Part shown: positions 1-64,000 of the stretch, piece after piece | Position numbering within the stretch: the first letter of the stretch is position 1 | How the letters are laid out: each line of letters opens with the position of its first letter | NCBI GenBank assembly: GCA_964460615.1 | Contig: CAYWPX010000001.1 | Coordinates: forward strand, 120,073 to 184,072 | DNA from: an uncultured Planctomycetia bacterium | GTDB lineage: Bacteria > Omnitrophota > Gorgyraeia > CAYWPX01 | Direction of reading: 5' to 3' | Length of the DNA stretch: 64,000 nucleotides | The notes under the pieces: generated by a model | The model's input: only the letters and a program-made list of their open reading frames with translations | Databases searched by the model: none | What the model was told of the DNA's origin: nothing | Program-made: the position numbers and the translations under genes

Positions 1-566
1 TTGGTTTTTGCATGGTTTTTAAAAGAAATCTGACAAAGTTGATCGGGCTTTTTGACGAAGTTTACGGGATGGGTAATTTTGAGGACACCGATTATTCTAG
101 ACGGGTCCAGTCGTACGGTTTTAAGTGCGCCATGGCCAAAGGGTCATACGTATGGCACAAACAGAATACATCGTTCAATCTCATAAAAAGTTTCAACAGT
201 TCTTTTAACAAGAACAAAAAGATATTTGAGAGCCGTTGGGGTAAGATAGAGAGGATCTTATTTATTTATTCTAGCCCAAATAGTGCTGTTCAAAAAGAAA
301 TGCAGAACCTGGCGGAAGATTATTTGAGTAAAGGCCACTGGGTGACAATATTTAAGTCCAAGAGCATCATTTTAAGCACCTTCAAAGATCATTCAGGCCT
401 CAAGATCAAGAATTTTTCACCGGGGGGAATTTTTGTCAGATCAGCTTTAACCGTACTTTTTAAGAAAAAGAAATTTACCAGTATATATGTAGACAGCGTT
501 CCAAAATTTAAGTTGCTGAGTATTCTTAAACCGATTCACAAAGGAAATGTTGAACGGTTAACCTAA
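1..566 (+). CDS. glycosyltransferase family 2-like protein, 3' portion (5' end upstream of window)
   Basis: Reading frame is open to the window edge with no start seen; DEVYGMGNFEDTDYSRR resembles the acidic EDxD...R region of GT2 enzymes; long C-terminal tail of unknown function. Confidence 0.45.
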   Translation, partial: GFCMVFKRNLTKLIGLFDEVYGMGNFEDTDYSRRVQSYGFKCAMAKGSYVWHKQNTSFNLIKSFNSSFNKNKKIFESRWGKIERILFIYSSPNSAVQKEMQNLAEDYLSKGHWVTIFKSKSIILSTFKDHSGLKIKNFSPGGIFVRSALTVLFKKKKFTSIYVDSVPKFKLLSILKPIHKGNVERLT

Positions 567-577
567 AAAGGATTATC

Positions 578-1342
578 ATGGAAAAGATCTCATTAAGTGT
601 TGTAGTGCTTACCAGAAACGAGGAGGACAATATAGCAAGATGCCTCAAAAGCGCGTCTTTTGCCGATGAGGTGATAGTGGTGGATGACGGTAGCACAGAC
701 AAGACTATCGAAATTGCCTCCAAGCTTGCCACAAAAATAGTAGAGAGAAAAATGGATGTCGAAGGTACTCACAGAAATTATGCTTATTCATTAGCCAAGA
801 ATAAATGGGTGCTCAGCCTTGACGCTGATGAAGAGATCAGTGTTGATCTAAAAAATGAAATAATCGAGACTCTTTCCAAGGAAACACCGCATGTTGTTTT
901 TTCCATGCCTATTAAAACTTATATTGGAAAGAGATGGATACAGCATGGCGGGTGGTATCCGGCAGGCAAAGACAGGCTTTTTCTTAAGGGCGAATTTAAG
1001 TACGAAGATGTAGGAGTGCACCCAAGGCCGATTTATAAAGGTACCTGCGGGCATCTTACAAAAGATATAGTCCATTATTCTTACAATGATTTTCATGATT
1101 TTTTTGTAAGCCTTAATAATCAGACTACCCAGGAAGCAAAAAAATGGATCCAGGACAAGCGAAAGATCAACGGCCCTAAAATATTTTATAAAATGTTTGA
1201 AAGGTTTTTTAAGTCATTTTTTCTTAAGAAAGGCTACAAGGATGGGTTATTGGGATTTATGGTCTCGTATTCAGGCAGCCTTTATCAATTATATACCTAT
1301 GCAAAGTACTGGGAAATGAAGAGTAATATGGAGAACAAATAA
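578..1342 (+). CDS. glycosyltransferase family 2
   Basis: N-terminal LSVVVLTRNEEDNIARCL...VIVVDDGSTDKT is the classic GT2 signature; stop overlaps next start (TAATG). Confidence 0.85.
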   Translation: MEKISLSVVVLTRNEEDNIARCLKSASFADEVIVVDDGSTDKTIEIASKLATKIVERKMDVEGTHRNYAYSLAKNKWVLSLDADEEISVDLKNEIIETLSKETPHVVFSMPIKTYIGKRWIQHGGWYPAGKDRLFLKGEFKYEDVGVHPRPIYKGTCGHLTKDIVHYSYNDFHDFFVSLNNQTTQEAKKWIQDKRKINGPKIFYKMFERFFKSFFLKKGYKDGLLGFMVSYSGSLYQLYTYAKYWEMKSNMENK

Positions 1343-3051
1343 TGAAAATTCTCGGAATAGGCGCACCGTTCTTTTTGCATGATCCGGCAAGTGCCTTAAT
1401 AATAGATGGTGAGGTTGTTGCGGCTGTAGAAGAAGAGAGATTTAACCGCAAAAAACATGCTATTGGGTGTTTATCTGTTGAGTCAACCAAGTTTTGTCTG
1501 AAAAAAGCTGGTATTAAACCAAGTGATGTTGAAGTTGTTGCATTCCCTTGGTCAGCCAAAGCATACTTTATGGGGATGTGGCCGCACTTTTTTGACACAT
1601 TGAAAGATGAGCCGTCAAGAGCGTTTAAGGGAATAAAAAACTTTACTAAAAAGAAGAAGGAGATTTCAACAAAACTTAAAATGACCCTTAAGGGCGCCGG
1701 TATTGATCCTGATAAAGTTGAAATCAGGTATGTTGAACACCACTTGGCGCATGCTTCAAGCGCTTATCATCTTTCGGGATTCAAGGATTCGGCTATTATG
1801 ACCATGGATGGATCCGGTGAATTTGCTACGACTGTATTTTGGGAGGGAGTGAACGGAAAAATAAGAAAAATAAAAGAGTTCTATCTTCCCAATTCCTTGG
1901 GGAGGTTTTATTCGACAGTTACTGCATATCTGGGTTTTCAGGCAAATGACGGGGAATATAAGTTGATGGGCATGGCGCCGTACGGTGATCCATCAAAAGT
2001 AGATATATCCAAAGTTATTTCGTATGATAAGGCAGGCTACAAAACCAATCCTGATTATGTCTGGGTAACCAGATCCAGGAGATATGATGTAAATAATATT
2101 TTTTCCAAACACATGGTCAAGATGTGGGGCCCGCCAAGGACCGGTGATGGGCTTACGGAGCCGTATATCCATATTGCTGCAGCTACTCAGAAAACTCTTG
2201 AGGATGTAACACTAGGCCTTATTGATACATATCTTGGCGATATTCTTAAGAAGAATGGCGGGAATCTCTCTTTTGCAGGAGGTTGCGCTTTAAATGTAAG
2301 TCTGAACAGAAAACTCCTTGGCCATCCGCTTATAAAACATCTATACGTTCAGCCTGCTTCAAGCGATGCCGGCACTCCTCTAGGGGCGGCTACATATGTA
2401 GCAAGCGAACTCGGAGAAAAGCTTAAGCCAATGACTCATGTATACCTTGGCCCCAGCTACACAAATGATGAGATAAAAAAAGAGCTTGATAAGATAAAAG
2501 TAAAATATACCTATCACGAAGATATAGAAGAGGTAACCGCCCAGCTGCTTAGCCAGGGCCAGATAGTAGCATGGTTCCAGGGGGAGATGGAGTATGGCCC
2601 AAGAGCCCTTGGCAATCGTTCTATACTGGGGAATCCTACAACCAAAGGCGTAAGTGACAGGATCAATGAGATAATAAAGTTCCGTGAGAACTGGAGGCCT
2701 TTCTGTCCGTCAATGCTTCCTGAATACGCAAAAGAGATCCTTGATTCGGATCATCCGGCACTTCACATGACTTTAAGCTTTAAGATAAGCGATAAATGGA
2801 AATCAAAGATACCCGAAGCGGTGCATGTAGACGGCACAATAAGACCGCAGGTGGTAGACCCTAAAACAAATCCCAAATACTACAAGCTTTTAAGCATCTT
2901 CAATAAAAAAACAGGAATACCTGTATTAATAAATACATCTTTGAATAGACGCGGCGAGCCAATGGTATGCTCCCCCAAGGATGCGATCAATATGTTCTAT
3001 GGAAGCGGTTTAGAGAACCTGGTAATGGGTAATTATTTATTGAGGAAGTAG
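1342..3051 (+). CDS. carbamoyltransferase, NodU/CmcH family (paralog 1)
   Basis: 569 aa; MKILGIGAPFFLHDPASALIIDGEVVAAVEEERFNR N-terminus and HHLAHASSAYHLSGF motif typical of NodU/CmcH O-carbamoyltransferases; SD GGAGAA upstream. Confidence 0.85.
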   Translation: MKILGIGAPFFLHDPASALIIDGEVVAAVEEERFNRKKHAIGCLSVESTKFCLKKAGIKPSDVEVVAFPWSAKAYFMGMWPHFFDTLKDEPSRAFKGIKNFTKKKKEISTKLKMTLKGAGIDPDKVEIRYVEHHLAHASSAYHLSGFKDSAIMTMDGSGEFATTVFWEGVNGKIRKIKEFYLPNSLGRFYSTVTAYLGFQANDGEYKLMGMAPYGDPSKVDISKVISYDKAGYKTNPDYVWVTRSRRYDVNNIFSKHMVKMWGPPRTGDGLTEPYIHIAAATQKTLEDVTLGLIDTYLGDILKKNGGNLSFAGGCALNVSLNRKLLGHPLIKHLYVQPASSDAGTPLGAATYVASELGEKLKPMTHVYLGPSYTNDEIKKELDKIKVKYTYHEDIEEVTAQLLSQGQIVAWFQGEMEYGPRALGNRSILGNPTTKGVSDRINEIIKFRENWRPFCPSMLPEYAKEILDSDHPALHMTLSFKISDKWKSKIPEAVHVDGTIRPQVVDPKTNPKYYKLLSIFNKKTGIPVLINTSLNRRGEPMVCSPKDAINMFYGSGLENLVMGNYLLRK

Positions 3052-3094
3052 AATCTGTTAACGCGTCCCTCGTGTAAACGTTAAAAAATTCCTC

Positions 3095-3123
3095 GCCTGC
3101 CTATAGCAGGCAAGAAATTTTTA
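3095..3123 (+). terminator. possible intrinsic terminator between the carbamoyltransferase paralogs
   Basis: Hairpin GCCTGC-ctata-GCAGGC followed by aagaaattttt. Confidence 0.4.
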
Positions 3124-3202
3124 GCACACACTTCGGGATAATTCGCACCTATAACTTAGTTTCCCATCGGGTCACCTAAGTTATGTGCTCATTAAGGAAA
3201 TA

Positions 3203-4909
3203 ATGATTATATTAGGAGTTGGAACACCTTTTTCGCATGACCCAGGAGCAGCGCTTTTGATCGATGGTGAGTTGATAGCCGCGGCTGATGAAGAGCGTTT
3301 TTCCAGGAATAAACACGCCATAAACGAATTCCCTGTTAAATCCATAAAATTTTGTCTCGCCAAAGCCGGCATCAAAGCAAGCGATGTTGAGATAGTGGCA
3401 TATCCCTGGAGCTATGCTGCCTACGAAGGAAAGATGTGGGATTTTTTTAAAAGAACCTGGTTAAGCAGGCCGAGCGATGCTTTTAAGTCTATTATAAAGG
3501 CTAAATCAAGGCATAAAGATAAGATTAAAAGACTGAATAATATCCTTTCCAGTTCAGGTATAAATCCCGATAAAGTAAAAAAATATTTTGTAGAACACCA
3601 CTTGGCGCATGCTTCAAGCGCTTACCATCTTTCGGGATTCAAGGATTCGGCTATTATGACCATGGATGCTGCCGGCGAATTTACATCAACGATGTTTGCC
3701 GAGGGTAAAGAAGGAAAGATAGCTAAAATTAAAGAATTTATATATCCGGACTCATTGGGGATGTTTTATTCGGTAGTTACAGAATATCTCGGTTTTGAGA
3801 TCAATGACGGGGAATATAAAGTAATGGGTATGGCGCCTTACGGCAATCCTGAAAAAGTGGATTTCAGTGATGTTATTAAATTTGATAAATCTGCTTACCA
3901 TGTGAATGATTTATTCACCTATTCAAGAAAAAGACATCGATATGAATCCGGCAAAATGTTCTCCAAACACATGGTCAAGATGTGGGGCCCGCCAAGGACC
4001 GGTGATGGGCTTACGGAGCCGTATATCCATATTGCTGCAGCTACTCAGAAAACTCTTGAGGATGTAACACTAGGCCTTATTGATACATATCTTGGCGATA
4101 TTCTTAAGAAGAATGGCGGGAATCTCTCTTTTGCAGGAGGTTGCGCTTTAAATGTAAGTCTGAACAGAAAACTCCTTGGCCATCCGCTTATAAAACATCT
4201 ATACGTTCAGCCTGCTTCAAGCGATGCCGGCACTCCTCTAGGGGCGGCTACATATGTAGCAAGCGAACTCGGAGAAAAGCTTAAGCCAATGACTCATGTA
4301 TACCTTGGCCCCAGCTACACAAATGATGAGATAAAAAAAGAGCTTGATAAGATAAAAGTAAAATATACCTATCACGAAGATATAGAAGAGGTAACCGCCC
4401 AGCTGCTTAGCCAGGGCCAGATAGTAGCATGGTTCCAGGGGGAGATGGAGTATGGCCCAAGAGCCCTTGGCAATCGTTCTATACTGGGGAATCCTACAAC
4501 CAAAGGCGTAAGTGACAGGATCAATGAGATAATAAAGTTCCGTGAGAACTGGAGGCCTTTCTGTCCGTCAATGCTTCCTGAATACGCAAAAGAGATCCTT
4601 GATTCGGATCATCCGGCACTTCACATGACTTTAAGCTTTAAGATAAGCGATAAATGGAAATCAAAGATACCCGAAGCGGTGCATGTAGACGGCACAATAA
4701 GACCGCAGGTGGTAGACCCTAAAACAAATCCCAAATACTACAAGCTTTTAAGCATCTTCAATAAAAAAACAGGAATACCTGTATTAATAAATACATCTTT
4801 GAATAGACGCGGCGAGCCAATGGTATGCTCCCCCAAGGATGCGATCAATATGTTCTATGGAAGCGGTTTAGAGAACCTGGTAATGGGTAATTATTTATTG
4901 AGGAAATAG
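3203..4909 (+). CDS. carbamoyltransferase, NodU/CmcH family (paralog 2)
   Basis: N-terminus MIILGVGTPFSHDPGAALLIDGE aligns with paralog 1; last ~315 aa identical to paralog 1. ORF track starts at GTG 3185; ATG 3203 chosen by alignment with paralog 1. Confidence 0.85.
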   Translation: MIILGVGTPFSHDPGAALLIDGELIAAADEERFSRNKHAINEFPVKSIKFCLAKAGIKASDVEIVAYPWSYAAYEGKMWDFFKRTWLSRPSDAFKSIIKAKSRHKDKIKRLNNILSSSGINPDKVKKYFVEHHLAHASSAYHLSGFKDSAIMTMDAAGEFTSTMFAEGKEGKIAKIKEFIYPDSLGMFYSVVTEYLGFEINDGEYKVMGMAPYGNPEKVDFSDVIKFDKSAYHVNDLFTYSRKRHRYESGKMFSKHMVKMWGPPRTGDGLTEPYIHIAAATQKTLEDVTLGLIDTYLGDILKKNGGNLSFAGGCALNVSLNRKLLGHPLIKHLYVQPASSDAGTPLGAATYVASELGEKLKPMTHVYLGPSYTNDEIKKELDKIKVKYTYHEDIEEVTAQLLSQGQIVAWFQGEMEYGPRALGNRSILGNPTTKGVSDRINEIIKFRENWRPFCPSMLPEYAKEILDSDHPALHMTLSFKISDKWKSKIPEAVHVDGTIRPQVVDPKTNPKYYKLLSIFNKKTGIPVLINTSLNRRGEPMVCSPKDAINMFYGSGLENLVMGNYLLRK

Positions 4910-4934
4910 TTTTAGCATAAATATAAGGATCTAG

Positions 4935-5696
4935 ATGAATACTTGTCCGGTATGCAACAATTCGGTTTGGAAAATTATTTATAAGATTGATAAATGGGAT
5001 ATCAAGGTTTGCCCAACTTGCAAATTTTCTGTGATAGACCCTTTACCATCTGATGAAACAAGAAAAGATGATTATTCCAAAGACAAGGTCCTTGAAAGAA
5101 ATTTTAAAAAGAAAAACGTCTTCCAAAAGTTTTCTAGATTACTTAAGGGCACATTTGCTAGATTTACTAAGCGCAATAAAAGTAAAATATTTTTTGATAA
5201 TCTGGCCAAATCCCTTCCGGAGGGTTCCAAGGTGCTAGATATTGGATGCGGGGATGGAAGCTTTTTAAAGCTGGCTAGTTCAAGATTTATTTGTAGCGGC
5301 ATTGAAATATCCGAATACCTGGCTAATATTGCGAAGACTAATAAAGAGCTTAGGGTGATTACCGGAAATTTTCTTGAATTAGGGTTGGGTGAGGAAAAAT
5401 TTGACGGGATAACATTAATCTCATTGCTTGAACATATTTCCGATCCATCCGGGGCAATAACTAAATGTTTTGATTTATTGAATAATAACGGGATCCTGCT
5501 TTTAAAGACAGTCAACTTTAATTCATTAAACAGGATTATGAGGGGAAGGTCGTGGGTTGGATTTCGTCCGCCGGATCATGTGGTTTATTTTACTCCGGAA
5601 AACATCTCAATGCTATTAAAGAAAATCGGGTTTAAAAGTATCAAAGTGTCTTCATGGCCTTTAAATGACAGCATGTATATTAAAGCCATTAAGTAA
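4935..5696 (+). CDS. class I SAM-dependent methyltransferase with N-terminal CxxC...CxxC zinc-ribbon-like motif
   Basis: VLDIGCGDGSFL (motif I) plus LLLK motif; CPVCNN...CPTCKF at N-terminus. Confidence 0.75.
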   Translation: MNTCPVCNNSVWKIIYKIDKWDIKVCPTCKFSVIDPLPSDETRKDDYSKDKVLERNFKKKNVFQKFSRLLKGTFARFTKRNKSKIFFDNLAKSLPEGSKVLDIGCGDGSFLKLASSRFICSGIEISEYLANIAKTNKELRVITGNFLELGLGEEKFDGITLISLLEHISDPSGAITKCFDLLNNNGILLLKTVNFNSLNRIMRGRSWVGFRPPDHVVYFTPENISMLLKKIGFKSIKVSSWPLNDSMYIKAIK

Positions 5697-5740
5697 TGCC
5701 TATATCAATGCGCCTATAACCAAACATATTAAGGAAAATC

Positions 5741-6436
5741 ATGGAAAAAAATATTCTATCAGTTGTTATGCCGGTGTATAATGAGAAAGATACTATTCTC
5801 AAAATCGTAGACAGGGTCCTTAAGCTGGATTGCCTTAAAGAGCTTATTGTTGTTGATGACAAATCTACTGACGGGACCAGGGAGATCTTGCAGAATGCTA
5901 GATTTGATAACCGTGTTAAATTGTTACTTCATGATAAAAACACTGGTAAGGGCGGGGCATTAAGGACCGGCTTTAAAGCGGTTACAGGCTTGGTTGTAGC
6001 TATTCAGGATGCTGATCTTGAATATGATCCTAAAGAGCTGATGCTTTTGACGAGACCCATTGAAGAGGGAGTGGCAGATGTGGTTTATGGTTCAAGGTTA
6101 TCAGGGGGAATGCCTCAGAGGGTGCATCTGTTCTGGCATAAGATAGGTAACATGCTCATAACTTTCATCATGGACTTTTTGTTTAATACCACACTGACTG
6201 ATGTAGAGACATGTTATAAGGTTTTTAAGTCAGAGTATCTTAAAAATATGACAATTAAGGAGAATAGATTCGGTATCGACCCTGAGATTACAGCCAAGCT
6301 TCTTAAACAGAACCCAAGGATATATGAAGTTCCGATCTCATATTACGGAAGAAGTTTCAGTGAAGGCAAAAAGATAACCTGGCTTAACGGCTTTGAGGTT
6401 ATCTGGGCGATAATAAAGTATAGATTTATAAACTAG
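5741..6436 (+). CDS. GT2 polyprenol-phosphate sugar synthase (dolichol-phosphate mannosyltransferase-like)
   Basis: LSVVMPVYNEKDTILKIVDRV...LIVVDDKSTDGTREIL; 231 aa size and motif arrangement match DPM1/ArnC-like enzymes. Confidence 0.8.
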   Translation: MEKNILSVVMPVYNEKDTILKIVDRVLKLDCLKELIVVDDKSTDGTREILQNARFDNRVKLLLHDKNTGKGGALRTGFKAVTGLVVAIQDADLEYDPKELMLLTRPIEEGVADVVYGSRLSGGMPQRVHLFWHKIGNMLITFIMDFLFNTTLTDVETCYKVFKSEYLKNMTIKENRFGIDPEITAKLLKQNPRIYEVPISYYGRSFSEGKKITWLNGFEVIWAIIKYRFIN

Positions 6437-6448
6437 GCAGAATTACTG

Positions 6449-6862
6449 ATGAAAATAGACTTGCAGAAAATCATTAATTATAAGTTAATTCTTTTGGTTT
6501 GGATTATTATCTGGCTGCTATTTTTTGTCAGAGGATTTGTAAAAGCGGACTATAAGATTTTTAAGGCCACCATAGGTAAAAGTACCGAAGAGAAGAAAGC
6601 GTTTTCTATGACGCCGGGCCTCTATAAATTTATAGAATTCTGCGATAAAAATACGCCAAAAGATTCCAGTTTTAAATTTGAGTACAATAAGCAGCTTCTC
6701 GATCCGGTTGAAGAAGTAAGGATGATGTATTATCTTTATCCGAGAATTATTAAGGATGAACCGAGGTATATTTTTGTATTCGGGGTGCCCGGGTATAGGA
6801 TCGAAAGCTACAGGCTGGTAAATAGGCTGGATGAAAACTCGTTTATTTTAGAAAAAGAGTAG
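6449..6862 (+). CDS. hypothetical membrane-anchored protein
   Basis: 137-aa ORF with one N-terminal hydrophobic helix (LILLVWIIIWLLFFV); tightly packed between two glycosylation genes. Confidence 0.4.
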   Translation: MKIDLQKIINYKLILLVWIIIWLLFFVRGFVKADYKIFKATIGKSTEEKKAFSMTPGLYKFIEFCDKNTPKDSSFKFEYNKQLLDPVEEVRMMYYLYPRIIKDEPRYIFVFGVPGYRIESYRLVNRLDENSFILEKE

Positions 6863-6884
6863 TTCTCCAAAGGAATAAGGAATA

Positions 6885-8267
6885 ATGGATAATTTATTTT
6901 CAATAATAAGATTGATCATAGGCCTAGGCCTGACAGTATTTATTGGTTACGTCTTATTAAGCGCGATCTTCAGGAAAAACCGTGAGGGCCTTAATTATTC
7001 GGAACGAATTTTTGTTTCATTCGGCCTTGGGATAATACTGCTTACTATGGAGCAGTTTTTTTATTCAATATTAAAGATCGAGTGGTCTATTTTTAACATT
7101 ATTGTTCCATGGGTAGCCTTATTTATTGCGAATTTATTTCTCACAAGAAATGAAGTTAAGGTTTTGAAAGCTGTTCCTAAGGAAAAAATAAGATTAAGCC
7201 TTTTAGAGAAGTTTTTGATATCCATTATTGTTATGGAGGTTATTTATGTGTTCTTCAAGGCATTCAGTTTCCCGCTCAGCGACTATGATGGATTGGCAAT
7301 ATACGGGATCAAAGCAAAATCTTTCTATTTAAATGGGACGGTTTTTACCGATATGTTCACCGAGAAGATTTTCATACCGGCCCATCCGGATTATCCTCTA
7401 CTTTTACCTTTAGCTGAAAGCTGGGTCTACATATTTCTCGGGAGTCTGAATGATTATCTGGTAAAGATATTGTTCCCGGTCTATTATGTAGGGCTTCTGG
7501 TCATATTTTTCAGTGTAATGTTAAATTTTTTCAAGAGGCGCGAGGCTATCCTTTTTACTTTTTTTGTTGCAACAGTTTCCCAGCTTAGGAATTTTGGTTA
7601 TTTCTGTTATGCGGAAATGCCTCTGATATTTTATTATACAGCCAGTTTTCTTTACCTATTCATGTGGATCAAGAAGGAAAAGTTATCTTTTCTTATACTC
7701 TCAGCCTTAATGGCATTTGGCGCTCTTTGGTCAAAGAACGAAGGAAGTTTGTTATTTCTGGTAAATCTGGCCGTTCTTTTGATAGCAATATTTGATAAAA
7801 AACTGAATTTAAAAAAAGCTTTGGTCTGTTTTTTCGCTTATTTAGTCACAGTAGTGGTACTATTTACGCCTTGGGTCATCGTAAAGACTTGTTTTAACCT
7901 CACTAATGATGTTATTAATAAAGATACCTTGAAAGTTTCTTTGATAGCCAGTAATCTTGATAGGATAGGGCCGATTTTGTATGAATACCAGAAACATATC
8001 TTCGGCCCGAAAAAATGGAATATTGTCTGGATACTGATTATCATGACATTTATACTTAAATTCAAAAATCTTCTTAAGCCGGATCAAAAATATTTTACGA
8101 TCGCACTTATTTTATGTTTTTTAGGTTATACAATGACCTATTTTATTACTCCGCAAAATCTGACATGGCATTTGTCAACCAGCGCCAGCAGGATCATCCT
8201 TCATTTTTTGCCGATAGGACTTTTCTGGGTAGCATTATGTACGAGAAAGGAATTAGATGATTTCTAG
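6885..8267 (+). CDS. polytopic membrane protein, possible GT-C-type glycosyltransferase
   Basis: 460 aa with about 10-12 hydrophobic segments; adjacent to a polyprenol-P sugar synthase as in ArnC/ArnT-like pairs. Family not confirmed. Confidence 0.55.
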   Translation: MDNLFSIIRLIIGLGLTVFIGYVLLSAIFRKNREGLNYSERIFVSFGLGIILLTMEQFFYSILKIEWSIFNIIVPWVALFIANLFLTRNEVKVLKAVPKEKIRLSLLEKFLISIIVMEVIYVFFKAFSFPLSDYDGLAIYGIKAKSFYLNGTVFTDMFTEKIFIPAHPDYPLLLPLAESWVYIFLGSLNDYLVKILFPVYYVGLLVIFFSVMLNFFKRREAILFTFFVATVSQLRNFGYFCYAEMPLIFYYTASFLYLFMWIKKEKLSFLILSALMAFGALWSKNEGSLLFLVNLAVLLIAIFDKKLNLKKALVCFFAYLVTVVVLFTPWVIVKTCFNLTNDVINKDTLKVSLIASNLDRIGPILYEYQKHIFGPKKWNIVWILIIMTFILKFKNLLKPDQKYFTIALILCFLGYTMTYFITPQNLTWHLSTSASRIILHFLPIGLFWVALCTRKELDDF

Positions 8268-8835
8268 AGATAAAGTCGTTTTTATAGACAGGGACGGTGT
8301 TATTAATAAAGATCCGGAGGGCTGGGCGAAGAACGGATACGTAACCAATCCCGGAGATTTTATTTTTTTACCTGATGTAATGGATTCTTTGAAAAAGCTG
8401 ACAGAGAATGGGTACAAGATAATATTTATTTCCAATCAGGCCGGCGTCGGTAAAGGTTTATTTACCGAAGAAGAGCTTGATAAGGTAAATGATTATATGC
8501 TTAAAGAGATAGAGATGAATGGCGGCAGGATCTTCGGGACTTTTTATTGTACGCACAAAAAAGAGGATAATTGCGAATGCAGAAAACCCAAATCCGGGCT
8601 TATCCGGATGGCCATGTCTAATATAAATACCGATATTGAGAAAACATATTTTATCGGTGATACCGAAAGGGATGTCGTAGCGGCTAAAAACTTCGGTTTA
8701 AGGGCGATCATAGTTTTGTCGGGAAAGACTAAAATCGATGATATTAAAGACTGGGCTAACAAGCCAGATGAGATCATGAAAGATCTGAAGGAAGCAGTTG
8801 ACTTTATTGTCCACAAAGGAGTTTCTAATGAATAA
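8257..8835 (+). CDS. gmhB: HAD-family phosphatase, GmhB-like (D,D-heptose 1,7-bisphosphate phosphatase / histidinol-phosphatase family)
   Basis: VVFIDRDGVIN motif I, CTHKKEDNCECRKPKSGL zinc-binding loop, FIGDTERD motif. Confidence 0.7.
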   Translation: MISRDKVVFIDRDGVINKDPEGWAKNGYVTNPGDFIFLPDVMDSLKKLTENGYKIIFISNQAGVGKGLFTEEELDKVNDYMLKEIEMNGGRIFGTFYCTHKKEDNCECRKPKSGLIRMAMSNINTDIEKTYFIGDTERDVVAAKNFGLRAIIVLSGKTKIDDIKDWANKPDEIMKDLKEAVDFIVHKGVSNE

Positions 8836-9958
8836 GAAAATCTTTGTAATCCACGCTTCAGCCGGAGGCGGCCACAGGAAAGCTGCAACAAGTCTAATCA
8901 AGGCTTTTGAGGAGCTTGGCTTTAGGCATGATATCACTCTTATTGATTCGCTTGATTATACTAATAATTCTTTTAAGAAGTCCTATCAAAAAACATATCT
9001 ATTAGCCATACAGAAACTTCAGAATCTCTGGGGGTTTTTCTACTATCTCTTGGATAATGCGGTCTTTTACAAGTTTTTTGTATCATTTGCCAGGCGCATC
9101 GTTAATCAGCTGAATACCAAGCCTTTAAGGGACCTTATAATAAAAGAAAAGCCGGATCTGATCCTGTGTACGCATTTTCTTGCGCCAGAAGTTATTGGTA
9201 ATATGAAAAATAAGGGCCTGATAGACACGAAGCTTGTGACCGTGATCACGGATTTTAAGCCTCACACATTCTGGGTTCATAGCGGGATAGATTATTACAT
9301 AGTGGCCGATCAGTATACTAAAGACGAGCTGGTTAAAAGGGGCGTTTCCGGTGATAAGATCCTCGTATATGGCATACCTATCGAAAAGGCTTTTTCTATC
9401 GACTATGACAAAAATGAGCTTAGGCAAAAATTCGGGATGAAGGATATCTTTACTGTCCTTATCGGAAGCGGCGGTTGGGGCGTGGGGCCCATAGAAAAAC
9501 TGGTAGATATTTTAGGCCAAATGGACGAGGAATTACAGGTGATGGTTGTTTGCGGTGAGAATGATATTCTTTGTAATAACATATCAAGATACGCTTCAGA
9601 TTTTAAAAACTTCGTAAAGGTTTTCGGTTATGTCAATAACATGTATGAGCTTATGTCTATTGCTGATGTCATAGTGACTAAATCAGGCGGACTTACTACA
9701 TCTGAATCATTGGCCAAGGACCTTCCGATGATTATTATAGCCCCTATCCCTGGCCAGGAGACAAGGAATTGCGATTTTATATTAAATTCCAAAGCAGGTT
9801 TTAAGATCAATAATCCTGAAGACGTAAGAGATAGGATCAAAGAACTAATAAATTCCAAGGAGCTTTTGAATAAATTAAAAGATAATATTTCGAAGATAAG
9901 AAAACCCAATTCCAGCCTTGATATTGCAAGGTTCTGTTTAAAGTTAATAGGTAACTAA
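8828..9958 (+). CDS. MGDG-synthase-like glycosyltransferase (GT28-like, diacylglycerol glycosyltransferase family)
   Basis: MNKKIFVIHASAGGGHRKAATSL N-terminus typical of the MGDG synthase family; start set at second ATG 8828 with AAGGAG SD (track start 8798). Confidence 0.7.
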   Translation: MNKKIFVIHASAGGGHRKAATSLIKAFEELGFRHDITLIDSLDYTNNSFKKSYQKTYLLAIQKLQNLWGFFYYLLDNAVFYKFFVSFARRIVNQLNTKPLRDLIIKEKPDLILCTHFLAPEVIGNMKNKGLIDTKLVTVITDFKPHTFWVHSGIDYYIVADQYTKDELVKRGVSGDKILVYGIPIEKAFSIDYDKNELRQKFGMKDIFTVLIGSGGWGVGPIEKLVDILGQMDEELQVMVVCGENDILCNNISRYASDFKNFVKVFGYVNNMYELMSIADVIVTKSGGLTTSESLAKDLPMIIIAPIPGQETRNCDFILNSKAGFKINNPEDVRDRIKELINSKELLNKLKDNISKIRKPNSSLDIARFCLKLIGN

Positions 9959-10654
9959 ATGAAAAATCCTGATTCAGAATTAAAAGAAATACTAAAAAAA
10001 GTCAAAGACATCATAAGTACCGAAAAAAATTCGGGCGTTGAAGAATTTCCGTCTATAAGAAAGTTTTTAGGCGCTGTCACTTCGTCGAATAACGAAAAAG
10101 AATCGTTAATGAATGACCTTAAGGTAAAAGCCTTATCCTGCAAGAATTGTGTATTGCACAAGTCCAGGCGAAATGTTGTTTTCGGGGTTGGTAATTTGAA
10201 TACCAAGCTTATGTTTGTAGGCGAGGCGCCGGGAGCGGATGAAGACAGGGAAGGATTGCCTTTTGTAGGAAGGGCGGGAGAGCTTCTTACTAAGATCATA
10301 GAATCAATCGGTTTTAAAAGGACCGAGATCTACATAGGGAATATCCTTAAATGCCGTCCGCCGGAAAATCGCTTCCCTGACCCCGGAGAGGTGAGTAAAT
10401 GTATCCATATTATCAGAAAACAGATCGAAATAATAAGGCCTGACCTTATCTGCACGCTGGGGAAATGCGCTACTCAGAGCCTTCTAAATAGTGATCAGCC
10501 AATCTCGAGACTCAGGGGAAATTTTCAGGATTATAACGGCATAAAAGTCATGCCGACATATCACCCGGCCTATTTATTAAGAAGCCCATCTGAAAAACGG
10601 GTTGTTTGGGAAGACATGAAGAAGATCAAAAGAGAACTTTCCTTAAAATCCTAA
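9959..10654 (+). CDS. uracil-DNA glycosylase, family 4
   Basis: CKNC...GEAPGADEDREGLPFVGRAGELL...CRPP motifs of family-4 UDG. Confidence 0.85.
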   Translation: MKNPDSELKEILKKVKDIISTEKNSGVEEFPSIRKFLGAVTSSNNEKESLMNDLKVKALSCKNCVLHKSRRNVVFGVGNLNTKLMFVGEAPGADEDREGLPFVGRAGELLTKIIESIGFKRTEIYIGNILKCRPPENRFPDPGEVSKCIHIIRKQIEIIRPDLICTLGKCATQSLLNSDQPISRLRGNFQDYNGIKVMPTYHPAYLLRSPSEKRVVWEDMKKIKRELSLKS

Positions 10655-10671
10655 AGTACTAATTATAACTT

Positions 10672-12735
10672 ATGATTAATAACGCCAATTCTACCGATCC
10701 TTTGGGTCAATCGTTAAGTATTGAAAGTAATCCACTGCATTTATTTGCTGAGGTTGCGCTGGATGTTCCTATAGATAAAACCTTTGATTATATAATTCCT
10801 TCCCAATTAAAAAATGATATTTCCATCGGAAAAAGGGTAACGGTCCCATTCGGCAAGAGAGACGCCGTGGGGATAGTAATAGGGTTCAGGGATAAGACGG
10901 ATATAAGGAATCTAAAAGAGATAATAAAAGTTAATGATGCTTTCCCGTTGATCGATGAAAAAATGATCAATGTTGCCAAATGGGTATCTTGCTACTATTG
11001 CGCCTCGATAGGCCAGTCAATTTTTCTTAATATCCCATCCCGTTTAAAGAAAGATGCGATCCCCAAGAAATCAAGAAAAACCAATCAAGCTAAATTAGCT
11101 CAAGAAGAGATTTTTGTCGAAGCGCCGAAAATAGAATTAAACAGAGAGCAGAATAATGCTCTTCATAGGATCAAAAGTCATCTCGGCTCTTTCAGAGTAT
11201 TTTTGTTGCATGGTGTTACTGCCAGCGGTAAGACCGAGATATATTTGAAGGCCGCAGAGGAGGTATTAAAGAACGGCAAGGATGTTATAGTACTTGTCCC
11301 CGAGATAGCCCTTACTATACAGACCATGAATAAATTTAAGGCAAAATTCAAAGACAAAGTCGCAATTATCCACTCAGGGCTTTCGGAAGGTAAAAAATAC
11401 CAGGAATGGCTGAATTGTTTGGAAGGAAGATCAAAGCTTGTTATTGGCGCAAGATCTGCTCTTTTTGCTCCGTTTAAGAATGTCGGTCTTATCATCATAG
11501 ATGAGGAACATGAGCCTTCTTATAAAGAGATGACAAGTCCCAAGTATAATACCCGTGATGTTGCTATTAAAAGGGCCGAGGCGGAAGAGTGCCCTGTCAT
11601 TTTAGGTAGCGCTACGCCATCATTAGAATCATTTTATAAGACGAGTCTCAATGAATATGAATTGATCGAGTTAAAAGAGCGTTTTGAAAAACGGCTGCTG
11701 CCGGAAGTAAAGATTGTCGACATGGCCGATGAATATCAGTTTAGAAGAATGTCCATATTTTTTTCAAGGATCCTTTTGAAGGAATTGGAAAAAATTTTGG
11801 CCAAGAAAGAGCAGGCGATACTTTTTTTGAACAGGCGCGGTTTTGCAACGATCGTCTCCTGCAAGTCATGCGGCCAGATAACTAGATGTTCGAGGTGCGA
11901 TTCGGTAATGGTTTATCACTCAGGTAAAGGAAGCTTAGTCTGTCATTACTGCAACCTTACGCAAAGGCCCCCTGTGAGGTGTCCTAAATGTGAGTCAGCG
12001 CAATTTAAGTTTTTGGGTATAGGGACTGAGAAGGTTGAGTCTGAGATAAACCGTCTTTTCCCGAAAGCAAGGGTTGCCAGGCTTGATACTGATGTGACCA
12101 AGAAAAAGGGCGTACAGGAAAAGATACTGGATGGTTTTAGAAGGCATGAGGTCGATATTCTAGTAGGTACACAGATGGTTGCTAAAGGGCTTGATTTTCC
12201 CGATGTCACTCTTATAGGTGTTATCTCAAGCGATATTAATCTGAATATTCCTGATTTCAGGGCTTCTGAAAGGACATTTAATCTTCTTACGCAGGTAGCG
12301 GGCAGGTCCGGAAGGGGTAAAAAAGAGGGACTGGTCATTATACAGACCTATAATCCAAAGCATTATTCGATAATAGAGAGCTCAAAGCATAGCTATGAAA
12401 ATTTTTATAAGGCAGAATCATCCTTTAGGAAAGAGCTTAATCTGCCTCCTTATGTTAATCTTGTCAAGGTTACTTTTTTGGCTTCAAAGAGCGAAATAAG
12501 CCAGAGTGCTGCGCTTAGCCTAAAAGGGTTGTTAATTAAAGAGTATGGTTTTTTGGAAGATGGATTTCAGGGGCCGGTCCCCGGAGTTATTTTTAAGATA
12601 AAAAACAGGTTTATCTGGAATTTATTTCTAAAGACGGGGGAAGTTCTGAAAGTCTCAAGGGCTCTAAAAAATATTTTGGGGGACTCCAGGTCTTTTAATA
12701 AGGCCTATGTCAATATTGATGTAGACCCGGTATAG
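10672..12735 (+). CDS. priA: primosomal protein N' (replication restart helicase PriA)
   Basis: Walker A GVTASGKTEIY, DEEHE box, Cys-rich zinc-binding region CKSCG...CSRCD...CHYC...CPKC; 687 aa. Confidence 0.9.
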   Translation: MINNANSTDPLGQSLSIESNPLHLFAEVALDVPIDKTFDYIIPSQLKNDISIGKRVTVPFGKRDAVGIVIGFRDKTDIRNLKEIIKVNDAFPLIDEKMINVAKWVSCYYCASIGQSIFLNIPSRLKKDAIPKKSRKTNQAKLAQEEIFVEAPKIELNREQNNALHRIKSHLGSFRVFLLHGVTASGKTEIYLKAAEEVLKNGKDVIVLVPEIALTIQTMNKFKAKFKDKVAIIHSGLSEGKKYQEWLNCLEGRSKLVIGARSALFAPFKNVGLIIIDEEHEPSYKEMTSPKYNTRDVAIKRAEAEECPVILGSATPSLESFYKTSLNEYELIELKERFEKRLLPEVKIVDMADEYQFRRMSIFFSRILLKELEKILAKKEQAILFLNRRGFATIVSCKSCGQITRCSRCDSVMVYHSGKGSLVCHYCNLTQRPPVRCPKCESAQFKFLGIGTEKVESEINRLFPKARVARLDTDVTKKKGVQEKILDGFRRHEVDILVGTQMVAKGLDFPDVTLIGVISSDINLNIPDFRASERTFNLLTQVAGRSGRGKKEGLVIIQTYNPKHYSIIESSKHSYENFYKAESSFRKELNLPPYVNLVKVTFLASKSEISQSAALSLKGLLIKEYGFLEDGFQGPVPGVIFKIKNRFIWNLFLKTGEVLKVSRALKNILGDSRSFNKAYVNIDVDPV

Positions 12736-12738
12736 GTA

Positions 12739-13362
12739 TTAGATCTCAATCTTAAAATCGTTAGGTGTTTGAGTTTCGCTATAGTTTTTCTTGATAGCTC
12801 CGAGTGCATCAAGATTTCTCAGGCCTTTTTCCGCATCATGGTCGTGAGGGTGGACCTCCATCAGCTTCTTGTAGGATGCTCTCGCCCTGTCGTAATCGCC
12901 TTTATCTATATATAGCTTGCCCAGATTCTTTAATGCGGTCATATTGTTCTGCTCAACGGCATATATCTCTTCGAAGCAGTATATCGCCGAATCCCTTAAT
13001 TCCATATATAAAAATGTTTTCCCTTGTTCCAACAGCGCCCAGATGCTGAACGGGTTATTGGCAAGTATCTTTTCGTATTCGAGAATAGCAAGACTCGGTT
13101 CATTCCTGAGTTTGAATATCAATGCTTTTATGAAATAGCCGATAGATATGATATTCGAAATCGCCTCCGATAATTTACTCGGAGGTGCCCCGATATATTT
13201 TTTTCGTTGAGCAACCCTTAAAAAGTGTCTTGCCTCAGCAAATTCCTGATTTATGGCAATAATACCCGTAAGGAGCTCAATAGCATAGTCGTAGTTGTCC
13301 CTCTTTAATGAATTAAGGGCTTTTTCGTAATTTTCTCTCATTTCCCTTGGTATTTGTTCCAT
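12739..13362 (-). CDS. tetratricopeptide-repeat protein
   Basis: Only substantial minus-strand gene; TPR-like helical repeats; start set at MEQIPREM with AGAGGA SD (track ORF extends to 13548). Confidence 0.55.
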   Translation of the reverse strand: MEQIPREMRENYEKALNSLKRDNYDYAIELLTGIIAINQEFAEARHFLRVAQRKKYIGAPPSKLSEAISNIISIGYFIKALIFKLRNEPSLAILEYEKILANNPFSIWALLEQGKTFLYMELRDSAIYCFEEIYAVEQNNMTALKNLGKLYIDKGDYDRARASYKKLMEVHPHDHDAEKGLRNLDALGAIKKNYSETQTPNDFKIEI

Positions 13363-13523
13363 GTCATATCCTCTTTTTATATATTTTATTATAGGGCTGT
13401 CTAATTTTAATGTCAATATAATAATAACTAAAATTTGTTTGAAGAATTGCATTAATATGCTAAAATTATCCCTGGCCGGATGATCGTGCAGACATTTTTT
13501 TGATTGATTACTAAGGAGTAATA

Positions 13524-14450
13524 GTGAGAATAGTATTTTTCGGTACATCGGGGTTTAGTGTAAGGGCGCTCAAAGAACTTCTGAAAAGTTCTCATGAGAT
13601 AGTAGCCGTTGTTACCAGGCCCGACATAAAAAGCGGCAGGTTTTTGAAAGTCTCTGAAAATCCCGTCAAGATCTTTTCCAAAAATAACAACCTTAAAATA
13701 TTCCAATTTGCGAAGCTTGATGATGACGCGGCGGCCAAACTTAATGAGCTTAGGCCCGACCTATTTGTAGTAGTCTCTTACGGTAGAATACTTACAAAGG
13801 ATTTTTTGTCTATCCCTAGGTTGTATTCAGTGAACCTCCATGCTTCGCTTTTGCCAAAATACCGGGGTGCCGGGCCTATCAACTGGGCCATTATAAACGG
13901 GGAGAAGACGACTGGGGCTACGGTTATGAAGATGAATGAACTGATGGATGAAGGGGATATTATTTCCAGTGTGGAAGTTCCTATCGATGAAAAAGATAAT
14001 TCTATTACCCTGTCGGATAAAATTGCCGAGGCGGGCAGCATGCTATTGGTTGATACTTGTGATAAGATAGCCGGTAACGCTGATATCAAATTTGTTTCGC
14101 AGGATCAAGTACTTGCTACGATCGCGCCCAAACTGAAAAAGAGCGACGGGTTTATTGACTGGAATAAGGATGCGTATGAGATAAGCAATCTGGTAAGGGG
14201 GCTATTACCATGGCCATGCGCTTATACTCATTATAAAGGAAAGCTTTTAAAGGTATTCGACGCTGTGCCGGTACCTATAGGTACTGAATTCAAGAATGGA
14301 GAAGTTGTCGAATCAGGCCCCAAAGGGATTTTAATAAAATGCGCCAAAGACGGTTTATTGATAAGAGAGTTACAGCTTGAAGGAAAAAAAAGGATGTCAT
14401 CAAAAGACTTTTTAATAGGTAACAAGGTGGCTCCCGGTGATATGTTTTGA
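13524..14450 (+). CDS. fmt: methionyl-tRNA formyltransferase
   Basis: MRIVFFGTSGFSV..., SYGRIL, NLHASLLPKYRGAGPINWAII motifs; GTG start with AAGGAG SD. Confidence 0.9.
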   Translation: MRIVFFGTSGFSVRALKELLKSSHEIVAVVTRPDIKSGRFLKVSENPVKIFSKNNNLKIFQFAKLDDDAAAKLNELRPDLFVVVSYGRILTKDFLSIPRLYSVNLHASLLPKYRGAGPINWAIINGEKTTGATVMKMNELMDEGDIISSVEVPIDEKDNSITLSDKIAEAGSMLLVDTCDKIAGNADIKFVSQDQVLATIAPKLKKSDGFIDWNKDAYEISNLVRGLLPWPCAYTHYKGKLLKVFDAVPVPIGTEFKNGEVVESGPKGILIKCAKDGLLIRELQLEGKKRMSSKDFLIGNKVAPGDMF

Positions 14451-14504
14451 TGGTAAATTCAATTTCTCTTGCATAAAAAGTCAGATATGTTATAATTTAA
14501 AAAT

Positions 14505-15809
14505 ATGATTAAAAATGTTGCTCCGAGAGAACTTATACAAAGCGATTTCCAAATCCTAAAATCCGCAGAAAGGCTCAATACAACTCCTGAAATTGAAGAT
14601 ATAATCTTCATGCAATCTCTGGAGGGCCGTGCCCATAATGGTGCGGGTGCTTTTCATAAGAGGTCCTATGTCAACACCTCTATAGATGATATAGTAAAGG
14701 CATTAGGCAGAAACCCCGCTTTGATCAAGTCGAAGCGCCAAGCGCTCATTGACGATATAGTCGATTATGCGAAAGCGATTATTAATGGAGAGCGCCGTGA
14801 CATGCTTATTAATGATAAAGGCTCCCCTTTTCTCGGTATCCCTGACTTTAAGACTCGTAAGGTTAATCCGCATGATATTCTTAAGGGCCTTTTTATGGGT
14901 GGCCTGAGGGATGATGCTGAGATACGTAAAACTACCGAATATAAATATAATGTCAAAGTCGGTTGCGGAAAATGCTATTTAGTCAACGCCAGGATCATGG
15001 AAAGCTTGGGCCTTGACGGTGAAATTTTAGCGCATCAGGCGCATGAGGATGATATAGAGACTTATGTGGCCAATGGTTTGATAATCAATCCCGAAAGGCT
15101 TTACGAAGCCCATGAGGATGAGATAAAATATTTTTATATAAGGCACAGAATCGGGCCCGGTCAATCTGATGATGCGGCTGTTGTGGCTAGCGGGATGATA
15201 TATAATTCCGATGTTGCTATCGGCGTATTTCTGGCTGACGCGATCGATACCCTGGAAAAGTATGCACCGAATTATTCAGACCAGGATAATGACCTTGCTT
15301 GTTATATTAAAGAAAATTATGATGCTCTTGATATCTCTTATGATGAGGTTTATGAGCTGGCTTATTTAGCGGCTATACCCGAAGGAAGAGAGGAAGAGGT
15401 TCCGGATAGTTCTATGAGGTATCTATTAACAGTCGATCCGGTAACTGGACAATCGACCATTGAAAGCCATCTGAATTTTGTAGAAGGCAGGCCGTATTAT
15501 CCTATGGCGATCAGCTATAAGAGGATCCTGATAACAGATTTTTATGATTATATAAAAGACAAGGTAAGGCGTTCCAAGGTCCCTTCCGAGAGTGAGCCAA
15601 AGGAACTTTTGATCGAGGGTTTGAATAAATCCGTAAAAGAATTAATGAAAAAGAATGTGGTAGTTGTTTCCCCGAACGTGACTCTGGAGGAAGCGCTAAG
15701 CAAGGTAAGGGATACAAGAGTTGAGATAATTGTTGTGCAGGATGCTAATAAAAAAGTTATCGGAGTTATTAATCCGGATGATTTTTTATATTTACTTAGG
15801 AGAACCTGA
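14505..15809 (+). CDS. hypothetical protein with C-terminal CBS domain
   Basis: 434 aa; N-terminal ~370 aa unrecognised; C-terminus VVVVSPNVTLEEALSKVRDTRVEIIVVQDANKKVIGVINPDDFL is CBS-like. Confidence 0.6.
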   Translation: MIKNVAPRELIQSDFQILKSAERLNTTPEIEDIIFMQSLEGRAHNGAGAFHKRSYVNTSIDDIVKALGRNPALIKSKRQALIDDIVDYAKAIINGERRDMLINDKGSPFLGIPDFKTRKVNPHDILKGLFMGGLRDDAEIRKTTEYKYNVKVGCGKCYLVNARIMESLGLDGEILAHQAHEDDIETYVANGLIINPERLYEAHEDEIKYFYIRHRIGPGQSDDAAVVASGMIYNSDVAIGVFLADAIDTLEKYAPNYSDQDNDLACYIKENYDALDISYDEVYELAYLAAIPEGREEEVPDSSMRYLLTVDPVTGQSTIESHLNFVEGRPYYPMAISYKRILITDFYDYIKDKVRRSKVPSESEPKELLIEGLNKSVKELMKKNVVVVSPNVTLEEALSKVRDTRVEIIVVQDANKKVIGVINPDDFLYLLRRT

Positions 15810-15812
15810 TTT

Positions 15813-16829
15813 ATGCCCGAGTTAAGAAAAGATCCTGTGGTAGGCAGATGGGTTATTATAGCAACCGAGCGCGCCAAAAGGCCTCAGGATTTTTCAAAAG
15901 AAGATTCAAATATTGACGATTCAGCATGTCCTTTCTGCGAGGGGAAAGAGGCATTGACCCCGCATGAGATTTTTTCATTAAGGAGCCAAGGAAATACGCC
16001 CGGATGGGATGTAAGGGTAGTTCCCAGCATCAATCCGCTTTTAGTTATTGAAGGTAAACTCAATAGGCGGCCAAAAGGCATGTATGATCTTATGGATGCT
16101 ATTGGCGCACATGAAATAGTGGTAGAAACCCCTAAACATATACACAACATGGCTGATCTTGAAGAGTCACAGATAGTAAAGGTATTTGATGTTTACCTTA
16201 ATAGGTTATCGGACTTGGAGAAAGACCATAGGTTTAAGTATGTTCTGATTTTCAAGAATTACGGGGTTGCCGCAGGGGCCGGGCCGATAAAACATTCCAG
16301 AAGCCAGCTTATTGCTACCCCGGTTAACCCAAAAAGAGTAAAAGAAGAGCTGATGGGTTCAAGGCGCTATTTTGAATATAAAGAGAGATGTGTATTCTGC
16401 GATATTATCAGGCAGGAGATAGCGGATGAGAGCAGGGTTGTTTTGGAGTCGGAAGAGTTCGTTGTGATCGCGCCGTTCGCTTCGAGATTTCCCTTTGAGC
16501 TTAATATCCTTCCTAAGAAACATTCGGCTGATTTTACAAAGATCAGCCACTCAGAGAAACTGGATCTTGCCAGGGTGCTTAAAAATACTCTGATGAAACT
16601 CAAGATCGCTCTCAATGACCCTCCTTATAATTTTGTACTTCATTCTGCTCCTTTCAGGGGATCAAGAAAACAGGGCTATTGGAAGACGGTTGACAGCGAT
16701 TATCATTGGCATATCGAAATAATGCCCAGACTTACAAGCGTAGCTGGGTTTGAATGGGGATCGGGGGTTTATATTAACCCGACTCCTCCTGAAGAAGCTG
16801 CTAAATACCTTAAGGAATTGGGGATTTAA
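15813..16829 (+). CDS. GalT-like HIT-superfamily nucleotidyltransferase/phosphorylase paralog 1 (active-site variant HSRSQ)
   Basis: CPFCEG zinc motif, second CVFCDII motif, YHWHIEI; canonical H-P-H-x-Q replaced by H-S-R-S-Q. Confidence 0.8.
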   Translation: MPELRKDPVVGRWVIIATERAKRPQDFSKEDSNIDDSACPFCEGKEALTPHEIFSLRSQGNTPGWDVRVVPSINPLLVIEGKLNRRPKGMYDLMDAIGAHEIVVETPKHIHNMADLEESQIVKVFDVYLNRLSDLEKDHRFKYVLIFKNYGVAAGAGPIKHSRSQLIATPVNPKRVKEELMGSRRYFEYKERCVFCDIIRQEIADESRVVLESEEFVVIAPFASRFPFELNILPKKHSADFTKISHSEKLDLARVLKNTLMKLKIALNDPPYNFVLHSAPFRGSRKQGYWKTVDSDYHWHIEIMPRLTSVAGFEWGSGVYINPTPPEEAAKYLKELGI

Positions 16830-16951
16830 ATGTCTTAGGGGATGAATCCCGTAAGACTATTATTGCAGGATCATAGGTTTTTTTGGATTAAATCAGCATA
16901 AGGGATATAAACAGTTTTATAAAAGCTATAATTTTATAGGAGTCTTACGGG

Positions 16952-17968
16952 ATGAATCAGTTAAGACGTGACGTTGTTACCGGCAGATGGATAATAATAA
17001 ATGTTGATGAAGATCAGACTCATTTTGATTTCTTGACTGAGCAGAGAGAGAAAAAAGGCGGGACATGCCCCTTTTGTCCCGGCAATGAAAGAATGACCTC
17101 GCATGAAATAACTGCATACGGAAGAAAAGCATATGTCCCAAATTCAGCAGATTGGACCTTGAGGGTGGTCCCAAATAAATTCCCGGCGCTAAAAATTGAA
17201 GGCGAGATAGGTAAGATCGGCGTAGGGCTTTATGATATGTCTAACGGCATAGGTGCGCATGAAGTTATAGTTGAATCTCCGGATCATAATAAGGAATTAT
17301 CAGATCTTGACATAGAAAGAGTTGAGGATGTTATCTGGTCTTATAGTGACAGATCTTTGGATCTTAGGAAAGACCCCAGATTTAAATATATACTGATCTT
17401 CAAAAATTACGGAGAACCGGCGGGGGCATCCTTAGAGCATCCGCATTCACAGGTTATCGCGCTTCCAATAGTCCCCAGCCGCGTAACTGACGAGCTGGAG
17501 GGTGCAAAAAAATATTTCGATTATAAAGAGAGATGTATCTTTTGCGATATTATTCATCAGGATATGCAGGATAAAGAACTCATTGTTACCGACAATGAGC
17601 ATTTTTTGTCATTCTGCCCTTTTGTTCCGAGATTCCCATATGAGACATGGATAATACCAAAACAGCATTCACCTGATTTTGGCTACATAACAAAAACCGA
17701 AGTCGAGAGTTTAGCCAAGATACTTAAAGAGACGCTTCAAAGAATAAAAAATCTGTTGCAAGATCCTTCATATAACTTTATAATCCATACTGAGCCTCTT
17801 AATGGCGAGGGTTCTATGTATAAGGAAAGTTACCATTGGCACATTGAAATAATCCCAAGGCTGACCAAAACAGCGGGGTTTGAATGGGGAAGCGGGTTTT
17901 ATATAAACCCGATCTCTCCTGAATATGCGGCTAAGACGTTGAGAGATGTTAAGCTGCTGAAAGAATAA
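16952..17968 (+). CDS. GalT-like HIT-superfamily nucleotidyltransferase (galactose-1-phosphate uridylyltransferase family) paralog 2
   Basis: CPFCPG, canonical EHPHSQ active-site motif, CIFCDII, YHWHIEI. Confidence 0.8.
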   Translation: MNQLRRDVVTGRWIIINVDEDQTHFDFLTEQREKKGGTCPFCPGNERMTSHEITAYGRKAYVPNSADWTLRVVPNKFPALKIEGEIGKIGVGLYDMSNGIGAHEVIVESPDHNKELSDLDIERVEDVIWSYSDRSLDLRKDPRFKYILIFKNYGEPAGASLEHPHSQVIALPIVPSRVTDELEGAKKYFDYKERCIFCDIIHQDMQDKELIVTDNEHFLSFCPFVPRFPYETWIIPKQHSPDFGYITKTEVESLAKILKETLQRIKNLLQDPSYNFIIHTEPLNGEGSMYKESYHWHIEIIPRLTKTAGFEWGSGFYINPISPEYAAKTLRDVKLLKE

Positions 17969-18048
17969 TATTTAGCGTCAATTAGCTTCAGAAAAAAAAC
18001 TTTAATGATTTCTGGATGACTGGGCGTGGGAACAGACTTTTTGTGTAG

Positions 18049-19083
<1,035 letters not shown>

Positions 19084-19090
19084 TCGGTTT

Positions 19091-19124
19091 GTACTTATTC
19101 TAAGCAAAAGCTTAGAATAAGTAC
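19091..19124 (+). other. perfect 15-bp stem hairpin just downstream of gap
   Basis: GTACTTATTCTAAGC-aaaa-GCTTAGAATAAGTAC; no T-tract follows. Confidence 0.5.
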
Positions 19125-19313
19125 TGATTACCCCGTGAGCATTGGAAAAATATTACCACCTGGAAATCCGAAGGATTACCGGGGTAGATTTTTCCAATGG
19201 GTAGCGAAACGGGGCGTTTAAGCTTCTGATTTATAAATATAGATTACTGCGAATCGACTACCCCTATATAACTAGTAGGGGTAATCAAGAGAAGGCTTAA
19301 CTATGAAAGACAA

Positions 19314-19360
19314 ATAGGGGAACTCATTTAGATATATGAATTCCCCTATTTTTTACTTTT
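19314..19360 (+). terminator. terminator-like hairpin immediately upstream of the histidine kinase gene
   Basis: ATAGGGGAA-17 nt-TTCCCCTAT followed by TTTTTTACTTTT. Confidence 0.45.
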
Positions 19361-20347
19361 ATGAAAAAAGAAGAAAAAAAGATCATGAATGAAGAGAGCC
19401 AGCTTTTTTCAGAGCTAGGCGAAAGCCCATATCAGAGGTTTAAAGAGGCATTTGCGCTGATGTCTATTATACCGCTTCTTGGGTTTTTCTACATTCTGGT
19501 AGGGAAGCTTTTTTCGCTCTCCATACTTGAAGGTGAGATAGGCTTTATACTGTTCATTATAATTATTTTAACCGTATTTGGGTTTCTTTTTTCGTATTCA
19601 GTGATCAAGAAACTCCTGAGGCATTTAGTTAAATATTCCATTAAGCTTAAAAAATATGACAGCGCTAAATCTGAATTTGTGGCAAAATTTTCTCACGAAG
19701 TATTATCTCCGCTTGCTATAATAAAGATAAATATGTCCAATATAATGGACGGCATTATGGGGCCGGTCAATGACCCGACAAATAAATCTTTGGGAGAATG
19801 CCAGAAGTGCGTTGTTAGGATTGAGAAACTTGTTACCAATATGTTGGATCTCTCCAAAATAGAATCCGGCCGACTTGAGCTATCAAGATCTCTCGTTGAT
19901 CTTACCAAGCTTGTGAATGAAGAGGTCACCACTGCGAAGGCGCTTGCCTTAAAAAAGAATATCGCGCTTAATTCCGATCTTGCCGGTAAGGCAATTTTTA
20001 TCTGGGGGGACATAGATAGGCTTAGAGAGGTATTATTGAACCTTATAGATAACGCTATTAAATATACTCCTGAAAATGGAACAATTAAGATCAAGCTGTT
20101 TGAGGAAGACTCTAAGGTGATCCTTGAAGTCAGCGATACAGGTCCCGGTATTGAGGCAGACAAGCTAGATAAGGTATTTGATAAATTTTCTAATGTATCC
20201 TCAAAAGAAGGCCATGGGCTTGGTTTATCCATTACAAGAGACATAATAGATCTTCATCGCGGCAGGATATGGGTGGAGAGTGTAGTAGGGAAAGGGACCA
20301 ATTTTTTTGTATTGTTCCCCAAGGATCTTAGAGTTGTGCGCAGATAG
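19361..20347 (+). CDS. sensor histidine kinase (two TM helices, HisKA, HATPase_c)
   Basis: H-box FSHEVLSPL, N-box LLNLIDNAIKYT, G-box DTGPGI...GLGLSI; no response regulator nearby; alternative start at 19385. Confidence 0.8.
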   Translation: MKKEEKKIMNEESQLFSELGESPYQRFKEAFALMSIIPLLGFFYILVGKLFSLSILEGEIGFILFIIIILTVFGFLFSYSVIKKLLRHLVKYSIKLKKYDSAKSEFVAKFSHEVLSPLAIIKINMSNIMDGIMGPVNDPTNKSLGECQKCVVRIEKLVTNMLDLSKIESGRLELSRSLVDLTKLVNEEVTTAKALALKKNIALNSDLAGKAIFIWGDIDRLREVLLNLIDNAIKYTPENGTIKIKLFEEDSKVILEVSDTGPGIEADKLDKVFDKFSNVSSKEGHGLGLSITRDIIDLHRGRIWVESVVGKGTNFFVLFPKDLRVVRR

Positions 20348-20389
20348 ATCTGCTTCGTTTAATTCTATTTGATCAGATCAAAACCCAGC

Positions 20390-20418
20390 TTGACAAGAAA
20401 ATTCGAGGTGGTATAATA
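20390..20418 (+). promoter_or_regulatory. sigma70-type promoter for pgk-tpiA-secG
   Basis: TTGACA-17 nt-TATAAT; the -10 is flanked by inverted repeat AGGTG...CACCT. Confidence 0.6.
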
Positions 20419-20446
20419 ATCACCTTAAATATAGCGAGGTTATTAA

Positions 20447-21634
20447 ATGAACAAGAAAACCATAAAAGATATCGATATTAAAGGTAAAAGGGTCCTTATC
20501 AGGGTTGATTTCAACGTTCCGTTTGAAAAAGGGACTACCAAGATCAGCGATGACACAAGGATCGTAGGGGCTTTGCCTACCATCAAATATGCCATAGAAA
20601 AAGGTGCGAAGGTTGTCCTCATGAGCCATTTAGGCAGGCCTGACGGCATGGTAAAGGAGGAATTGAGATTGGCGCCTGTAGCTAAAAGGCTTTCTGAATT
20701 ACTTGAAAGGCCTGTAATAGCCGCCAAAGATTGCATCGGTGAAGAAGTCAAAAAACAGGTTGCATCCATGAAAAATGGAGATGTGATCCTTCTTGAAAAT
20801 TTAAGATTCCATAAGGAAGAAGAGGAGAATGACCCGAATTTTGCAAAAGAATTATCATTGCTCGGTGATGTTTATGTGAATGACGCTTTTGGCACTGCTC
20901 ATAGGGCGCATGCTTCTACAGAAGGTGTTACAAAATATTTACCCGGTGTTGCCGGTTTTTTAATAGAAAAAGAGATTGAGTACCTTGGGAATGCCCTTAA
21001 TAATCCCAAAAGGCCGTTTGTAGCGATACTCGGCGGAGCAAAGGTATCGGATAAGATAGGCGTTATAAAAAATCTTTGGGGAAAAGTCGACAAGATAATT
21101 GTCGGCGGTGCAATGGCATATACCTTTATGAAGGCTACCGGCCAAAATGTCGGAGCCTCAAAAGTTGAAGCAGATAAACTTGATATTGCAAAAAACATCC
21201 TTGAGGAAGCCAAAAAAAGAAACGTCGAGCTGCTATTGCCGGTAGATCATATTATGGCTGATAAGTTTGACAAAAACGCCAATACGGAAATTTCAAGCGG
21301 TGTTAATATCAAAGACGGCTGGCTTGGTTTAGATATAGGCCCAAAGACCGTAAAGCTTTTTTCTGATGCGTTAGTCGGGGCAAAAACAGTTGTGTGGAAC
21401 GGGCCTATGGGCGTATTTGAGATGGATAAGTTTGATAAAGGGTCCCTTGGAGTTGCCCAGGCGGTAGTAAATTCTAAAGCAGTATCAATAATAGGCGGCG
21501 GCGATACGGCTTCATGTATAGCCAAATTTGGTTTAACAGATAAGATGTCGCATATATCCACTGGCGGAGGCGCAAGCCTTGAGTATATGGAAGGAAGAGT
21601 ACTTCCTGGTATAGCGGCATTACAGGATAAATAA
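20447..21634 (+). CDS. pgk: phosphoglycerate kinase
   Basis: RVDFNVP, MSHLGRP, GGGASLE motifs; 395 aa. Confidence 0.95.
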
Positions 21635-21652
21635 TTATTAGAAAGGTATTTA

Positions 21653-22429
21653 TTGATAATGAAAAGACGTCCGATAATTGCTGGTAATTGGAAGATGAAT
21701 AAGATCATTGTTGAAGCGATTGAGCTTGCCAATGGTCTAAAAAGAAATTTGTATAAGATCGAGAATGTAGATATAGTTATCTGCCCGACATTTACCGCTC
21801 TGGCGGAGGTCGGGGAGATCGTGCTGGATTCTAATATACAACTCGGCGGGCAGAATATGTACTTTGCCGATACGGGTGCTTTTACCGGAGAGATCTCTCC
21901 TATCATGCTCAAAGATGCCGGGTGTGAATATGTGATAATAGGCCATTCCGAAAGAAGGGCATATTTTGGCGAAACGAACGAAATGGTTAACAAAAAAGTC
22001 ATGTATGCCATAGAAAGAGGCCTTAAGCCTATTATGTGTGTCGGAGAGAAGCTTGAGGAAAGAGAGTCAGGAAAAACTTTTGATGTTGTCGGTGAACATG
22101 TCAGGGAAGGTTTAAAAGGCATATCGAATGAGGATATATTGGAAGTTACAATTGCATATGAACCTGTCTGGGCGATAGGGACGGGTAAGACCGCAACGCC
22201 CCAGCAAGCCGAGGAAGTACATGTTTTTATAAGAAATATTTTAGCTGAGCTTTACGGTAAGGAGATCGGGGATTCAATTCGTATTCAATACGGCGGTAGC
22301 GTTACAGCCGAAAATATAAAGGAGCTCATAAGCCAGCCTAATATAGACGGCGCATTGGTTGGAGGCGCCAGCTTGAAGGTGGATACTTTTACGACAATCG
22401 TTGAAGCAGCTTCACAAGTGAAAGGATAG
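21653..22429 (+). CDS. tpiA: triosephosphate isomerase
   Basis: IIAGNWKMN, IIGHSERR, AYEPVWAIGTG, QYGGS motifs; TTG 21653 or ATG 21659 start. Confidence 0.95.
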   Translation: MIMKRRPIIAGNWKMNKIIVEAIELANGLKRNLYKIENVDIVICPTFTALAEVGEIVLDSNIQLGGQNMYFADTGAFTGEISPIMLKDAGCEYVIIGHSERRAYFGETNEMVNKKVMYAIERGLKPIMCVGEKLEERESGKTFDVVGEHVREGLKGISNEDILEVTIAYEPVWAIGTGKTATPQQAEEVHVFIRNILAELYGKEIGDSIRIQYGGSVTAENIKELISQPNIDGALVGGASLKVDTFTTIVEAASQVKG

Positions 22430-22435
22430 TAAAAG

Positions 22436-22948
22436 ATGTTTTTATACGGTTTTATAATTGCAATACATGTTTTTGTAAGTATAGTTTTAATACTGGTAAT
22501 TTTGTTACAAGCCGGTAAAGGCGGCGGTTTAAGCGAGGCGTTCGGAGGTTCGTCCACTCAGACGATATTTGGCCAATCTGCCCCGACATTTCTTACTAAG
22601 GCTACATCAGTGTGTGCCGTAATATTCATATTCACATGCCTAACATTGGCGGTCATGTCCAGCAAAAAATCCCATTCTATCATGAAAAATGAATCGCTGA
22701 AAGGAAGCATGATGGCCCCCGTAAAGGCGGATGAAAAGAACCTTAAGCCTGTTACTAATGACGCAAAAGAAGCTACTAAGGCGGCTAATGGGACAAAAGA
22801 TATCTCTGGGACTGGGCAGGCTGCCGATACAGCAAAAAAAGTAGCTCCGGCGGCGAATGAAGTTACCGATAAAGTCAACCCTGTGCCTAGCCCTGTAGCT
22901 GGGCAAGGCCAAACTGCACCATCTACACAAAATAGTGAGAAAAAATAA
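22436..22948 (+). CDS. secG: preprotein translocase subunit SecG with extended low-complexity C-terminus
   Basis: N-terminal VLILVILLQAGKGGGLSEAFGG SecG signature; ~90-aa Ala/Lys/Thr/Pro-rich tail. Confidence 0.8.
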   Translation: MFLYGFIIAIHVFVSIVLILVILLQAGKGGGLSEAFGGSSTQTIFGQSAPTFLTKATSVCAVIFIFTCLTLAVMSSKKSHSIMKNESLKGSMMAPVKADEKNLKPVTNDAKEATKAANGTKDISGTGQAADTAKKVAPAANEVTDKVNPVPSPVAGQGQTAPSTQNSEKK

Positions 22949-24557
22949 TTCTCTTTTGATATCAATTAGACTACTTCAAGCAATACTTGGAGTAGTCTTT
23001 TTGTTTTTTATGCTGCCTTTGGCCGATTGTGATGAGCCGGTGACCGGCGATTACTTTGTAATGGGATCAATAGCCGATGCCAGGAACCTTGTCCCGATAC
23101 TGGCGTCCGATGCCTCATCCAGCGAGATCGTCGGGTTTGTATTTAACGGCCTTGTCAAATATGATAAGGACCTTAATCTTATAGGGGATCTCGCGAAAAG
23201 CTGGGAAGTATTGGAAGGGGGGTTAGTAATAGTATTTCATTTAAGGGATGATGTCAGATGGCATGACGGAGCCAAATTTACAGCAAGAGACGTCGAATTT
23301 ACCTACAAGAAACTGACAGACCCTAACGTAAAGACTCCATATGGCGGGGATTTCGAGAGAGTAAAAAACCTGGAAGTTATTGATGATCATACTATCAAGA
23401 TCACCTATAAGGAAGCTTTCTCTCCCGGGCTTGCCAGCTGGGGGATGCCAGTAATGCCCAGGCATATCCTTGAGAAGGAGGACCTTAACAAGACCAAATT
23501 TTCCAGGCACCCCATAGGTACCGGCCCGTATAAATTCAAAGAATGGAAAACTGCCCAAAAGATCGTATTGGAATACAATCCTGATTATTTTGAGGGGAGG
23601 CCTTATATAGACAAATATATTTACAAGATCGTCCCGGATGAATCTACGATGTTCCTTGAACTCAGGACAAAAGATATTGATTGTATGGGGCTTAGCCCGC
23701 TTCAATATAAAAAACTCACAAATACCCAATTTTTTGATACCAATTACGAGAAATACAAATATCCCGGTTTTACTTATGTCTATATGGGCTTCAATCTGAC
23801 AAACGAGAAATTTAAGGATAAAAGGGTCCGGCAGGCCATAAACTATGCCATAAATAAAAGCGAACTTATAGATATTGTTTTACTGGGGCTTGGTAGAGTT
23901 TCCTCTGGGCCATTTTTGCCTGAGTCGTGGGCATATAATAAAGATGTTTTACCGTATGAGTATAGCCCTGATAAAGCAAAAGAATTACTCAAAGATGCCG
24001 GCTGGGTGGAAATAGATAATGACGGGATATTGGAAAAGGACGGCAAAAAATTTGAATTTACCGTAGTTACCAATCAAGGGAATGAGCTAAGGATGCAGAC
24101 TGCCGTGATCATACAGGAACGGCTAAAGAAAATAGGCATAAAAATAAATATCAGAGTTATTGAATGGGCAGTATTTGTCTCCGAGTTTATTGATAAGAGA
24201 AGATTTGAAGCGGTAATATTGGGTTGGAGTTTATCCAAAGACCCGGATTGTTATGATATTTTCCATTCTTCAAAGACCAAAGAAGGTGAATTTAATTTTG
24301 TAAGCTACGCCAATAGCGAAGTTGATGATCTTTTGCTGGAGGCACGACGCGAGTTTGATGAAAAAAAGCGGGCCGGTTACTACCATAGGGTCCAGGAGAT
24401 ACTTTATGATGATGCCCCGTACATTTTTTTGTATGTTCCTTATAGTCTTCCTGTGGTAAGTTCAAGATTTAAAGGAATTGAAGTAGCTCCGGCCGGAATC
24501 GAGTATAATTTCATTAAGTGGTATGTTCCAAAACCGATGCAGAGGTATGCAAAGTGA
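22935..24557 (+). CDS. ABC transporter substrate-binding protein, peptide/nickel (family 5) type
   Basis: 540 aa, N-terminal signal/anchor, family-5 SBP architecture; followed by two permeases and two ATPases. Confidence 0.85.
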
Positions 24558-25528
24558 TAGGTTATATTTTTAAAAGAATAGTTTATCTGGTTCCTCTACT
24601 GATAGGGATTACTTTAATTTCTTTTTTTATTATCCATCTTGCCCCAGGCAAACCCGGCCCTATGCAGGACTTTAATCCCAAGGTATCCTTGGAGGTAAGG
24701 GAACGTCTGGCGCGCCTAAGCGGTTTTGATAAACCGCTTTATATACAGTATTTTGATTGGGTAAAAAAGATTGCGAGATTTGACTTCGGGAGGTCTTTTG
24801 TTGACGATAGATTAGTCTCTGAAAAGATACTCGAAAGGCTTCCTATAACATTATTAATAGAGTTTCTTTCTTTGGTTTTGATACTTTTGATATCGATACC
24901 TTTAGGCGTGATAAGCGCCGTAAAGAAAGATTCTTTTTTTGATAAGTTTACGACGGTATTTGTGTATATAGGTTTTGCCATGCCGACATTCTGGCTTGGT
25001 TTGATCCTGATGCTAATTTTCGGAGTTAAACTCGGGATCTTGCCCATATCAGGTATTGTTTCGCTTCAATTTGAAGATCTGGATTTATTAGGTAAGATCA
25101 TGGATGTCTTGAGGCATCTGATCCTGCCGGTATTCATTCTTTCATTTACGTCTTTGGCCGGTATGTCCAGGTATATGAGAGGGAATATGCTCGAGGTCAT
25201 ACACCAGGATTATATAAGGACCGCAAGAGCCAAAGGGTTGAGCGAGAGATCAGTTATTTATAAGCATGCCTTAAAGAATGCGTTATTGCCTGTGGTGACA
25301 ATATTGGGATTGTCAATTCCGGCATTAATCGGCGGCAGCGTAATCACAGAGACTATATTTGCGATACCCGGAATGGGGAGATTATTTTTCGAGTCTGTTA
25401 TGGCAAGGGACTATTCTGTCGTTATGGGGCTTCTTGTTATAGGAGCGATACTTACTCTGATCGGCAATTTTATTCCAGATATACCCTATTCATATGTTGA
25501 CCCAAGGATCAGGCTGAAGAACCGATAG
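24554..25528 (+). CDS. ABC transporter permease (DppB/OppB-like)
   Basis: Multi-TM protein; GTG 24554 start with GAGGT SD, overlapping upstream stop (GTGA); track ORF begins at 24518. Confidence 0.85.
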
Positions 25529-25541
25529 TTGAGGGATAAAA

Positions 25542-26366
25542 ATGAAAAAAATATTACGGCATAAACAGATTATTTTCGGGCTACTGATAGTCTCTATGTT
25601 TGCGTTATTGGCAATTATGGCGGCAGTGATATCCCCGTATGATCCCAATGATATTAATGTTGAAAATTCATTTTTAGCTCCGTCTTTGAAGCATCTTTTC
25701 GGGACGGACCAACTGGGGAGGGATATTTTTTCCAGGATAATTTTCGGGGGGAGGATATCGCTTACTATCGGTTTTGTAGCTGTTGGTATAGCGGTACTTA
25801 TCGGCTCGTTATTAGGTGCAGTAGCCGGGTATTATGGCGGGAAAGTAGATTCATTTATTATGCGGATAGTTGATATGATGCTCTGTTTCCCGACGTTCTT
25901 TCTGATCCTTTCTGTTATAGCTATCCTGGGCCCTAATATATATAACATTATGATCATCATAGGCCTTACCAGCTGGATGGGAGTGGCTAGGCTCATAAGA
26001 GCAGAGATTTTAAGTTTAAAGGAGAGGGACTTTGTTCAGGCGGCAAAAGTGATCGGAGCAAGCGACCTCAGGATAATAACAAAGCATCTAATTCCGAATG
26101 CGCTTACGCCCGTATTGGTAAGCGCGACTTTAGGAATAGGAGGAGCAATACTTACAGAGTCGGGGCTAAGCTTTTTGGGCCTTGGCGTTCAGCCTCCTAC
26201 GCCGAGTTGGGGGAATATACTTATGGATGGAAAAGCGACAATGGATGTTGCCTGGTGGATAACAATTTTCCCTGGGTTGGTGATCCTTGTTACTGTACTG
26301 GGTTATAATTTACTTGGAGAGGGCCTGAGGGATATGTTTAACCCAAGGCTTAAGACCACAAAGTAA
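25542..26366 (+). CDS. ABC transporter permease (DppC/OppC-like)
   Basis: Multi-TM protein with EAA-like loop region. Confidence 0.85.
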   Translation: MKKILRHKQIIFGLLIVSMFALLAIMAAVISPYDPNDINVENSFLAPSLKHLFGTDQLGRDIFSRIIFGGRISLTIGFVAVGIAVLIGSLLGAVAGYYGGKVDSFIMRIVDMMLCFPTFFLILSVIAILGPNIYNIMIIIGLTSWMGVARLIRAEILSLKERDFVQAAKVIGASDLRIITKHLIPNALTPVLVSATLGIGGAILTESGLSFLGLGVQPPTPSWGNILMDGKATMDVAWWITIFPGLVILVTVLGYNLLGEGLRDMFNPRLKTTK

Positions 26367-26368
26367 TC

Positions 26369-27337
26369 ATGAAAAATATCCTGGAAGTCAAAGATCTGAC
26401 TGTAAAAATTGATTCCATTGATAAGTCTTTTAATGTCATCAATGATGTAAACCTTTCAATTGAAGATAATGCCACACTCGGGGTAGTGGGCGAATCCGGC
26501 TGCGGCAAGACAATGACTGCTCTTAGTATCATGGGGCTATTAGCCGCTCAGGCAAAACCGGTTAAAGGTGAAATTGTTTTTGATGGAGTAGACCTATTAA
26601 AAAAAGATAAGGGCTATATGAGGAATATCCGCGGAAAGGATATCTCAATTGTTTTTCAGGAGCCTGCTACTGCCCTTAATCCTGTTTTTACTATTGGCGA
26701 GCAGGTATCCGAAGCAATACTGGCGCACAAAGATCTGCCTAAGAAAGAGGTAAAAGATATTTTATTTGATCTATTTAAAAGGGTCAAATTAAATAACCCC
26801 TATTTTATCTACAATTCATATCCGCATTCTTTAAGCGGAGGGATGAAGCAGAGGGTGATGATAGCCATGGCTATAGCGCTGAGGCCTAAATTATTAATTC
26901 TCGATGAGCCTACAACAGCTCTTGATGTTACGGTGCAGGCGCACATACTATCGCTAATAGAAGATCTGAAAAGAGATTTCAAAATGGCGATCATATTCAT
27001 AACGCATAATCTCGGGATAGTTGCCAGGATTTCGGATAAGATCGCAGTTATGTATTCCGGCAGGGTTATGGAACTGGCTACTAAAGAAGAGATTTTCCAT
27101 AATACAAAAAACCCGTATACTAAAGGGCTTTTAGAATCAATTCCGCCGGTCGGGAATCCCGCTAAAAGGCTCAAGGCCATAAAAGGCGAGGCGCCTAGTA
27201 TGCTAGCTATTCCCCAAGGCTGTCCGTTTCATCCAAGATGTCCTATGGCAATTGATATCTGTAAAACCATTGTTCCTGAATATAGAGAAATCGTTAAGGG
27301 CCATTTTTCAAAATGCCATCTGGCGGAGAAAGTTTAA
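26369..27337 (+). CDS. ABC transporter ATP-binding protein (DppD/OppD-like)
   Basis: Walker A GESGCGKT, signature LSGGMKQR, Walker B LLILDEPTTALD, C-terminal Cys cluster. Confidence 0.9.
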   Translation: MKNILEVKDLTVKIDSIDKSFNVINDVNLSIEDNATLGVVGESGCGKTMTALSIMGLLAAQAKPVKGEIVFDGVDLLKKDKGYMRNIRGKDISIVFQEPATALNPVFTIGEQVSEAILAHKDLPKKEVKDILFDLFKRVKLNNPYFIYNSYPHSLSGGMKQRVMIAMAIALRPKLLILDEPTTALDVTVQAHILSLIEDLKRDFKMAIIFITHNLGIVARISDKIAVMYSGRVMELATKEEIFHNTKNPYTKGLLESIPPVGNPAKRLKAIKGEAPSMLAIPQGCPFHPRCPMAIDICKTIVPEYREIVKGHFSKCHLAEKV

Positions 27338-27348
27338 TAAATTGGTAT

Positions 27349-27377
27349 AGGGTCAAGGGTTAAGGGATAAGCGGATA
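27349..27377 (+). repeat. heptad array (GGGTYAA-type) between the two ABC ATPase genes
   Basis: AGGGTCA AGGGTTA AGGGATA AGCGGATA; related TAGGGATAAGGGTTAG at about 61700. Confidence 0.6.
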
Positions 27378-27402
27378 AAATCTTTTAGAAAAAACAAATA
27401 TT

Positions 27403-28281
27403 ATGATTAAGATAAAAGATATAAAAAAATATTATAAGATTGAAAAGGGATTCTTCAAAAGGGAGACAGGCCTTATTAAGGCTGTTGACGGGGTGAGCCT
27501 GGATATTAAAAAGGGCAAAACCCTCGGGCTTGTCGGCGAGTCAGGTTGCGGGAAAACCACGCTTGGAAAGATCATCGTAGGGTTAATAAAACCTGACGAA
27601 GGAAGTATAAAAATAAGTAATAGAGATCTGACGCTATCAGGAAAGAGCGGCAATAGATCTGTCAGTAAAATTGTCCAATTTATTTTTCAGGATCCGTATT
27701 CATCGCTAAATCCGCGGATGACCTTAAAGGAGATCGTTACCGAGCCCCTACTGATCCATGAAAAATTGACCAAGTCTGACATAGATAATAGATTCCTTAA
27801 ATTATTAGACCTTGTTAGGCTGCCAAAAGAAGGCCGGAATAAGTATCCTCATCAATTTAGCGGCGGAGAGAGGCAGAGGATAGGCATTGCAAGAGCGCTG
27901 GCCCTTACTCCTGAGTTTATAGTATGCGATGAGCCGGTATCGAGCCTGGATGTTTCTATTCAGGCGCAGATTTTAAACCTTTTAAAGGAATTGCAGGAAG
28001 AGTTGAATCTTACGTACCTTTTTATTTCGCATGATCTAAGCGTTGTGGAGTTTATAAGCGATGTTGTAGCGGTCATGTATAGCGGTAAGATCGTTGAGAT
28101 AGCAGATAAGAGAGAGTTATACAAGAACCCATTGCATGGCTATACAAGGGTCCTGCTTAATAGCATCCCTGTTCCGGACCCAAGAAGAACATTAAAGGTT
28201 GTGCTTACAGAAGATTTTTCGGATCAACTCAAGATTAAAGACCTAAGAGAGATCACTCAGGGCCATTTTGCGGCTATTTAG
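27403..28281 (+). CDS. ABC transporter ATP-binding protein (DppF/OppF-like)
   Basis: Walker A GESGCGKTT, signature FSGGERQR, Walker B CDEPVSSLD. Confidence 0.9.
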   Translation: MIKIKDIKKYYKIEKGFFKRETGLIKAVDGVSLDIKKGKTLGLVGESGCGKTTLGKIIVGLIKPDEGSIKISNRDLTLSGKSGNRSVSKIVQFIFQDPYSSLNPRMTLKEIVTEPLLIHEKLTKSDIDNRFLKLLDLVRLPKEGRNKYPHQFSGGERQRIGIARALALTPEFIVCDEPVSSLDVSIQAQILNLLKELQEELNLTYLFISHDLSVVEFISDVVAVMYSGKIVEIADKRELYKNPLHGYTRVLLNSIPVPDPRRTLKVVLTEDFSDQLKIKDLREITQGHFAAI

Positions 28282-28368
28282 AGTAAAATCAGCTTAAAAT
28301 AACTGATATGGCATAATAAACCTCAAATTAACTCTGGTTTTTCCTTTAATTTCTTTATAAAAAAATAT

Positions 28369-28397
28369 TTGCAAAAGCCGCGTTTTTATAATATAAT
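28369..28397 (+). promoter_or_regulatory. sigma70-type promoter upstream of glgC
   Basis: TTGCAA-17 nt-TATAAT, followed by ~110-nt leader with nested hairpin CTGCCA...AAACCCAtaatGGGTTT...TGGCAG. Confidence 0.5.
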
Positions 28398-28508
28398 ATT
28401 TTACTCATTTCAACCCAGATTAAATTTCAGTTATTATAATGTAATTTGGGTTCACTGCCAACAACCTGAAACCCATAATGGGTTTTTCGTGGCAGCCTTT
28501 TGAAGTTT

Positions 28509-29735
28509 ATGAAAAATCTACTGACTTTTATAATGGCAGGCGGTAAAGGCGAAAGGCTTTATCCTTTAACTAAGGATAGGGCGAAGCCTGCTGTGCCGTT
28601 TGGCGGAGTATATAGGATAATAGATTTTACTCTTTCCAATTGCATCAATTCAGGGATCAGGAAGATCCATATACTTACTCAGTATAAATCGATCTCTTTA
28701 GAGCGTCATATTAGATCAGGATGGATGATCTTTGAGTCGGAATTGGGAGAATTTGTTGATATTATTCCCGCACAGCAGAGAGTTGATGATCACTGGTATC
28801 AGGGAACGGCAGATTCAATATATCAGAATATTTATTCGATAGAGATGGAAAAACCCGATCATGTGTTAATACTGGCAGGCGACCATGTCTATAAGATGGA
28901 CTACTCTAAGATGCTAGAGTTCCATATGAATAAGGGTGCCGATATAACTTTAGGCGTTGTTGAGATGCCTATTGAAAGAGTCAAGGATTTCGGTATCGTT
29001 GAGGTCGATCCCAATTTTAAAGTCCACGGTTTTGAGGAGAAACCCAATACACCTAAGACAATACCTGATGACTCCAAAAAAGCCTATGTTTCAATGGGGA
29101 TATATATATTTTCGAAAGAATTTCTGATAACCTCGCTTATAGAGGATGCTAAAGACAAGTCTTCAAACCATGATTTCGGGAGAAATATTGTACCTCTAGC
29201 CATTAAAAATGGCGCAAAGGTTTATGCTTATAATTTTAAAGATGAGAACAAAAAAGAGGCAAAGTACTGGAGGGATATAGGCAGTATAGATGCCTATTTT
29301 GAGGCAAATATTGACCTTATATCGGTTTCTCCGATTTTTAATTTATATGATAAGGATTGGCCGATCAGGACATACCAGGAACAGTATCCGCCTGCAAAAT
29401 TTGTTTTTGCTCAGACCGACAAAGAGGGTGGTAGGCGCGGTATAGCATTGGATTCGTTGATATCGCATGGTTCTATACTTTCTGGAGGCAGGGTTTATAG
29501 GTCTGTGCTTTCTCCGAACGTAAGGACAAACAGTTTTTCTGTAGTTGAGGACTCGGTATTACTGGAAGGCGTTGAGGTTGGCAGGCACGCCAAAATAAGG
29601 CGCGCCATTATTGATAAAGACGTCATAATACCTCCGAAGACGGAGATTGGTTATAACTTAGAAGAGGATAGGAAAAGATTTCACGTTACGGAATCCGGGA
29701 TCGTTGTCGTAGCAAAGGGGACAGAGATAAAATAG
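28509..29735 (+). CDS. glgC: glucose-1-phosphate adenylyltransferase
   Basis: MAGGKGERLYPLTKDRAKPAVPFGG N-terminal motif; start set at ATG 28509 (track begins at TTG 28500). Confidence 0.9.
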   Translation: MKNLLTFIMAGGKGERLYPLTKDRAKPAVPFGGVYRIIDFTLSNCINSGIRKIHILTQYKSISLERHIRSGWMIFESELGEFVDIIPAQQRVDDHWYQGTADSIYQNIYSIEMEKPDHVLILAGDHVYKMDYSKMLEFHMNKGADITLGVVEMPIERVKDFGIVEVDPNFKVHGFEEKPNTPKTIPDDSKKAYVSMGIYIFSKEFLITSLIEDAKDKSSNHDFGRNIVPLAIKNGAKVYAYNFKDENKKEAKYWRDIGSIDAYFEANIDLISVSPIFNLYDKDWPIRTYQEQYPPAKFVFAQTDKEGGRRGIALDSLISHGSILSGGRVYRSVLSPNVRTNSFSVVEDSVLLEGVEVGRHAKIRRAIIDKDVIIPPKTEIGYNLEEDRKRFHVTESGIVVVAKGTEIK

Positions 29736-30185
29736 ATGATTAGAAAAGCGAATATGTCAGATGTAAAGAAGATCCAGAAGTTGGTTAAGTTCTATGCCGA
29801 CAAAGATGAGATGCTTCCAAGGTCTTTAAGCGAGCTATATGAAAATATTAGGGATTTTTTTGTATATAGTGACGGTAATAAGATCTATGGATGCGCGGCG
29901 CTTCACATAAATTGGGAAGACCTTGCTGAGATTAAAGCTGTTGCAGTAGCAAAATCCAAAGCAAGACAGGGCGTCGGAACAAAACTTATTAATGCCTGTC
30001 TTGATGAAGCCAAAAAAATGAAGATCAAAGAGGTTTTTGTCCTCACCTATAAGCCGGAATTTTTTAAGAAATTCGGGTTTTCCTTGATCGATAAATCGAA
30101 GCTTCCTCATAAGATCTGGACAGAATGCATAAAATGCGTTAACTTTCCAAATTGCAATGAAATAGCGCTAAAAAAAGAAATGTAA
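29736..30185 (+). CDS. GNAT-family N-acetyltransferase (short ArgA-like form possible)
   Basis: 149 aa; acetyl-CoA motif ARQGVGTKL; C-terminal CIKC...FPNC. Confidence 0.65.
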   Translation: MIRKANMSDVKKIQKLVKFYADKDEMLPRSLSELYENIRDFFVYSDGNKIYGCAALHINWEDLAEIKAVAVAKSKARQGVGTKLINACLDEAKKMKIKEVFVLTYKPEFFKKFGFSLIDKSKLPHKIWTECIKCVNFPNCNEIALKKEM

Positions 30186-30191
30186 TATAAT

Positions 30192-30256
30192 AGCTCATGG
30201 CTCGCAAGCTCATAGCTCATAGGTAAATTCCTAGAGCCCTGAACCTAGAGCCTGGG
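30192..30256 (+). repeat. heptad array (GCTCAT-type) plus duplicated CCTAGAGCC motif between the GNAT gene and leuC
   Basis: AGCTCATG GCTCGCA AGCTCATA GCTCATA; CCTAGAGCC-ctgaa-CCTAGAGCC. Confidence 0.7.
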
Positions 30257-30279
30257 GCAGTATTTAAGAGGGAATTAAA

Positions 30280-31545
30280 ATGGGATTTACGATAACAGAA
30301 AAAATACTTTTGAAGCATTCGGGTGTTAAAACGGTTACTCCCGGAGAGTTTATTTTAGCGGATGTTGATCTGGCACTTGGTAACGATATCACGGCACCCC
30401 TGGCTATAAAAGAATTTGAAGGGATGGGGTTAGGAAAGGTATTTGATAAAAATAAAATCGCATTAATACCCGACCATTTTACTCCCGCAAAGGATATGAA
30501 AAGCGCCAATCAGGCAAAGATCCTCAAGAATTTTGCCGATAGGTTTAAGATAAAGCACTACTATGAAGTGGGCAGGGTCGGCATAGAACATGCTTTTTTA
30601 CCCGAACAGGGAATAGTAATGCCCGGGGATCTCGTAATAGGGGCTGATTCACACACATGTACGTACGGTGCGCTCGGAGCTTTTTCTACCGGCGTGGGGT
30701 CTACGGACCTTGCGGCGGCAATGGCCACCGGCAAAGTCTGGTTTAAGGTCCCTGAGAGCATCAAATTTGTTTATACTGGAAAACTCAATAAATGGGTCGG
30801 AGGAAAAGACCTGATACTTTTTACGATAGGACAGATCGGCGTAGACGGAGCATTATATAAGGCGATGGAATTTACCGGGAACGCGATAAAAAAGCTTCCT
30901 ATGGACGATAGATTTGCCATGTGCAATATGGCGATTGAGGCCGGCGGGAAAAGCGGGATTATTGAGCCGGATGATATTACAGAAAACTATGTTTCGGCTA
31001 CATCAAAGATATCGAAAAGAAAATTTAAATTTTACTCCAGTGATAAAGATGCAAAGTATACCAAGGTTTATGAATACGATGTAAATAAGATGGAACCGCA
31101 GGTATCCTTGCCTCATTTACCTAGTAACGCGGTGCCGGTAAGCAAGGTAAAGAAATCGGTTGACCAGGTAGTGATAGGGTCTTGTACAAATGGCAGGATC
31201 TCAGATATACGGCTGGCTGCCAAAGTCCTTAAAGGAAAAAAGATTAACTCAAGAGTACGCCTTATTGTTATCCCTGCAACCCAGGCAGTATTCCAGCAGG
31301 CGATCAAAGAGGGGTTAGTCGATATATTTATCAATGCCGGCGGAGTATTCTCTACTCCGACTTGCGGGCCTTGTTTAGGCGGCCATATGGGAATATTGGC
31401 TGAAGGCGAAGTAGCCATAGCTACTACTAACAGGAACTTTGTTGGCAGAATGGGTAGTCTTAAAAGCGAAGTTATGCTCTCAAATCCGGCAGTCGCGGCT
31501 GCGTCTGCAATAACCGGAAAAGTTACACATCCTGATGAGATCTAA
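30280..31545 (+). CDS. leuC: 3-isopropylmalate dehydratase large subunit (short aconitase-X type)
   Basis: 421 aa; Cys ligands for 4Fe-4S ([15 protein letters not shown]); followed by LeuD-like small subunit. Confidence 0.85.
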
Positions 31546-31606
31546 TGGCAGAAGACAGAAAACAGAATTCAGAAGTTAGAAAAAACTAAAAAAATAAGAG
31601 ATAAAA

Positions 31607-32098
31607 ATGATTATAAAAGGGAAGATACATAAATTCAGGGACGACATAAATACGGACGAGATAATACCGGCAAAGTATTTGAATACTACAGATGCCAAGG
31701 AGTTGGCTAGTCATGTAATGACCGGTATTGATGAGAGTTTTCCGTCCAAAGTTAAGGAAGGCGATATTATTGTCGGCGGTAAAAATTTCGGTTGCGGGTC
31801 ATCAAGGGAACACGCCCCTCTGGCTATCAAATCAGCAGGGATCCAGTGTGTAATAGCCGAGAGTTTTGCCAGGATCTTTTTAAGGAATAGTATTAATATA
31901 GGCTTGCCGATTTTTGAAAGCGCTCTTGCTTCAAAAGAGGTCAATGACGGCGATGTTGTCGAGATAGATACCGAAAAGGGGATTATCAGGAATTTATCGA
32001 CGGATGAAGAATATATTTCAAAGCCTTTCCCGAAATTTATGGAAGATATTATAGTATCGGGCGGGCTTTTAAACTGGATAAGGAAAATAGCCGGGTAA
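31607..32098 (+). CDS. leuD: 3-isopropylmalate dehydratase small subunit
   Basis: 163 aa; [14 protein letters not shown] motif. Confidence 0.85.
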
Positions 32099-32346
32099 TG
32101 GCAAAGATAGAGAAGGAGACAAAAAGGATCATCGCTTTTACCTCTAACTTTAAGGTTGAAGGCGATATCCATGTGCATATAGGCGCAAGGTTATCTGATT
32201 ATATAGAGACCTTGACCAAAAGCTTTATTCCGCTTACTAGAGTAATTATCTATAAGATCGGCGAAGATAAGCCGATCCACCATACGAATTTTTTAGAATT
32301 GAACAAAGACGAAGTTGTAATAATATCACCAAAAGAGGAGATCTAA
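32098..32346 (+). CDS. hypothetical small protein encoded between leuD and leuB
   Basis: 82-aa ORF; start overlaps leuD stop (TAATG); fills the leuD-leuB gap. Confidence 0.45.
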   Translation: MAKIEKETKRIIAFTSNFKVEGDIHVHIGARLSDYIETLTKSFIPLTRVIIYKIGEDKPIHHTNFLELNKDEVVIISPKEEI

Positions 32347-32353
32347 TTCTGCC

Positions 32354-33418
32354 ATGAAAGGAACGCATAATTACAAGATTGCAGTGATTCCCGGCGATGG
32401 AACCGGCCCGGAAGTTGTGAACGAGGGATTAAAAGTTTTAGAAGCGGTTTCTAAATTAGAAAATTTTAAATATAGCCTTACAAATTATGATTTTGGAGGC
32501 GCAAGATATTTAAAAAAAGGAGAGACCCTGCCTGATAGCGCCATAGCCGAACTTAAAAAGGCAGATGCTATATTTTTGGGTGCAATTGGGCATCCTGATG
32601 TGAAGCCGGGGATCCTTGAGCAGGGGATTCTTTTGAAATTAAGATTCAGCCTCGATCAGTATATTAACCTTAGGCCCGTTAAACTTTATGATGAGCGATT
32701 CTGTCCCTTGAAGGATAAAGGCTCAAAGGATATTGATTTTGTTGTTATAAGGGAAAACTCCGAAGGGCTTTATAAAGGAATGGGAGAGTTCCGTGATAAG
32801 GGTACGCCCAATGAAGTGGCTATTCAGTTATCGTACAATACTAGAGCCGGAGTTGAAAGATGCATTAGATATGCCTTTGAATTTACAAGAAAGAGAAATA
32901 GAGCCAAAAAACTTACTCTTTGCGGGAAGACTAATGTTTTGACATTTGCATGGGATCTTTGGCAGAGGACGTTTAATGAGGTTGCAAAGGAGTATCCCGA
33001 CATTAAGACAGATTATGCCCATGTAGATGCGACAACTATGTGGTTTGTCAAAAACCCTGAGTGGTTTGACGTAATTGTTACCGATAATATGTTCGGCGAT
33101 ATTATTACTGACCTAGGGGCAATGATCCAAGGAGGCATGGGGATAGCTGCCGGTGGGAATCTTAACCCTGAGGGTGTTTCTATGTTTGAACCCATCGGAG
33201 GAAGCGCGCCTAAATATACAGGTTTAAATGTGATAAATCCTCTAGCAGCAATTTGTGCTGCCGGAATGATGCTTAACGAGCTTGGAGAAACCAAGGCAGC
33301 CGACAGAATAGAGCAGTCAGTAATAAAAATTGCTACCACAAAACTTAAGACATTAGCTGCCGGAAAAATGGGATATTCAACGACTGAAGTAGGAGATCTG
33401 GTAGTAAAGAATTTATAA
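32354..33418 (+). CDS. leuB: 3-isopropylmalate dehydrogenase (isocitrate/isopropylmalate dehydrogenase family)
   Basis: KIAVIPGDGTGPEV N-terminus, NMFGDIITD motif. Confidence 0.85.
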   Translation: MKGTHNYKIAVIPGDGTGPEVVNEGLKVLEAVSKLENFKYSLTNYDFGGARYLKKGETLPDSAIAELKKADAIFLGAIGHPDVKPGILEQGILLKLRFSLDQYINLRPVKLYDERFCPLKDKGSKDIDFVVIRENSEGLYKGMGEFRDKGTPNEVAIQLSYNTRAGVERCIRYAFEFTRKRNRAKKLTLCGKTNVLTFAWDLWQRTFNEVAKEYPDIKTDYAHVDATTMWFVKNPEWFDVIVTDNMFGDIITDLGAMIQGGMGIAAGGNLNPEGVSMFEPIGGSAPKYTGLNVINPLAAICAAGMMLNELGETKAADRIEQSVIKIATTKLKTLAAGKMGYSTTEVGDLVVKNL

Positions 33419-33421
33419 ATT

Positions 33422-33450
33422 GTACGGCGTACGGAGTAAGGAGTACGGCG
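33422..33450 (+). repeat. heptad array (GTACGGC)x4 between leuB and asd
   Basis: GTACGGC GTACGGA GTAAGGA GTACGGC. Confidence 0.7.
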
Positions 33451-33479
33451 TTAATAGCTATTAATAAATTGGGTGAAAG

Positions 33480-34490
33480 ATGAAAAAATCTAAATATAAT
33501 GTTGCGGTAGTCGGAGTCGGCGCAGTTGGCGAAGAGATGCTGCGCGTTCTAAAACAGAGAAAATTTCCGATCAACGAGCTTAAAGTTTTAGCTCGTTCTT
33601 CAAGGGATATAAATGTTGACGGGGTCAAGTATTCCGTCAGAGAGATAAAACCGGAAGAGTTTAGCGGAGTTGACATAGCTTTGTTCGCAGGGACCGAAGG
33701 CGACAAGGGTGCGGCCGTTACTTATGCGCCGGTAGCCATTAAGGCTGGGGCAGTTGTTATTGATAACGGAGCTGATTTCAGGATGGATAAGGATGTGCCT
33801 TTGATTGTCCCCGAAGTAAATCCTGAAGATGCCTCTAAGCATAAAGGTATTATAGCAAACCCCAATTGTTCTACCATTCAGATGGTTGTAGCTTTAAAAC
33901 CGATATATGACCTCTCCAGGATTAATAGGGTGATTGTCTCTACCTATCAGGCGGTTTCCGGAGCAGGCAGAAAAGGTATAGAAGAGTTAAAGGCTCAGTC
34001 TAAATGTATTTCCAATAAGGAGGGTAATTGCGAGTGCAGTGCTTTCCCAAGGCAGATCGCTTTTAATGTTATCCCTCATATAAGCAAATTTGAAGATTAT
34101 GATTATACGACTGAAGAATGGAAGATGATCCGCGAGACCCATAAGATCATGCATGATGATAAGATCAAAATTTCCGCTACAACTGTCCGAGTACCTGTTT
34201 TAAACGGACATTCTGAATCCGTTTATCTGGAAACTGAAAAGCCTCTTCCTATCGAAAAGGTAAGAGAGGCTCTTAAAAAGGCAAAAGGGATCGTTGTAAT
34301 TGATGAGAAGGTCGGGGACGGCCTTAGATCGTATCCTATGCCCATAGATGCTGACGGCAAGGATGATGTTTTTGTCGGAAGGATCAGAAAAGACCCGTAT
34401 GTAGAAAACGGCTTGTGGTTATGGGTAGTAGCTGACAACCTGAGAAAAGGCGCGGCATCAAACGCGGTTCAGATAGCTGAATTGTTGTAA
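33480..34490 (+). CDS. asd: aspartate-semialdehyde dehydrogenase
   Basis: VAVVGVGAVG NAD(P) motif; active-site NPNCSTIQ. Confidence 0.9.
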   Translation: MKKSKYNVAVVGVGAVGEEMLRVLKQRKFPINELKVLARSSRDINVDGVKYSVREIKPEEFSGVDIALFAGTEGDKGAAVTYAPVAIKAGAVVIDNGADFRMDKDVPLIVPEVNPEDASKHKGIIANPNCSTIQMVVALKPIYDLSRINRVIVSTYQAVSGAGRKGIEELKAQSKCISNKEGNCECSAFPRQIAFNVIPHISKFEDYDYTTEEWKMIRETHKIMHDDKIKISATTVRVPVLNGHSESVYLETEKPLPIEKVREALKKAKGIVVIDEKVGDGLRSYPMPIDADGKDDVFVGRIRKDPYVENGLWLWVVADNLRKGAASNAVQIAELL

Positions 34491-34496
34491 TAATTT

Positions 34497-35264
34497 ATGC
34501 ATAATATCAGGTTAACTATTGAGTATGATGGTACAGATTATTCTGGCTGGCAAGCTCAAAGAAGCGCAAATAGCAAATCGCAAATAGCAAATAAAGAAAT
34601 AAGAACCATACAGGGTACTATAGAAGAAGCTCTTTTAAAGATTCTGCAGGAAAAGGTAAATATTGTTGCCGCGGGAAGGACAGATAGCGGCGTTCACGCT
34701 GTTGGACAGGTGTGCAATTTTAGAACCAGTTCTAAAATTGCGCCTTTAAGCATAAAGAAGGCTCTTAATAGTGCCCTCCCTAAGGACATTTCAATTAAAA
34801 GCGCAGAGTATGTAGAACTTAAATTCAATTCCCAGATTGACGCCAAAAGTAAAATCTATAGATATAGGATACTCGCTCGTGATCACGGAGCTCCCTTATT
34901 AAGGAAGCAGACCTACAATTACAAGTTTCCTCTTGACCTTAAGCTGATGAAGAGTGAAGCCAAGGCGCTTCTGGGGAGGCACAATTTTAAATCTTTTCAG
35001 GCAAAAGATATAGTAGAAAGATTCCCAAGATGCAATGTAAAAAGCATTGTTATCACTAAGGAAGGGGATCTGATTAATATTGACATTGAGGCTGACAGGT
35101 TTCTCTACAATATGGTCAGGAATATTGTAGGTACCTTGCTGGAAGTGGGCAGGGGCTACTTTAAAAAAGGCTCTATGCATATCATTCTTAATAAGCTTGA
35201 TAGATCTTTAGCAGGGCCAACTGCACCCAGCCATGGATTAACGCTACTAAAAGTTAAATATTAA
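34497..35264 (+). CDS. truA: tRNA pseudouridine(38-40) synthase
   Basis: IEYDGTDYSGWQ, AAGRTDSGVHAVGQV catalytic Asp motif. Confidence 0.85.
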   Translation: MHNIRLTIEYDGTDYSGWQAQRSANSKSQIANKEIRTIQGTIEEALLKILQEKVNIVAAGRTDSGVHAVGQVCNFRTSSKIAPLSIKKALNSALPKDISIKSAEYVELKFNSQIDAKSKIYRYRILARDHGAPLLRKQTYNYKFPLDLKLMKSEAKALLGRHNFKSFQAKDIVERFPRCNVKSIVITKEGDLINIDIEADRFLYNMVRNIVGTLLEVGRGYFKKGSMHIILNKLDRSLAGPTAPSHGLTLLKVKY

Positions 35265-35310
35265 AACTTTGCTTTTGTGAGCAAAAAATAGATAATAATA
35301 CAAAAAGTTG

Positions 35311-35339
35311 TTGACATAATCTGACGCTTATGTTATATT
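35311..35339 (+). promoter_or_regulatory. sigma70-type promoter for rplM-rpsI
   Basis: TTGACA-17 nt-TATATT with TG extension. Confidence 0.6.
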
Positions 35340-35362
35340 CAAACTTTCAATAAGAGGTAAAT

Positions 35363-35791
35363 ATGAAGACATTTATGATTAAAAAGGGTGAAGCAAAGCA
35401 CGATTGGTACATAATTGATGCTAAGGATAAGGTTCTTGGTAGAGTTGCTACAAGGATCGCAACACTTTTGCTTGGCAAAAATAAGGTTACCTATACTCCG
35501 CATGTTGATACCGGAGAAGGTGTCATAGTAATTAATGCAGATAAGATCAAGGTTACCGGAAAAAAACTTGAGGATAAAGAATATCAGAGATATTCTGGTT
35601 TTCCTGGCGGCAAAAGAGTTGTCACATTAGGGACATTGCTCAGCAAAAAACCGGAAAAAGCTTTGATCCTTGCTGTTAGGCGCATGCTACCAAAGACCAG
35701 GCTCGGAGATGACATGATTAAACGTCTGAAGGTTTATCCTGGGGACAAGCATCCTCACGAAGCGCAAGGACCGAAGGTTGTGTCGCTTTAA
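35363..35791 (+). CDS. rplM: 50S ribosomal protein L13
   Basis: WYIIDAKDKVLGRVATRIA signature; 142 aa. Confidence 0.9.
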   Translation: MKTFMIKKGEAKHDWYIIDAKDKVLGRVATRIATLLLGKNKVTYTPHVDTGEGVIVINADKIKVTGKKLEDKEYQRYSGFPGGKRVVTLGTLLSKKPEKALILAVRRMLPKTRLGDDMIKRLKVYPGDKHPHEAQGPKVVSL

Positions 35792-35820
35792 TATAACACT
35801 AATCACAAGGAGAAGTTTAA

Positions 35821-36216
35821 TTGGTTACAATTAATAATGTTTTTGCTACTGGGCGTCGTAAAGAGGCAATTGCCAGAGTGAGATTATTGGCAGGAGATGG
35901 GAAGATTATTATTAATGATAAGCCTGTTGAGGTATATTTTTTAAGAGAAACCGACAGGATCATGATAAATACTCCATTTACAGTCACTGGCTTAGGCGGC
36001 AGATTTGATGTTAAGGCAATTGCAAATGGCGGGGGAGTCAGCGGACAGGCGTCGGCGATCATGCTAGGGATAGCAAGGGCGCTTGTAAAAGCCGATGAAA
36101 CTCTAAAGCCGGCTCTTAGAAAAGCAGGGCTCTTAACCAGGGATCCTCGCATGAAAGAGCGTAAAAAGTACGGCCAAAAGAGAGCAAGAAAAAGATTCCA
36201 GTATTCTAAGAGGTAA
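35821..36216 (+). CDS. rpsI: 30S ribosomal protein S9
   Basis: [12 protein letters not shown] and C-terminal KRFQYSKR; TTG start. Confidence 0.9.
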
Positions 36217-36244
36217 TCAGTAATTTTAGAAGCCTTACAAAAAG

Positions 36245-36296
36245 ACCTATTTTGTCAATACTCCGTCGAAAAAGAGTTGACAAAATAGGTTTTTTA
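36245..36296 (+). terminator. intrinsic terminator after rplM-rpsI
   Basis: Perfect 14-bp inverted repeat ACCTATTTTGTCAA...TTGACAAAATAGGT with 18-nt loop, followed by TTTTTT. Confidence 0.75.
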
Positions 36297-36355
36297 ATTT
36301 AAAATTAGTGTCTATGCTGTAGTGTAAATGGCAGATTATTTTATAGGAGAATAAA

Positions 36356-37378
36356 ATGTTAAAGGTTGGAGTTATAGGAGCAACTGGTTACACAGGAGAA
36401 GAATTAGTTAGGATCTTGGCAAATCATCCAAAAGTAAATGTTACTTTTTTAACAGCAAAAATTGAAAAGGATGAATTGATTTCAGATATCTATCCGGCCA
36501 TAAAGGGCAGGTGCGACCTAGTCTGCAAAAGCGAGGTTACCGACGATCTTTATGGTAAAGCTGAGTTAGTTTTTTTGGCGCTTCCCCATAAGGTCTCTAT
36601 GGATTTTGTGCCGAAGCTTATTAAATCCAATGTTAAGGTAATTGATCTTAGCGCTGATTACAGGCTACCGGCCGATGCCTATAAAATTTGGTATGGCATG
36701 GATCATAAAGATACTCTTAATATTAGTAAGGCTGTTTATGGCCTTCCTGAACTGTATAGGGACAAAATTAAAAATGCCCAGCTTATTGCAAACCCCGGCT
36801 GTTATCCGACTAGTATTATTCTCGGCCTTGCGCCAATTATTAAAGGCGGGCTTATTGATTTAAAGGAGACCATTATAGCCGATTCAAAAAGCGGCGTCAC
36901 CGGAGCGGGTCGAAAGGCTGATCTATCGATCAGTTTTTCTGAGGTTAATGAGTCGATGAAGGCGTATAGGATCAATGAACATCAGCACATGCCTGAGATA
37001 ATTCAGGAGATATCCAATATTGCCGGTTCTAAGCTTGAACTTATGTTTGTACCTCACTTAGTGCCTATGAATAGGGGGATATTATCCAGTATATATGTTA
37101 AGTTAAATAAGCACATTACTAATGATGAATTCCTGAATGTTTATACTAAGTTCTATGCTGATTCTAAATTTGTAAGAGTAATGCCAAAGGGCGTATTCCC
37201 GCAGATCAAGGATGTGAGAAATACAAATTTGTGTGCTATCGGCGTAAAAGTTGACGAAAAAAAGAAGATAGCTGTTATAATTTCCTGCATTGATAATCTT
37301 CTTAAGGGTGCAACAGGGCAGGCAGTTCAAAATATGAATATTATGAGCGGTTTTGATGAAGCCCTGGGGCTTTATTAA
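36356..37378 (+). CDS. argC: N-acetyl-gamma-glutamyl-phosphate reductase
   Basis: VGVIGATGYTGEEL, active-site Cys in NPGCYPT. Confidence 0.9.
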   Translation: MLKVGVIGATGYTGEELVRILANHPKVNVTFLTAKIEKDELISDIYPAIKGRCDLVCKSEVTDDLYGKAELVFLALPHKVSMDFVPKLIKSNVKVIDLSADYRLPADAYKIWYGMDHKDTLNISKAVYGLPELYRDKIKNAQLIANPGCYPTSIILGLAPIIKGGLIDLKETIIADSKSGVTGAGRKADLSISFSEVNESMKAYRINEHQHMPEIIQEISNIAGSKLELMFVPHLVPMNRGILSSIYVKLNKHITNDEFLNVYTKFYADSKFVRVMPKGVFPQIKDVRNTNLCAIGVKVDEKKKIAVIISCIDNLLKGATGQAVQNMNIMSGFDEALGLY

Positions 37379-37396
37379 TATAGAAAGTCGGAGGTT

Positions 37397-38596
37397 TTGG
37401 TGAAAGTAATTCAAGGCGGAGTTTGTGCGGCGAAAGGTTTTTTTGCTACAGGTATTAGCTCCGGTATCAAAAAAAGCGGTTTGGATTTGGCCTTAGTCTT
37501 TACTAAGTCTCCCGCCATTGCCGCTGGGACCTTTACCAAGAATATTGTTAAAGCAGCTCCTGTAGTTATATCCCAAAAAAGAATTAATAACACTGTTCAC
37601 GCTATTATTTCAAATAGCGGTAATGCCAATTGTTGTTCAGGGAAAAGCGGGATGGATTCGGTAATTAAGGAATCCGAAGCAATAGCCAAAGCTTTAGGTA
37701 TAAGCAAGGATTCGATTTTAGTATGCTCTACAGGGATCATCGGTAAACCTCTCCCGGTTGAAAAAATTGTAAATGCCGTACCTGAACTTGTTTCAAGCCT
37801 GGCTATTGATGGGAATGAGCTTGCCAAAAAGGCCATAATGACCACAGATACTTTTCCTAAAGAGGTTGCAGTTGAGATAAATATAGGCGGAAACGTTGTC
37901 AGGATCGGAGGCATGGCAAAGGGCGCTGGGATGATACACCCTGATATGGCTACAATGCTTTCTTTTGTGACTACCGACGCATTGATTGAAAAGACCGCTC
38001 TAAAAAAGGCGCTGAAGCTTGCGGTAGATAATTCATTTAATTCAATAACGGTTGATGGCGACACCAGTACCAATGATACGGTGTTGTTATTGGCCAATGG
38101 GCAGGCTGATAACAAAATAATTAAAATTGGCTCACCTCAATTCAAGGAATTTTTTAAAGCCTTGAATTTTGTAGCCGTTGAACTAGCGAAATTAATAGCA
38201 AAAGACGGTGAAGGAGCAACGAAGTTTGTAACAATAAATGTCTCTGGCGCCAAAACTGATGCTGAGGCCAGACGCATAGGCAGGTTCGTTTCGATATCAA
38301 ATCTTCTTAAGTGCGCCATTTACGGCCAGGACCCAAACTGGGGAAGGGTGGCGGCAAAAGCAGGTTCCAGCGGAGTTAAATTTGATATCAATAAACTTGA
38401 TATTTATATTGGCAGAGAATTGGTCCTTAGTAAGGGTACTTCCAATGATAAGGCCGATAAGTCCAGGCTAGAAGAGATATTTAGACAAAAAAATATAGAT
38501 ATTTCTATCAAGATCGGTAACGGCAAGGGCAAGGCGACATGTTACACATGCGATCTTACTGAAGAATATATCAAGATCAATGCGGCGTATGAATAA
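37397..38596 (+). CDS. argJ: bifunctional glutamate N-acetyltransferase / amino-acid acetyltransferase
   Basis: Autoprocessing site ATMLSF; 399 aa; TTG/GTG start after GGAGG. Confidence 0.9.
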   Translation: MVKVIQGGVCAAKGFFATGISSGIKKSGLDLALVFTKSPAIAAGTFTKNIVKAAPVVISQKRINNTVHAIISNSGNANCCSGKSGMDSVIKESEAIAKALGISKDSILVCSTGIIGKPLPVEKIVNAVPELVSSLAIDGNELAKKAIMTTDTFPKEVAVEINIGGNVVRIGGMAKGAGMIHPDMATMLSFVTTDALIEKTALKKALKLAVDNSFNSITVDGDTSTNDTVLLLANGQADNKIIKIGSPQFKEFFKALNFVAVELAKLIAKDGEGATKFVTINVSGAKTDAEARRIGRFVSISNLLKCAIYGQDPNWGRVAAKAGSSGVKFDINKLDIYIGRELVLSKGTSNDKADKSRLEEIFRQKNIDISIKIGNGKGKATCYTCDLTEEYIKINAAYE

Positions 38597-38602
38597 AAAC
38601 TA

Positions 38603-38676
38603 GCGATTAGGCGATTAAGTGATTAGGTAATTAGGTAAAACCCAATCACATAATCGCATAATTACCAAATCGCTAT
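38603..38676 (+). repeat. octad-periodic imperfect inverted repeat between argJ and argB
   Basis: GCGATTAG GCGATTAA GTGATTAG GTAATTAG ...loop... CAATCACA TAATCGCA TAATTACC AAATCGC (arms reverse-complementary at about 26 of 33 positions). Confidence 0.75.
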
Positions 38677-38693
38677 ATTATTAAAGGAAAAAA

Positions 38694-39530
38694 ATGGAAG
38701 AAGCGATAAAGAAGGCAGAGATACTTATTGAAGCTCTGCAATATATCAAAAAATTTCAGGACAAGATCGTAGTTATCAAATACGGCGGGTCAGCTATAGG
38801 CGACAGGGAAAAGCGTTTAAGTGTACTTGAAGATATAATTTTCATGAATCTCGCCGGAATGAAACCGGTTTTAGTACATGGCGGAGGCCCTGCTATCAAC
38901 AAAGAGATGGAAAAACTCGGCAAAAAACCTGAGTTTGTAAAAGGTTTTCGTGTTACTAAAAAAGAGAATATTGATATTATCGATAAGGTTCTCTCTAAGG
39001 TCAATGCTCAGGTGGTCCGCGATATAAATGGTTTAGGTGGTTCGGCCAAAGGGATGCTCGGAAGAAATGATATCGTAAGAGTTAAGAAGTTTAACAAATT
39101 CGGCGATATAGGTTTTGTAGGAGATATTACATCCATAAATATCCATAAGATCCTTAAGGAATTGGAAAAAGATAATATCCCCGTCATTACACCTCTGGGT
39201 CTGGGTAAGGATGGCAACTATTATAATGTAAACGCTGATCAGGTAGCGGCTAGCATAGCTGTTGCTTTACAGGCTGAAAAGCTTGCGCTTCTGACAAATG
39301 TCCCGGGTGTGTTAAAGAATAATGAGCTTGTACATACTCTCACAGTACCTCAGGCAAAAACTTTCATTAAAAAAGGCATTATTTACGGCGGAATGATCCC
39401 AAAGATCAAGGCTTGTATCACCGCAGTAAGCGGTGGCGCCAACAAGGCGCATATAATCAACGGAAACCTGAAGCATGCGTTGCTTCTGGAAATTTTTACC
39501 GATAAAGGTATCGGAACGGAGCTTGTATAA
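38694..39530 (+). CDS. argB: acetylglutamate kinase
   Basis: IVVIKYGGSA, VLVHGGGP motifs. Confidence 0.9.
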   Translation: MEEAIKKAEILIEALQYIKKFQDKIVVIKYGGSAIGDREKRLSVLEDIIFMNLAGMKPVLVHGGGPAINKEMEKLGKKPEFVKGFRVTKKENIDIIDKVLSKVNAQVVRDINGLGGSAKGMLGRNDIVRVKKFNKFGDIGFVGDITSINIHKILKELEKDNIPVITPLGLGKDGNYYNVNADQVAASIAVALQAEKLALLTNVPGVLKNNELVHTLTVPQAKTFIKKGIIYGGMIPKIKACITAVSGGANKAHIINGNLKHALLLEIFTDKGIGTELV

Positions 39531-39534
39531 TAAA

Positions 39535-40728
39535 ATGCAGACTATAGAAAAAGATGTTGTGTTGGCGTATTACAAAGAATATGTTATGCCCACATATTTT
39601 CAGACTCCCCTAATATTAGTAAAGGGCAAGGGGATAAAGGTTTATGATATCAACGAAAAGGAATATCTGGATTTCTTTCCGGGTTGGGCGGTAAGCGGCA
39701 TAGGCCACTGCCATAAAAAGGTTGTGGATGCTATCAGGAAGCAGTCAAAAAAACTGCTCCATGTGTCTAATAACTACATGTCCGTTCCCCAGGCATTACT
39801 AGCAAAAAAAATTATTGAGCATTCATTTGAAGGGAAAGTATTTTTTGCCAATAGCGGCGCCGAAGCGAACGAGGGCGCAGTAAAGCTGGCAAGAAAATAC
39901 GGAAATCAAAAAGGCAAGTTCGAGATTATTACTATGCTGAATTCTTTCCATGGGAGAACTCTTGCCATGATCACCGCTACCGGACAGGAAAAAGTAAAGA
40001 TAGGCTTTGAGCCGCTTCCCGAAGGATTTAAATATGTCCCTTTCAATGATTTTGAGGCCCTTAAAGCCAGTGTTACAGATAAGACAGCAGCTATAATGAT
40101 GGAACCGATCCAGGGTGAGGGCGGTATCAATATTCCAAGTTTAGAATATCTCCAAAATGTCCGAAACCTGTGTGACGAAAAAGATATTCTTCTTATTTTT
40201 GATGAAGTCCAAACCGGAATGGGCAGGACAGGAAAGATGTTCGGTTTTCAGAATTTTAATGTTAAGCCTGATGTGATGACTCTTGCCAAGGCTCTTGGCG
40301 GCGGAGTGCCTATAGGTGCATTCGTAGCCAAAAAAGAGTTTGCGGATATTCTCGGGCCCGGTACGCATGCGACTACATTTGGCGGAAGCCCTATTGTCTC
40401 GGCAGCTTCTTTAGGAGTGTTTGAGGCAATTGAAAAAGGAAAGCTTTTGAAGAACGCCGAGAAGATGGGCAAGTACTTAGTGGCAAAATTAGAGAATCTC
40501 AAAAAACGATATTCTATTATTAAAGAGGTCAGGGGCATAGGGCTTATGATAGGAGTAGAGTTAAATATTGAAGGGGATATTATTTATAAGGAATGTCTGG
40601 AGAAGGGGTTACTTATAAACTGCACCCAGAAAAAGATCCTTAGGATCATGCCTCCCATGACAGTAAAGAAGGGCGACATAAACAAGGCAATTACCATTTT
40701 AAACGAAGTACTAAAAAATAAAAGGTAA
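39535..40728 (+). CDS. argD: acetylornithine aminotransferase
   Basis: Class-III aminotransferase motifs (FDEVQTGMGRTGK, PLP-Lys in LAKALGGG); start at ATG 39535 (track 39475). Confidence 0.9.
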   Translation: MQTIEKDVVLAYYKEYVMPTYFQTPLILVKGKGIKVYDINEKEYLDFFPGWAVSGIGHCHKKVVDAIRKQSKKLLHVSNNYMSVPQALLAKKIIEHSFEGKVFFANSGAEANEGAVKLARKYGNQKGKFEIITMLNSFHGRTLAMITATGQEKVKIGFEPLPEGFKYVPFNDFEALKASVTDKTAAIMMEPIQGEGGINIPSLEYLQNVRNLCDEKDILLIFDEVQTGMGRTGKMFGFQNFNVKPDVMTLAKALGGGVPIGAFVAKKEFADILGPGTHATTFGGSPIVSAASLGVFEAIEKGKLLKNAEKMGKYLVAKLENLKKRYSIIKEVRGIGLMIGVELNIEGDIIYKECLEKGLLINCTQKKILRIMPPMTVKKGDINKAITILNEVLKNKR

Positions 40729-40732
40729 TCTT

Positions 40733-41668
40733 ATGTGGAAGGATAAGCCAAAGAAAGACCTTATAAGGCTATTAGATCTTAGTAGCGATGATATTAACTA
40801 TATTTTCGATGTCACAGAGAAATTAAAGTGCAAAAAGATCGGCCTTGATGAGCCTTTAAAGAATAAAAACCTGGCGCTTATTTTTCAGAAACCTTCCAAC
40901 AGGACCAGGGTCTCCTTCGAAGTCGGTATGCATCAGCTTGGCGGTGATACGATATATCTGGGGCCGGAAGATATTAAGCTCGGCGTCAGGGAATCAAGCA
41001 AGGATATCGCAAAAGTTTTATCCAGGTACGTCGATGTTATTGTTGTAAGGACATTTTCCAATAAAGTTGTCGAAGAAATTGCCGAGTATTCTTCAATGCC
41101 GGTCATTAACGGCCTTAGCGATCTTTATCATCCCTGCCAGGGACTTGCTGATATATTTACGATAAAAGAAAAGTTCGGGTCATTTAAAAATATTCAAATT
41201 AGTTATGTTGGCGACGGGAATAATGTATTAAATTCTCTTATGGTTGGGGCAAGTATTCTAGGCCTAAATTTAAATATTGCTACACCAAAAAAATACGAAC
41301 CCAACAAGAACATTGTTAGTGATGCTATGGCAATAGCCAAAAAGACGGGAGCAAGTATTAAATTTTCCAATGACCCGGTTGAAGCGGTTAAAAATTCTGT
41401 AGTTATTTATACGGATGTCTGGACCAGCATGGGCCAGGAAAAGGAAGCCGCAAAAAGAAGGAAGGCGTTTAAGAGTTTTCAGATCAATGAGAAGCTTTTA
41501 AGCTGTGCCAAAAAGGAATGCTTGGTCATGCATTGTCTTCCGGCTCATAGGGGCGAAGAGATCACTGATGAGGTCATGGACGGGCCAAGTTCGATAGTTT
41601 TGGACCAGGCTGAAAACAGGCTCCATATACAGAAGGCGTTACTTTTAATATTACTTGGGAAAATATAG
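40733..41668 (+). CDS. argF: ornithine carbamoyltransferase
   Basis: STRTRVSFE carbamoyl-phosphate motif, HCLPA motif. Confidence 0.9.
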   Translation: MWKDKPKKDLIRLLDLSSDDINYIFDVTEKLKCKKIGLDEPLKNKNLALIFQKPSNRTRVSFEVGMHQLGGDTIYLGPEDIKLGVRESSKDIAKVLSRYVDVIVVRTFSNKVVEEIAEYSSMPVINGLSDLYHPCQGLADIFTIKEKFGSFKNIQISYVGDGNNVLNSLMVGASILGLNLNIATPKKYEPNKNIVSDAMAIAKKTGASIKFSNDPVEAVKNSVVIYTDVWTSMGQEKEAAKRRKAFKSFQINEKLLSCAKKECLVMHCLPAHRGEEITDEVMDGPSSIVLDQAENRLHIQKALLLILLGKI

Positions 41669-41737
41669 CTGTAAGCTATAAGTTGTAAGCCGTAAGAAGA
41701 TCCAAAGATTTAAAAGCTTATTGCTTAAAGCTTATAA
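41668..41737 (+). repeat. heptad-periodic imperfect inverted repeat between argF and argG
   Basis: GCTGTAA GCTATAA GTTGTAA GCCGTAA ... AAGCTTAT TGCTTAA AGCTTATA. Confidence 0.7.
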
Positions 41738-41759
41738 CATACTGCTTGAGAGGGGAAAA

Positions 41760-42929
41760 ATGAAAAAAGTTGTTCTAGCATATTCAGGGGGCCTTGATAC
41801 TTCCTGTGCGGTAAAATGGCTGAAGGATAGAGATTATTTCGTTATCTGCTATATGGCTGATGTCGGTCAGGGCGGTAATTTTAATGAGATAAAAAAACGT
41901 GCTTTTGCCGCGGGCGCTGATAAGGTAGTGATAGAGAGTTTGCAAAAAGAGTTTGTAGAGGATTTTGCGTTCGTTTCTTTAAAAGCTGGGGCAGTATATG
42001 AATCCAAGTATTTTTTGGCGACTGCGCTTTCGAGGCCTCTTATAGGTAAAGGCTTAGTGAATGTTGCCAGAAAAGAAAAAGCTCAGGCGGTATCTCATGG
42101 ATGCACCGGGAAAGGTAATGACCAGGTAAGGATCGAGACGTCCGTCATGTCTTTGGGCGGGGACCTTGAGATAATTGCTCCCGTACGAGTGTGGGAATTT
42201 AAGACCAGAAATGAAGAGATAGATTATGCGAAAAAACAGAATATCCCGATAGATGTGACCAAAAAAAGCCCATATAGTTTAGATAAGAACCTATGGGGAG
42301 TCAGTATCGAGTGCGGTATCTTAGAAGACCCTATGGTGGAACCTCCTAAGGATGCCTATCAATGGACAAATGACCCCAAAGACGCTCCCAATAAAGAGAC
42401 TTATATTGAAGTTACTTTTGAAAAAGGCATACCTATTAAGGTCAATGGTAAATCGCTTGAACCGGTCCAGTTGGTTGAAAAGCTTAATGAGATCGGCGGG
42501 CTTAATGGTGTAGGCAGATGTGACCTCGTAGAGAACAGGCTTGTAGGAATAAAATCCAGAGAGATCTATGAAGCCCCGGCTGCATATATTCTTCACACGG
42601 CATACGAAGCATTGGAGAATCTGGTTTTAGACAGAGAGACTTTTCATTTTAAAAAGAGTTTATCTTTAAAATATGCCGAGATGGTTTATTTTGGCCTGTG
42701 GTTTACACCGCTAAAAAGCGCCTTGGACAAATTTTTTGATGAAGTTGCTAAAAAGATTAGCGGAACTACAAGGCTCAAGCTGTATAAAGGAACGTGTGCT
42801 ATCGTAGGCAGGACTTCACCGAATTCACTTTATAAAAAAGATCTTGCTACTTATGACGAAGGCGATAAGTTTGACCAGTCATTTGCCGAAGGTTTTATAA
42901 GGATATGGGGATTGCCGTATAAGAAATAG
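41760..42929 (+). CDS. argG: argininosuccinate synthase
   Basis: AYSGGLDTS PP-loop; start at ATG 41760 (track 41721). Confidence 0.9.
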   Translation: MKKVVLAYSGGLDTSCAVKWLKDRDYFVICYMADVGQGGNFNEIKKRAFAAGADKVVIESLQKEFVEDFAFVSLKAGAVYESKYFLATALSRPLIGKGLVNVARKEKAQAVSHGCTGKGNDQVRIETSVMSLGGDLEIIAPVRVWEFKTRNEEIDYAKKQNIPIDVTKKSPYSLDKNLWGVSIECGILEDPMVEPPKDAYQWTNDPKDAPNKETYIEVTFEKGIPIKVNGKSLEPVQLVEKLNEIGGLNGVGRCDLVENRLVGIKSREIYEAPAAYILHTAYEALENLVLDRETFHFKKSLSLKYAEMVYFGLWFTPLKSALDKFFDEVAKKISGTTRLKLYKGTCAIVGRTSPNSLYKKDLATYDEGDKFDQSFAEGFIRIWGLPYKK

Positions 42930-42957
42930 TTCATGGTTCATGGCTCATAGTTCATAG
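42928..42957 (+). repeat. heptad array (GTTCATG-type) overlapping the argG stop codon
   Basis: GTTCATG GTTCATG GCTCATA GTTCATA. Confidence 0.7.
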
Positions 42958-43009
42958 TTTAAAAGAACTGTGGCCAAGCGCCTGGAGCAAAACGCGGGAG
43001 AAAAAATTT

Positions 43010-44368
43010 ATGGCAAAAAAATTATGGGGTGGTAGATTCACCAAGCTTACAAGCCCTCTGGTAGAGGATTTTACCAGGTCTATCCAATTTGACAAGAAAC
43101 TTGCCCTGTATGACTGCGCCGGGTCTTTATTTTATATCGATGTCCTTAAAAAAGCCGGTGTCTTGACGGCTAAAGAACATAGAGCGCTATACCGCGGGCT
43201 TAATGATATTTTAACTGATATAAAATTTAATAAATTTAATGTTGACGAATCTTTTGAAGATATACACAGCTATATCCAGTATTTATTGGAAAAAAATGTA
43301 GGCAAGGTAGCGCTTAAGCTTCATACTGCCAGATCACGAAATGATCAGGTGCTTTTTGATGTAAAGCTTTATACGCTGGAGAATCTGGCTTTAACCAATA
43401 AACTGATCGTTAAACTCGGCAAGGCGGTAGTAAATCTTGCCATTAAAAATAAATCTGTTATCTGCCCCGGCTATACGCATATGCAGCATGCCATGCCGGT
43501 ATACCTTAGCGACCACCTGATGGCTTATAGTGAAATGCTTAAAAGGGATTTTGGCAGGCTAGACGCTATTTACAAAAATATCGTGCTTACAATGGGTTCG
43601 GGAGCCGTAGCGGGATCTTTTATAGAGGCCAAAAATTATGAAGGGGTTGTTGAGCTTTTTTTTGATGAGAAAGAATTCTCCGTCAAACCGTCAGTCAATT
43701 CTTTGGATACTGTAAGTGACAGGGATTTTGTCATAGAAGCGCTGAGTTCGCTTTCGATCTTAGGAATGCATCTATCCAGGTTGTCGGAAGATTTTATTTT
43801 ATGGTCGACAAAAGAGTTTGATTATATAGACATAGATGAGTCTTTCTGTACCGGCAGTTCTTTAATGCCTCATAAGAAGAATCCAGACGTGCTTGAACTA
43901 ACAAGGGGGTATGCCGGAAAATTGTACGGGAATCTGATGAGCGTGCTTACAATGATGAAGGGGCTTCCTCTAAGCTATAACCGCGATATGCAGCACGATA
44001 AAGAGCCGCTTTTTAGTTCGTTTGAGATAGTTCAGTCGGAATTGGGGGTATTCAGCGAGTTAATGGAAAACATAGAATTTAAAAAAGAGAATCTGAAAAA
44101 AGCACTGAATAACGAATTTTTATATGCTACTGACTTAGTCGATTATCTGGTAAAAAAAGACGTCGCCTTTAAGGATGCGCATGATATTATTGGAAAGCTT
44201 ATAAGTTTTGTGGCGGGTAAGAAGTTTTCCATAAAAGACCTCAGCGATGCAAAACTTAAAGAATTTTCCAAAAAATTGGAAAAAAAGGAAGTGGTTAAAT
44301 TGCTCGATCCCGAAGTTTCCATCGAGTCAAAAAGATCCGTAAGAAGAAAGACATTGACGGTTAAATAG
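43010..44368 (+). CDS. argH: argininosuccinate lyase
   Basis: GSSLMPHKKNPD fumarate-lyase signature; 452 aa. Confidence 0.9.
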   Translation: MAKKLWGGRFTKLTSPLVEDFTRSIQFDKKLALYDCAGSLFYIDVLKKAGVLTAKEHRALYRGLNDILTDIKFNKFNVDESFEDIHSYIQYLLEKNVGKVALKLHTARSRNDQVLFDVKLYTLENLALTNKLIVKLGKAVVNLAIKNKSVICPGYTHMQHAMPVYLSDHLMAYSEMLKRDFGRLDAIYKNIVLTMGSGAVAGSFIEAKNYEGVVELFFDEKEFSVKPSVNSLDTVSDRDFVIEALSSLSILGMHLSRLSEDFILWSTKEFDYIDIDESFCTGSSLMPHKKNPDVLELTRGYAGKLYGNLMSVLTMMKGLPLSYNRDMQHDKEPLFSSFEIVQSELGVFSELMENIEFKKENLKKALNNEFLYATDLVDYLVKKDVAFKDAHDIIGKLISFVAGKKFSIKDLSDAKLKEFSKKLEKKEVVKLLDPEVSIESKRSVRRKTLTVK

Positions 44369-44369
44369 T

Positions 44370-45638
44370 ATGCACCAATTTCAATACAAAAACGGCGAGT
44401 TTTATGCTGAAGACGTAAGGATACAGGATGTAGCCAAGAAGGTCGGCACGCCTTTTTATCTCTATAGCTATAACACTCTGATCGATCACTACAAAAAACT
44501 TGAGAAGGCATTCGCTTCAGTTAAGCCTCTTATCTGTTATTCTGCCAAAGCAAATTCCAGCCTTGCTATCTTAAGCGCATTGGTTAAGGCCGGTTCAGGT
44601 ATTGACATAGTTTCCGGAGGTGAGCTGGAAGCCAGCCGTATGGTAGGTGTAGACCCGAAAAAAGTTGTATATGCCAGTGTCGGTAAAAGAAAAGACGAGA
44701 TAAAAGAAGCTATTAAGATGGGAATACTTCTTTTTAATGTTGAGTCGCTGCCTGAACTTGAGGTTATCAATAGTATTGCGGAGAGCTTAAGAGTAAAACA
44801 AAAAGTTTCGATAAGGATCAATCCCGATATTAAGGTTAATACTCATAAATATATCACTACAGGGGAAGCTATATATAAATTCGGGATCGATCTTGAAACT
44901 GCCAAAAATATTATCCATGACTCCGGACGCCTTAAGAATATTACTATCGCAGGGCTTCATATCCATATAGGTTCGCAATTAGTTGAATCTAAGCCATTTG
45001 TTGATGCTATTGCTAAGATCCTCGATTTTATCAAAAGTGAAAATTTGAAACTCGAGTATCTTAATATCGGCGGCGGATTAGGTATTATTTATGACAAGGA
45101 AAAACCCCAGACAGCAGATGAATTCGCAAAGAATGTTTTACCGCTTCTTAAATCATCTAAATTAAAGATCATCCTTGAGCCCGGGAGATTTATTGTAGGG
45201 AACAGCGGTGTTTTGGTTACAAAGATCCTCTACATTAAAGAAACGCCTCTAAAAAAATTTATTATTGTTGATGCCGGAATGAATGATCTGGCCAGGCCAA
45301 GCCTTTACGGAGCCCATCACAGCATAGTTACTGCCATAGAGAAGAATAACGCAGAGCAAACATCCGTAGATATCGTCGGGCCTATATGTGAAAGCGGTGA
45401 TTTCCTTGCCAAGGCGAGGCCTATGCCGCCTTTGGCGATGGGTGAATTATTGGTAGTTATGGGAGCAGGGGCATACGGATTTTCAATGTCCAGTAATTAT
45501 AATATGCGTCCAAAAGTGGCTGAGGTTATGGTAAATAAGGATGAATTCTTTTTAATAAGAAAAAGAGAGTCTGTCAGGGACCTCTTTAAAAACCAGATCA
45601 TTCCTGGCGGGTTCAAGCTAATCAAAGGTTTAATATGA
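44370..45638 (+). CDS. lysA: diaminopimelate decarboxylase
   Basis: Fold-III PLP decarboxylase motifs (YSAKAN, GGGLGI, CESGD). Confidence 0.9.
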   Translation: MHQFQYKNGEFYAEDVRIQDVAKKVGTPFYLYSYNTLIDHYKKLEKAFASVKPLICYSAKANSSLAILSALVKAGSGIDIVSGGELEASRMVGVDPKKVVYASVGKRKDEIKEAIKMGILLFNVESLPELEVINSIAESLRVKQKVSIRINPDIKVNTHKYITTGEAIYKFGIDLETAKNIIHDSGRLKNITIAGLHIHIGSQLVESKPFVDAIAKILDFIKSENLKLEYLNIGGGLGIIYDKEKPQTADEFAKNVLPLLKSSKLKIILEPGRFIVGNSGVLVTKILYIKETPLKKFIIVDAGMNDLARPSLYGAHHSIVTAIEKNNAEQTSVDIVGPICESGDFLAKARPMPPLAMGELLVVMGAGAYGFSMSSNYNMRPKVAEVMVNKDEFFLIRKRESVRDLFKNQIIPGGFKLIKGLI

Positions 45639-46471
45639 AAAAAACAAAAAGATGTTTTATGCTGGAGTTCACAAAGGCCGTAGCCAGCGGCAATGACTTT
45701 ATTGTTATTGACAATAGGTCAAAAAAAATCAGGCAGTCATTAACGCTTATAGCCAAGCGTCTCACAAAAGTAAAAGATTCTATCGGGGCGGACGGGATAC
45801 TTGTTTTAGAAAGATCTAAAACTAAGAATGTGGATTTTAAAATGAGGATCTTTAACCCGGATGGGTCTGAGGCCGATATGTGCGGGAACGGCCTCAGGTG
45901 CATAGCCATGTATGCTTTCAGAAATAAGATCGCTAAAGCTGATATGGTTATTGAGACTAAAGCAGGTATATTAAACGCAAATGTATTAAAGAATGGTTTT
46001 GTAAGGATCGGCATCTCCGAACCGAAATCTTTGAGAGTAAACTTCAACATCTCTATAGACGGTATCATCCATAAAGTAAGCTTCGTTAATACCGGCGTTC
46101 CGCATGCTGTGTATTTTGTTGAGGATATAGATTCTACAGACGTAAAGCATTTGGGCCAGAAGACGCGCTTTCATGAAGAGTTCAGGCCTTATGGTACAAA
46201 TGTTAACTTTATTGAAATAATCGATTCCAAAAATATTCTGGTTCGCACCTACGAAAGGGGCGTTGAGGACGAGACGCTTTCCTGCGGGACCGGATCCGTG
46301 GCTAGCAGTTTAGTAAGCGGGTTATTAAAAAACTGCATTTCCCCGATCTCTGTCCATACAAGGTCCAGGGAGATCTTAAAAGTTTATTTTAAAAAATCCG
46401 AAGGGATTGTTAGCGAAGTTTACCTTGAGGGAAAAGCTAATTTAGTGTATGACGGGAGGATATTTATATGA
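45635..46471 (+). CDS. dapF: diaminopimelate epimerase
   Basis: GNDFIVID, NPDGSEADMCGNG, CGTGS catalytic Cys motifs. Confidence 0.85.
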   Translation: MKKTKRCFMLEFTKAVASGNDFIVIDNRSKKIRQSLTLIAKRLTKVKDSIGADGILVLERSKTKNVDFKMRIFNPDGSEADMCGNGLRCIAMYAFRNKIAKADMVIETKAGILNANVLKNGFVRIGISEPKSLRVNFNISIDGIIHKVSFVNTGVPHAVYFVEDIDSTDVKHLGQKTRFHEEFRPYGTNVNFIEIIDSKNILVRTYERGVEDETLSCGTGSVASSLVSGLLKNCISPISVHTRSREILKVYFKKSEGIVSEVYLEGKANLVYDGRIFI

Positions 46472-47340
46472 ATTTGAAAGGGTCATTTGTCGCTCTGGCT
46501 ACGCCTTTTAATAAAGACGGGAAGCTGGACGAAAAAAAATATATTGAGCTGATAGAGTTTCAGATAAAAAACGGTACAGACGGTATTGTCCCATGCGGAT
46601 GCACAGGAGAGGCCGCTACTCTTAATCACGAAGAGCAGAAGCATATCATAAAGCTCGCTGTAGAGGTAATTAATAAAAGAGTCCATGTTATGGCAGGTAC
46701 CGGATCCAATAGTACGGAAGAAGCGATGGAGTTGACTGCTTACGCAAAAAAAGCCGGGGCAGACAGCGCTCTTTTGATAACACCGTATTACAATAAGCCA
46801 ACGCCTGAAGGGCAATTCAGGCACTATGAAAAAATTGCAAAAGGAGTGAATATTCCCATCGTCCTTTACAATGTTCCTTCGAGGACCGGAATCTCTATAC
46901 TTCCAGATACTGTAGCAAGGCTCAATAAAATTGATAATATTGTTGCGATCAAAGAAGCCAGCGGCAGCCTGGACCAGGTAAGCCAGATACTCTCATTATG
47001 CGATATTACTGTTTTAAGCGGGGATGATTCCCTTACGCTTCCGATGATGTCTGTAGGTGCAAAAGGAGTTGTATCTGTTGTGGCGAATATTGTCCCAAAG
47101 GATGTAGCGGACATGGTGGCCAAATTTTTAAAAGGAGACTTAGAGGGAGCTAAATCGCTTCACTATAAGCTTCTGCCTCTGGTAAAAGCCATGTTCATAG
47201 AGACAAATCCCATTTGCGTCAAGACGGCTATGGGTATGATGAACCTGATCGAACCTAATCTTAGGCTTCCATTATGCGAAATGCAGCCATCGAATGCCGC
47301 TAAGCTTAAGGAAGTAATGAAAAGCTATAAATTGATCTAA
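46468..47340 (+). CDS. dapA: 4-hydroxy-tetrahydrodipicolinate synthase
   Basis: ALATPF, GTTGE-like CGCTGE, YNVPSRTG, Schiff-base Lys in VAIKEASG. Confidence 0.9.
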   Translation: MNLKGSFVALATPFNKDGKLDEKKYIELIEFQIKNGTDGIVPCGCTGEAATLNHEEQKHIIKLAVEVINKRVHVMAGTGSNSTEEAMELTAYAKKAGADSALLITPYYNKPTPEGQFRHYEKIAKGVNIPIVLYNVPSRTGISILPDTVARLNKIDNIVAIKEASGSLDQVSQILSLCDITVLSGDDSLTLPMMSVGAKGVVSVVANIVPKDVADMVAKFLKGDLEGAKSLHYKLLPLVKAMFIETNPICVKTAMGMMNLIEPNLRLPLCEMQPSNAAKLKEVMKSYKLI

Positions 47341-47437
47341 GTTCATATATATTTTATGGATGGGGTCCTTCGCCCGGGATGTGTACTAGCCCGGGACATT
47401 AGGACTAAATATGCAGGTAAATTTGGAGGAATTAGAT

Positions 47438-48241
47438 ATGCTTAATATCGTGGTAACCGGATGTATGGGCAGGATGGGAAAGCGTATAATATCACTTGCC
47501 AATTTTGATAAAGAAGTTGAAATAGTTGGTGCCATCGAAGCTCCTAAGCATACCTTTTTGGGTAAAGATATAGGTGAAGTTCTTGGTTTGGGAGTTTTAG
47601 ACATTAATGTTACCGATAAGCTTGAAAAATCCCTAAAAAAAGCCGATGTAATAATTGAATTTACTAATCCTCAGACTACTCTCAATGATCTTGAAATAGC
47701 TAAGAAAAACCGTGTTGGTATTGTTATCGGAACAACTGGTATGAAAGAGGATGAGATTACAAAGATTAAAGACGCCGCCAAGAAGATCCCAATAGTATTT
47801 TCTCCGAATATGAGCCTTGGGGTTAATCTTTTGTTCGAATTGGTAGAAGAGTGCGTAAAAAGGTTGGGCAAAGATTATGATATAGAGATCATTGAGTCTC
47901 ATCATAGATTTAAAAAAGACGCACCAAGCGGAACTGCCAAAGAATTTGCTCAGATAATTGCTAATACCATGAAAAAAGATTTATCTAAAGTAGCAACGTA
48001 CGGAAGAAGCGGTATTGTTGGCGAAAGGCCTGAAAATGAGATCGGTATCCATGCGATCCGAGGCGGAGATATTGTCGGTGAGCACAATATAATGTTCTGT
48101 GGGATGGGCGAGAGGATAGAGCTTATTCATAGAGCGCATTCAAGGGATTCATTTGCCCAGGGCGCAATAAGGGCTGCAAAGTTTTTACAGAATAAGAAAT
48201 CAGGGCTTTTTACAATGAAGGATGTTTTAAAAGCGAGCTAG
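47438..48241 (+). CDS. dapB: 4-hydroxy-tetrahydrodipicolinate reductase
   Basis: VVTGCMGRMG NAD(P) motif, ESHHRFKKDAPSGTA; start at ATG 47438 after GGAGGA (track 47411). Confidence 0.85.
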   Translation: MLNIVVTGCMGRMGKRIISLANFDKEVEIVGAIEAPKHTFLGKDIGEVLGLGVLDINVTDKLEKSLKKADVIIEFTNPQTTLNDLEIAKKNRVGIVIGTTGMKEDEITKIKDAAKKIPIVFSPNMSLGVNLLFELVEECVKRLGKDYDIEIIESHHRFKKDAPSGTAKEFAQIIANTMKKDLSKVATYGRSGIVGERPENEIGIHAIRGGDIVGEHNIMFCGMGERIELIHRAHSRDSFAQGAIRAAKFLQNKKSGLFTMKDVLKAS

Positions 48242-48245
48242 ATTT

Positions 48246-48292
48246 AGCTCATAGTTCATAGCTCATAGCTGATGGCTGCGAGCTGAAAGCTT
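48246..48292 (+). repeat. heptad array pair between dapB and dapL
   Basis: AGCTCAT AGTTCAT AGCTCAT AGCTGAT GGCTGCG AGCTGAA AGCTT, ending 11 nt before ATG 48304. Confidence 0.7.
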
Positions 48293-48303
48293 AAGGGAAA
48301 AAC

Positions 48304-49470
48304 ATGTTCGAAAAATCAGATAGACTAAAGAAGCTACCACCTTATCTATTTGTTGAAATAGACAGGATGAAAAATAAGGCAAAGGCAGAAGGCAGGGATA
48401 TTATTGATCTCGGTATCGGAGACCCGGACCTTCCCACACCTGATTTTGTTATTGATGAATTGAATAAAGAATCCAAAGATCCAAGAAACCATAAATACGC
48501 TCTTGACGCGGGGCTTTTGGACCTGAGGGTTGCGATAAAGGACTGGTATAAGAAGCGATTCGAGGTTAAACTTAACGAAGCCAATGAGATCCTTCCCTTG
48601 ATAGGCTCTAAGGAAGGTATTGCGCATTTTCCTTTGGCTTTTATTAATCCGGGGGATGTATCTTTGGTTCCGGATCCATGTTATCCGCCTTATAAGGGCG
48701 GTACGATATTCGCCGGAGGGGAATTGCATATTATGCCTTTATTGGAAAAGAACGGTTTTTTGCCGGATCTTGGCGCAATAGATAAGGCAGTATTAAAAAA
48801 AGCTAAATTGATCTATGTAAACTATCCGAATAATCCTACCACGGCATGCGCTCCGGATAATTTTTATAAAGACCTTATTAAATTTGCAAAATCAAATAAC
48901 CTCATAGTGTTAAGCGATGCTGCGTATACTGAGATAAATTTCGACGGATATAAGCCGAAGAGTTTTCTGGAGTTTGACGGTGCTAAGGACGTGGGAATAG
49001 AGTTTCATTCGCTTTCGAAGACATGTAACATGACCGGGTGGAGGATCGGGTTTGCCTGCGGTAACGCAAGCCTTGTGGAGGGATTAGCGAAGGTAAAGTC
49101 CAATATCGATTCCGGAATTTTCACTGCGATACAGCGCGCAGGAATTGTTGCTTTAGTAAAATCTGAAGAGCATTTAAAGAAAGTAAATCCTATTTATCAG
49201 GGCAGGCGCGATGTTCTGGTAGATGGGTTAAATAGCATTACGGGGTGGAAAGTAAATAAGCCGAAATCAACTTTCTATGTATGGATGAAGGTTCCGAATG
49301 GTCATACATCTACAAGCCTTGCCAAATTTCTTTTAGAAAAGGTTGATATTATTGTTACTCCCGGCAATGGTTTCGGTGACAGCGGTGAAGGGTTTATCAG
49401 GTTCGCTCTTACGGTTTCTGAAGATAGGCTAAAAGAGGCAGTAGCAAGAATAAAAAAGGTCATAGGATAA
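48304..49470 (+). CDS. dapL: LL-diaminopimelate aminotransferase (DapL-type) or closely related class-I aminotransferase
   Basis: KLPPYLFVEI N-terminal motif, PLP-Lys in SLSKTCNMTGWR; context directly after dapB with no dapD/dapC/dapE in cluster. Confidence 0.7.
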   Translation: MFEKSDRLKKLPPYLFVEIDRMKNKAKAEGRDIIDLGIGDPDLPTPDFVIDELNKESKDPRNHKYALDAGLLDLRVAIKDWYKKRFEVKLNEANEILPLIGSKEGIAHFPLAFINPGDVSLVPDPCYPPYKGGTIFAGGELHIMPLLEKNGFLPDLGAIDKAVLKKAKLIYVNYPNNPTTACAPDNFYKDLIKFAKSNNLIVLSDAAYTEINFDGYKPKSFLEFDGAKDVGIEFHSLSKTCNMTGWRIGFACGNASLVEGLAKVKSNIDSGIFTAIQRAGIVALVKSEEHLKKVNPIYQGRRDVLVDGLNSITGWKVNKPKSTFYVWMKVPNGHTSTSLAKFLLEKVDIIVTPGNGFGDSGEGFIRFALTVSEDRLKEAVARIKKVIG

Positions 49471-49471
49471 T

Positions 49472-49939
49472 TTGACAATAGCATATTTAGGAATAGGTTC
49501 AAATCTCGGCGATAGAAAAAAGTTTATCGATAGCGCTATTACAAGGCTTTCTGAAACGCCTAAATTGACCGTATTAAGGGTCTCCAGTATATACGAGACA
49601 GAACCGGTAGGCGGTCCTAAAGGCCAGGAAAAATTTCTGAACGGCGTCATTGAGATAGATACTAGTCTTAAACCCAAAGAACTCTTTGATATTTGTAAGG
49701 TGATTGAAAAGGACCTTGGCAGGGTAAAAACTGAGATAGACGGACCGAGGACAGTGGATCTGGATATACTCATATTCAATAAACTGATCCTGAATGATCC
49801 AGATCTCGTGATCCCTCATCCGAGGATGCATCATAGGGAGTTTGTGCTGAAGGGCTTTGCAGAATTAAATGAACAATTAGTTCATCCGGTGCTAAATAGA
49901 AAGATTGTGGATTTGTATACTGATTTGGTTAAGTTCTGA
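49472..49939 (+). CDS. folK: 2-amino-4-hydroxy-6-hydroxymethyldihydropteridine diphosphokinase
   Basis: IAYLGIGSNLGDR, GPRTVDLDILIF, HPRMHHREFVL motifs; TTG start. Confidence 0.85.
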   Translation: MTIAYLGIGSNLGDRKKFIDSAITRLSETPKLTVLRVSSIYETEPVGGPKGQEKFLNGVIEIDTSLKPKELFDICKVIEKDLGRVKTEIDGPRTVDLDILIFNKLILNDPDLVIPHPRMHHREFVLKGFAELNEQLVHPVLNRKIVDLYTDLVKF

Positions 49940-49952
49940 ATTGGATTAAGAT

Positions 49953-50801
49953 ATGATAGTTGCAAAAAGCCCTAAATTAATGGCAAAACTTGCCAGCTCT
50001 TTTAAAAAAAAGAACCTCGTGGTCGGCTTAGTTCCGACGATGGGCGCTCTTCACTTGGGCCATATCAGTCTAATAAAAAAGGCTAAAAGCGAATGCGACA
50101 AGGTAGTGGTTAGTATATTTGTAAACCCTGTTCAGTTTGGCCCAAAAGAAGATTTTAATAAATACCCGAGAGTATTTGCCGGGGACAAAAAGTTATTGGA
50201 AGATAATGATGTGGACGTGGTTTTTTATCCGACACCCGGAAATATGTATCCGGATGGATATCTGACATATACTTATGTAGATAAGATGTCAAAAGCTCTC
50301 TGCGGAAAGACAAGGCCGATACATTTTAGGGGAGTAACAACCGTTGTTTTGAAATTATTCAATATCGTTAAGCCCGATATCGCATATTTCGGCCAGAAGG
50401 ATGCCCAGCAGCTTTTGATAGTTAAGAAAATGGTAAAGGACCTTGATCTCGATGTTATTGTCAGGGGATTGCCGACTGTCAGGGAAAAAGACGGCCTGGC
50501 TATGAGCTCCAGAAACAGATATTTAACCCAGAATGAACATATGGACGCTCTGGCAATAAACAGATCCTTAAAATTAGCAAAAGTCCTGGTTAAAAAGAAT
50601 ATCCGGGATGCTAAGTCGATAATCAATACACTTCGCCGTTATATTTTAAAAGAGGCGAAAAGCGCCAAAATAGATTATATCAGCATAGTTAATATGGATG
50701 ATCTCGAAGAGGTGAAGCGCTTAAAAGGTAAGGCGCTTTTGGCAATGGCAGTTTATATAGGGAAGACCAGATTGATCGATAATACAGTTTTGAATGCCTA
50801 A
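49953..50801 (+). CDS. panC: pantoate--beta-alanine ligase
   Basis: VPTMGALHLGHISLI HIGH-type motif. Confidence 0.9.
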   Translation: MIVAKSPKLMAKLASSFKKKNLVVGLVPTMGALHLGHISLIKKAKSECDKVVVSIFVNPVQFGPKEDFNKYPRVFAGDKKLLEDNDVDVVFYPTPGNMYPDGYLTYTYVDKMSKALCGKTRPIHFRGVTTVVLKLFNIVKPDIAYFGQKDAQQLLIVKKMVKDLDLDVIVRGLPTVREKDGLAMSSRNRYLTQNEHMDALAINRSLKLAKVLVKKNIRDAKSIINTLRRYILKEAKSAKIDYISIVNMDDLEEVKRLKGKALLAMAVYIGKTRLIDNTVLNA

Positions 50802-50815
50802 ATTGAAAGGAAAAT

Positions 50816-51175
50816 ATGTTAAGGATCGTATGTAAATCTAAAATTCATCTATGCCGCGTGACTAAGGCAAATATCAGATATATGGGATCAATTACTATTG
50901 ATGAGGCCCTTCTTGAGGCTTCAGATATATTGCCCAATGAAAGGGTCCAGATCGTAAATCTAAATAATGGTTCCAGGATCGAGACCTACGCCTTGAAGGG
51001 CAAAAGAAATTCTGGCGTCATCTGCATGAATGGCGGGGCGGCGTTGTGGGCGGATGTAGGGGATGAGCTTATTGTAATTGCCTATGGGCTTATGAATGAC
51101 GAAGAAGCCCGAAAAGGAAAACCAAAAGTAGTTTTTGTGGACAGTAAAAATAAGATCAAAAGGATAAAAAAATAG
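50816..51175 (+). CDS. panD: aspartate 1-decarboxylase
   Basis: KSKIHLCRVTKANIRYMGSITID with the Gly-Ser self-processing site. Confidence 0.9.
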   Translation: MLRIVCKSKIHLCRVTKANIRYMGSITIDEALLEASDILPNERVQIVNLNNGSRIETYALKGKRNSGVICMNGGAALWADVGDELIVIAYGLMNDEEARKGKPKVVFVDSKNKIKRIKK

Positions 51176-52150
51176 ATGCATTATAAAGAGATCGACGATA
51201 AGGCGTATAATGAGGATCTGAAAAAGAAGATCCTTAAATTGAAGAAAGAAAAGAACGCCGTTATAATAGTGCACAATTACCAGAGAGATGAGGTTCAGGA
51301 TATCGCTGATATCAGCGGGGATTCTCTTGCGCTAAGCCAGGCAGCTGTTAGAACAAGCGCCAAACTCATAGTATTCTGCGGAGTTCATTTTATGGCGGAG
51401 AGTGCGTCAATATTAAATCCCGGAAAGACTGTTTTGTTGCCGGTTAAAGAAGCAGGGTGTCCCATGGCTGACATGGTGACAGTAGAAAAACTTAGGCAGA
51501 AAAAACTAGAGCATCCGGATGCTGCTGTTGTCTGCTATGTGAATTCATCTGCAAAGATAAAATCCGAAAGCTATATCTGCTGTACCTCCAGTAACGCAGT
51601 TGAAGTAGTGAGGTCCCTCAAAGATTTCAAAAAAATAATTTTCGTTCCGGATAAAAACCTCGGCCGTTACGTGCAGTCACAATTACCCAATAAAGAGATC
51701 ATTCTCTGGGAAGGCTTTTGTTCCACACATATAAGGGTCCAGGAAGAGGATGTAATAGAGGCTAAAAAAGCCCATCCAAAAGCCAAGTTTGTAGCTCATC
51801 CGGAATGCATGCCTGAAGTATTGGCTTTGGCCGATGAGGTGCTCAGCACCGGAGGAATGTTTGCGTATGTTAAAAAGTCTGATGCTAAAGAATTTATTAT
51901 TGGCACGGAAAGCGGCATGCTCTACAAGCTAAAGAAAGAAAATCCCGATAAGATCTTCTATCTGCCCACAGAGCATCTAATATGCCCAAGCATGAAGCTT
52001 ACTACGCTTGGCTGGGTAGCGCATTCTTTGGAAAAGAATCTTTATGAGGTAAAGGTGCCTGAGGATATCAGGCTAAAAGCCGAAATAGCCCTAAACAGAA
52101 TGCTGGAAGTTTCAAAGGAAAAGAGCGGGTCTATACTTGTTGGATACTAA
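51176..52150 (+). CDS. nadA: quinolinate synthase
   Basis: IIVHNYQ, conserved Cys residues for the 4Fe-4S cluster. Confidence 0.9.
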
Positions 52151-52967
52151 AAAAGTCATCAAAGTCGGGATTGTCGGCTGTGGCGCTATAGGTTCTTACA
52201 TAGCCCTTAAATTGCAGAATAAAGATTTTTGTAAGAGCTTTACTGTTATTGGGGTCTCTGATTCCAATAAAGTTAGCGCAGAAATACTTAGAAAAAAGCT
52301 TAAACCGATTGTTAGGGTTTACGATCTTGTGGATCTTATAAGCGAATCGGATCTGGTCATAGAAGCGGCATCAATGAAGATTTCGTTCGAGGTTGCAAAA
52401 CTTGCATGTTTAGCCGGAAAAGATGCTCTTATTATGAGCGTCGGCGGGCTGATTGATAAAATGGAAATACTTGAGGTCCTGTGCAAAAATAATAACTGTC
52501 ATATTCATATTCCGAGCGGCGCAATTTGCGGTTTGGACGGCCTTAAGGCTGCTAAAATAGGCAGGATTACCGGTGTGAGGCTTACGACGAGAAAGCCGCC
52601 CAGGGGTTTAGTCGGGGCGCCGTATTTGGCTATAAAGAAAATTGATGTGACTAAAATAAAAAAAGAAACCCTGATCTTTGAAGGTAACGCTAAAGTGGCG
52701 GTAAAATATTTTCCGCAGAATATAAATGTAGCGGCAATTCTTTCTATGTGCGGTGTAGGAAGTTCCAAGACTATTGTAAGGATCGTGACTTCGCCAATTT
52801 ATACTAAAAATACGCATGAGGTGGAAGTGGAAGGGGATTTTGGTAAATTCATGGCAACAACTATCAACGAGCCGTCTAAAGAAAATCCCAAAACAAGCGC
52901 CTTGGCAATGCTTTCAGCGATAGCTAAGTTAAAAGATATGACAAGTTTTGTTAAGATAGGAACATAA
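52137..52967 (+). CDS. nadX: L-aspartate dehydrogenase
   Basis: [11 protein letters not shown] Rossmann motif, [11 protein letters not shown]; TTG start overlapping nadA. Confidence 0.8.
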
Positions 52968-52971
52968 TAAG

Positions 52972-53178
52972 ATGGATTCGTGCAAAAATTATAAAAAGAA
53001 TTTAGAAAAGTGCGCCTGTACCTATTCTTCCTGTTCCAGAAAAGGATATTGCTGTGAATGCGTAAGCTATCACAGAAGTAACAACGAAATACCGGCATGC
53101 TTTTTTAATAGTTCATTTGAATCGACCTATGATAGATCCGTTAACAATTTTATAAAAATGGTTAAGGGCAATAAATAA
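52972..53178 (+). CDS. small cysteine-rich protein (8 Cys in 68 aa)
   Basis: CKNY...CACTYSSCSRKGYCCEC...ACFF; family name not verified. Confidence 0.5.
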   Translation: MDSCKNYKKNLEKCACTYSSCSRKGYCCECVSYHRSNNEIPACFFNSSFESTYDRSVNNFIKMVKGNK

Positions 53179-53255
53179 GGTAGTTATGGTTAGTTTTGCT
53201 TTTTGAGCAAAACTACCTTAAACATGACACCTAAAATAAAGGAGGTGATTCATAA

Positions 53256-53501
53256 ATGGCAACAAAAGTAGCTAAGGTAGGAGTAAAAAGGGAGAAGGGT
53301 TTCCTTTACTTCATTGATAAGAATGGAGACGTTTCCAAGGCTAAGATGGCAAGAGGCAAGCAGAAAGGCGGCAAACCTCAGAAAGTAGCCAAGGTTGGCG
53401 TAAAGAAAGAAAAAGGATATCTCTATTTCCTCGATAAGCAGGGTGACGTTTCCCAGGCAAAGATGGTCAGAGGCGGTAAGAAAAAATCCAAAAAAAGATA
53501 A
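53256..53501 (+). CDS. small basic protein with two internal ~35-aa repeats
   Basis: KVAKVGVK[RK]EKG[FY]LYF[IL]DK[NQ]GDVS[KQ]AKM[AV]RG occurs twice; nucleotide copies differ mainly at third codon positions; AAGGAGG SD. Confidence 0.55.
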   Translation: MATKVAKVGVKREKGFLYFIDKNGDVSKAKMARGKQKGGKPQKVAKVGVKKEKGYLYFLDKQGDVSQAKMVRGGKKKSKKR

Positions 53502-53529
53502 TATTTTATCTTTTGTAGTATAAAAAAAG

Positions 53530-53575
53530 AACAGGTTTCCAAGAGATTAATCTCATGGAAACCTGTTTTTTCTTT
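53530..53575 (+). terminator. intrinsic terminator
   Basis: AACAGGTTTCC-loop-GGAAACCTGTT followed by TTTTTTCTTT. Confidence 0.7.
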
Positions 53576-53580
53576 AAAGC

Positions 53581-53609
53581 TTGCAGTAAAACCTCCTCTA
53601 AGGTATAAT
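53581..53609 (+). promoter_or_regulatory. sigma70-type promoter, predicted leaderless transcript
   Basis: TTGCAG-17 nt-TATAAT; the -10 ends 6 nt before ATG 53616. Confidence 0.5.
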
Positions 53610-53615
53610 TTATTT

Positions 53616-53969
53616 ATGAAAATAATAATAGATTTTATAACTCTTAATGAATTAAACCAGATGGCTCAAGCGATGTTTGGGGATATGGTTAAGGCTGTTG
53701 TTGATATAGATAGAGAGATTATAGCTCTTGATGCTGAACTTCATTCGGATCTTGAGGCATTACTTATTAAGGATGGTTCGAAGCAGAAAAATCTTTGGGG
53801 AATCAATTTTTATCCAGTTGTTGAAGGGGATGATTTTGTAGAATTTGATTCTTTAATTAATATCCGCCCATCTCAAGGCAATAAAAGCCGCAGCGTAGAT
53901 GACCTATCAATCCGAAAAAAAATTCTGGAAATCGTAGCAAAAAAGGTAAAAAATGAGTCTTCAACATAA
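53616..53969 (+). CDS. DUF5674-like small protein (recalled family resemblance, unverified)
   Basis: 117 aa; VKAVVDI...ELHSD.EALL..DGSKQ..LWGINFYP...FDSLINIRP..GN.SR pattern. Confidence 0.55.
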   Translation: MKIIIDFITLNELNQMAQAMFGDMVKAVVDIDREIIALDAELHSDLEALLIKDGSKQKNLWGINFYPVVEGDDFVEFDSLINIRPSQGNKSRSVDDLSIRKKILEIVAKKVKNESST

Positions 53970-54285
53970 AGATCTTGCCGCTGGACGCTGGAAAGAAATG
54001 TCTTTTGTGGACCAGATGGCAAATATCGGTAGCGAGGTTGAAAGGGCGTTAAACTGGCGAGCAAAGAATAATGCTTCTTTAAGCCAAAAAGCTCTTGAGC
54101 GTGCATTGGAATTATTGGATCTTTCTTTGGATGCAGTCAGTGAGATGTCGCGCCTTAAAGAACTGGCTCGTATACGCGAAACTATGGTAGATTTTTTTAT
54201 CGGCACAAATGAATTTAAGTCTAGCGAAATATTATGGAAAAGGTATTTTTTGCCGTTTGCCTATGCTTCCCGCCTGAAACATTAA
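53953..54285 (+). CDS. hypothetical protein, translationally coupled to upstream gene
   Basis: 110-aa ORF overlapping the previous gene by 17 nt; predicted helical. Confidence 0.5.
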   Translation: MSLQHKDLAAGRWKEMSFVDQMANIGSEVERALNWRAKNNASLSQKALERALELLDLSLDAVSEMSRLKELARIRETMVDFFIGTNEFKSSEILWKRYFLPFAYASRLKH

Positions 54286-54323
54286 TTATTAGACCTAAGC
54301 TATCAGCCTTTAGCGCGATCACT

Positions 54324-54491
54324 AGCACAAGAACACATGAGCACAAGACACAGGAGTACAAGTACACAAGATCACTCGTCGCAAGTTTAAAGCTTTTACC
54401 GGTGCTCTTGTGACTGGTGCTCTGGTGACAGCAACGTTGGAGCCCTGGTGTCCTAATTATGCTGATAGCTGATTTCTGAAAACTGAAAGCT
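54324..54491 (+). repeat. composite intergenic array: 8-nt CACAAG-type units, partly complementary GGTGCTC units, then GCTGAWA heptads abutting the start codon
   Basis: AGCACAAG AACACATG AGCACAAG ACACAGG AGTACAAG TACACAAG; GGTGCTC TTGTGAC TGGTGCT CTGGTGA; GCTGATA GCTGATT TCTGAAA ACTGAAA GCT. Confidence 0.7.
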
Positions 54492-54496
54492 AAAAA

Positions 54497-55648
54497 ATGG
54501 ATAAAGTTAGACTTATTGCTACATCGACATTCGGGCTGGAAGCTATGGTTAAGCGTGAGCTTAGCAATCTCGGCTTTTATGACACGACCGGTGCTGATGG
54601 AAGAGTGGAATTCGACGCTAACTTAGCTGATATCCCGCGTTTAAATATAAATCTAAGAACTGCCGATAGAGTACTCTTAAAAATAGGTGAATTTAAAGCA
54701 TTTGATTTCGGCGAGCTTTTTGACGGGACAAAGGTACTTCCCTGGGAAGATTGGATACCTAAGGACGGTAAGATAAATGTCAGCGGTAAATGTGTCAAAT
54801 CTACTCTAATGAGTGTGCGCAGCTGTCAGTCGATAGTCAAAAAAGCTATTGTCGATAGATTAAAAGATAAATTAAAGACTGATTTGCTTCCTGAGTCTGG
54901 CCTGGAGTTTGGTATTCAGGTAGCAATGCTGAAGGATGCGGCTTTACTTACGCTAGATACTTCCGGAGCAGGGTTACACAAACGCGGCTATCGAACAGAA
55001 TCCGGTGAAGTTCCTATGCGAGAAAATCTTGCAGCTGCACTTGTAATGCTAAGTTCCTGGAAAAAAGATAAATTGCTCATAGATCCTATGTGCGGCTCAG
55101 GGACCATCCTCATAGAAGCCGCTATGATAGCCCGGAATATTGCTCCCGGATTAAAGCGTAAATTTGCCTCCGAGGATTGGCCTAAGATTGAAAAAAAGTA
55201 TTGGGACGAGGCGCGTAAGGCCGCTCGAGAGGCCATTAAGACCGAGGGGGTTTTAAATATTCTAGGTTTCGATATAGATCCGGATAGGATAAGGGATTGT
55301 AAGATTAACGCCAAAAATGCCGGAGTAGATAAGGACATAGTTTTTGAGGAAAAAGATATCAGAGAACTAAGGATAGATAAGCCGTCCGGCTATATTATCT
55401 CCAATCCTCCGTATGGTGTTGAGATGGGGACATTAAAAGAGTTGACGCATTTATATATCCTGATCCACAATATGTTTCGAAAGAAACTCGGCTGGGCAGT
55501 TTATATAATAACCGCAGATAAAAGATTTCCGGATTTTTTTAAACGCGCTAAACCTGACAGGGTAAGGAAGCTATTTAACGGTGGCCTGGAGGTAAATTAT
55601 TATCAGTATTTTGCAAAAGAGATAGAAAAGAAGGCAACTAGCTCATAG
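54497..55648 (+). CDS. THUMP-domain class I SAM-dependent RNA methyltransferase (RlmL/COG0116-like)
   Basis: N-terminal THUMP-like region; methyltransferase motifs IDPMCGSGT and ISNPPYG. Confidence 0.8.
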   Translation: MDKVRLIATSTFGLEAMVKRELSNLGFYDTTGADGRVEFDANLADIPRLNINLRTADRVLLKIGEFKAFDFGELFDGTKVLPWEDWIPKDGKINVSGKCVKSTLMSVRSCQSIVKKAIVDRLKDKLKTDLLPESGLEFGIQVAMLKDAALLTLDTSGAGLHKRGYRTESGEVPMRENLAAALVMLSSWKKDKLLIDPMCGSGTILIEAAMIARNIAPGLKRKFASEDWPKIEKKYWDEARKAAREAIKTEGVLNILGFDIDPDRIRDCKINAKNAGVDKDIVFEEKDIRELRIDKPSGYIISNPPYGVEMGTLKELTHLYILIHNMFRKKLGWAVYIITADKRFPDFFKRAKPDRVRKLFNGGLEVNYYQYFAKEIEKKATSS

Positions 55649-55711
55649 CTCATTGCTCATAGTTCATAGTAAAAGCAATAACTGAAAGCTGATAGCTGAT
55701 AGCTGAAAGCT
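55640..55711 (+). repeat. heptad array pair: (AGCTCAT)x4 overlapping the stop codon, spacer, (GCTGAWA)x4
   Basis: AGCTCAT AGCTCAT TGCTCAT AGTTCAT ...17 nt... ACTGAAA GCTGATA GCTGATA GCTGAAA GCT. Confidence 0.75.
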
Positions 55712-55731
55712 AATTTGATAGGAAATAAAAA

Positions 55732-55986
55732 ATGTCAAAGATTAAACTGGATATGCATGATATATTTAATAAGTCCGAAGAGATTGAGTTGGAGCTTAAT
55801 AGGGTTATTGATGAAGCAATGCGAAAAAAGATCCAGCTTGTTGAGATAATCCCGGGTAAGGGGAGCGGCCAACTCAAAAAACATGTACTAAGATTTTTAC
55901 AAAATCCGGAAATCAAAAAACTATATCATCGCATAGAAAAAGACGATAAGAATTTTGGCAGGATCTTTGTGCATTTTAAGTTTTAA
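55732..55986 (+). CDS. Smr-domain protein
   Basis: 84 aa; LDMHD...IIPGKGSGQLKKHV matches the Smr LDLHG...HGKG pattern. Confidence 0.7.
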   Translation: MSKIKLDMHDIFNKSEEIELELNRVIDEAMRKKIQLVEIIPGKGSGQLKKHVLRFLQNPEIKKLYHRIEKDDKNFGRIFVHFKF

Positions 55987-55991
55987 GAGAA

Positions 55992-56064
55992 TGGCTCATG
56001 GTTCATAGCTCATTGCTCATAGTAAAAGCAAGAACTGAAGACTGTGAGCTGAAAGCTGAAAGCT
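55992..56064 (+). repeat. heptad array pair (GCTCAT-type then GCTGAA-type)
   Basis: GGCTCAT GGTTCAT AGCTCAT TGCTCAT ... GAGCTGAA AGCTGAA AGCT, ending 8 nt before ATG 56073. Confidence 0.75.
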
Positions 56065-56072
56065 AAAAAATA

Positions 56073-56765
56073 ATGACTAAAGAAATTCTATCCAAAGATA
56101 TACCAGCACCGAAGCTTATCAGATCCCGAAGGCGAAGCATCGCCTTGGAAGTCAGGCATGACGGCACCCTTGTAGTGAGGGCGCCGCATTTTCTTCCGGA
56201 TGCCCAAATACGAGAGTTTATTAGTAAGAGGCGCGCTTGGATAGATAATGTTTATAATCGTACACGTGAGAAGTTGCAATTATTTAAACCTAAGCAATTT
56301 GTTAATGGTGAGAAATTTCTTTATCTAGGCAATGAGTATACTCTGCATATAACCCAGGATATGGACGGTAAGTTTCTTTTTGAAAACCAATTTATACTTA
56401 ATGAACGGTATATAGCTAAAGCAAAAATACTCTTTGAGCGTTGGTATAGACAAGAGGCATTTATGCTTTTTACCAAAAGATGCAAATGCTATGCTCAATA
56501 TATGAGTGTAAGCTATAAAAGTATCAGTCTATCAAATGCCAAACACCGCTGGGGTTCATGCTATCCGAATGGAGGGCTTGGATTTAATTGGCGTTTAGTG
56601 ATGGCGCCGGAATGCATTATTGATTATGTAGTTGTGCATGAATTGGCGCATCTGGTTGAGGCCAATCACTCTAAACGGTTTTGGGCGCTAGTAGAAAAAA
56701 CGTTTCCAAATTATAAAGAAGCAAAGTTATGGCTAAGGGATAATCAACATAGGCTTAAGATATAA
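56073..56765 (+). CDS. YgjP-like M48-family metallopeptidase (DUF45/SprT-like, HExxH)
   Basis: HELAHLVEANHSKRFWALVE zinc motif; 230 aa. Confidence 0.8.
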   Translation: MTKEILSKDIPAPKLIRSRRRSIALEVRHDGTLVVRAPHFLPDAQIREFISKRRAWIDNVYNRTREKLQLFKPKQFVNGEKFLYLGNEYTLHITQDMDGKFLFENQFILNERYIAKAKILFERWYRQEAFMLFTKRCKCYAQYMSVSYKSISLSNAKHRWGSCYPNGGLGFNWRLVMAPECIIDYVVVHELAHLVEANHSKRFWALVEKTFPNYKEAKLWLRDNQHRLKI

Positions 56766-56880
56766 GCTCATAGCTCATGGTTCATAGCTCATACTAGAAA
56801 TAGTACGCAGTACACTGTACAAAGTACACAGTAAAAACATTACTTGTGTTCTGGTGACTGATAGCTGAAAGCTGACGACT
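56766..56880 (+). repeat. heptad arrays: (GCTCATA)x4, (AGTACAC)x5, GCTGA-type units
   Basis: GCTCATA GCTCATG GTTCATA GCTCATA; AGTACGC AGTACAC TGTACAA AGTACAC AGTAAAA; GATAGCT GAAAGCT GACGACT. Confidence 0.75.
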
Positions 56881-56912
56881 TCCGCCACAAAGCGTTGGCG
56901 GACAAGGATAGC
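56879..56912 (+). repeat. hairpin repeat element CTTCCGCCA-N8-TGGCGGACARG, copy 1
   Basis: Same ~35-nt element recurs at 59805-59839; rearranged variant at 59144-59191. Confidence 0.7.
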
Positions 56913-57105
56913 CAATATATTTATCCTTCACAATAATCCAATCAACAAATCTCCGATTTAATTTCAAATGTAGAAAATAATCAGAAAAAAGTAGACTGAA
57001 ACTATGTCCTTCCAAAACACTCCGTTATATAATTAAATATATTGAAAAAAGGAACGATCAGAAAATTGTCTGCCGTAAGACAGTCTTAAATCGAAAGGAG
57101 ATTGT

Positions 57106-57753
57106 ATGTTCACGCATCATGGGAAAACAATGATCGACCCGAAAGATTCTGTGCTTTTACTAATTGACCATCAAAGCGGTTTATTTAATCTTGTTAAAGA
57201 TATGGAAGTTGTTGATCTGCGCAATCATGTCATAGCTCTTGCCAAGGTGGCAACTAAGCTAAATATCCCTGTTATCACTACTGCCTCAGTGCCGGAAGGG
57301 GCAAATGGGCCGGTTATTCCGGAGATTAAGGTATTTGCTCCAAACGTTAAGTACATTCCGAGGCAAGGCCAGATAAATGCGTGGGATGTGCCTCTCTTTG
57401 TAAGTGCGGTTGAAGAGACAAAGCGTAAAACCCTTATTATGACCGGCACGCTCACAAGCGTATGCCTGGCATTCCCGGCCTTATCGGCAGCGTCAGCCGG
57501 ATACAAGGTATATGCAGTTGTGGATGCATCGGGGAACTGGAGCAAGATGGCGACGGATCTCACGATAGCGCGTCTCGCTCAGGCAGGAGTTATACCTATA
57601 GATACGTTCGCTGTCATAGGCGAGCTGCAGCAGACCTGGAACCGGCCTGATGCATTGGATTATGCCGAGATATTCGGTGAAAATATAATACCAAATTACC
57701 GTTTGCTTATGGAAAGCAAAAGCAATATTCAGGAGCCTGTTTACCAAAAATAG
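57106..57753 (+). CDS. isochorismatase-family hydrolase
   Basis: LLLIDHQ motif and catalytic Cys in TGTLTSVCL; 215 aa. Confidence 0.8.
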
Positions 57754-57792
57754 TTGCGTAATTAGAAGAAATTTATTTATTAAATCATAAAA

Positions 57793-57821
57793 AGGAGCTC
57801 ATTTTTGGGCTCCTTTTTTTG
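57793..57821 (+). terminator. intrinsic terminator after the isochorismatase gene
   Basis: AGGAGC-loop-GCTCCT followed by TTTTTTT. Confidence 0.6.
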
Positions 57822-57932
57822 TTCAAATTCAGGTATTTTGCCTTGTATAGGAAATCACTAAGTGCTATAATTAATCATTATAAAAGGAAACAAGCGTGAG
57901 CGAACGTAACTATAATTAGTGTTACTAGATAA

Positions 57933-57962
57933 GCAATCCCTATGGAGGGGGTTGCTTTTTTT
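57933..57962 (+). terminator. intrinsic terminator
   Basis: GCAATCCC-tatggag-GGGGTTGC followed by TTTTTTT. Confidence 0.65.
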
Positions 57963-58042
57963 GTTGGAAGGGTGATGGGGGTAGGCTTCAGGTCGCAGGT
58001 CGCCCCTCGTTTTACCCGGGGTTTACTGTGGTTGCAAGTGAA

Positions 58043-58115
58043 GATTTAAAACCTGAGACTTGCTACCGCAATCTGCGTGTGTTTCGAGCGAAGCAGAGGG
58101 ATAACCTGTGACATG
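58043..58115 (+). repeat. ~70-nt direct repeat, copy A (upstream of the DUF1559 gene)
   Basis: TTTAAA..AGACTTGCTA.C...AATC.GCG.GTGT..CGAGCGAAGCAGAGGGAT shared with 58906-58978. Confidence 0.7.
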
Positions 58116-58179
58116 TAACATAATAACTGATGGCTAATGACTGATAGGAAAATTATCAGAGTAAATTTAAAAGAATATT

Positions 58180-58878
58180 ATGAATAAAAACAATTCTTTA
58201 AAAGGATTTACTTTATTAGAACTTTTGGTTGTTATTGTTGTTATTGGTGTCTTGGCAGGGCTTCTTCTCCCCGTTATGAGCGGAGTCAGGGAGCAGGGTA
58301 GGCGTATTACTTGTCTCAACAATCTTCGCCAGCAAGGTATTGCATGGTATATGTATCTTGATGAGCATAATGATTGTTTTCCTGCATATAGTGATCCTCC
58401 AAATGATACGCAATGTATGGAAACCACTTTTGGGGGCAAAGCCGGTGATAGTGGGTTCGCAGCTACGTCGAGACCTCTTAATCGATATCTCGGGATAAAC
58501 AATACAACTCCTGCGGACGTTTTTCATTGTCCCGACGATATAAAAGCAGCTCAAGGCCAGAGCAGAACAGTCTTCGATGTTTTTGGGAACTCATATTATA
58601 TTAACCCATGCATTTTACTTTATGGGGTGACGGATAGAAGGCCCTTGGCTTCAATCACCAATCCACGTAATAAGGTGTGGTTTGAGATGTGTTCTTTGGA
58701 TATGGTCCCGGGACATAGTGGAAAAGGATTTCAAGGTAATTTCACGCCAGTAATGGTGCTTTTTGTAGATGGGCATGTAAAGGGGCCGTATCTTTCTGAC
58801 AGTGAATTTGACTGGTTTGATAATCCATCAAAATCCGTATGCTGGTATCCTAATGCTACAGAGGATCCTCTTGATTAG
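58180..58878 (+). CDS. prepilin-type N-terminal cleavage/methylation domain protein, DUF1559 (H-X9-DG) family
   Basis: KGFTLLELLVVIVVIG prepilin leader, conserved CxNNLRQ region, C-terminal LFVDGHV. Confidence 0.85.
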   Translation: MNKNNSLKGFTLLELLVVIVVIGVLAGLLLPVMSGVREQGRRITCLNNLRQQGIAWYMYLDEHNDCFPAYSDPPNDTQCMETTFGGKAGDSGFAATSRPLNRYLGINNTTPADVFHCPDDIKAAQGQSRTVFDVFGNSYYINPCILLYGVTDRRPLASITNPRNKVWFEMCSLDMVPGHSGKGFQGNFTPVMVLFVDGHVKGPYLSDSEFDWFDNPSKSVCWYPNATEDPLD

Positions 58879-58905
58879 GAGAGTAGGGTTTTATATTGCT
58901 AGTAA

Positions 58906-58978
58906 AATTTAAACTTAAGACTTGCTATCTGTAATCAGCGGGTGTCCCGAGCGAAGCAGAGGGATGGCATGGAACAGG
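58906..58978 (+). repeat. ~70-nt direct repeat, copy B (downstream of the DUF1559 gene)
   Basis: About 80% identical to 58043-58115 in the same orientation. Confidence 0.7.
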
Positions 58979-59034
58979 AGTTTTGAAAGCTGATTTTAAA
59001 AATAGTTATCTATCCTGTCAAATTCGTAAAATTT

Positions 59035-59082
59035 AGATATAACTTATTTTAAATCAAATATTATACAGTGGTGCCAGGCACC
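59035..59082 (+). repeat. conserved upstream element ending in palindrome GGTGCC-A-GGCACC, copy 1
   Basis: AGATATAACTTATTTTAAATCAAATA..TTATA..GTGGTGCCAGGCACC; near-identical at 61088-61136, partial at 63202-63239. Confidence 0.75.
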
Positions 59083-59143
59083 AGAAAAAGTACTGGAGCT
59101 CGTGATCGTACTGATAACTCCAGCTACAAAGCTTCGACATAAA

Positions 59144-59191
59144 CCATTGGCGGATAAAGTTGGCGGGCAAGGATAGCTGATCGCTGATAGG
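59144..59191 (+). repeat. variant of the CCGCCA/TGGCGG element fused to GCTGATA heptads, ending at the SD
   Basis: ACCATTGGCGGATAAAGTTGGCGGGCAAGGATAGCTGATCGCTGATAGG; left arm inverted relative to the copies at 56879 and 59805. Confidence 0.6.
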
Positions 59192-59200
59192 AGGAAAACC

Positions 59201-59788
59201 ATGAAAGTAATAGCATTTAACGGCAGCTCGCGAAAAGAAGGTAATACTGCAATTCTAATTAAGCTTGTGCTTAAGGAATTAGAGAAAGATGGTATCAAGA
59301 CTGAACTAGTGGAATTGGCCGGTGAAAAAATTCAAGGTTGCATTGCCTGTTACAAATGTGTTGCCAACAAAGATAAAAAATGCGCCATAAATGACGACAT
59401 AGTTAACGAGTGTATAGATAAAATGGATAAGGCGGATGGTATTATCATAGGTTCCCCTACATATTTTGCTGATTGCACTTCACAGACAAAGGCGCTTATT
59501 GAACGGGCTGGGTTTGTATCGAGAGCAAATGGAGGTATGTTTAAGCGTAAAATAGGTGCCGCAGTTGTATCTGTGAGGCGAGCTGGGGCGATACATGCTT
59601 TTAATAGTATAAATCACTTTTTTACAATAGGTGAGATGATAATAGTCGGGTCTAGCTACTGGAATATAGGTATAGGTAGAGAAATCGGCGATGTGGAAAA
59701 AGACGAAGAAGGTTTAAAGGTAATGAGTACACTTGGGAAGAATATGGCGTGGTTACTTAAGAAGATAGCTCCAGGCTCTGGGCTCTAG
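59201..59788 (+). CDS. flavodoxin-like NADPH-dependent FMN reductase / iron-sulfur flavoprotein family
   Basis: MKVIAFNGSSRKEGNT, GSPTYF flavin-binding motifs; Cys cluster CIACYKC...C; GGAGGA SD. Confidence 0.8.
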   Translation: MKVIAFNGSSRKEGNTAILIKLVLKELEKDGIKTELVELAGEKIQGCIACYKCVANKDKKCAINDDIVNECIDKMDKADGIIIGSPTYFADCTSQTKALIERAGFVSRANGGMFKRKIGAAVVSVRRAGAIHAFNSINHFFTIGEMIIVGSSYWNIGIGREIGDVEKDEEGLKVMSTLGKNMAWLLKKIAPGSGL

Positions 59789-59804
59789 GGAAAAAGCTCA
59801 TGGC

Positions 59805-59839
59805 TTCCGCCACAAAGCGTTGGCGGACAGGCATGGCGC
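59805..59839 (+). repeat. hairpin repeat element CTTCCGCCA-N8-TGGCGGACAGG, copy 2
   Basis: Same element as 56879-56912. Confidence 0.7.
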
Positions 59840-59978
59840 ATAGTAAAAATGAAGGACGATAGGCGAGGGATGAGAGGATAGTTTGGAGTTGGGAGCGAAA
59901 TCTATCTAAAGATAGATTTCAGGAGTTGGGAGTAAAAAAGTAAAAGAAAAAATGGGCGCCGTCCATATATATATCTAA

Positions 59979-60518
59979 ATGAAAAACTTCATAAATTTTA
60001 TCGTAAAGTACCTAGTATTTGTTTTTTTAGTTGTATTTACATTTATATCTAGCAGTTGTTGTGAGTTTGCTACTTCTGTTGCCCTAACGCACAAAATATC
60101 AAGTATTAGAGTTATTTCCGAAATTGATACAGGAGAAGCAGGAATTATTCAGATAAACGAAATTGATATTACTAAAGTTGCCGAGGATGTTTTTTTAAAG
60201 GGTGGGATAAGGGTGCTAAACAATAAAACATATGAAACGGAAAAATATCCCGGCACATTAAAAGTAATTATTAAATGGATTAAAATTAATGAGGAAAAAC
60301 ACTGCTGTAATTATACAATAAATTATGAATTATCGCAGTTCGATTCTATTGTGCAAGAAAATAACCCATATATTATTTATTCATCAGTTAGTGGGTCGGC
60401 TGGGCTAAAGGATATTAAAGAGAATATTTTAGGTTCTATAAGAAATTGGGTAAAAGATAGTATTAAAAAATCCCAAATATTTATTAAATATGAAAAAAAA
60501 GTCGATGCTTCTATTTAA
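59979..60518 (+). CDS. hypothetical exported or lipid-anchored protein
   Basis: 179 aa; N-terminal hydrophobic segment then Cys (FISSSCC); AT-rich coding region. Confidence 0.5.
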   Translation: MKNFINFIVKYLVFVFLVVFTFISSSCCEFATSVALTHKISSIRVISEIDTGEAGIIQINEIDITKVAEDVFLKGGIRVLNNKTYETEKYPGTLKVIIKWIKINEEKHCCNYTINYELSQFDSIVQENNPYIIYSSVSGSAGLKDIKENILGSIRNWVKDSIKKSQIFIKYEKKVDASI

Positions 60519-60560
60519 TAAAAAATAGGTGTGTCCCTATTTAAAATGGAAGATTAATAA

Positions 60561-61046
60561 ATGATTAAAATCAGATTTATTAATATATTTCTGACGCTAA
60601 TATTAGTAGTTTTAATGAAAACTTCCGGCATTTTTGCCGAAGGAATGCTTAATATCGAAGCAATTGATCTTCTTGATGAGTACAAAATAGTTTGTACCAA
60701 AACCGATCCTTCCTTTGAAGCTACCACTAGCGGTAAATTTATCTTTGATCCGGAAAAAAATAGCAATTACCCAATAGCATTTGTGGTTATGCTCACCCAG
60801 GATAGATCCGAAGGAGAGAATGAAGACGATCTCGATACAGTTATTAAGATGGTCATTTTAAAGGACCCTGTTTACAAAGACCTGATAAATAGCGAAAAAT
60901 CCGCAGACTCCGCCATTATACACATACCCAAGGCGAATGTCAGAAAGTCAGAAACCGAAAAGCATAATCTATCGATCAGTAAATATGAGGATGAACTAAA
61001 AAATTCAGGTGAATATAAAAATATAATATTTCCAGATAAGAAATAG
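60561..61046 (+). CDS. hypothetical secreted protein
   Basis: 161 aa; signal peptide ending SGIFA-EG; AT-rich. Confidence 0.5.
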   Translation: MIKIRFINIFLTLILVVLMKTSGIFAEGMLNIEAIDLLDEYKIVCTKTDPSFEATTSGKFIFDPEKNSNYPIAFVVMLTQDRSEGENEDDLDTVIKMVILKDPVYKDLINSEKSADSAIIHIPKANVRKSETEKHNLSISKYEDELKNSGEYKNIIFPDKK

Positions 61047-61087
61047 CAGGAGAGAGAGTGTAGTTCCTATTAAATTCTTGAAAATTA

Positions 61088-61136
61088 AGATATAACTTAT
61101 TTTAAATCAAATAGTTATAACGTGGTGCCTGGCACC
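61088..61136 (+). repeat. conserved upstream element ending in palindrome GGTGCC-T-GGCACC, copy 2
   Basis: About 45/49 identical to 59035-59082; its 3' end runs into the LamG reading frame. Confidence 0.75.
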
Positions 61137-61639
61137 GTAAAGGCACAGGAGAGACGGTAGGAAGATTTTATACTAGCTCTGGAGTCTCGTTAGTTGAAGG
61201 AGAGTGGTATAATCTTGCTTTTACTAGAAATTACAATACTTCCTCTATCTTAATTGACGGGGTTTCACTGCCCACAATTCAGCCCATAGATTGGGCCAGT
61301 AATATGGAAATTCTAACATCGCCAGTTTATTTGGGCAGTGCCGCAACAGCACCAGGATATGGATTAAGAGGATACTTAGACAATTTACAGATTTGGAATT
61401 ATGCGCGAACTGAGCAGCAATTAAAGGATTCCATTACTAATTTACCGAATGGTAACGAGGAAGGCTTAATGGGGTATTGGAATTTTGATAATATTCAAAA
61501 TGGTGTTGTGCCTGACTTAACTGAATATGGTAATAATGGTTTTATTAATCCGCCTATTTCTACGCCAGAGCCTGTATCAATGCTTTTATTTGGTATCGGT
61601 GGATGGGTGTTGGCGCTATTAAGAAAAAAACGCTCATAA
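61121..61639 (+). pseudogene. LamG-like (concanavalin-type) PEP-CTERM protein, 5'-truncated fragment
   Basis: Frame open from 61121 encodes a LamG C-terminal half (EGEWYNLAFTRNYNTSSILIDGV, DNLQIWNYARTEQQL) and a PEP-CTERM tail (TPEPVSMLLFGIGGWVLALLRKKRS); no N-terminal half or signal peptide; first in-frame ATG at 61304. Confidence 0.6.
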
Positions 61640-61764
61640 TATTGGATTGACTAAATTCTACCTACGCAGTATTATTTAGGAGTAGGAGTAAGGAAAAGGG
61701 TTCCTTACTGAATAGGGATAAGGGTTAGAAAATAATTAGTAGCTGTCCCTAATTAACGTACCCT

Positions 61765-61974
61765 ATGCATTCTGCAATAGATTGGATTCCCATAGAAACT
61801 GTATCATTTAGTAGAATAAAAGAATTCATGACTAATGTAACGACTAAGCTTCAAAATATGCTGCTCGAAGATGTTCTTAAAAACGTTGAAATGGATAAAA
61901 AAGAACGTGAGCTGTTTAAAGCTTTGTATAAAAGTAATGAAGCAATTCTTTGTATTAAATGGCCGGTTTATTAA
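61765..61974 (+). CDS. hypothetical small protein
   Basis: 69-aa ORF; no recognisable motif or clear SD. Confidence 0.3.
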   Translation: MHSAIDWIPIETVSFSRIKEFMTNVTTKLQNMLLEDVLKNVEMDKKERELFKALYKSNEAILCIKWPVY

Positions 61975-62002
61975 AAACGTAAGTTAATTTGGAGGTGGTA
62001 AT

Positions 62003-62047
62003 ATGCAAAACCTCGCGTTAAAAGTAGCTGGATTTGTTTTTGGGTTA
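62003..62047 (+). pseudogene. truncated 5' copy of the small membrane-protein gene
   Basis: ATGCAAAACCTCGCGTTAAAAGTAGCTGGATTTGTTTTTGGGTTA with GGAGGTG SD matches the 5' end of 62111 and 63736; frame stops after 26 codons. Confidence 0.5.
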
Positions 62048-62110
62048 GAAGTAAAAAACGGGTCACACCTATTTATTTGAAATTACTATAGAAAACCGGG
62101 AGGTTCAACC

Positions 62111-62296
62111 ATGCAAGACATCGCGTTAAAAGTAGCTGGATTTGTTTTTGGGTTAGTGGCTATATTACATCTTTTGAGAGTGTTATTTAAAGTAAAGTTT
62201 ACGGCAAATAATATTGTAATTCCTCTATGGCTAAGTGTAGTTGCTTCGATAGTGGCGCTGTTGCTGGCGCTTTTTATGTTCGCGTGTTTGCAATAG
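62111..62296 (+). CDS. small membrane protein, two predicted TM helices (copy 1)
   Basis: 61 aa; paralog of 63736-63924; C-terminal 24 aa identical between copies. Confidence 0.5.
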   Translation: MQDIALKVAGFVFGLVAILHLLRVLFKVKFTANNIVIPLWLSVVASIVALLLALFMFACLQ

Positions 62297-62430
62297 GGGA
62301 AGTTTGGAGTTGGCCTAGATGCCTATACCACTCCTAGTCCTCGTGGTGCTTAACGGCATCGCGGCATGAAATCGCGCATCGCTTGATTTCAGGAGTATGC
62401 GGTAACAAGTCGCAGGCCTCAGATTACATG
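62297..62430 (+). repeat. conserved GC-richer non-coding element downstream of the small membrane-protein gene
   Basis: 62279-62370 appears identical to 63909-64000 where the window ends; contains a 16-codon hydrophobic mini-ORF (MPIPLLVLVVLNGIAA). Confidence 0.6.
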
Positions 62431-62474
62431 CTAAAAGAGAAGAAAATTTTAGTAAAAGTGAGAAAAACATTAAA

Positions 62475-62876
62475 ATGAAAAAGATAAATGTAATACTAGT
62501 AATATTATTAAGCATAAGTTGTATGGGATTTTCGTTTATGAAGAAAGAATTGTCAAAAGAAAAGATATTGGAAATCGCCATTAATAGGGCAAATGAACTT
62601 GGGTTTACTCTCAATCAGGTTACTCCTTACTTTGACGAGGGAAACAAAAGACTTAAAGAACACTCAAGAAATAGCGGCGTGTCCACCTATAACGAAAAGA
62701 AAGAAGAGTGGGTATATGACGCGCCATCTACCCCGACAAAAAAATATCCTGAATTAGAAGATCGAAATTATCAGGCGGTATATTTTGCCCCCAAAGAAAT
62801 GCAGCTTGGTGGCGATCTCTGGATCTTTATAGACAAGAACACCGGGGAAGTGATCTCGTATGTGTTTGGGAAATAA
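62475..62876 (+). CDS. hypothetical lipoprotein or secreted protein
   Basis: 133 aa; N-terminal signal-like segment with Cys (LLSISCMG). Confidence 0.5.
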   Translation: MKKINVILVILLSISCMGFSFMKKELSKEKILEIAINRANELGFTLNQVTPYFDEGNKRLKEHSRNSGVSTYNEKKEEWVYDAPSTPTKKYPELEDRNYQAVYFAPKEMQLGGDLWIFIDKNTGEVISYVFGK

Positions 62877-62880
62877 AGAT

Positions 62881-63010
62881 GCTCAAGGCTCCAGGCTCTA
62901 GGGAAAAACAAAATACCGCTCCAGGTTCGGGGGTGAGTCCCCTTCGGCGAGGCTATGCTTCGCTTTGCACGGGTGAGAGGAAAACCTAGAGCTCTGAGCC
63001 TAGAGCCAAG
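62881..63010 (+). repeat. GC-rich structured intergenic element with long-range inverted repeat
   Basis: GGCTCCAGGCTCTAGGG ...~80 nt... CCTAGAGCTCTGAGCCTAGAGCC; internal GGGG-tgagt-CCCC hairpin; related motifs at 59769-59795 and 30230-30256. Confidence 0.55.
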
Positions 63011-63201
63011 AGCGGGTTTTGTGCTATATTAAATTGATGGAACAACAAAACCCTTTGTGTTATAATAAATGGTAACAGATTCGAGTAACACGGAAAGGGA
63101 ACAAGAAGCAATGGGTCTTTTTGGTAGCAAACAAAATAAAAGTATAAAGGTGAATTAATTTAAGCCGGGGATAAAATTCTCGGTTTTTTTGTTCAAAACT
63201 C

Positions 63202-63239
63202 TTTTAAATTTAAGTATTTATAAAGCGGTGCCTGGCACC
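63202..63239 (+). repeat. partial copy 3 of the GGTGCC-T-GGCACC palindrome element
   Basis: TTTTAAAT...TATTTATAAAGCGGTGCCTGGCACC, 22 nt upstream of ATG 63262. Confidence 0.6.
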
Positions 63240-63261
63240 GAAAAATTAAAAAGGAGAAAAA

Positions 63262-63651
63262 ATGGGAAAAGCTGGAAAGCTATTGATGGTTTGTATTGTT
63301 TTGGTTTTATCTTTATCTTTAGTTGGTTGTGCAACACTTTTTAAACAGAAGTCAAGAACTGTTGGTTTTGATTCTGACCCACAAGGGGCCGATATTTATA
63401 TTAATGGAAATCGAATGGGCAAAACTCCTATGCCTATGAATTTATCTAATTTAAAAGCCGTTACAGTTACCTTTAAAAAAGATGGCTATGAAGATAAGAC
63501 ATACATTATTAATACTAAAGTTGGCGGAGGTTGGGTTGTTTTAGATTGTTTGGGAGGTTTTATACCGGTTATAATAGATGCAGTTACAGAAAATTGGTAT
63601 AACCTTGATACTGACGAAGTAAAAGTTATACTTGATGTTCAAAAGAAATAA
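63262..63651 (+). CDS. hypothetical lipoprotein
   Basis: Signal peptide with lipobox LSLVGC; AGGAGA SD. Confidence 0.55.
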   Translation: MGKAGKLLMVCIVLVLSLSLVGCATLFKQKSRTVGFDSDPQGADIYINGNRMGKTPMPMNLSNLKAVTVTFKKDGYEDKTYIINTKVGGGWVVLDCLGGFIPVIIDAVTENWYNLDTDEVKVILDVQKK

Positions 63652-63735
63652 ATTCTAAAAATTAATTAAGCAATAAAAGTGGTGAGTAATAATAAGGGAA
63701 AAGGGGACGCTTCTATTTAAGTTGAAGGCACAACC

Positions 63736-63924
63736 ATGCAAAACCTCGCACTAAAAGTAGCTGGATGTATATTTGTTATAGTGGCTATTATGCAGCTTTT
63801 GAGAGTGCTATTTAAGGTAAAGATTGTGGTTAATGATAATATTATTGTTCCTATATGGCTTAGCGTGGTGGCTTCGATAGTGGCGTTGTTACTTGCGCTT
63901 TTTATGTTCGCGTGTTTGCAATAG
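63736..63924 (+). CDS. small membrane protein, two predicted TM helices (copy 2)
   Basis: 62 aa; paralog of 62111-62296. Confidence 0.5.
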   Translation: MQNLALKVAGCIFVIVAIMQLLRVLFKVKIVVNDNIIVPIWLSVVASIVALLLALFMFACLQ

Positions 63925-64000
63925 GGGAAGTTTGGAGTTGGCCTAGATGCCTATACCACTCCTAGTCCTCGTGGTGCTTAACGGCATCGCGGCATGAAAT

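Follow-up and report, generated by a model that had tools for sequence, protein, structure and literature searches.

NodU, TobZ, NovN and GdmN, whose substrates are antibiotics or Nod factors, belong to one family of carbamoyltransferases. Glycosyltransferases of the GT-C class use polyprenyl-phosphate-linked sugars at the outer face of the inner membrane. In the human DPM1-DPM3 system, the catalytic dolichol-phosphate-mannose synthase lacks a membrane helix and is tethered by a small membrane protein. Three-component systems for periplasmic glycosylation that pair a synthase-type GT2 with a GT-C enzyme include GtrA/GtrB/Gtr* of Shigella and Salmonella and ArnC/ArnE-F/ArnT, and a further one is formed by ORF15, ORF14 and ORF12 of C. 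youngae (PMC11127046). In Pseudomonas, the LPS core cluster contains WapO (PA5005 / PSPTO_4992), a putative carbamoyltransferase to which the 7-O-carbamoyl group of HepII is attributed (PMC8005017).

Here we compare these systems with a gene cluster at positions 1-9958 of a 64,000-nucleotide stretch of DNA (the window). According to our best explanation, to which we assign as a whole a probability of roughly 0.55, this region is the variable 3' part of a cell-envelope glycan locus of about 17 kb in Candidatus Omnitrophota, the LPS core, or a glycan attached or ligated to that core, is its most likely product, and a 944-bp identity within the region goes back to gene conversion. The cluster is ordinary in kind, but includes a half-identical pair of carbamoyltransferase genes and, as partner of a membrane glycosyltransferase, a small protein not described before.

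Extent and conservation of the locus

All genes of the region are located on the + strand, at the coordinates of the initial annotation, and domain searches confirmed every family named there. The earlier interpretation is borne out in part: a locus that builds and decorates a glycan is supported, the proposed pairing of NodU- and NodS-like enzymes is not, and the glycan is most likely of the LPS core type. The features are:

1-566, + strand: 3' part of a GT2 glycosyltransferase gene (C-terminal 184 aa of 340 aa), cut by the window edge; weak match to the C-terminal part of Glyco_tranf_2_3
578-1342, + strand: GT2_254, soluble GT2 of 254 aa without a hydrophobic segment (PF00535, 73 bits)
1342-3051, + strand: CT1, carbamoyltransferase of 569 aa with Kae1-like N-terminal and YrdC-like C-terminal domain (PF02543 183 bits, PF16861 226 bits)
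2104-3047, + strand: first copy of an exact 944-bp block, in CT1 (residues 255-569)
3052-3202, + strand: structured spacer between CT1 and CT2 with two hairpins (RNA fold)
3203-4909, + strand: CT2, carbamoyltransferase of 568 aa counted from ATG 3203 (PF02543 173 bits, PF16861 226 bits)
3962-4905, + strand: second copy of the exact 944-bp block, in CT2
4935-5696, + strand: class I SAM methyltransferase (Methyltransf_23, 83 bits)
5741-6436, + strand: GT2_231, DPM1/ArnC/GtrB-like GT2 of 231 aa without a membrane helix, predicted polyprenyl-phosphate sugar synthase
6449-6862, + strand: p137, 137 aa from an unannotated family, one conserved membrane helix and an alpha/beta domain of about 100 aa
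6885-8267, + strand: compact, all-helical GT-C fold glycosyltransferase of 460 aa without a large periplasmic domain (AF2 model)
8257-8835, + strand: GmhB-like HAD-IIIA phosphatase with a CxH...CxC motif, overlapping the end of the GT-C gene, stop codon included, by 11 nt
8828-9958, + strand: MGDG-synthase/UgtP-like GT28-type glycosyltransferase of 376 aa (PF06925 110 bits; GT28 C-terminal domain 35.8 bits)

The locus extends upstream of the window. L009, a contig assembled independently with k=31 from the same sample and run, is 100% identical to window positions 1-1764; it adds 6.7 kb and contains the full 340-aa GT2 gene at its positions 6252-7274; the ATG at window position 12 encodes an internal Met. 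The added genes encode a WaaL-like Wzy_C protein (65.6 bits), a GT4, a GT9 (Glyco_transf_9, 112 bits) and three GT2s, with Glyco_transf_9 and Wzy_C being found 3-6 kb upstream of window position 1. The GT9 is heptosyltransferase III/II-like and stays below the heptosyltransferase equivalog cut-offs.

A shared gene order was found in 53 Omnitrophota loci, some of them TPA records labelled Planctomycetia. The recurring order is WzyC, GT9, GT2s, GT2_254, GT2_231, p137, GT-C, in some cases the methyltransferase, HAD, MGDG-like, UDG, PriA and Fmt, of which the genes from HAD to Fmt form a phylum-wide syntenic block. GT2_254 is a core gene of this conserved locus, with orthologues of 54-66% identity in most related loci, and all named relatives of the GT-C protein are from Omnitrophota/Omnitrophica.

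Omnitrophota are abundant, mostly uncultured and often ultra-small bacteria. The locus is a concrete candidate, present throughout the phylum, for the genes that assemble their LPS core, and it marks a delimited variable site at which carbamoyl-, methyl- and radical-SAM-type decorating genes are swapped in and out. Known schemes are thereby extended to a new phylum, and the current understanding stands. Three features went unmentioned in the initial annotation: the conservation of p137 (6449-6862) as a partner, the mismatch-free 944-bp repeat in the carbamoyltransferase genes and the continuation of the locus upstream.

Nature of the glycan

That the product is LPS core rather than an unspecified glycan is suggested by the WaaL-like protein and the GT9 heptosyltransferase upstream together with the GmhB-like phosphatase within the locus. 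Judged from their families, the soluble GT2, GT4 and GT9 enzymes would build an oligosaccharide on a lipid anchor at the cytoplasmic side, for which the phosphatase would supply a heptose precursor.

The phosphatase gene follows the GT-C gene, or the GT-C and methyltransferase genes, in nearly all related loci. Its product scores above the cut-offs of the HAD-IIIA models TIGR01656 and TIGR01662 and below those of the GmhB-level models (PRK08942, 167 bits vs a cut-off of 178; TIGR00213, 111 bits vs 149.6). For the MGDG-like gene the start most likely needs correction from 8798 to ATG 8828; the gene call in L001 likewise gives 376 aa. The family proposed for its product was recovered by the Pfam domains, the UgtP equivalog PRK13609 scoring 237 bits vs a cut-off of 500, and its link to the glycan is one of adjacency only, within the syntenic block.

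With a smaller but appreciable probability the locus decorates another polymer than lipid A-core, i.e. an Und-PP-borne O-antigen-like or capsular polysaccharide (Gtr-type seroconversion) or a glycoprotein (PMT-like). Members of the GT9 and Wzy_C families are not confined to LPS, the window contains none of the lipid A, Kdo or ADP-heptose pathway genes, and the SDR encoded beside the HAD gene in relatives is RmlB/GalE-like rather than a heptose epimerase HldD, which counts against the LPS core. We know of no description of the chemistry of any Omnitrophota envelope. On the other side, one or two GT9 heptosyltransferase genes are present in 18 of the 30 loci with enough upstream sequence, the GT-C enzyme has ArnT as its top fold match, and the locus, which is chromosomal, phylum-conserved and set among housekeeping genes in conserved order, does not resemble the usual hypervariable O-antigen island. 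We therefore favour the LPS core.

A predicted synthase, a small membrane protein and a GT-C enzyme

The best matches of GT2_231 are polyprenyl-phosphate glycosyltransferases, namely AglJ (E 1e-34), ArnC, PpgS, PgfS and a dolichyl-P hexose transferase, and among PDB entries DPMS (5mlz, E 1e-13) and ArnC (E 3e-12). By homology this agrees with the DPM1-like synthase of the initial annotation. The protein is 55-83% identical across most related loci. The GT-C protein is polytopic, with 13 partly overlapping hydrophobic stretches in a hydropathy scan, and all strong fold matches of its AF2 model (pLDDT 94.5) are GT-C enzymes. D135, which follows helix 106-126, is invariant. While 51 of the 69 family members match PF13231 (PMT_2; best E 1.4e-13), the window protein does not at E <= 0.01, and a profile of the family retrieved nothing from the PDB by sequence. 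The predicted fold class and the DPM1/ArnC/GtrB-like GT2 encoded two genes upstream support the previous suggestion that the membrane protein may transfer a lipid-linked sugar at the outer face. Both genes are only 448 nt apart with p137 alone between them, and this adjacency is kept in most related loci.

As in the three-component systems, a synthase-type GT2 and a GT-C enzyme are thus encoded side by side in a surface-glycan locus, and the Omnitrophota enzyme finds its best structural match in ArnT. Several differences exist. The synthase lacks the membrane helices of GtrB and ArnC, the GT-C enzyme is minimal (460 aa) and has no periplasmic globular domain, the single-pass p137 is encoded between the two, and the module includes a zinc-ribbon SAM methyltransferase, whose place can be taken by a B12 radical-SAM enzyme in relatives. 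No flippase (GtrA, SMR, MATE) is encoded in the 64 kb: a phmmer search with the GtrA domain against the window ORFs returned nothing, and apart from two Opp permeases the GT-C enzyme is the sole polytopic ORF product. GT2_231 would charge undecaprenyl phosphate with a sugar, which would be flipped by a protein encoded outside the window. Judged from fold, homology and conserved adjacency, the compact GT-C enzyme would then transfer the sugar to the glycan at the periplasmic face.

The membrane helix of p137 carries the conserved residues W18, W22, F25 and R28, and its domain contains a YYLYP motif. In 41 of 48 loci the p137 gene adjoins the GT-C gene. Fusions of p137 to an AglJ/DPM-like GT2 (L022, P0238) and, in a distant relative, to a GtrA domain (P0359) were found; in L063 and L064 a p137-fusion gene lies downstream of a GT2 gene and upstream of a gene homologous to that of the GT-C enzyme (hhalign, E 1e-39 at 100% probability). 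From fusions to signal-peptide domains followed by two TM helices we infer that the domain of about 100 aa is periplasmic.

With its gene beside that of a TM-less DPM1-type GT2, and with the GT2-p137 fusions, p137 resembles the small membrane protein of DPM1-DPM3. It differs from DPM3 in having one helix plus a domain of about 100 aa on the far side of the membrane, has no similarity to it, and is tied to the GT-C gene at least as tightly as to the synthase gene. p137 may be an accessory subunit that binds the lipid donor or acceptor, or that tethers the synthase. In a more speculative reading, which we regard as doubtful, it is an unrecognised fourth component of lipid-linked periplasmic glycosylation. 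Its Trp-rich helix and YYLYP domain would hand the Und-P-sugar, or the acceptor, to the GT-C enzyme, replacing the absent periplasmic domain of the latter and possibly also the absent GtrA-type flippase. An Omnitrophota-wide module with a methyltransferase or B12 radical-SAM enzyme would then install a methylated sugar; as the gene of a GmhB-like phosphatase is translationally coupled, this sugar may be a heptose. A compact GT-C enzyme with an obligate small partner represents a tractable minimal system for the delivery of lipid-linked donors to GT-C enzymes.

Carbamoyltransferase and methyltransferase genes

Both carbamoyltransferases exceed the Pfam gathering cut-offs of 24 (PF02543, Carbam_trans_N) and 27 (PF16861, Carbam_trans_C), which places the proposed sugar O-carbamoyltransferases in the NodU/CmcH/TobZ family. 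CT2 most likely starts at ATG 3203 rather than at GTG 3185 of the longest ORF; its MIILGVG aligns with MKILGIG of CT1, and AAATAATGA is common to both starts. TobZ (PDB 3VEN and related) is the best solved relative (E 1.6e-94, nearly full length). It shares with NovN, GdmN and NodU the two-domain architecture seen here, and the HHxAH motif and the Asp align with its Kae1-like domain. The metal site is kept, with VEHHLAHA aligning with VQHHLAHA of TobZ and with H133, H134, H137 and D156 being invariant in 8 sequences. Variable segments at residues ~72-130 and 215-255 differ from TobZ, NovN, GdmN and NodU as well as between CT1 and CT2.

A HypF-type enzyme was rejected, since only Carbam_trans_N and Carbam_trans_C were found, covering residues 2-569, without acylphosphatase or zinc-finger domains. 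NodU proper was rejected as well (equivalog NF041651, 157 and 150 bits vs a cut-off of 1000), such that the rhizobial analogy drawn before reduces to a likeness at the family level. The contrast once made between sugar enzymes and an antibiotic-type family is ill-posed, because NodU and the antibiotic enzymes form one family. The best precedent by analogy appears to be carbamoylation of the core heptose by Pseudomonas WapO, not NodU. The likeness is one of family and gene context: a NodU/CmcH-family gene lies among LPS-core-type glycosyltransferase genes including heptosyltransferases. In contrast to Pseudomonas, where the gene is conserved, it is accessory in Omnitrophota, and the window carries two tandem mosaic copies. 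That carbamoyl phosphate is made is shown by other genes of the window, which encode an ornithine carbamoyltransferase and the arginine pathway. As expected for these families, the identical YrdC-like domains would convert carbamoyl phosphate and ATP into carbamoyl-AMP, from which the Kae1-like domains would O-carbamoylate a sugar hydroxyl. The diverged N-terminal 254 residues may direct CT1 and CT2 to two different acceptor positions or sugars.

The methyltransferase matches nine methyltransferase models at E <= 0.01, Methyltransf_23 best, and carries an N-terminal zinc ribbon (CPVC...CPTC, CxxC-x18-CxxC) that can be read directly from the sequence, both in agreement with the annotated SAM enzyme. 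A NodS-like identity was not supported (no PF05401 match at E <= 0.01). Neither was the supposed pairing with the carbamoyltransferases: among the 30 related loci whose upstream sequence reaches 6 kb or more, a carbamoyltransferase occurs in 7, a methyltransferase in 6 and both in none. Orthologues of the methyltransferase (50-60% identity) always adjoin the GT2/p137/GT-C module, the same architecture lies beside a distant GT-C module in L064, and relatives usually carry a B12 radical-SAM enzyme in its stead. By this gene context it is an accessory gene of the module. The enzyme may methylate the sugar transferred by the GT-C enzyme or its lipid-linked precursor, and both gene types were probably gained independently, by insertion into the variable site that separates two conserved GT2 genes.

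Alternatively, the genes might be adjacent by conserved order alone and serve different products; the GT-C module could, for instance, modify lipid A independently, the carbamoyltransferases could have a small molecule as substrate, and a membrane glycolipid could be the product of the MGDG-like enzyme. The presence of a carbamoyltransferase gene varies independently of that of the methyltransferase gene, the MGDG-like and HAD genes persist without GT2_231 and p137 in L053-L055 and L062, and the nearest solved carbamoyltransferases act on antibiotics. We consider separate products unlikely, given the tight packing or overlap on one strand (1342/1342, 8257/8267, 8828/8835; gaps of 11-44 nt elsewhere), the lack of secondary-metabolite genes nearby, and the glycosyltransferase genes that flank the carbamoyltransferases in every locus carrying them.

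A position-by-position comparison at offset 1858 showed zero mismatches over 944 bp between CT1 and CT2. The complete YrdC-like domain lies within the block, as do the linker and the final third of the Kae1-like domain. In gapped alignment the first 760 nt are 55-71% identical per 150-nt block, and at the amino-acid level the identity is 59% in the N-terminal and 100% in the C-terminal half. Another tandem pair, in L023, has an exact internal block of 1044 nt with flanks of 53-84% identity. The block limits differ by genome (nt 763 to the end in the window, ~450-1400 in L023). This pattern is indicative of gene conversion between old tandem paralogues. The half-identical pair constitutes a natural domain-swap experiment that would place the acceptor specificity of TobZ/NodU-type enzymes in the first ~250 residues. 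In a separate and likewise speculative reading, the mosaic pair would be a recombination-prone device that varies the surface carbamoylation pattern.

The tandem, or at least its perfect identity, might instead be an artefact of metagenome assembly (a false strain tandem or collapsed copies): the source is a MAG in which graph collapse of short reads could inflate identity, L009 ends at 1764 with the last CT1-unique 31-mer before the first shared one, i.e. the region is a graph repeat, and the only other tandem pair comes from a SPAdes-style NODE contig with a likewise perfect block. We hold this to be quite unlikely, since the 151-nt spacer, found once within the window, and the distinct 5' halves need a path from the block end back to its start and so indicate a real tandem, strain variants would instead have the upstream GT2 gene in common, both ORFs are intact with all catalytic residues, the differing block limits fit independent conversion events, and bubble collapse merges near-identical sequence only, such that the mosaic stays even at 97-99% identity.

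An Rfam search of the spacer (3052-3202) matched no family. Its fold over 3049-3190 has a free energy of -43.9 kcal/mol (z -5.5), which none of 200 shuffles equalled, and its first hairpin is terminator-like and followed by a T run, the terminator-like site being located at 3098-3112.

Gene content and extent of the locus

Ten genes follow one another at close spacing in window 1-9958, each of them on the + strand. The intergenic gaps amount to 11-44 nt or the genes overlap, the sole exception being a 151-nt spacer between two tandem carbamoyltransferase genes, CT1 and CT2.

Genes of window 1-9958 (coordinates, strand, assignment and its basis)
12-566, +, C-terminal fragment of a GT2 glycosyltransferase (domain search)
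578-1342, +, GT2 glycosyltransferase, GT2_254 (domain search)
1342-3051, +, CT1, Carbam_trans_N and Carbam_trans_C (domain search)
3185-4909 as called, +, CT2, Carbam_trans_N and Carbam_trans_C (domain search)
4935-5696, +, Methyltransf_23 enzyme with a CPVC...CPTC zinc ribbon (domain search)
5741-6436, +, GT2_231 (best matches all polyprenyl-phosphate glycosyltransferases)
6449-6862, +, p137, a 137-aa single-helix protein
6885-8267, +, polytopic 460-aa protein, the GT-C enzyme
8257-8835, +, HAD-IIIA phosphatase, GmhB-like (domain search)
8798-9958 as called, +, MGDG_synth/GT28 protein (domain search)

The initial annotation had read these genes as a NodU/NodS-like carbamoylation and methylation pair that decorates a surface glycan, together with a membrane protein transferring a lipid-linked sugar. 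Domain searches bore out every family it had named, such that the observation is confirmed, while the interpretation held in part only. The true start of CT2 is most likely the ATG at 3203, since its MIILGVG aligns with the MKILGIG of CT1 and AAATAATGA is common to both starts. For the MGDG-like gene the most likely start is the ATG at 8828, as called in a Logan contig of the same sample. That contig begins at 5389, an assembly break inside the methyltransferase gene where the window has no repeat; a drop in coverage, strain variation or a sequence repeated elsewhere in the metagenome could account for it.

Logan assembled the same run (SRR12487046) independently, and a second contig from that assembly (L009) matches window 1-1764 at 100% identity and reaches 6.7 kb further upstream. 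In order, its genes encode a WaaL-type protein (Wzy_C), a GT4, a heptosyltransferase of the Glyco_transf_9 family (112 bits; nearest models heptosyltransferase III/II and RfaQ, with scores below the equivalog cut-offs) and three GT2s; the third of these GT2 genes is the one that the window edge truncates. Window 1-9958 is therefore the 3' half of a locus of ~17 kb. From 9959 to ~60 kb the genes are housekeeping throughout (UDG, PriA, Fmt, glycolysis, Opp and the leucine, arginine, lysine and NAD pathways), the arginine pathway being encoded together with an ornithine carbamoyltransferase. An NCBI contig of 331.6 kb encodes a protein identical to the 460-aa GT-C enzyme, and the named organisms among the 113 relatives of that protein are Candidatus Omnitrophota only.

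Mosaic tandem carbamoyltransferases

CT1 and CT2 belong to the sugar-type TobZ/NodU/CmcH family, as had been proposed. TobZ is nearest (E 1.6e-94), followed by NovN and GdmN, and the HHxAH and Asp residues of the metal site are intact in both proteins. Domain searches ruled out a HypF-like assignment for the carbamoyltransferases as well as a NodS-like one for the methyltransferase. With 157 and 150 bits against a cut-off of 1000, neither carbamoyltransferase qualifies under the NodU equivalog model, and the likeness to NodU is one of family only.

The initial annotation had missed an exact 944-bp direct repeat inside the two genes (2104-3047 = 3962-4905). Over their first 760 nt CT1 and CT2 are 55-71% identical per 150-nt block. 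The encoded proteins share 59% of their residues ahead of position 255 and 100% beyond it, the latter a value to which collapse of the short-read assembly graph could have inflated ~97-99%. The identical part runs from the end of the Kae1-like domain through the linker and across the complete YrdC-like domain; variable segments at residues ~72-130 and 215-255 fall in the divergent part.

The spacer between both genes (3052-3202) contains two strong hairpins, the first of them terminator-like, with a predicted RNA fold of -43.9 kcal/mol (z -5.5) for 3049-3190. It matched no Rfam family and has no second copy within the window. Because this unique spacer joins the end of one carbamoyltransferase copy to the start of the next, the tandem arrangement is real. 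In addition, L009 ends at 1764 with the last 31-mer that is unique to CT1, the first 31-mer shared with CT2 being 1735-1766, such that both copies must have been present in the reads of the independent assembly.

Only one other tandem pair was found, in the related locus L023 (6-1628 and 1641-3359, the first copy cut by the contig end). It carries an exact internal block of 1044 nt at a different position (~nt 450-1400) with flanks that are 53-84% identical. We take these mosaics to result from repeated gene conversion among old tandem paralogues, with the N-terminal, presumably acceptor-binding part left out. If the direct repeats recombined, 1858 bp would be lost and CT1 would remain intact, providing a simple path to copy-number variation.

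The GT-C enzyme, p137 and the conserved gene order

The AlphaFold2 model of the 460-aa protein, built with 69 homologues, reached a pLDDT of 94.5 and a pTM of 0.94. Its top 27 Foldseek matches in the PDB were all GT-C enzymes, while PDB sequence searches with the protein or its family profile returned no matches. The window protein alone misses PF13231, but 51 of the 69 family members match it. P130, D135, K284 and R436 are invariant in the family, and an HPDYP motif (residues 167-171) is conserved with P171 alone invariant. Unlike ArnT, PMT and PglB, the enzyme is all-helical and lacks a periplasmic globular domain. Since the strong fold matches are all GT-C enzymes, a transporter is ruled out, and the earlier view of this protein as a glycosyltransferase using lipid-linked donors stands. 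The best matches of the neighbouring GT2_231 are AglJ, ArnC, PpgS, PgfS and dolichyl-phosphate hexose transferase and, in the PDB, Pyrococcus DPMS and ArnC.

p137 has no match in Pfam or NCBIfam. A profile search yielded 136 homologues in a 90%-identity collection, the named organisms all being Omnitrophota/Omnitrophica, and 266 representatives at 50% identity. A structure model built from the database homologues (pLDDT 88.8) shows a single long helix spanning residues 5-32 and, after it, a small alpha/beta domain. W18, W22, F25 and R28, in the helix or at its end, are invariant or nearly so, as is a YYLYP motif at 94-98. With one helix only, p137 was rejected as a GtrA/SMR flippase, and the 64-kb window as a whole encodes neither a GtrA-like nor any other small polytopic protein.

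In ~20 of the best 150 representatives p137 forms the C-terminal module of a fusion protein. Its partner is an AglJ/DPM-type GT2 in P0238 and in an ORF of L022 (8892-9989), and a GtrA_DPMS_TM domain in P0359, with which P0381 is listed; P0317 and P0334 are further fusion representatives. Other fusions consist of a signal peptide, a ~170-aa domain without a Pfam match and two membrane helices ahead of the p137 domain, a topology that locates the p137 domain to the periplasm. Two of the fusion loci are readable (L063, L064), and in both a GT2 lies 5' of the fusion gene and a GT-C homologue directly 3' of it (hhalign probability 100%, E 1e-39). L064 has in addition, directly upstream, a zinc-ribbon Methyltransf_23 gene (E 6e-24 to the window methyltransferase). 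The combination of GT2, modifying enzyme, p137-domain protein and GT-C enzyme is thus a recurring unit. The L064 cluster further includes a TPP enzyme, two HpcH/HpaI aldolases and a HAD phosphatase.

When genomes, one per species, were scanned with a 30-sequence alignment, 53 loci were obtained, all from Omnitrophota, some of them TPA records labelled "uncultured Planctomycetia". According to tblastn with all locus proteins, the order WzyC, GT9 (sometimes two), several GT2s, GT2_254, GT2_231, p137, GT-C, HAD, MGDG-like, UDG, PriA, Fmt is kept. p137 lies immediately 5' of the GT-C gene in 41 of the 48 loci that extend 1.5 kb or more upstream. Gene presence was counted in the 30 loci whose sequence reaches 6 kb or more upstream of the GT-C gene: a GT9 gene occurs in 18, a carbamoyltransferase in 7 and a methyltransferase in 6. 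The latter two never co-occur (0/30), i.e. they are independent of each other and not the functional pair initially supposed.

The methyltransferase always adjoins the GT2_231/p137/GT-C module: it precedes the module in this window and L002, lies within it in L003 and follows it in L007, L016-L018, L022, L029 and L061. In ~25 loci a B12-binding radical-SAM enzyme of 460 aa is found between GT2_231 and p137 (e.g. L038 8144-9526, L021 8159-9538); its nearest models are P-methyltransferase and HpnJ, with scores below the cut-offs. It is nearly mutually exclusive with the class I methyltransferase, both being present in L017 only, and the whole 64-kb window has none. From these comings and goings of accessory genes, the interval between GT2_254 and GT2_231 emerges as a variable site for decorating genes, occupied in this window by CT1, CT2 and the methyltransferase. 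An SDR gene beside the HAD gene in relatives, absent from the window, is RmlB/GalE-like; its assignment as the heptose epimerase HldD was not supported.

Proposed function and the remainder of the window

The locus is of an ordinary kind, a surface-glycan cluster with accessory decorating enzymes. Nothing specific was found in the literature on Omnitrophota LPS, and all functional statements are predictions. The product that the locus builds and decorates is probably the LPS core, or else a glycan that becomes ligated to the core. CT1 and CT2 would carbamoylate two different hydroxyls from carbamoyl phosphate and ATP; their closest precedent is the putative carbamoyltransferase WapO of the Pseudomonas core cluster (PMC8005017). 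GT2_231 would make an undecaprenyl-phosphate sugar, to be flipped by a further protein and added to the glycan by the GT-C enzyme, with p137 as a putative periplasmic and intramembrane partner. The methyltransferase would modify the sugar handled by this module. The closest precedents of the module are the three-component periplasmic glycosylation systems (PMC11127046), from which it differs by an added, undescribed small partner protein and by the lack of a flippase gene. This variant module and the gene-converted mosaic carbamoyltransferase pair are the two points that lend the locus moderate interest.

Elsewhere in the window there are two tandem GalT/HIT-like paralogues (15813-16829 and 16952-17968; GalP_UDP_tr_C, DUF4921, DUF4931), which other Omnitrophota loci also keep, downstream of Fmt and a CBS protein. 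A perfect sigma-70 consensus (TTGACA, 17 nt, TATAAT; 13416-13388, - strand) lies upstream of the only minus-strand gene of its region, encoding a TPR protein (12739-13548). At the AT-rich window end an element occurs in three copies (61991-62048, 62099-62296 and 63724-63924; 74-93% nucleotide identity), the first of them truncated, which comprises either the beginning or the full length of a gene encoding a very hydrophobic protein of 61-62 aa (MQDIALKVAGFVFG...).

Follow-up and report, generated by a model that had tools for sequence, protein, structure and literature searches.

Two tandem genes for class III O-carbamoyltransferases carry an exactly identical 3' segment behind strongly divergent 5' parts. 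The best explanation of this mosaic is very probably recurrent homologous gene conversion that is limited to the 3' ~55% of the gene. The pair lies in the window, which means the whole stretch of 64,000 nt that was analysed and which belongs to an Omnitrophota MAG. What was directly observed is the pattern of identity itself, the return of this pattern in other lineages, the disagreement between phylogenies, and catalytic motifs that are intact in each gene. As a case of partial concerted evolution the pair is clean, though it has precedents, and it represents a new example of a known process.

The gene pair and its locus

Gene a (P0001) and gene b (P0002) are both located on one NCBI contig of 331,600 bp (Table 1). 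For gene b, the mechanical ORF opens earlier, at GTG 3185, and AAGGAAATA is found just 5' of ATG 3203. Both proteins matched PF02543 (E = 1e-50 to 1e-53) and PF16861 (E = 3.5e-67), far over the cut-offs. In gene a, Carbam_trans_N covers residues 2-350 and Carbam_trans_C covers residues 400-569, and the same two domains are found in gene b. Each protein has the Kae1-like and YrdC-like domains in one chain, as in class III (NodU/CmcH/TobZ-type) enzymes, and the best solved relative of gene a is TobZ (E = 1e-94).

Residues H13, D14, H133, H137, D156 and D342 are invariant in an alignment of 20 sequences and are all present in both copies; the metal ligands in GdmN are H133, H137, D156 and D333 (PMC9633730). 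Both genes were found to encode the class III metal ligands (His-x3-His, Asp and Asp) and, near the N-terminus, the catalytic His-Asp. Both copies look active, as neither has lost a catalytic or metal residue of the His-Asp, HxxxH and Asp set. Judged from their sequences, genes a and b encode intact TobZ/NodU-type (class III) O-carbamoyltransferases. The initial annotation had called them NodU/CmcH-type, which agrees with both Pfam domains and with the conserved residues. NodU proper was rejected as their identity: against the NCBIfam equivalog NF041651, with a curated cut-off of 1000 bits, they scored 157 and 150 bits, as family relatives only.

The locus has a conserved order, GT9 / CT / CT / GT2 / GT2 / small membrane protein / PMT_2-like / GmhB-like HAD / MGDG_synth, and the tandem appears to be real and syntenic within it. 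The GmhB-like phosphatase (window positions 8257-8835) scored 167 bits against a cut-off of 178. In the orthologous loci, GT9 and Wzy_C genes lie upstream, and the carbamoyltransferases are encoded among heptose and LPS-core genes, as for WapO. This gene content suggests a glycan/LPS-type locus, and the two enzymes may carbamoylate the LPS core or another envelope glycan.

Table 1. Features of the tandem pair (positions in the window)
Feature	Position	Strand	Remarks
Gene a, carbamoyltransferase, upstream copy	1342..3051	+	ORF, 569 aa
Gene b, carbamoyltransferase, downstream copy	3203..4909	+	ORF, 568 aa from ATG 3203
Probable converted tract, gene a copy, codons 255-569	2104..3047	+	944 nt exact versus 3962-4905; dN = dS = 0
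Probable converted tract, gene b copy	3962..4905	+	exact match to 2104-3047
Short probable conversion patch, gene a; encodes EHHLAHASSAYHLSGFKDSAIMTMD (metal-ligand motif)	1735..1810	+	76 nt, one mismatch
Short probable conversion patch, gene b copy	3593..3668	+	compared with 1735-1810
Spacer between the genes, 151 nt, unique	3052..3202	+	single copy in window
Putatively unconverted 5' part of gene a, residues 1-254	1342..2103	+	59% aa, 63% nt versus 5' part of gene b
Putatively unconverted 5' part of gene b	3203..3961	+	identity and dS compared with gene a
Island of divergence common to all pairs, gene a residues 76-120	1567..1701	+	gene b equivalent about 3425-3559

An identical 3' tract behind divergent 5' parts

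Base-by-base comparison at an offset of 1858 showed that the long tract is a single unbroken exact run. Given 63% background identity, the chance of such a 944-nt run is ~1e-189. The tract takes in the final third of the Kae1-like domain, then the linker and the complete YrdC-like domain, and no third copy of it was found within the window. The nearest mismatch on the 5' side is at 2103. On the 3' side, position 3048 is the first to differ; it is base three of the final Lys codon (AAG versus AAA), and identity stops one base short of the end of this codon. The TAG stops match between the genes; from 3052 on, identity drops to background (17-40%), and the DNA downstream of the gene b copy is unrelated. 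Homology does not extend past the stop codon, which is why the tract stops at that point.

No second copy of the spacer was found within the window. It contains a terminator-like hairpin (3098-3112) and a palindromic element (3152-3185), the latter immediately before the ribosome-binding site of gene b. The window was also searched for RNA features with Rfam, which gave no match.

The N-terminal parts of the two proteins are 58.7% identical over residues 1-253 (63% at the nucleotide level). Codons 1-200 gave a dS of 1.34 and a dN of 0.36 (dN/dS about 0.26), versus a dS of 0 for codons 260-545. The N-part of gene a is no closer to that of gene b than either is to homologues from other genomes. 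The closest N-parts to gene b lie in other genomes (P0065, P0077 and P0031, about 65%, against 59% for its neighbour a), and for the common C-part of the pair, identity to all other proteins reaches only about 70%. By their divergence, the 5' parts appear to be old paralogs.

The lone mismatch in the short patch, at 1767, is synonymous (TAT/TAC). The same region is 93-100% identical within the tandem pairs L001, L084 and L096 of other assemblies. Amino-acid conservation alone is insufficient to explain the patch, because the same motif is only 64-82% identical at the nucleotide level within the pairs L003 and L085, and codon bias or purifying selection was rejected as its cause on the same ground. 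The initial annotation had given the tract with its offset, the patch with one differing base, and an identity of about 55% for the N-terminal ~250 residues. Exact alignment reproduced the first two, with no mismatch inside the tract; the third was correct in pointing to divergence, and its figure was slightly low. It had also tentatively assigned the shared and diverging parts to C-terminal and N-terminal domains. The shared 3' and divergent 5' parts stand, while the boundary falls inside the Kae1-like domain, at residue 254. A coincidence of this boundary with the Pfam domain border, near 350-400, was rejected.

In GdmN, the Kae1-like domain covers residues 1-351 and the YrdC-like domain residues 368-571, and all of the acceptor-pocket elements lie between residues 8 and 246 (PMC9633730). 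By analogy with GdmN, the 5' part of gene a may hold the acceptor-binding elements, in a pocket mapping that is taken from natural-product enzymes (GdmN and NovN, 30-40% identical) and is approximate for residues 1-130 and beyond 220. Residues 76-120 showed 29-67% nucleotide identity between copies in 6/6 tandem pairs, the lowest of any segment, and overlap the position of helix 1 of the GdmN/NovN acceptor pocket. The analogy suggests that the acceptor-pocket region escapes homogenisation, most consistently at these residues.

Recurrence in other tandem pairs

The same pattern was found in five further tandem pairs from independent assemblies (L001, L003, L084, L085 and L096). The longest exact run between the copies is 941 nt in L003 (codons 252-565), 905 nt in L084 (codons 246-547) and 1064 nt in L085 (codons 203-557). 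The L001 pair is a mosaic with runs of 35-86 nt and a C-part dS of 0.71, and the L096 contig stops within an identical run that begins at codon 201. With the window included, the tract ends vary by lineage (5' ends at codons 255, 252, 246, 203 and 201; 3' ends at 569, 565, 547 and 557). Independent events in several lineages with differing tract ends are a mark of concerted evolution. Synonymous identity in the tract together with saturated flanks, another such mark, was found in the window, L003, L084 and L085.

Across genomes, the N-parts pair by copy (L003a/L085a 63%, L003b/L085b 64%, L001a/L096a 74%, L001b/L096b 82%). The C-parts are 100% identical inside a genome and 66-86% identical between genomes. 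Consistently, neighbour-joining trees and identity matrices of the 5' and 3' parts are discordant, the tract grouping by genome and the rest by paralog. Shared substitution was also seen at the protein level, the pairs P0018/P0047 and P0123/P0124 of different strains differing at column 559 with both copies alike. The initial annotation had read the mosaic as gene conversion between tandem paralogs, and this reading gained support from a dS of 0 in the 3' part versus about 1.3 in the 5' part, from the N-part of gene b having closer relatives in other genomes than in its neighbour, from the five further tandem pairs with the same mosaic and different tract ends, and from the discordant trees.

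Because the nearest homologues of the window genes (L208, L209 and L211) are single-copy, recurrence for the window genome is argued by analogy only, with other Omnitrophota lineages. Exact-sequence look-ups of both window proteins found no other assembly of the window locus. A GTDB genome scan with a family alignment gave no new tandem pair among the matches listed, which were mostly from distant phyla and included at least five close (at least 56% identical) Omnitrophota loci. A metagenome scan with a custom DNA pattern for INTS[LF]NRRGEP gave 120 loci, among which one new pair was found (L096, partial) and L084 was met again as L171. Contig breaks within the carbamoyltransferase gene are concentrated at residues 160-264; this sample is biased by the search motif, and the breaks were not used as evidence.

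Mechanism, alternatives and known systems

We propose that the process started from a class III (TobZ/NodU-type) O-carbamoyltransferase present as old tandem paralogs. Between these direct copies, homologous recombination, probably of a RecA type, would have transferred sequence repeatedly and non-reciprocally, as interlocus gene conversion. In this manner the 3' ~55% of both genes would be held identical, including the nucleotide-binding subdomain and the YrdC-like carbamoyl-AMP domain, and a second, short tract would cover the metal-ligand motif. The 5' ~250 codons may escape homogenisation in two ways. Selection may purge converted variants, since a and b would have to differ in the acceptors they recognise; alternatively, this stretch, with an indel, may now be too divergent for recombination to cross. 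Enzymes a and b probably differ in acceptor specificity.

As an alternative, the genes could stem from a young whole-gene tandem duplication, after which a divergent foreign allele took the place of the 5' ~760 nt in one copy, through homologous recombination after horizontal transfer. The identical 3' part would then be the untouched remainder. A young duplication in this lineage is conceivable given the single-copy nearest relatives in the same locus, and the N-part of gene b is indeed nearer to those of other genomes than to that of gene a. However, L003/L085 and L001/L096 share both N-types across genomes whose C-parts differ by 14-28% aa. Conversion after the split is required, because the N-types are shared across genomes and the C-parts are identical or mosaic within each. 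The near-identical 76-nt patch inside the supposedly foreign part also speaks against replacement, and the pattern would need at least four independent origins with the same polarity. We consider this history decidedly unlikely.

A gross assembly artefact, which the initial annotation had offered as an alternative, is unlikely too; that a repeat was duplicated or collapsed, and that the true genome carries a single gene, or a pair whose 3' halves clearly differ, seems to us a very small chance. The pairs with very long exact runs are all on short-read-style metagenome contigs (NODE_ or JGI names), exact repeats of ~0.9 kb are difficult to resolve, bubble popping can erase isolated SNPs, and many metagenome contigs end within a carbamoyltransferase gene. 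However, the spacer and both 5' parts are unique, and the contig needs each of them to be joined to the repeat on both sides. The tandem is also present with non-identical copies (L001/L002, with matching assemblies from two samples), tracts with differing end points were found in six assemblies, and single mismatches between copies survive in L001 and in the window patch. The near-identity is real in any case, because a k-mer assembler cannot merge copies that are less than about 98% identical. An artefact therefore does not account for the tandem or the near-identity; short-read bubble collapse could mask a few real differences, and the exact 100% might be about 99%.

Selection for homogeneity of the 3' module (a heteromer or one shared docking partner), or a ~0.9-kb direct repeat that acts as a recombination switch deleting or amplifying gene b and varying surface carbamoylation, is hardly credible. 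In its favour, the pattern does last across lineages whose aa identity has fallen to about 70%, Wang and Chen 2018 (PMC6053082) report that the prokaryotic cases of long-lasting concerted evolution are concentrated among complex subunits, and single-copy genomes at the same locus could be deletion products. Against it, TobZ is a monomer, GdmN dimerises via an extra C-terminal domain that is missing from the 569-aa proteins here, conversion that is frequent relative to mutation explains the identity without selection, and a derived duplication would make single-copy loci just as likely. A broader claim, which we regard as doubtful, sees more in the identical 3' module than a neutral by-product. 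Omnitrophota would then couple a single carbamoyl-AMP "engine" to two acceptor-specific "heads" through selected, long-lasting, domain-limited concerted evolution (e.g. both enzymes fit one partner), or the direct repeat would be a switch, its deletion and amplification changing envelope carbamoylation within populations.

Recurrent conversion of the 3' part makes this pair an unusually clean natural bacterial example, in which one part was homogenised repeatedly in several lineages and the other kept two identities while orthologues fell to about 63-82% aa identity. By analogy with GdmN, the boundary would lie, in a two-step enzyme, between the part that recognises the acceptor and the part that carries out the donor chemistry, which leads to the prediction that a and b use different acceptors and the same carbamoyl-AMP module. 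Residues 76-120 and 166-195 are candidate specificity determinants for engineering class III carbamoyltransferases. Short-read MAG assemblies will break or come out distorted at the exact ~1-kb repeats of this locus, and the repeats will also lead astray any phylogeny built on whole genes and the assignment of orthologues among these carbamoyltransferases.

In known bacterial concerted evolution (tufA/tufB, rRNA operons, mycobacterial PE_PGRS pairs; 26 long-lasting cases in Wang and Chen 2018, PMC6053082), paralogs within a genome are likewise closer than orthologues between genomes, synonymous sites included, with recurrence in many lineages and variable tract ends. In contrast to those cases, only the 3' ~55% is homogenised here and the 5' part keeps trans-specific paralog identity, in uncultured Omnitrophota hosts. 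The word "carbamoyl" is absent from the text of that paper, and the gene family is not in it.

With TobZ, GdmN, NovN and NodU, the window genes share the Kae1-like plus YrdC-like architecture, the metal ligands and the catalytic His (E-values of 1e-94 to 1e-78 against the solved structures). Those are natural-product enzymes with about 35-40% identity, whereas the window genes lie in an envelope-glycan locus and are without the GdmN dimerisation domain. WapO (PA5005), a putative LPS-core heptose 7-O-carbamoyltransferase of Pseudomonas, was compared by gene setting. It is likewise a carbamoyltransferase among LPS-core genes, and the orthologous Omnitrophota loci carry GT9 heptosyltransferase-family, GmhB-like heptose-bisphosphate phosphatase and Wzy_C ligase-family genes; Pseudomonas, however, has one copy.

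Mosaic paralogs with selection-limited conversion are described by Teshima-Innan-type models and are known from opsin and RH gene pairs in animals. In those pairs, too, the region under divergent selection stays different and the linked rest is homogenised; they are eukaryotic, whereas in the present pair selection would act on the 5' part of a bacterial gene.

Two carbamoyltransferase genes with a common 3' half

Genes a and b are both full-length ORFs arranged head to tail (see table). The identical 3' segment described in the initial annotation was confirmed to the base by pairwise comparison at an offset of 1858: 2104-3047 and 3962-4905 form a single unbroken exact run of 944 nt. It begins at the codon for F254/S255 (FSKHMVKMW...) and takes in all but the third base of the final sense codon (AAG versus AAA). 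Both genes end in TAG, and the DNA past the stops is unrelated. The near-identical patch with a single differing base also proved correct; it covers 76 nt (1735-1810 versus 3593-3668), and the mismatch at 1767 is synonymous. Outside the patch, the 5' parts showed 63% DNA and 58.7% protein identity. Given this 63% background, the probability of a 944-nt exact run by chance is ~1e-189. No third copy of the 944-nt segment was found within the 64-kb window, and exact look-ups with the window proteins found no second assembly of the locus.

Between a and b, dS was 1.34 and dN 0.36 over codons 1-200, and both values were 0 over codons 260-545. The N-part of b (the 5' unconverted ~250 codons) is ~65% identical to N-parts from other genomes (P0065, P0077 and P0031), versus 58.7% to the N-part of its own neighbour. 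For the common C-part (the 3' converted tract), the best outside protein is only ~70% identical. The two halves of the gene pair thus have very different coalescence times.

Both proteins match Carbam_trans_N and Carbam_trans_C, and their top solved relatives are TobZ (E 1e-94), NovN, carbamoyltransferase 7XB6 and GdmN. They are predicted to be class III O-carbamoyltransferases, in which a YrdC-like domain produces carbamoyl-AMP and a Kae1-like domain moves the carbamoyl onto an acceptor hydroxyl (PMC9633730). Their scores are far under the NodU equivalog cut-off, so they are family members rather than NodU. Both copies look functional, because each retains the N-terminal His-Asp, the metal ligands (HxxxH and Asp) and a later Asp, and dN/dS of the 5' part is ~0.26. 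In the homologue search, the two window proteins (P0001 and P0002) share one 331,600-bp NCBI contig, and near relatives (<=65% identity) with a named source all come from Omnitrophota MAGs.

Features of the locus and exact a=b runs in the tandem pairs
Feature	Position	Strand	Longest exact a=b run	Codons	Remark
Carbamoyltransferase gene a	1342-3051	+			ORF, 569 aa
Carbamoyltransferase gene b	3203-4909	+			568 aa from ATG; mechanical ORF opens at GTG 3185
GT2 glycosyltransferases	near a/b
Methyltransferase gene	near a/b
460-aa multi-pass membrane protein	near a/b				orthologues match PMT_2
GmhB-like heptose-bisphosphate phosphatase gene	near a/b
MGDG-synthase-like gene	near a/b
Window pair			944 nt	255-569
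L003 pair			941 nt	252-565
L084 pair			905 nt	246-547
L085 pair			1064 nt	203-557
L001 pair			35-86 nt	several ranges	mosaic; C-part dS 0.71
L096 pair			76 nt	from 201	contig terminates at codon 246

Recurrence of the mosaic in other tandem pairs

Other assemblies also had tandem pairs in the same syntenic position, some from JGI (L001/L002, in two samples; L084 = L171; L096) and some from ENA (L003 and L085, in two assemblies). The tract end points vary among the pairs, so the conversion events were separate. The L096 contig break is of the kind that a repeat causes in an assembler. Across genomes, N-part identity was 63% (L003a-L085a) and 74% (L001a-L096a) between upstream copies, and 64% (L003b-L085b) and 82% (L001b-L096b) between downstream copies; between a and b inside one genome it was 49-63%. 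The C-parts are in general 100% identical inside a genome (the L001 pair is mosaic) and 66-86% identical between genomes. This pairing of N-parts by copy and of C-parts by genome matches the textbook pattern of concerted evolution through gene conversion, limited to part of the gene. At the protein level, the sole C-part difference between two strains of the L003 lineage (column 559) is present alike in both copies. Recent gene conversion between the tandem paralogs, as proposed initially, is supported by dS of 0 versus 1.34 and by its recurrence at the orthologous loci compared, and we consider it highly probable.

Bubble popping by a short-read metagenome assembler may have erased a few isolated SNPs, and the '100%' may really be ~99%; such a loss would leave the gene-conversion interpretation unchanged. 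Selection for homogeneity itself (a heteromer or a shared partner) is speculative, and TobZ is monomeric while a and b are without the GdmN dimerisation domain (PMC9633730). Also speculative is a role of the repeat as a recombination switch. For the window lineage taken alone, a recent duplication with later acquisition of a foreign 5' part would agree with the single-copy state of the nearest relatives, but it is improbable, as it leaves the L003/L085 and L001/L096 pairs and the 76-nt patch within the divergent part unexplained. A false tandem from an assembly artefact is very unlikely, since the repeat must be joined on either side to unique sequence (the spacer and the two 5' parts), non-identical copies were likewise assembled in tandem (L001, with its sister sample L002 giving the same assembly), six assemblies concur on the arrangement, and single inter-copy mismatches are kept elsewhere.

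The most likely mechanism of gene conversion is homologous recombination without reciprocity between the direct repeats, which lie 1.86 kb apart; the enzymology is presumably of RecA type. Recombination would be seeded within high-identity stretches and extend to the stop codon, where homology ends. Conversion would be far more frequent than point mutation across ~0.9 kb, so that most pairs are found with zero differences. The same repeats should also permit deletion of the spacer and the head of b. Single-copy genomes do occur at this locus, and they are equally explained by a duplication never gained and by repeat-mediated deletion.

Segments escaping conversion and the likely acceptor

The six pairs were compared segment by segment in one coordinate frame. 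Residues 76-120 had the lowest a-b similarity in 6/6 pairs (29-67% nt), and similarity was low at residues 166-195 too. Residues 136-165 were 93-100% identical in four pairs and only 64-82% in L003 and L085, which rules out the short patch as a by-product of amino-acid conservation and identifies it as a conversion tract. In L084, conversion swept most of the 5' part, and 76-120 and 166-195 are still divergent.

GdmN consists of a Kae1-like domain (1-351) and a YrdC-like domain (368-571), and its acceptor pocket is formed by loop 1 (8-30), helix 1 (85-98), loop 2 (156-162), helix 2 (186-196), loop 3 (197-203) and loop 4' (238-246) (PMC9633730). Its numbering coincides with that of the window proteins from ~residue 128 to 204, and helix 1 corresponds to window residues ~73-86 via the NovN alignment. 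On this mapping, all acceptor-side elements would fall in the unconverted part, and the converted part would be the nucleotide and carbamoyl-AMP side. By analogy, we infer that a and b have a common donor chemistry and act with different acceptor or position specificity. The conversion boundary could be held by selection against converted 5' parts, or by a plain heterology barrier at codons 226-254, which are 45-49% identical between a and b and contain an indel.

Besides the neighbouring genes in the table, orthologous loci carry GT9 heptosyltransferase-family and Wzy_C genes upstream. The locus is an envelope-glycan locus, its product is probably an LPS core, and the acceptor of a and b may be of LPS-core type. 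WapO/PA5005, a putative heptose 7-O-carbamoyltransferase of the Pseudomonas core cluster (PMC8005017), is likewise encoded amid LPS-core-type genes.

Spacer, relatives and known cases

The a-b spacer (3052-3202) is 151 nt long, versus -4 to 33 nt in the other tandem pairs. It contains a terminator-like hairpin at 3098-3112 and, directly 5' of the gene b ribosome-binding site, a palindromic element of the form TAACTTA-N18-TAAGTTATG (3152-3185). In a second Omnitrophota genome, a 63-nt look-alike (L006, 6499-6561; 79% identical) precedes an epimerase gene; the outer arms are the same and the G+C inner stem differs (CCC/GGG versus GCGC/GCGC). The element may represent the hairpin of a conserved leader or operator.

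Among the matches listed, most Omnitrophota relatives have only one carbamoyltransferase gene, and in many of them it lies in the same syntenic glycan locus (L208, L209, L211, L086/L087, L004-L006, L013 and L027); the three nearest relatives of a and b are among these single-copy cases. The tandem pair is the minority state among these matches, reflecting either several derivations or frequent loss. ENA ERZ24794676 holds both the L003 pair in its glycan locus and, on another contig, a single gene (L209) with a b-like N-part (65% to window b) in an unrelated context, adjoining a sigma-factor gene and a 1042-aa protein without a recorded Pfam match. In many metagenome contigs the end falls within the carbamoyltransferase gene, frequently at residues ~160-264 (L093-L205, a sample biased by the 3' search motif; for example L096, L111, L143, L174, L177, L178, L187 and L204). 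These ends coincide with the starts of identical tracts, so hidden tandem pairs may break assemblies in this motif-biased sample.

Several short intergenic repeat families occupy 55641-63244, among them GCTCATAGCTCATTGCTCATAG... units (55641, 55994 and 56803), hairpin units of GGTGCCTGGCACC (59040, 61094 and 63197) and two further 44-50-nt repeat pairs. A small-ORF module (ribosome-binding site and ATG, MQNLALKVAGF...) is repeated at 61991, 62099 and 63724, and 62208-62372 is 93% identical to 63836-64000, the repeat continuing past the window end. The repeats of 61991-64000 seem to form a further array of tandem paralogs.

Bacterial paralogs are well known to undergo gene conversion, and a published catalogue of long-lasting recurrent cases does not name carbamoyltransferases in its text (PMC6053082). 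The Omnitrophota genome preprint names no carbamoyltransferase other than ornithine carbamoyltransferase and does not speak of gene conversion. The a/b pair is a new, well-resolved example of this known process. It carries lessons for MAG assembly, for orthology inference and for the modularity of enzymes, but would come as no surprise to a specialist in bacterial genome evolution. To the known cases it adds the confinement of conversion, in several lineages, to one functional half of the gene.

Follow-up and report, generated by a model that had tools for sequence, protein, structure and literature searches.

Complementary losses in two adjacent GalT-family paralogs of Omnitrophota suggest a heterodimeric enzyme with a single working active site

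[quoted passage not shown] The question is raised by three ORFs of the window analyzed here (the whole stretch of 64,000 nucleotides), all located on the plus strand and exactly where the first-pass annotation had placed them. They encode protein A (14505..15809, 434 aa), composed of an N-terminal domain, a linker and one CBS motif; protein B (15813..16829, 338 aa), the GalT-family paralog without the nucleophilic His; and protein C (16952..17968, 338 aa), the paralog with the full own-site (cis) catalytic set. A and B are separated by 3 nt, as had been noticed earlier, B and C by 122 nt, and C lies 107 nt ahead of gap (GAPDH; 18076..19083, +), the conserved downstream neighbor, which is followed by pgk (20447-21634) and tpi (21653-22429). 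The conserved upstream neighbor is fmt (methionyl-tRNA formyltransferase; 13524..14450, +), the synteny being priA-fmt-A-B-C. Direct reading of the B-C spacer (16830..16951, +) revealed that the segment 16832-16857 is an imperfect palindrome and at the same time a near-copy of 16942-16967, the latter comprising the ribosome-binding site and the start codon of C; the terminator search produced no intergenic match in this spacer.

The earlier assignment of the two 338-aa proteins to the GalT family was borne out. B and C share 46% identity over their full length (E 4e-115), both match the two GalT half-domains (PF01087 with E 4e-10 for B and 2e-17 for C; PF02744 with E 1e-13 and 3e-14, respectively), and their scores against TIGR00209 (galT), 122.9 and 133 bits, exceed the cut-off of 102.1. 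The best solved match of both proteins is At5g18200 of Arabidopsis (1z84; E 9e-70 for B and 2e-71 for C), the match to E. coli GalT being much weaker (E about 1e-25). Residue conservation was assessed in 53 species-level B and C orthologs from Omnitrophota, with positions mapped onto an E. coli GalT sequence, the motif residues of which agree with the printed 1hxp alignment. The zinc ligands (E. coli C52, C55, H115 and H164) are present in 53/53 orthologs of B and 53/53 of C. The B clade was monophyletic in 60/60 bootstrap trees, and the branching of the B and C clades is visibly similar. Judging by the mean pairwise identity of the orthologs (0.575 for B, 0.584 for C and 0.550 for A), purifying selection on B is equal to that on C.

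The H-S-R-S-Q loop of B (residues 161-165) occupies 16293..16307 (+), the interval of 16290-16307 given previously being one codon too long; it keeps the zinc ligand His161 and has Arg163 in place of the nucleophile. In the alignments to both At5g18200 and E. coli GalT this Arg falls exactly on the nucleophilic histidine (His186 and His166, respectively), so that misalignment, which might have undone the observation, is not its source, and the reported loss of the nucleophile stands. H-x-R-S-Q recurs in 112 of the 120 closest homologs of B, and the nucleophile position is occupied by Arg in 40 and by His in 13 of the 53 orthologs, and by nothing else; as read from these alignments, the substitution is beyond chance and is no error. 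The remainder of the nucleotide subsite is altered as well: S-I-N (residues 72-74; 16026..16034, +) stands where the N-x-F nucleotide-contact motif (E. coli N77-D78-F79) was, the N77-equivalent being Ser in 48/53 orthologs and the F79-equivalent variable, and the S161-equivalent is G, A or S across the orthologs. At residue 160, 49/53 orthologs have Arg or Lys, with Glu at the same place in C. As the degeneration extends over the entire nucleotide subsite, the phosphorylase-like function suggested earlier for B is unlikely in its own site, and by its residues B is a structural rather than a catalytic member of the GalT family in the window; the 13 orthologs with His mean that in some lineages the site of B may still be active. 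Retained in B, where the pattern is E-R-x-K/R-R-P, are R20 and R23 of the E-R-A-K-R-P segment (residues 19-24; 15867..15884, +), which align with E. coli R28 and R31 and are each found in 53/53 orthologs, and the hexose-phosphate residues N149 and Q165 (E. coli N153 and Q168), kept in 100% of them.

The pattern in C is the reverse. Its H-P-H-S-Q loop (residues 163-167), located at 17438..17452 (+) as annotated previously, contains a zinc-ligand His and the nucleophile His165; the latter is present in 53/53 orthologs, and H-x-H-S/T-Q was found in every C ortholog examined. The nucleotide-contact motif N-K-F (residues 75-77; 17174..17182, +), corresponding to E. coli N77-D78-F79, is preserved in its N (53/53), K (52/53) and F (51/53), and the S161-equivalent is Ser in 52/53, all cis residues of C being conserved in at least 96% of the 53 orthologs. 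At the positions of E. coli R28-R31 the window protein has E-D-Q-T (residues 20-23; 17009..17020, +), with both Arg missing. Position 20 (R28-equivalent; E20 in the window) is mostly Lys (20 orthologs), Arg (10), Asn (9) or Ser (5), and position 23 (R31-equivalent; T23 in the window) mostly Asn (10), Leu (8), Gly (7) or Arg (5). A basic residue, Lys or Arg, is thus kept at position 20 in 30/53 orthologs, which makes weak activity of a C homodimer conceivable.

The hexose-1-phosphate site of GalT is formed by residues from both chains (PMC5081055). In the E. coli enzyme R28, R31, G159 and S161 contact UDP-glucose; the human counterparts of R28 and R31 are Arg48 and Arg51, of which Arg48 comes from the chain opposite Gln188, and the human uridylyl-enzyme complex lacks the contacts of this arginine pair (PMC5081055), the weight given to the pair here resting on the E. 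coli UDP-glucose complex. In a GalT-family dimer each active site draws on two chains: its own chain provides in cis the nucleophilic His on the zinc-bound H-x-H loop, the nucleotide contacts of N-x-F and the phosphate contacts made by Ser and Gly, and the partner provides in trans the arginines of the N-terminal R-A-K-R-P segment and the C-terminal G-F-E loop. After an old duplication C would have retained the cis set while its trans arginines decayed; B would have retained invariant trans arginines while its cis nucleotide subsite decayed (His to Arg, Asn to Ser, with Phe and Ser lost). With the two sets split in this way, a full site could arise from the B:C dimer only, the cis residues coming from C and the trans residues from B. 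The C-terminal trans loop (E. coli Y316 and E317) is fully conserved in B and C alike, so the asymmetry between B and C comes from the two arginines and the cis residues; the Q323-equivalent is Tyr in 53/53 C orthologs and less conserved in B (Tyr in 34, His in 18).

We therefore favor, with some reserve, the reading in which B and C are subunits of an obligate heterodimeric nucleotidyltransferase or phosphorylase of the GalT family with one working active site, C being the catalytic subunit and B a non-catalytic one that would provide the trans residues. An active/inactive heterodimer had been regarded as plausible in the first-pass annotation, and the own-site loss in B together with the partner-directed loss in C gives this idea independent support. 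The second site, composed of the cis residues of B and the trans residues of C, would form no nucleotidyl-enzyme; it would keep the hexose-phosphate half (equivalents of E. coli N153 and Q168 and the F-E loop of the partner) and would have gained the basic residues R/K160 and R163, and it is probably a binding or regulatory pocket for an anionic ligand. Adjacency of the two genes, in the order B then C and on the same strand, was observed in every locus that could show both, namely 55 loci anchored on A, 3 loci without A anchored on B and 3 further metagenome loci (the contig of a fourth one, L160, has room for B only). The support for the heterodimer is thus evolutionary, consisting of complementary degeneracy and invariant adjacency, and it is from these that we infer the physical pairing of B and C.

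Among the other explanations, that of two independent homodimers appears unlikely to us. C would be an ordinary enzyme of the GalT or ADP-glucose-phosphorylase type, and B either a non-catalytic binder of sugar phosphate or nucleotide sugar (a sensor or regulator) or a catalyst of new chemistry independent of the covalent His. Such a role would agree with the strong conservation of B, including the B-specific invariant residues T18, R20, R23, E43, S72, K177, R282 and W290, with its fully kept hexose-phosphate residues, and with the restriction of its nucleophile position to Arg or His, which points to a function for the basic side chain there. However, a C homodimer would be without the R-A-K-R-P arginines that touch the substrate in E. 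coli GalT, the invariant trans arginines of a B homodimer would be directed to a pocket lacking nucleotide contacts, and neither the strict B-C adjacency nor the mirror-image losses are expected from independence.

Whether protein A belongs to the same unit is a separate matter. Its N-terminal domain (residues 1 to about 360; 14505..15584, +), called unrecognised earlier, represents an unnamed family: no Pfam family was found for it by profile search and no fold match among the solved structures of the PDB, with the AF2 model of A having a pLDDT of 91.4. It is followed by a disordered linker (residues 361-376) and a CBS motif (residues 377-431; 15633..15797, +), which the C-terminus fits by sequence (Pfam E 1.9e-10) and by predicted fold (one beta-alpha-beta-beta-alpha unit in the model); Pfam returned CBS alone for A, and NCBIfam CBS-type matches alone. 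Of the adenine-nucleotide-binding CBS module proposed previously, the CBS motif itself was recovered, but as a single one: tandem motifs (a Bateman pair) were not found in A by Pfam or in the model, and nucleotide binding is consequently an assumption; a Bateman-like unit would require A to dimerise. Near-invariant residues of the family include D136, R141, G155, R213, G217, G219, D222, D223, D245, D248, T249, K252, D261, S303, R305, H322 and Y347. The family numbers 232 clusters at 50% identity, with 724 homologs named Omnitrophota, and it occurs also in Caldisericia, WOR-3 and DPANN archaea; in a diverse sample of its members the CBS motif was present in 7 of 57. We read A as resembling an enzyme, with a nucleotide or some phosphorylated metabolite as its substrate, and the CBS motif as an addition made in Omnitrophota.

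The gene order A-B-C, with short same-strand gaps, was found in 55 of the 70 informative loci, in agreement with the co-occurrence expected of the three-gene module that had been put forward; the genes are separable both ways, and A is not an obligate member. A stands directly before gap without B-C in 10/70 loci, and fmt-B-C-gap occurs without A in 3/3 loci reached via B. A single module of A, B and C is accordingly a reading in which we place little confidence. In it, A would be an upstream enzyme (e.g., making or using hexose-1-phosphate or NDP-sugar) or a regulatory subunit, the CBS motif of which would sense adenine nucleotides and tune B:C beside gap-pgk-tpi. The prevailing gene order, the mere 3 nt that separate A from B in the window, the rarity of the CBS motif elsewhere in the A family and the invariant Asp, Arg, Lys and His of A, which look like those of an enzyme, all argue for it; against it are the loci in which A and B-C are found apart, the single CBS motif, which is no demonstrated nucleotide sensor, and the unrelated neighbors of A outside Omnitrophota, where in Caldisericia, WOR-3, UBP18 and DPANN the contexts are rex-A-holB-PSP1, dnaE-A and macro-domain genes, with no linkage to GalT genes. 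To judge from these gene neighborhoods, A is an often co-transcribed yet separable neighbor of B-C.

As to the chemistry of the proposed B:C enzyme, NDP-hexose phosphorylase or transferase activity is probable by analogy with At5g18200, the closest relative of solved structure. This protein has reportedly been characterized as an ADP-glucose phosphorylase and is not known to have GalT activity. The reaction would run from NDP-hexose and phosphate (or hexose-1-phosphate) to hexose-1-phosphate and NDP (or NDP-hexose), with NMP carried on His165 of C as the intermediate. If one substrate had to be named, it would be ADP-glucose, following the nearest characterized homolog. As context, glgC (glucose-1-phosphate adenylyltransferase; 28500..29735, +), located 10.5 kb downstream and recognized by NCBIfam NF001947 (E 1.2e-178, 594 bits, cut-off 470) and also by Pfam, shows that the organism is able to make ADP-glucose.

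A broader joint reading can be drawn from these elements, and we regard it as a long shot. The site built of B cis and C trans residues would be an allosteric pocket (N149, Q165, the F-E loop of the partner, and R/K160 and R163 as newly fixed residues) in which a hexose phosphate or some other anionic metabolite binds; A would represent an enzyme class not known before, new in fold and gated by its CBS motif, paired with B:C in directing carbon of ADP-glucose or glycogen into gap-pgk-tpi, and its family would supply an enzyme so far missing from the central metabolism of anaerobes with small genomes (Omnitrophota, Caldisericota, WOR-3 and DPANN archaea). Least credible are ordinary Leloir galactose-1-phosphate uridylyltransferases, with the Arg of B as unimportant drift in a redundant duplicate: both proteins do exceed the TIGR00209 cut-off and their orthologs bear that name in public sources (NCBIfam would give both the same one), but B has lost the nucleotidyl carrier and three nucleotide contacts and yet is conserved like C, galK and galE were not found among the window ORFs of at least 150 aa in the scanned interval 12-41668, and among solved structures At5g18200 is closer to both proteins than the E. 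coli and human GalT are.

By its residues B is unable to perform GalT chemistry, and C probably could not do so alone, so that metabolic reconstructions of Omnitrophota counting two GalT would be wrong. Should the heterodimer be real, the B-C pair would be a clean natural case of subfunctionalisation within a shared active site, the two genes being locked together as each paralog kept one half of it, and a system in which to study the origin of pseudoenzyme subunits and a possible turn of dead sites to regulation. The A family, widespread in several uncultured bacterial phyla and DPANN archaea, combines a confidently predicted fold without solved relatives with enzyme-like invariant residues, and would make a good target for structural and functional work.

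Comparison with known systems places these proteins as follows. At5g18200 (PDB 1Z84, 1ZWJ, 2H39) has the GalT-like two-half HIT fold common to B and C, as well as the CPFC zinc motif and a second Cys-x-x-Cys site, and its H-S-H-S-Q loop is the counterpart of their zinc-nucleophile loop; in contrast to the sets split here over two genes, its single gene holds RAKRP, the N-x-Y motif and HSHSQ, and its homodimer, lacking neither the RAKRP arginines nor any of the cis set, has two complete sites. The E. coli and human GalT (1HXP, 1GUP, 5IN3) belong to the family of B and C and are dimers with sites shared between chains; His166 of the E. coli enzyme (human 186), its zinc ligands, Gln168 and the trans Arg28/Arg31 map cleanly onto B and C. 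They differ in being homodimers with two equivalent sites acting on UDP-hexose, whereas B would be unable to form the covalent intermediate. The CBS motif of A resembles those of IMPDH, CBS-pyrophosphatase and AMPK gamma, which carry CBS pairs (Bateman), unlike A with its one motif on a catalytic-looking domain. A full-text literature search found no published enzyme-pseudoenzyme pair in the HIT/GalT superfamily. Such a heterodimer is formed by trypanosomatid S-adenosylmethionine decarboxylase and its ‘prozyme’ paralog, where a duplicate that lost catalytic residues was retained since the mixed dimer is the active unit, as is proposed by analogy for B:C; the fold is unrelated, and in B:C both partners, not one, would have lost something.

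Both 338-aa proteins encoded by adjacent plus-strand genes, B (15813-16829) and C (16952-17968), matched the two GalT half-domains of Pfam and scored above the NCBIfam galT cut-off, being 46% identical to each other over their full length. In PDB searches the best solved relative of both was the Arabidopsis GalT-like protein At5g18200 (1z84; E 9e-70 for B and 2e-71 for C), the E values being about 1e-36 to 1e-39 for archaeal GalT 6k5z and about 1e-25 for E. coli GalT. The position of the nucleophilic His of GalT is occupied by Arg163 in B, within H-S-R-S-Q, whereas C reads H-P-H-S-Q, which confirms what the first-pass annotation had noticed. Misalignment of the Arg was rejected, since Arg163 falls on the nucleophile in the HMMER alignments to 1z84 and likewise when the protein is aligned by MAFFT with E. 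coli GalT.

Sequencing error or decay of a duplicated gene could also account for the loss of the His; both were rejected on the grounds of conservation. The closest 120 B homologs carry H-x-R-S-Q in 112 cases and H-x-K-S-Q in two. A scan of species-representative genomes with the upstream-encoded 434-aa protein A revealed 80 loci, nearly all from Omnitrophota, and the 53 loci in which all three genes are complete served as the ortholog set. At the nucleophile position, 40 of these B sequences have Arg and the remaining 13 have His. Mean pairwise identity of the B orthologs (0.575) is close to that of C (0.584; A, 0.550), so B is under the same purifying selection as its intact paralog. The 13 His-bearing orthologs might have preserved the ancestral state of B, but this was not supported by parsimony on neighbour-joining bootstrap trees with the root placed between the two paralogs: B was monophyletic in 60/60 replicates, and its root state was Arg in 60/60, with 2-3 reversions to His, a result which is provisional given the simplicity of the method.

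The residues of the GalT active site were read off an alignment of the 53 B and 53 C orthologs with an E. coli GalT sequence, the motif residues of which agree with the alignment to the E. coli structure 1hxp. According to the structure of human GALT, the hexose-1-phosphate site is built by both chains, UDP-glucose is contacted by R28, R31, G159 and S161 of the E. coli enzyme, and human Arg48 (R28 in E. coli) sits on the chain opposite the active-site Gln (PMC5081055). Hereafter, residues of a chain's own site are called cis and those reaching into the site of the partner are called trans; unless stated otherwise, numbering is that of E. coli. The zinc ligands (C52, C55, H115 and H164) and the cis residues of the hexose-phosphate half (N153 and Q168) are kept in 100% of both B and C, and the cis substrate contact G159 is Gly in 50/53 B and 53/53 C. 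The remaining cis positions are intact in C and degenerate in B: the nucleotide contacts N77 (Asn in 53/53 C; Ser in 48/53 B) and F79 (Phe in 51/53 C; variable in B), the phosphate contact S161 (Ser in 52/53 C; Gly, Ala or Ser in B) and the nucleophile H166 (His in 53/53 C; Arg in 40/53 B). P163, which precedes the zinc-ligand His, is replaced by Arg/Lys in 49/53 B and by Glu in 51/53 C. The trans arginines display the opposite distribution. R28 and R31 are Arg in 53/53 B, within an E-R-x-K/R-R-P motif identical to RAKRP of E. coli GalT and At5g18200, whereas in C they are scattered over Lys (20), Arg (10), Asn (9) and Ser (5) at the first position and Asn (10), Leu (8), Gly (7) and Arg (5) at the second; the C protein of the window has E20 and T23 (its own numbering) there.

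Judged from these alignments, the pattern is one of complementary degeneracy, each paralog having kept what the other lost. A complete active site would be expected only in a B:C heterodimer, as a single site combining the cis residues of C with the trans residues of B. C retains every catalytic residue considered save the trans arginines, while B lacks the nucleophile and the nucleotide contacts, and for this reason annotating B as a GalT enzyme would be inappropriate. The asymmetry is not universal: the C-terminal trans loop (A-G-F-E-W-G-S-G) shows full conservation in B and C alike, and its Q323 position is better conserved in C than in B. Besides, the first arginine position is Lys or Arg in 30/53 C orthologs, so that a C homodimer may possess residual activity. 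Conservation of the trans loop, persistence of N149 and Q165 in B, and fixation there of new basic residues, R/K160 and R163 (all four in B numbering), hint that the pocket of B might still bind hexose phosphate or another anion.

About 20 B orthologs also have an altered second metal site, with the equivalent of E. coli H296 changed from His to Tyr and that of H298 from Glu to Gln. They form a deep clade (L035, L040-L044, L046-L051, L053, L055, L056, L059, L065, L069-L072, L074 and L075 among the related loci) which is also marked by 2-3 extra residues just ahead of the H-x-R-S-Q loop; apparently, B drifted further there, while the C partners stay canonical.

Gene order, too, links B with C. 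B is followed directly by C on its own strand in every locus, i.e., in 55 loci found through A, three loci without A found through B and three metagenome loci, the contig of a fourth (L160) accommodating only B; moreover, branching within the B and C clades is visibly similar. B-C is the tight unit. Near one Omnitrophota fmt-B-C locus, an NAD-dependent epimerase/dehydratase gene (L167, 1-395) bears an intein, detected as a Pfam Intein_splicing match within its 799-aa product.

In the window, the three genes are at the coordinates given in the first-pass annotation, A (14505-15809, plus strand) preceding B with a spacer of 3 nt and B preceding C with one of 122 nt, and no convincing intergenic terminators were found among them. 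On the 5' side lie priA and fmt, with a minus-strand TPR-repeat gene between them, and on the 3' side gap, a histidine kinase gene, pgk, tpi and secG. The histidine kinase gene (19361-20347; HisKA and HATPase_c, predicted N-terminal membrane helices) separates gap from pgk here; in related loci with both genes detected these nearly always adjoin directly, an exception being L045 with a gap of ~0.9 kb. The B-C spacer begins with an imperfect palindrome, GTCTTAGGGGATGAATCCCGTAAGAC (16832-16857), a near-copy of GTCTTACGGGATGAATCAGTTAAGAC (16942-16967), which covers the ribosome-binding site and start codon of C; the element looks like either a vestigial duplicate of the C 5' end or a hairpin able to affect B/C translation coupling. 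Further upstream, tandem carbamoyltransferase paralogs of the NodU/CmcH type (1342-3051 and 3185-4909; 569 and 574 aa) are surrounded by GT2 glycosyltransferase and methyltransferase genes, probably constituting a glycan-modification cluster. Judging by the names of its closest homologs, the window comes from a metagenome-assembled genome of the phylum Omnitrophota. GC content is flat at ~40%, giving no sign of foreign DNA; a defence or phage origin was rejected, PADLOC and PHROGs yielding no meaningful matches, and no Rfam family was detected in the entire window.

Whether A belongs with B-C was assessed on 70 A-containing loci with enough downstream DNA. The three genes do co-occur, as A-B-C, in 55/70, with one more A-B reaching a contig end; A stands immediately before gap without B-C in 10/70 and in other contexts in 4/70, and all three loci reached through B read fmt-B-C-gap-pgk-tpi without A. 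The slot between fmt and gap therefore holds A, B-C or both. Outside Omnitrophota, no GalT genes were found near A-family members in the loci examined: A has rex on one side and holB-PSP1 on the other in Caldisericia-type loci; elsewhere it follows dnaE or, in UBP18, has a macro-domain gene nearby. Among Caldisericia and WOR-3-type loci A repeatedly comes directly before holB-PSP1, with upstream contexts of three kinds, rex being a frequent one (rex upstream in L092, L094-L097, L099, L102 and L121; holB downstream in L101, L113, L164 and others). In other bacteria tmk usually holds the slot just before holB; A as a tmk replacement was considered and set aside, this position being the sole point in its favour. 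The UBP18-type MAGs (L054, L058, L062 and L066) encode CBS-bearing A homologs of 440 aa with a macro-domain protein and a conserved 117-aa protein nearby and HAD-type hydrolases after them, no GalT-like genes being found in their vicinity. Of the sugar-nucleotide module proposed in the first-pass annotation, the B-C part stands as a putative shared-site pair, while A, a frequent and probably co-transcribed neighbour, is attached only loosely.

The CBS module assigned earlier to the C-terminus of A is a single motif (residues 377-431), not a CBS pair, and is the sole Pfam or NCBIfam match of the protein; the first ~360 residues belong to a family that has no Pfam model. An exhaustive HMMER search put the A family at 232 clusters (50% identity) at E<=1e-3 and 48 at E<=1e-30. 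Its named members, every one of them annotated as a hypothetical protein, come from Omnitrophota, Caldisericia, WOR-3, UBP18, Woesearchaeota and Nanoarchaeota. Among 57 diverse members only seven carry CBS, and Pfam recognized no other family in them. The family profile found nothing among PDB sequences; matches to Certhrax (profile, E 0.02) and cholix toxin (A itself, E 0.9) were far from significance and dismissed as chance, the matched stretches lying outside the ADP-ribosyltransferase catalytic domains of the toxins, and a DUF6432 Pfam match (E 0.01, below the cut-off) was dismissed as well. An AlphaFold2 model built on the 57-sequence alignment (mean pLDDT 91.4, pTM 0.81) has an N-terminal domain with pLDDT 95-99 over most of its length (85-90 around residues 191-210), which may represent a new fold, and a disordered linker at residues 361-376. 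The near-invariant residues of the family (D136, R141, G155, R213, G217-x-G219, D222, D223, D245, D248, T249, K252, D261, S303, R305, H322 and Y347) resemble a site of catalysis or ligand binding, where a metal and a phosphate group might be bound, weakly suggesting an enzyme whose substrate is a phosphorylated or nucleotide metabolite.

As to the substrate of B-C, ADP-glucose is our best guess by homology, UDP-hexoses being possible. We take At5g18200, the closest characterised homolog of both proteins, to be an ADP-glucose phosphorylase acting via a His186-AMP intermediate. A bona fide glgC (glucose-1-phosphate adenylyltransferase; 28500-29735, NCBIfam E 1.2e-178) starts 10.5 kb downstream of the pair, so the organism is able to make ADP-glucose.

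By sequence, B and C are members of the GalT family with all four of its zinc-ligand residues; however, the single-gene relatives At5g18200 and E. coli GalT keep both the cis and the trans sets, which are split here over two genes. A full-text literature search found no pair of this kind described for the HIT/GalT superfamily. The arrangement would resemble an enzyme-pseudoenzyme heterodimer, except that both partners, and not one alone, have lost active-site residues.
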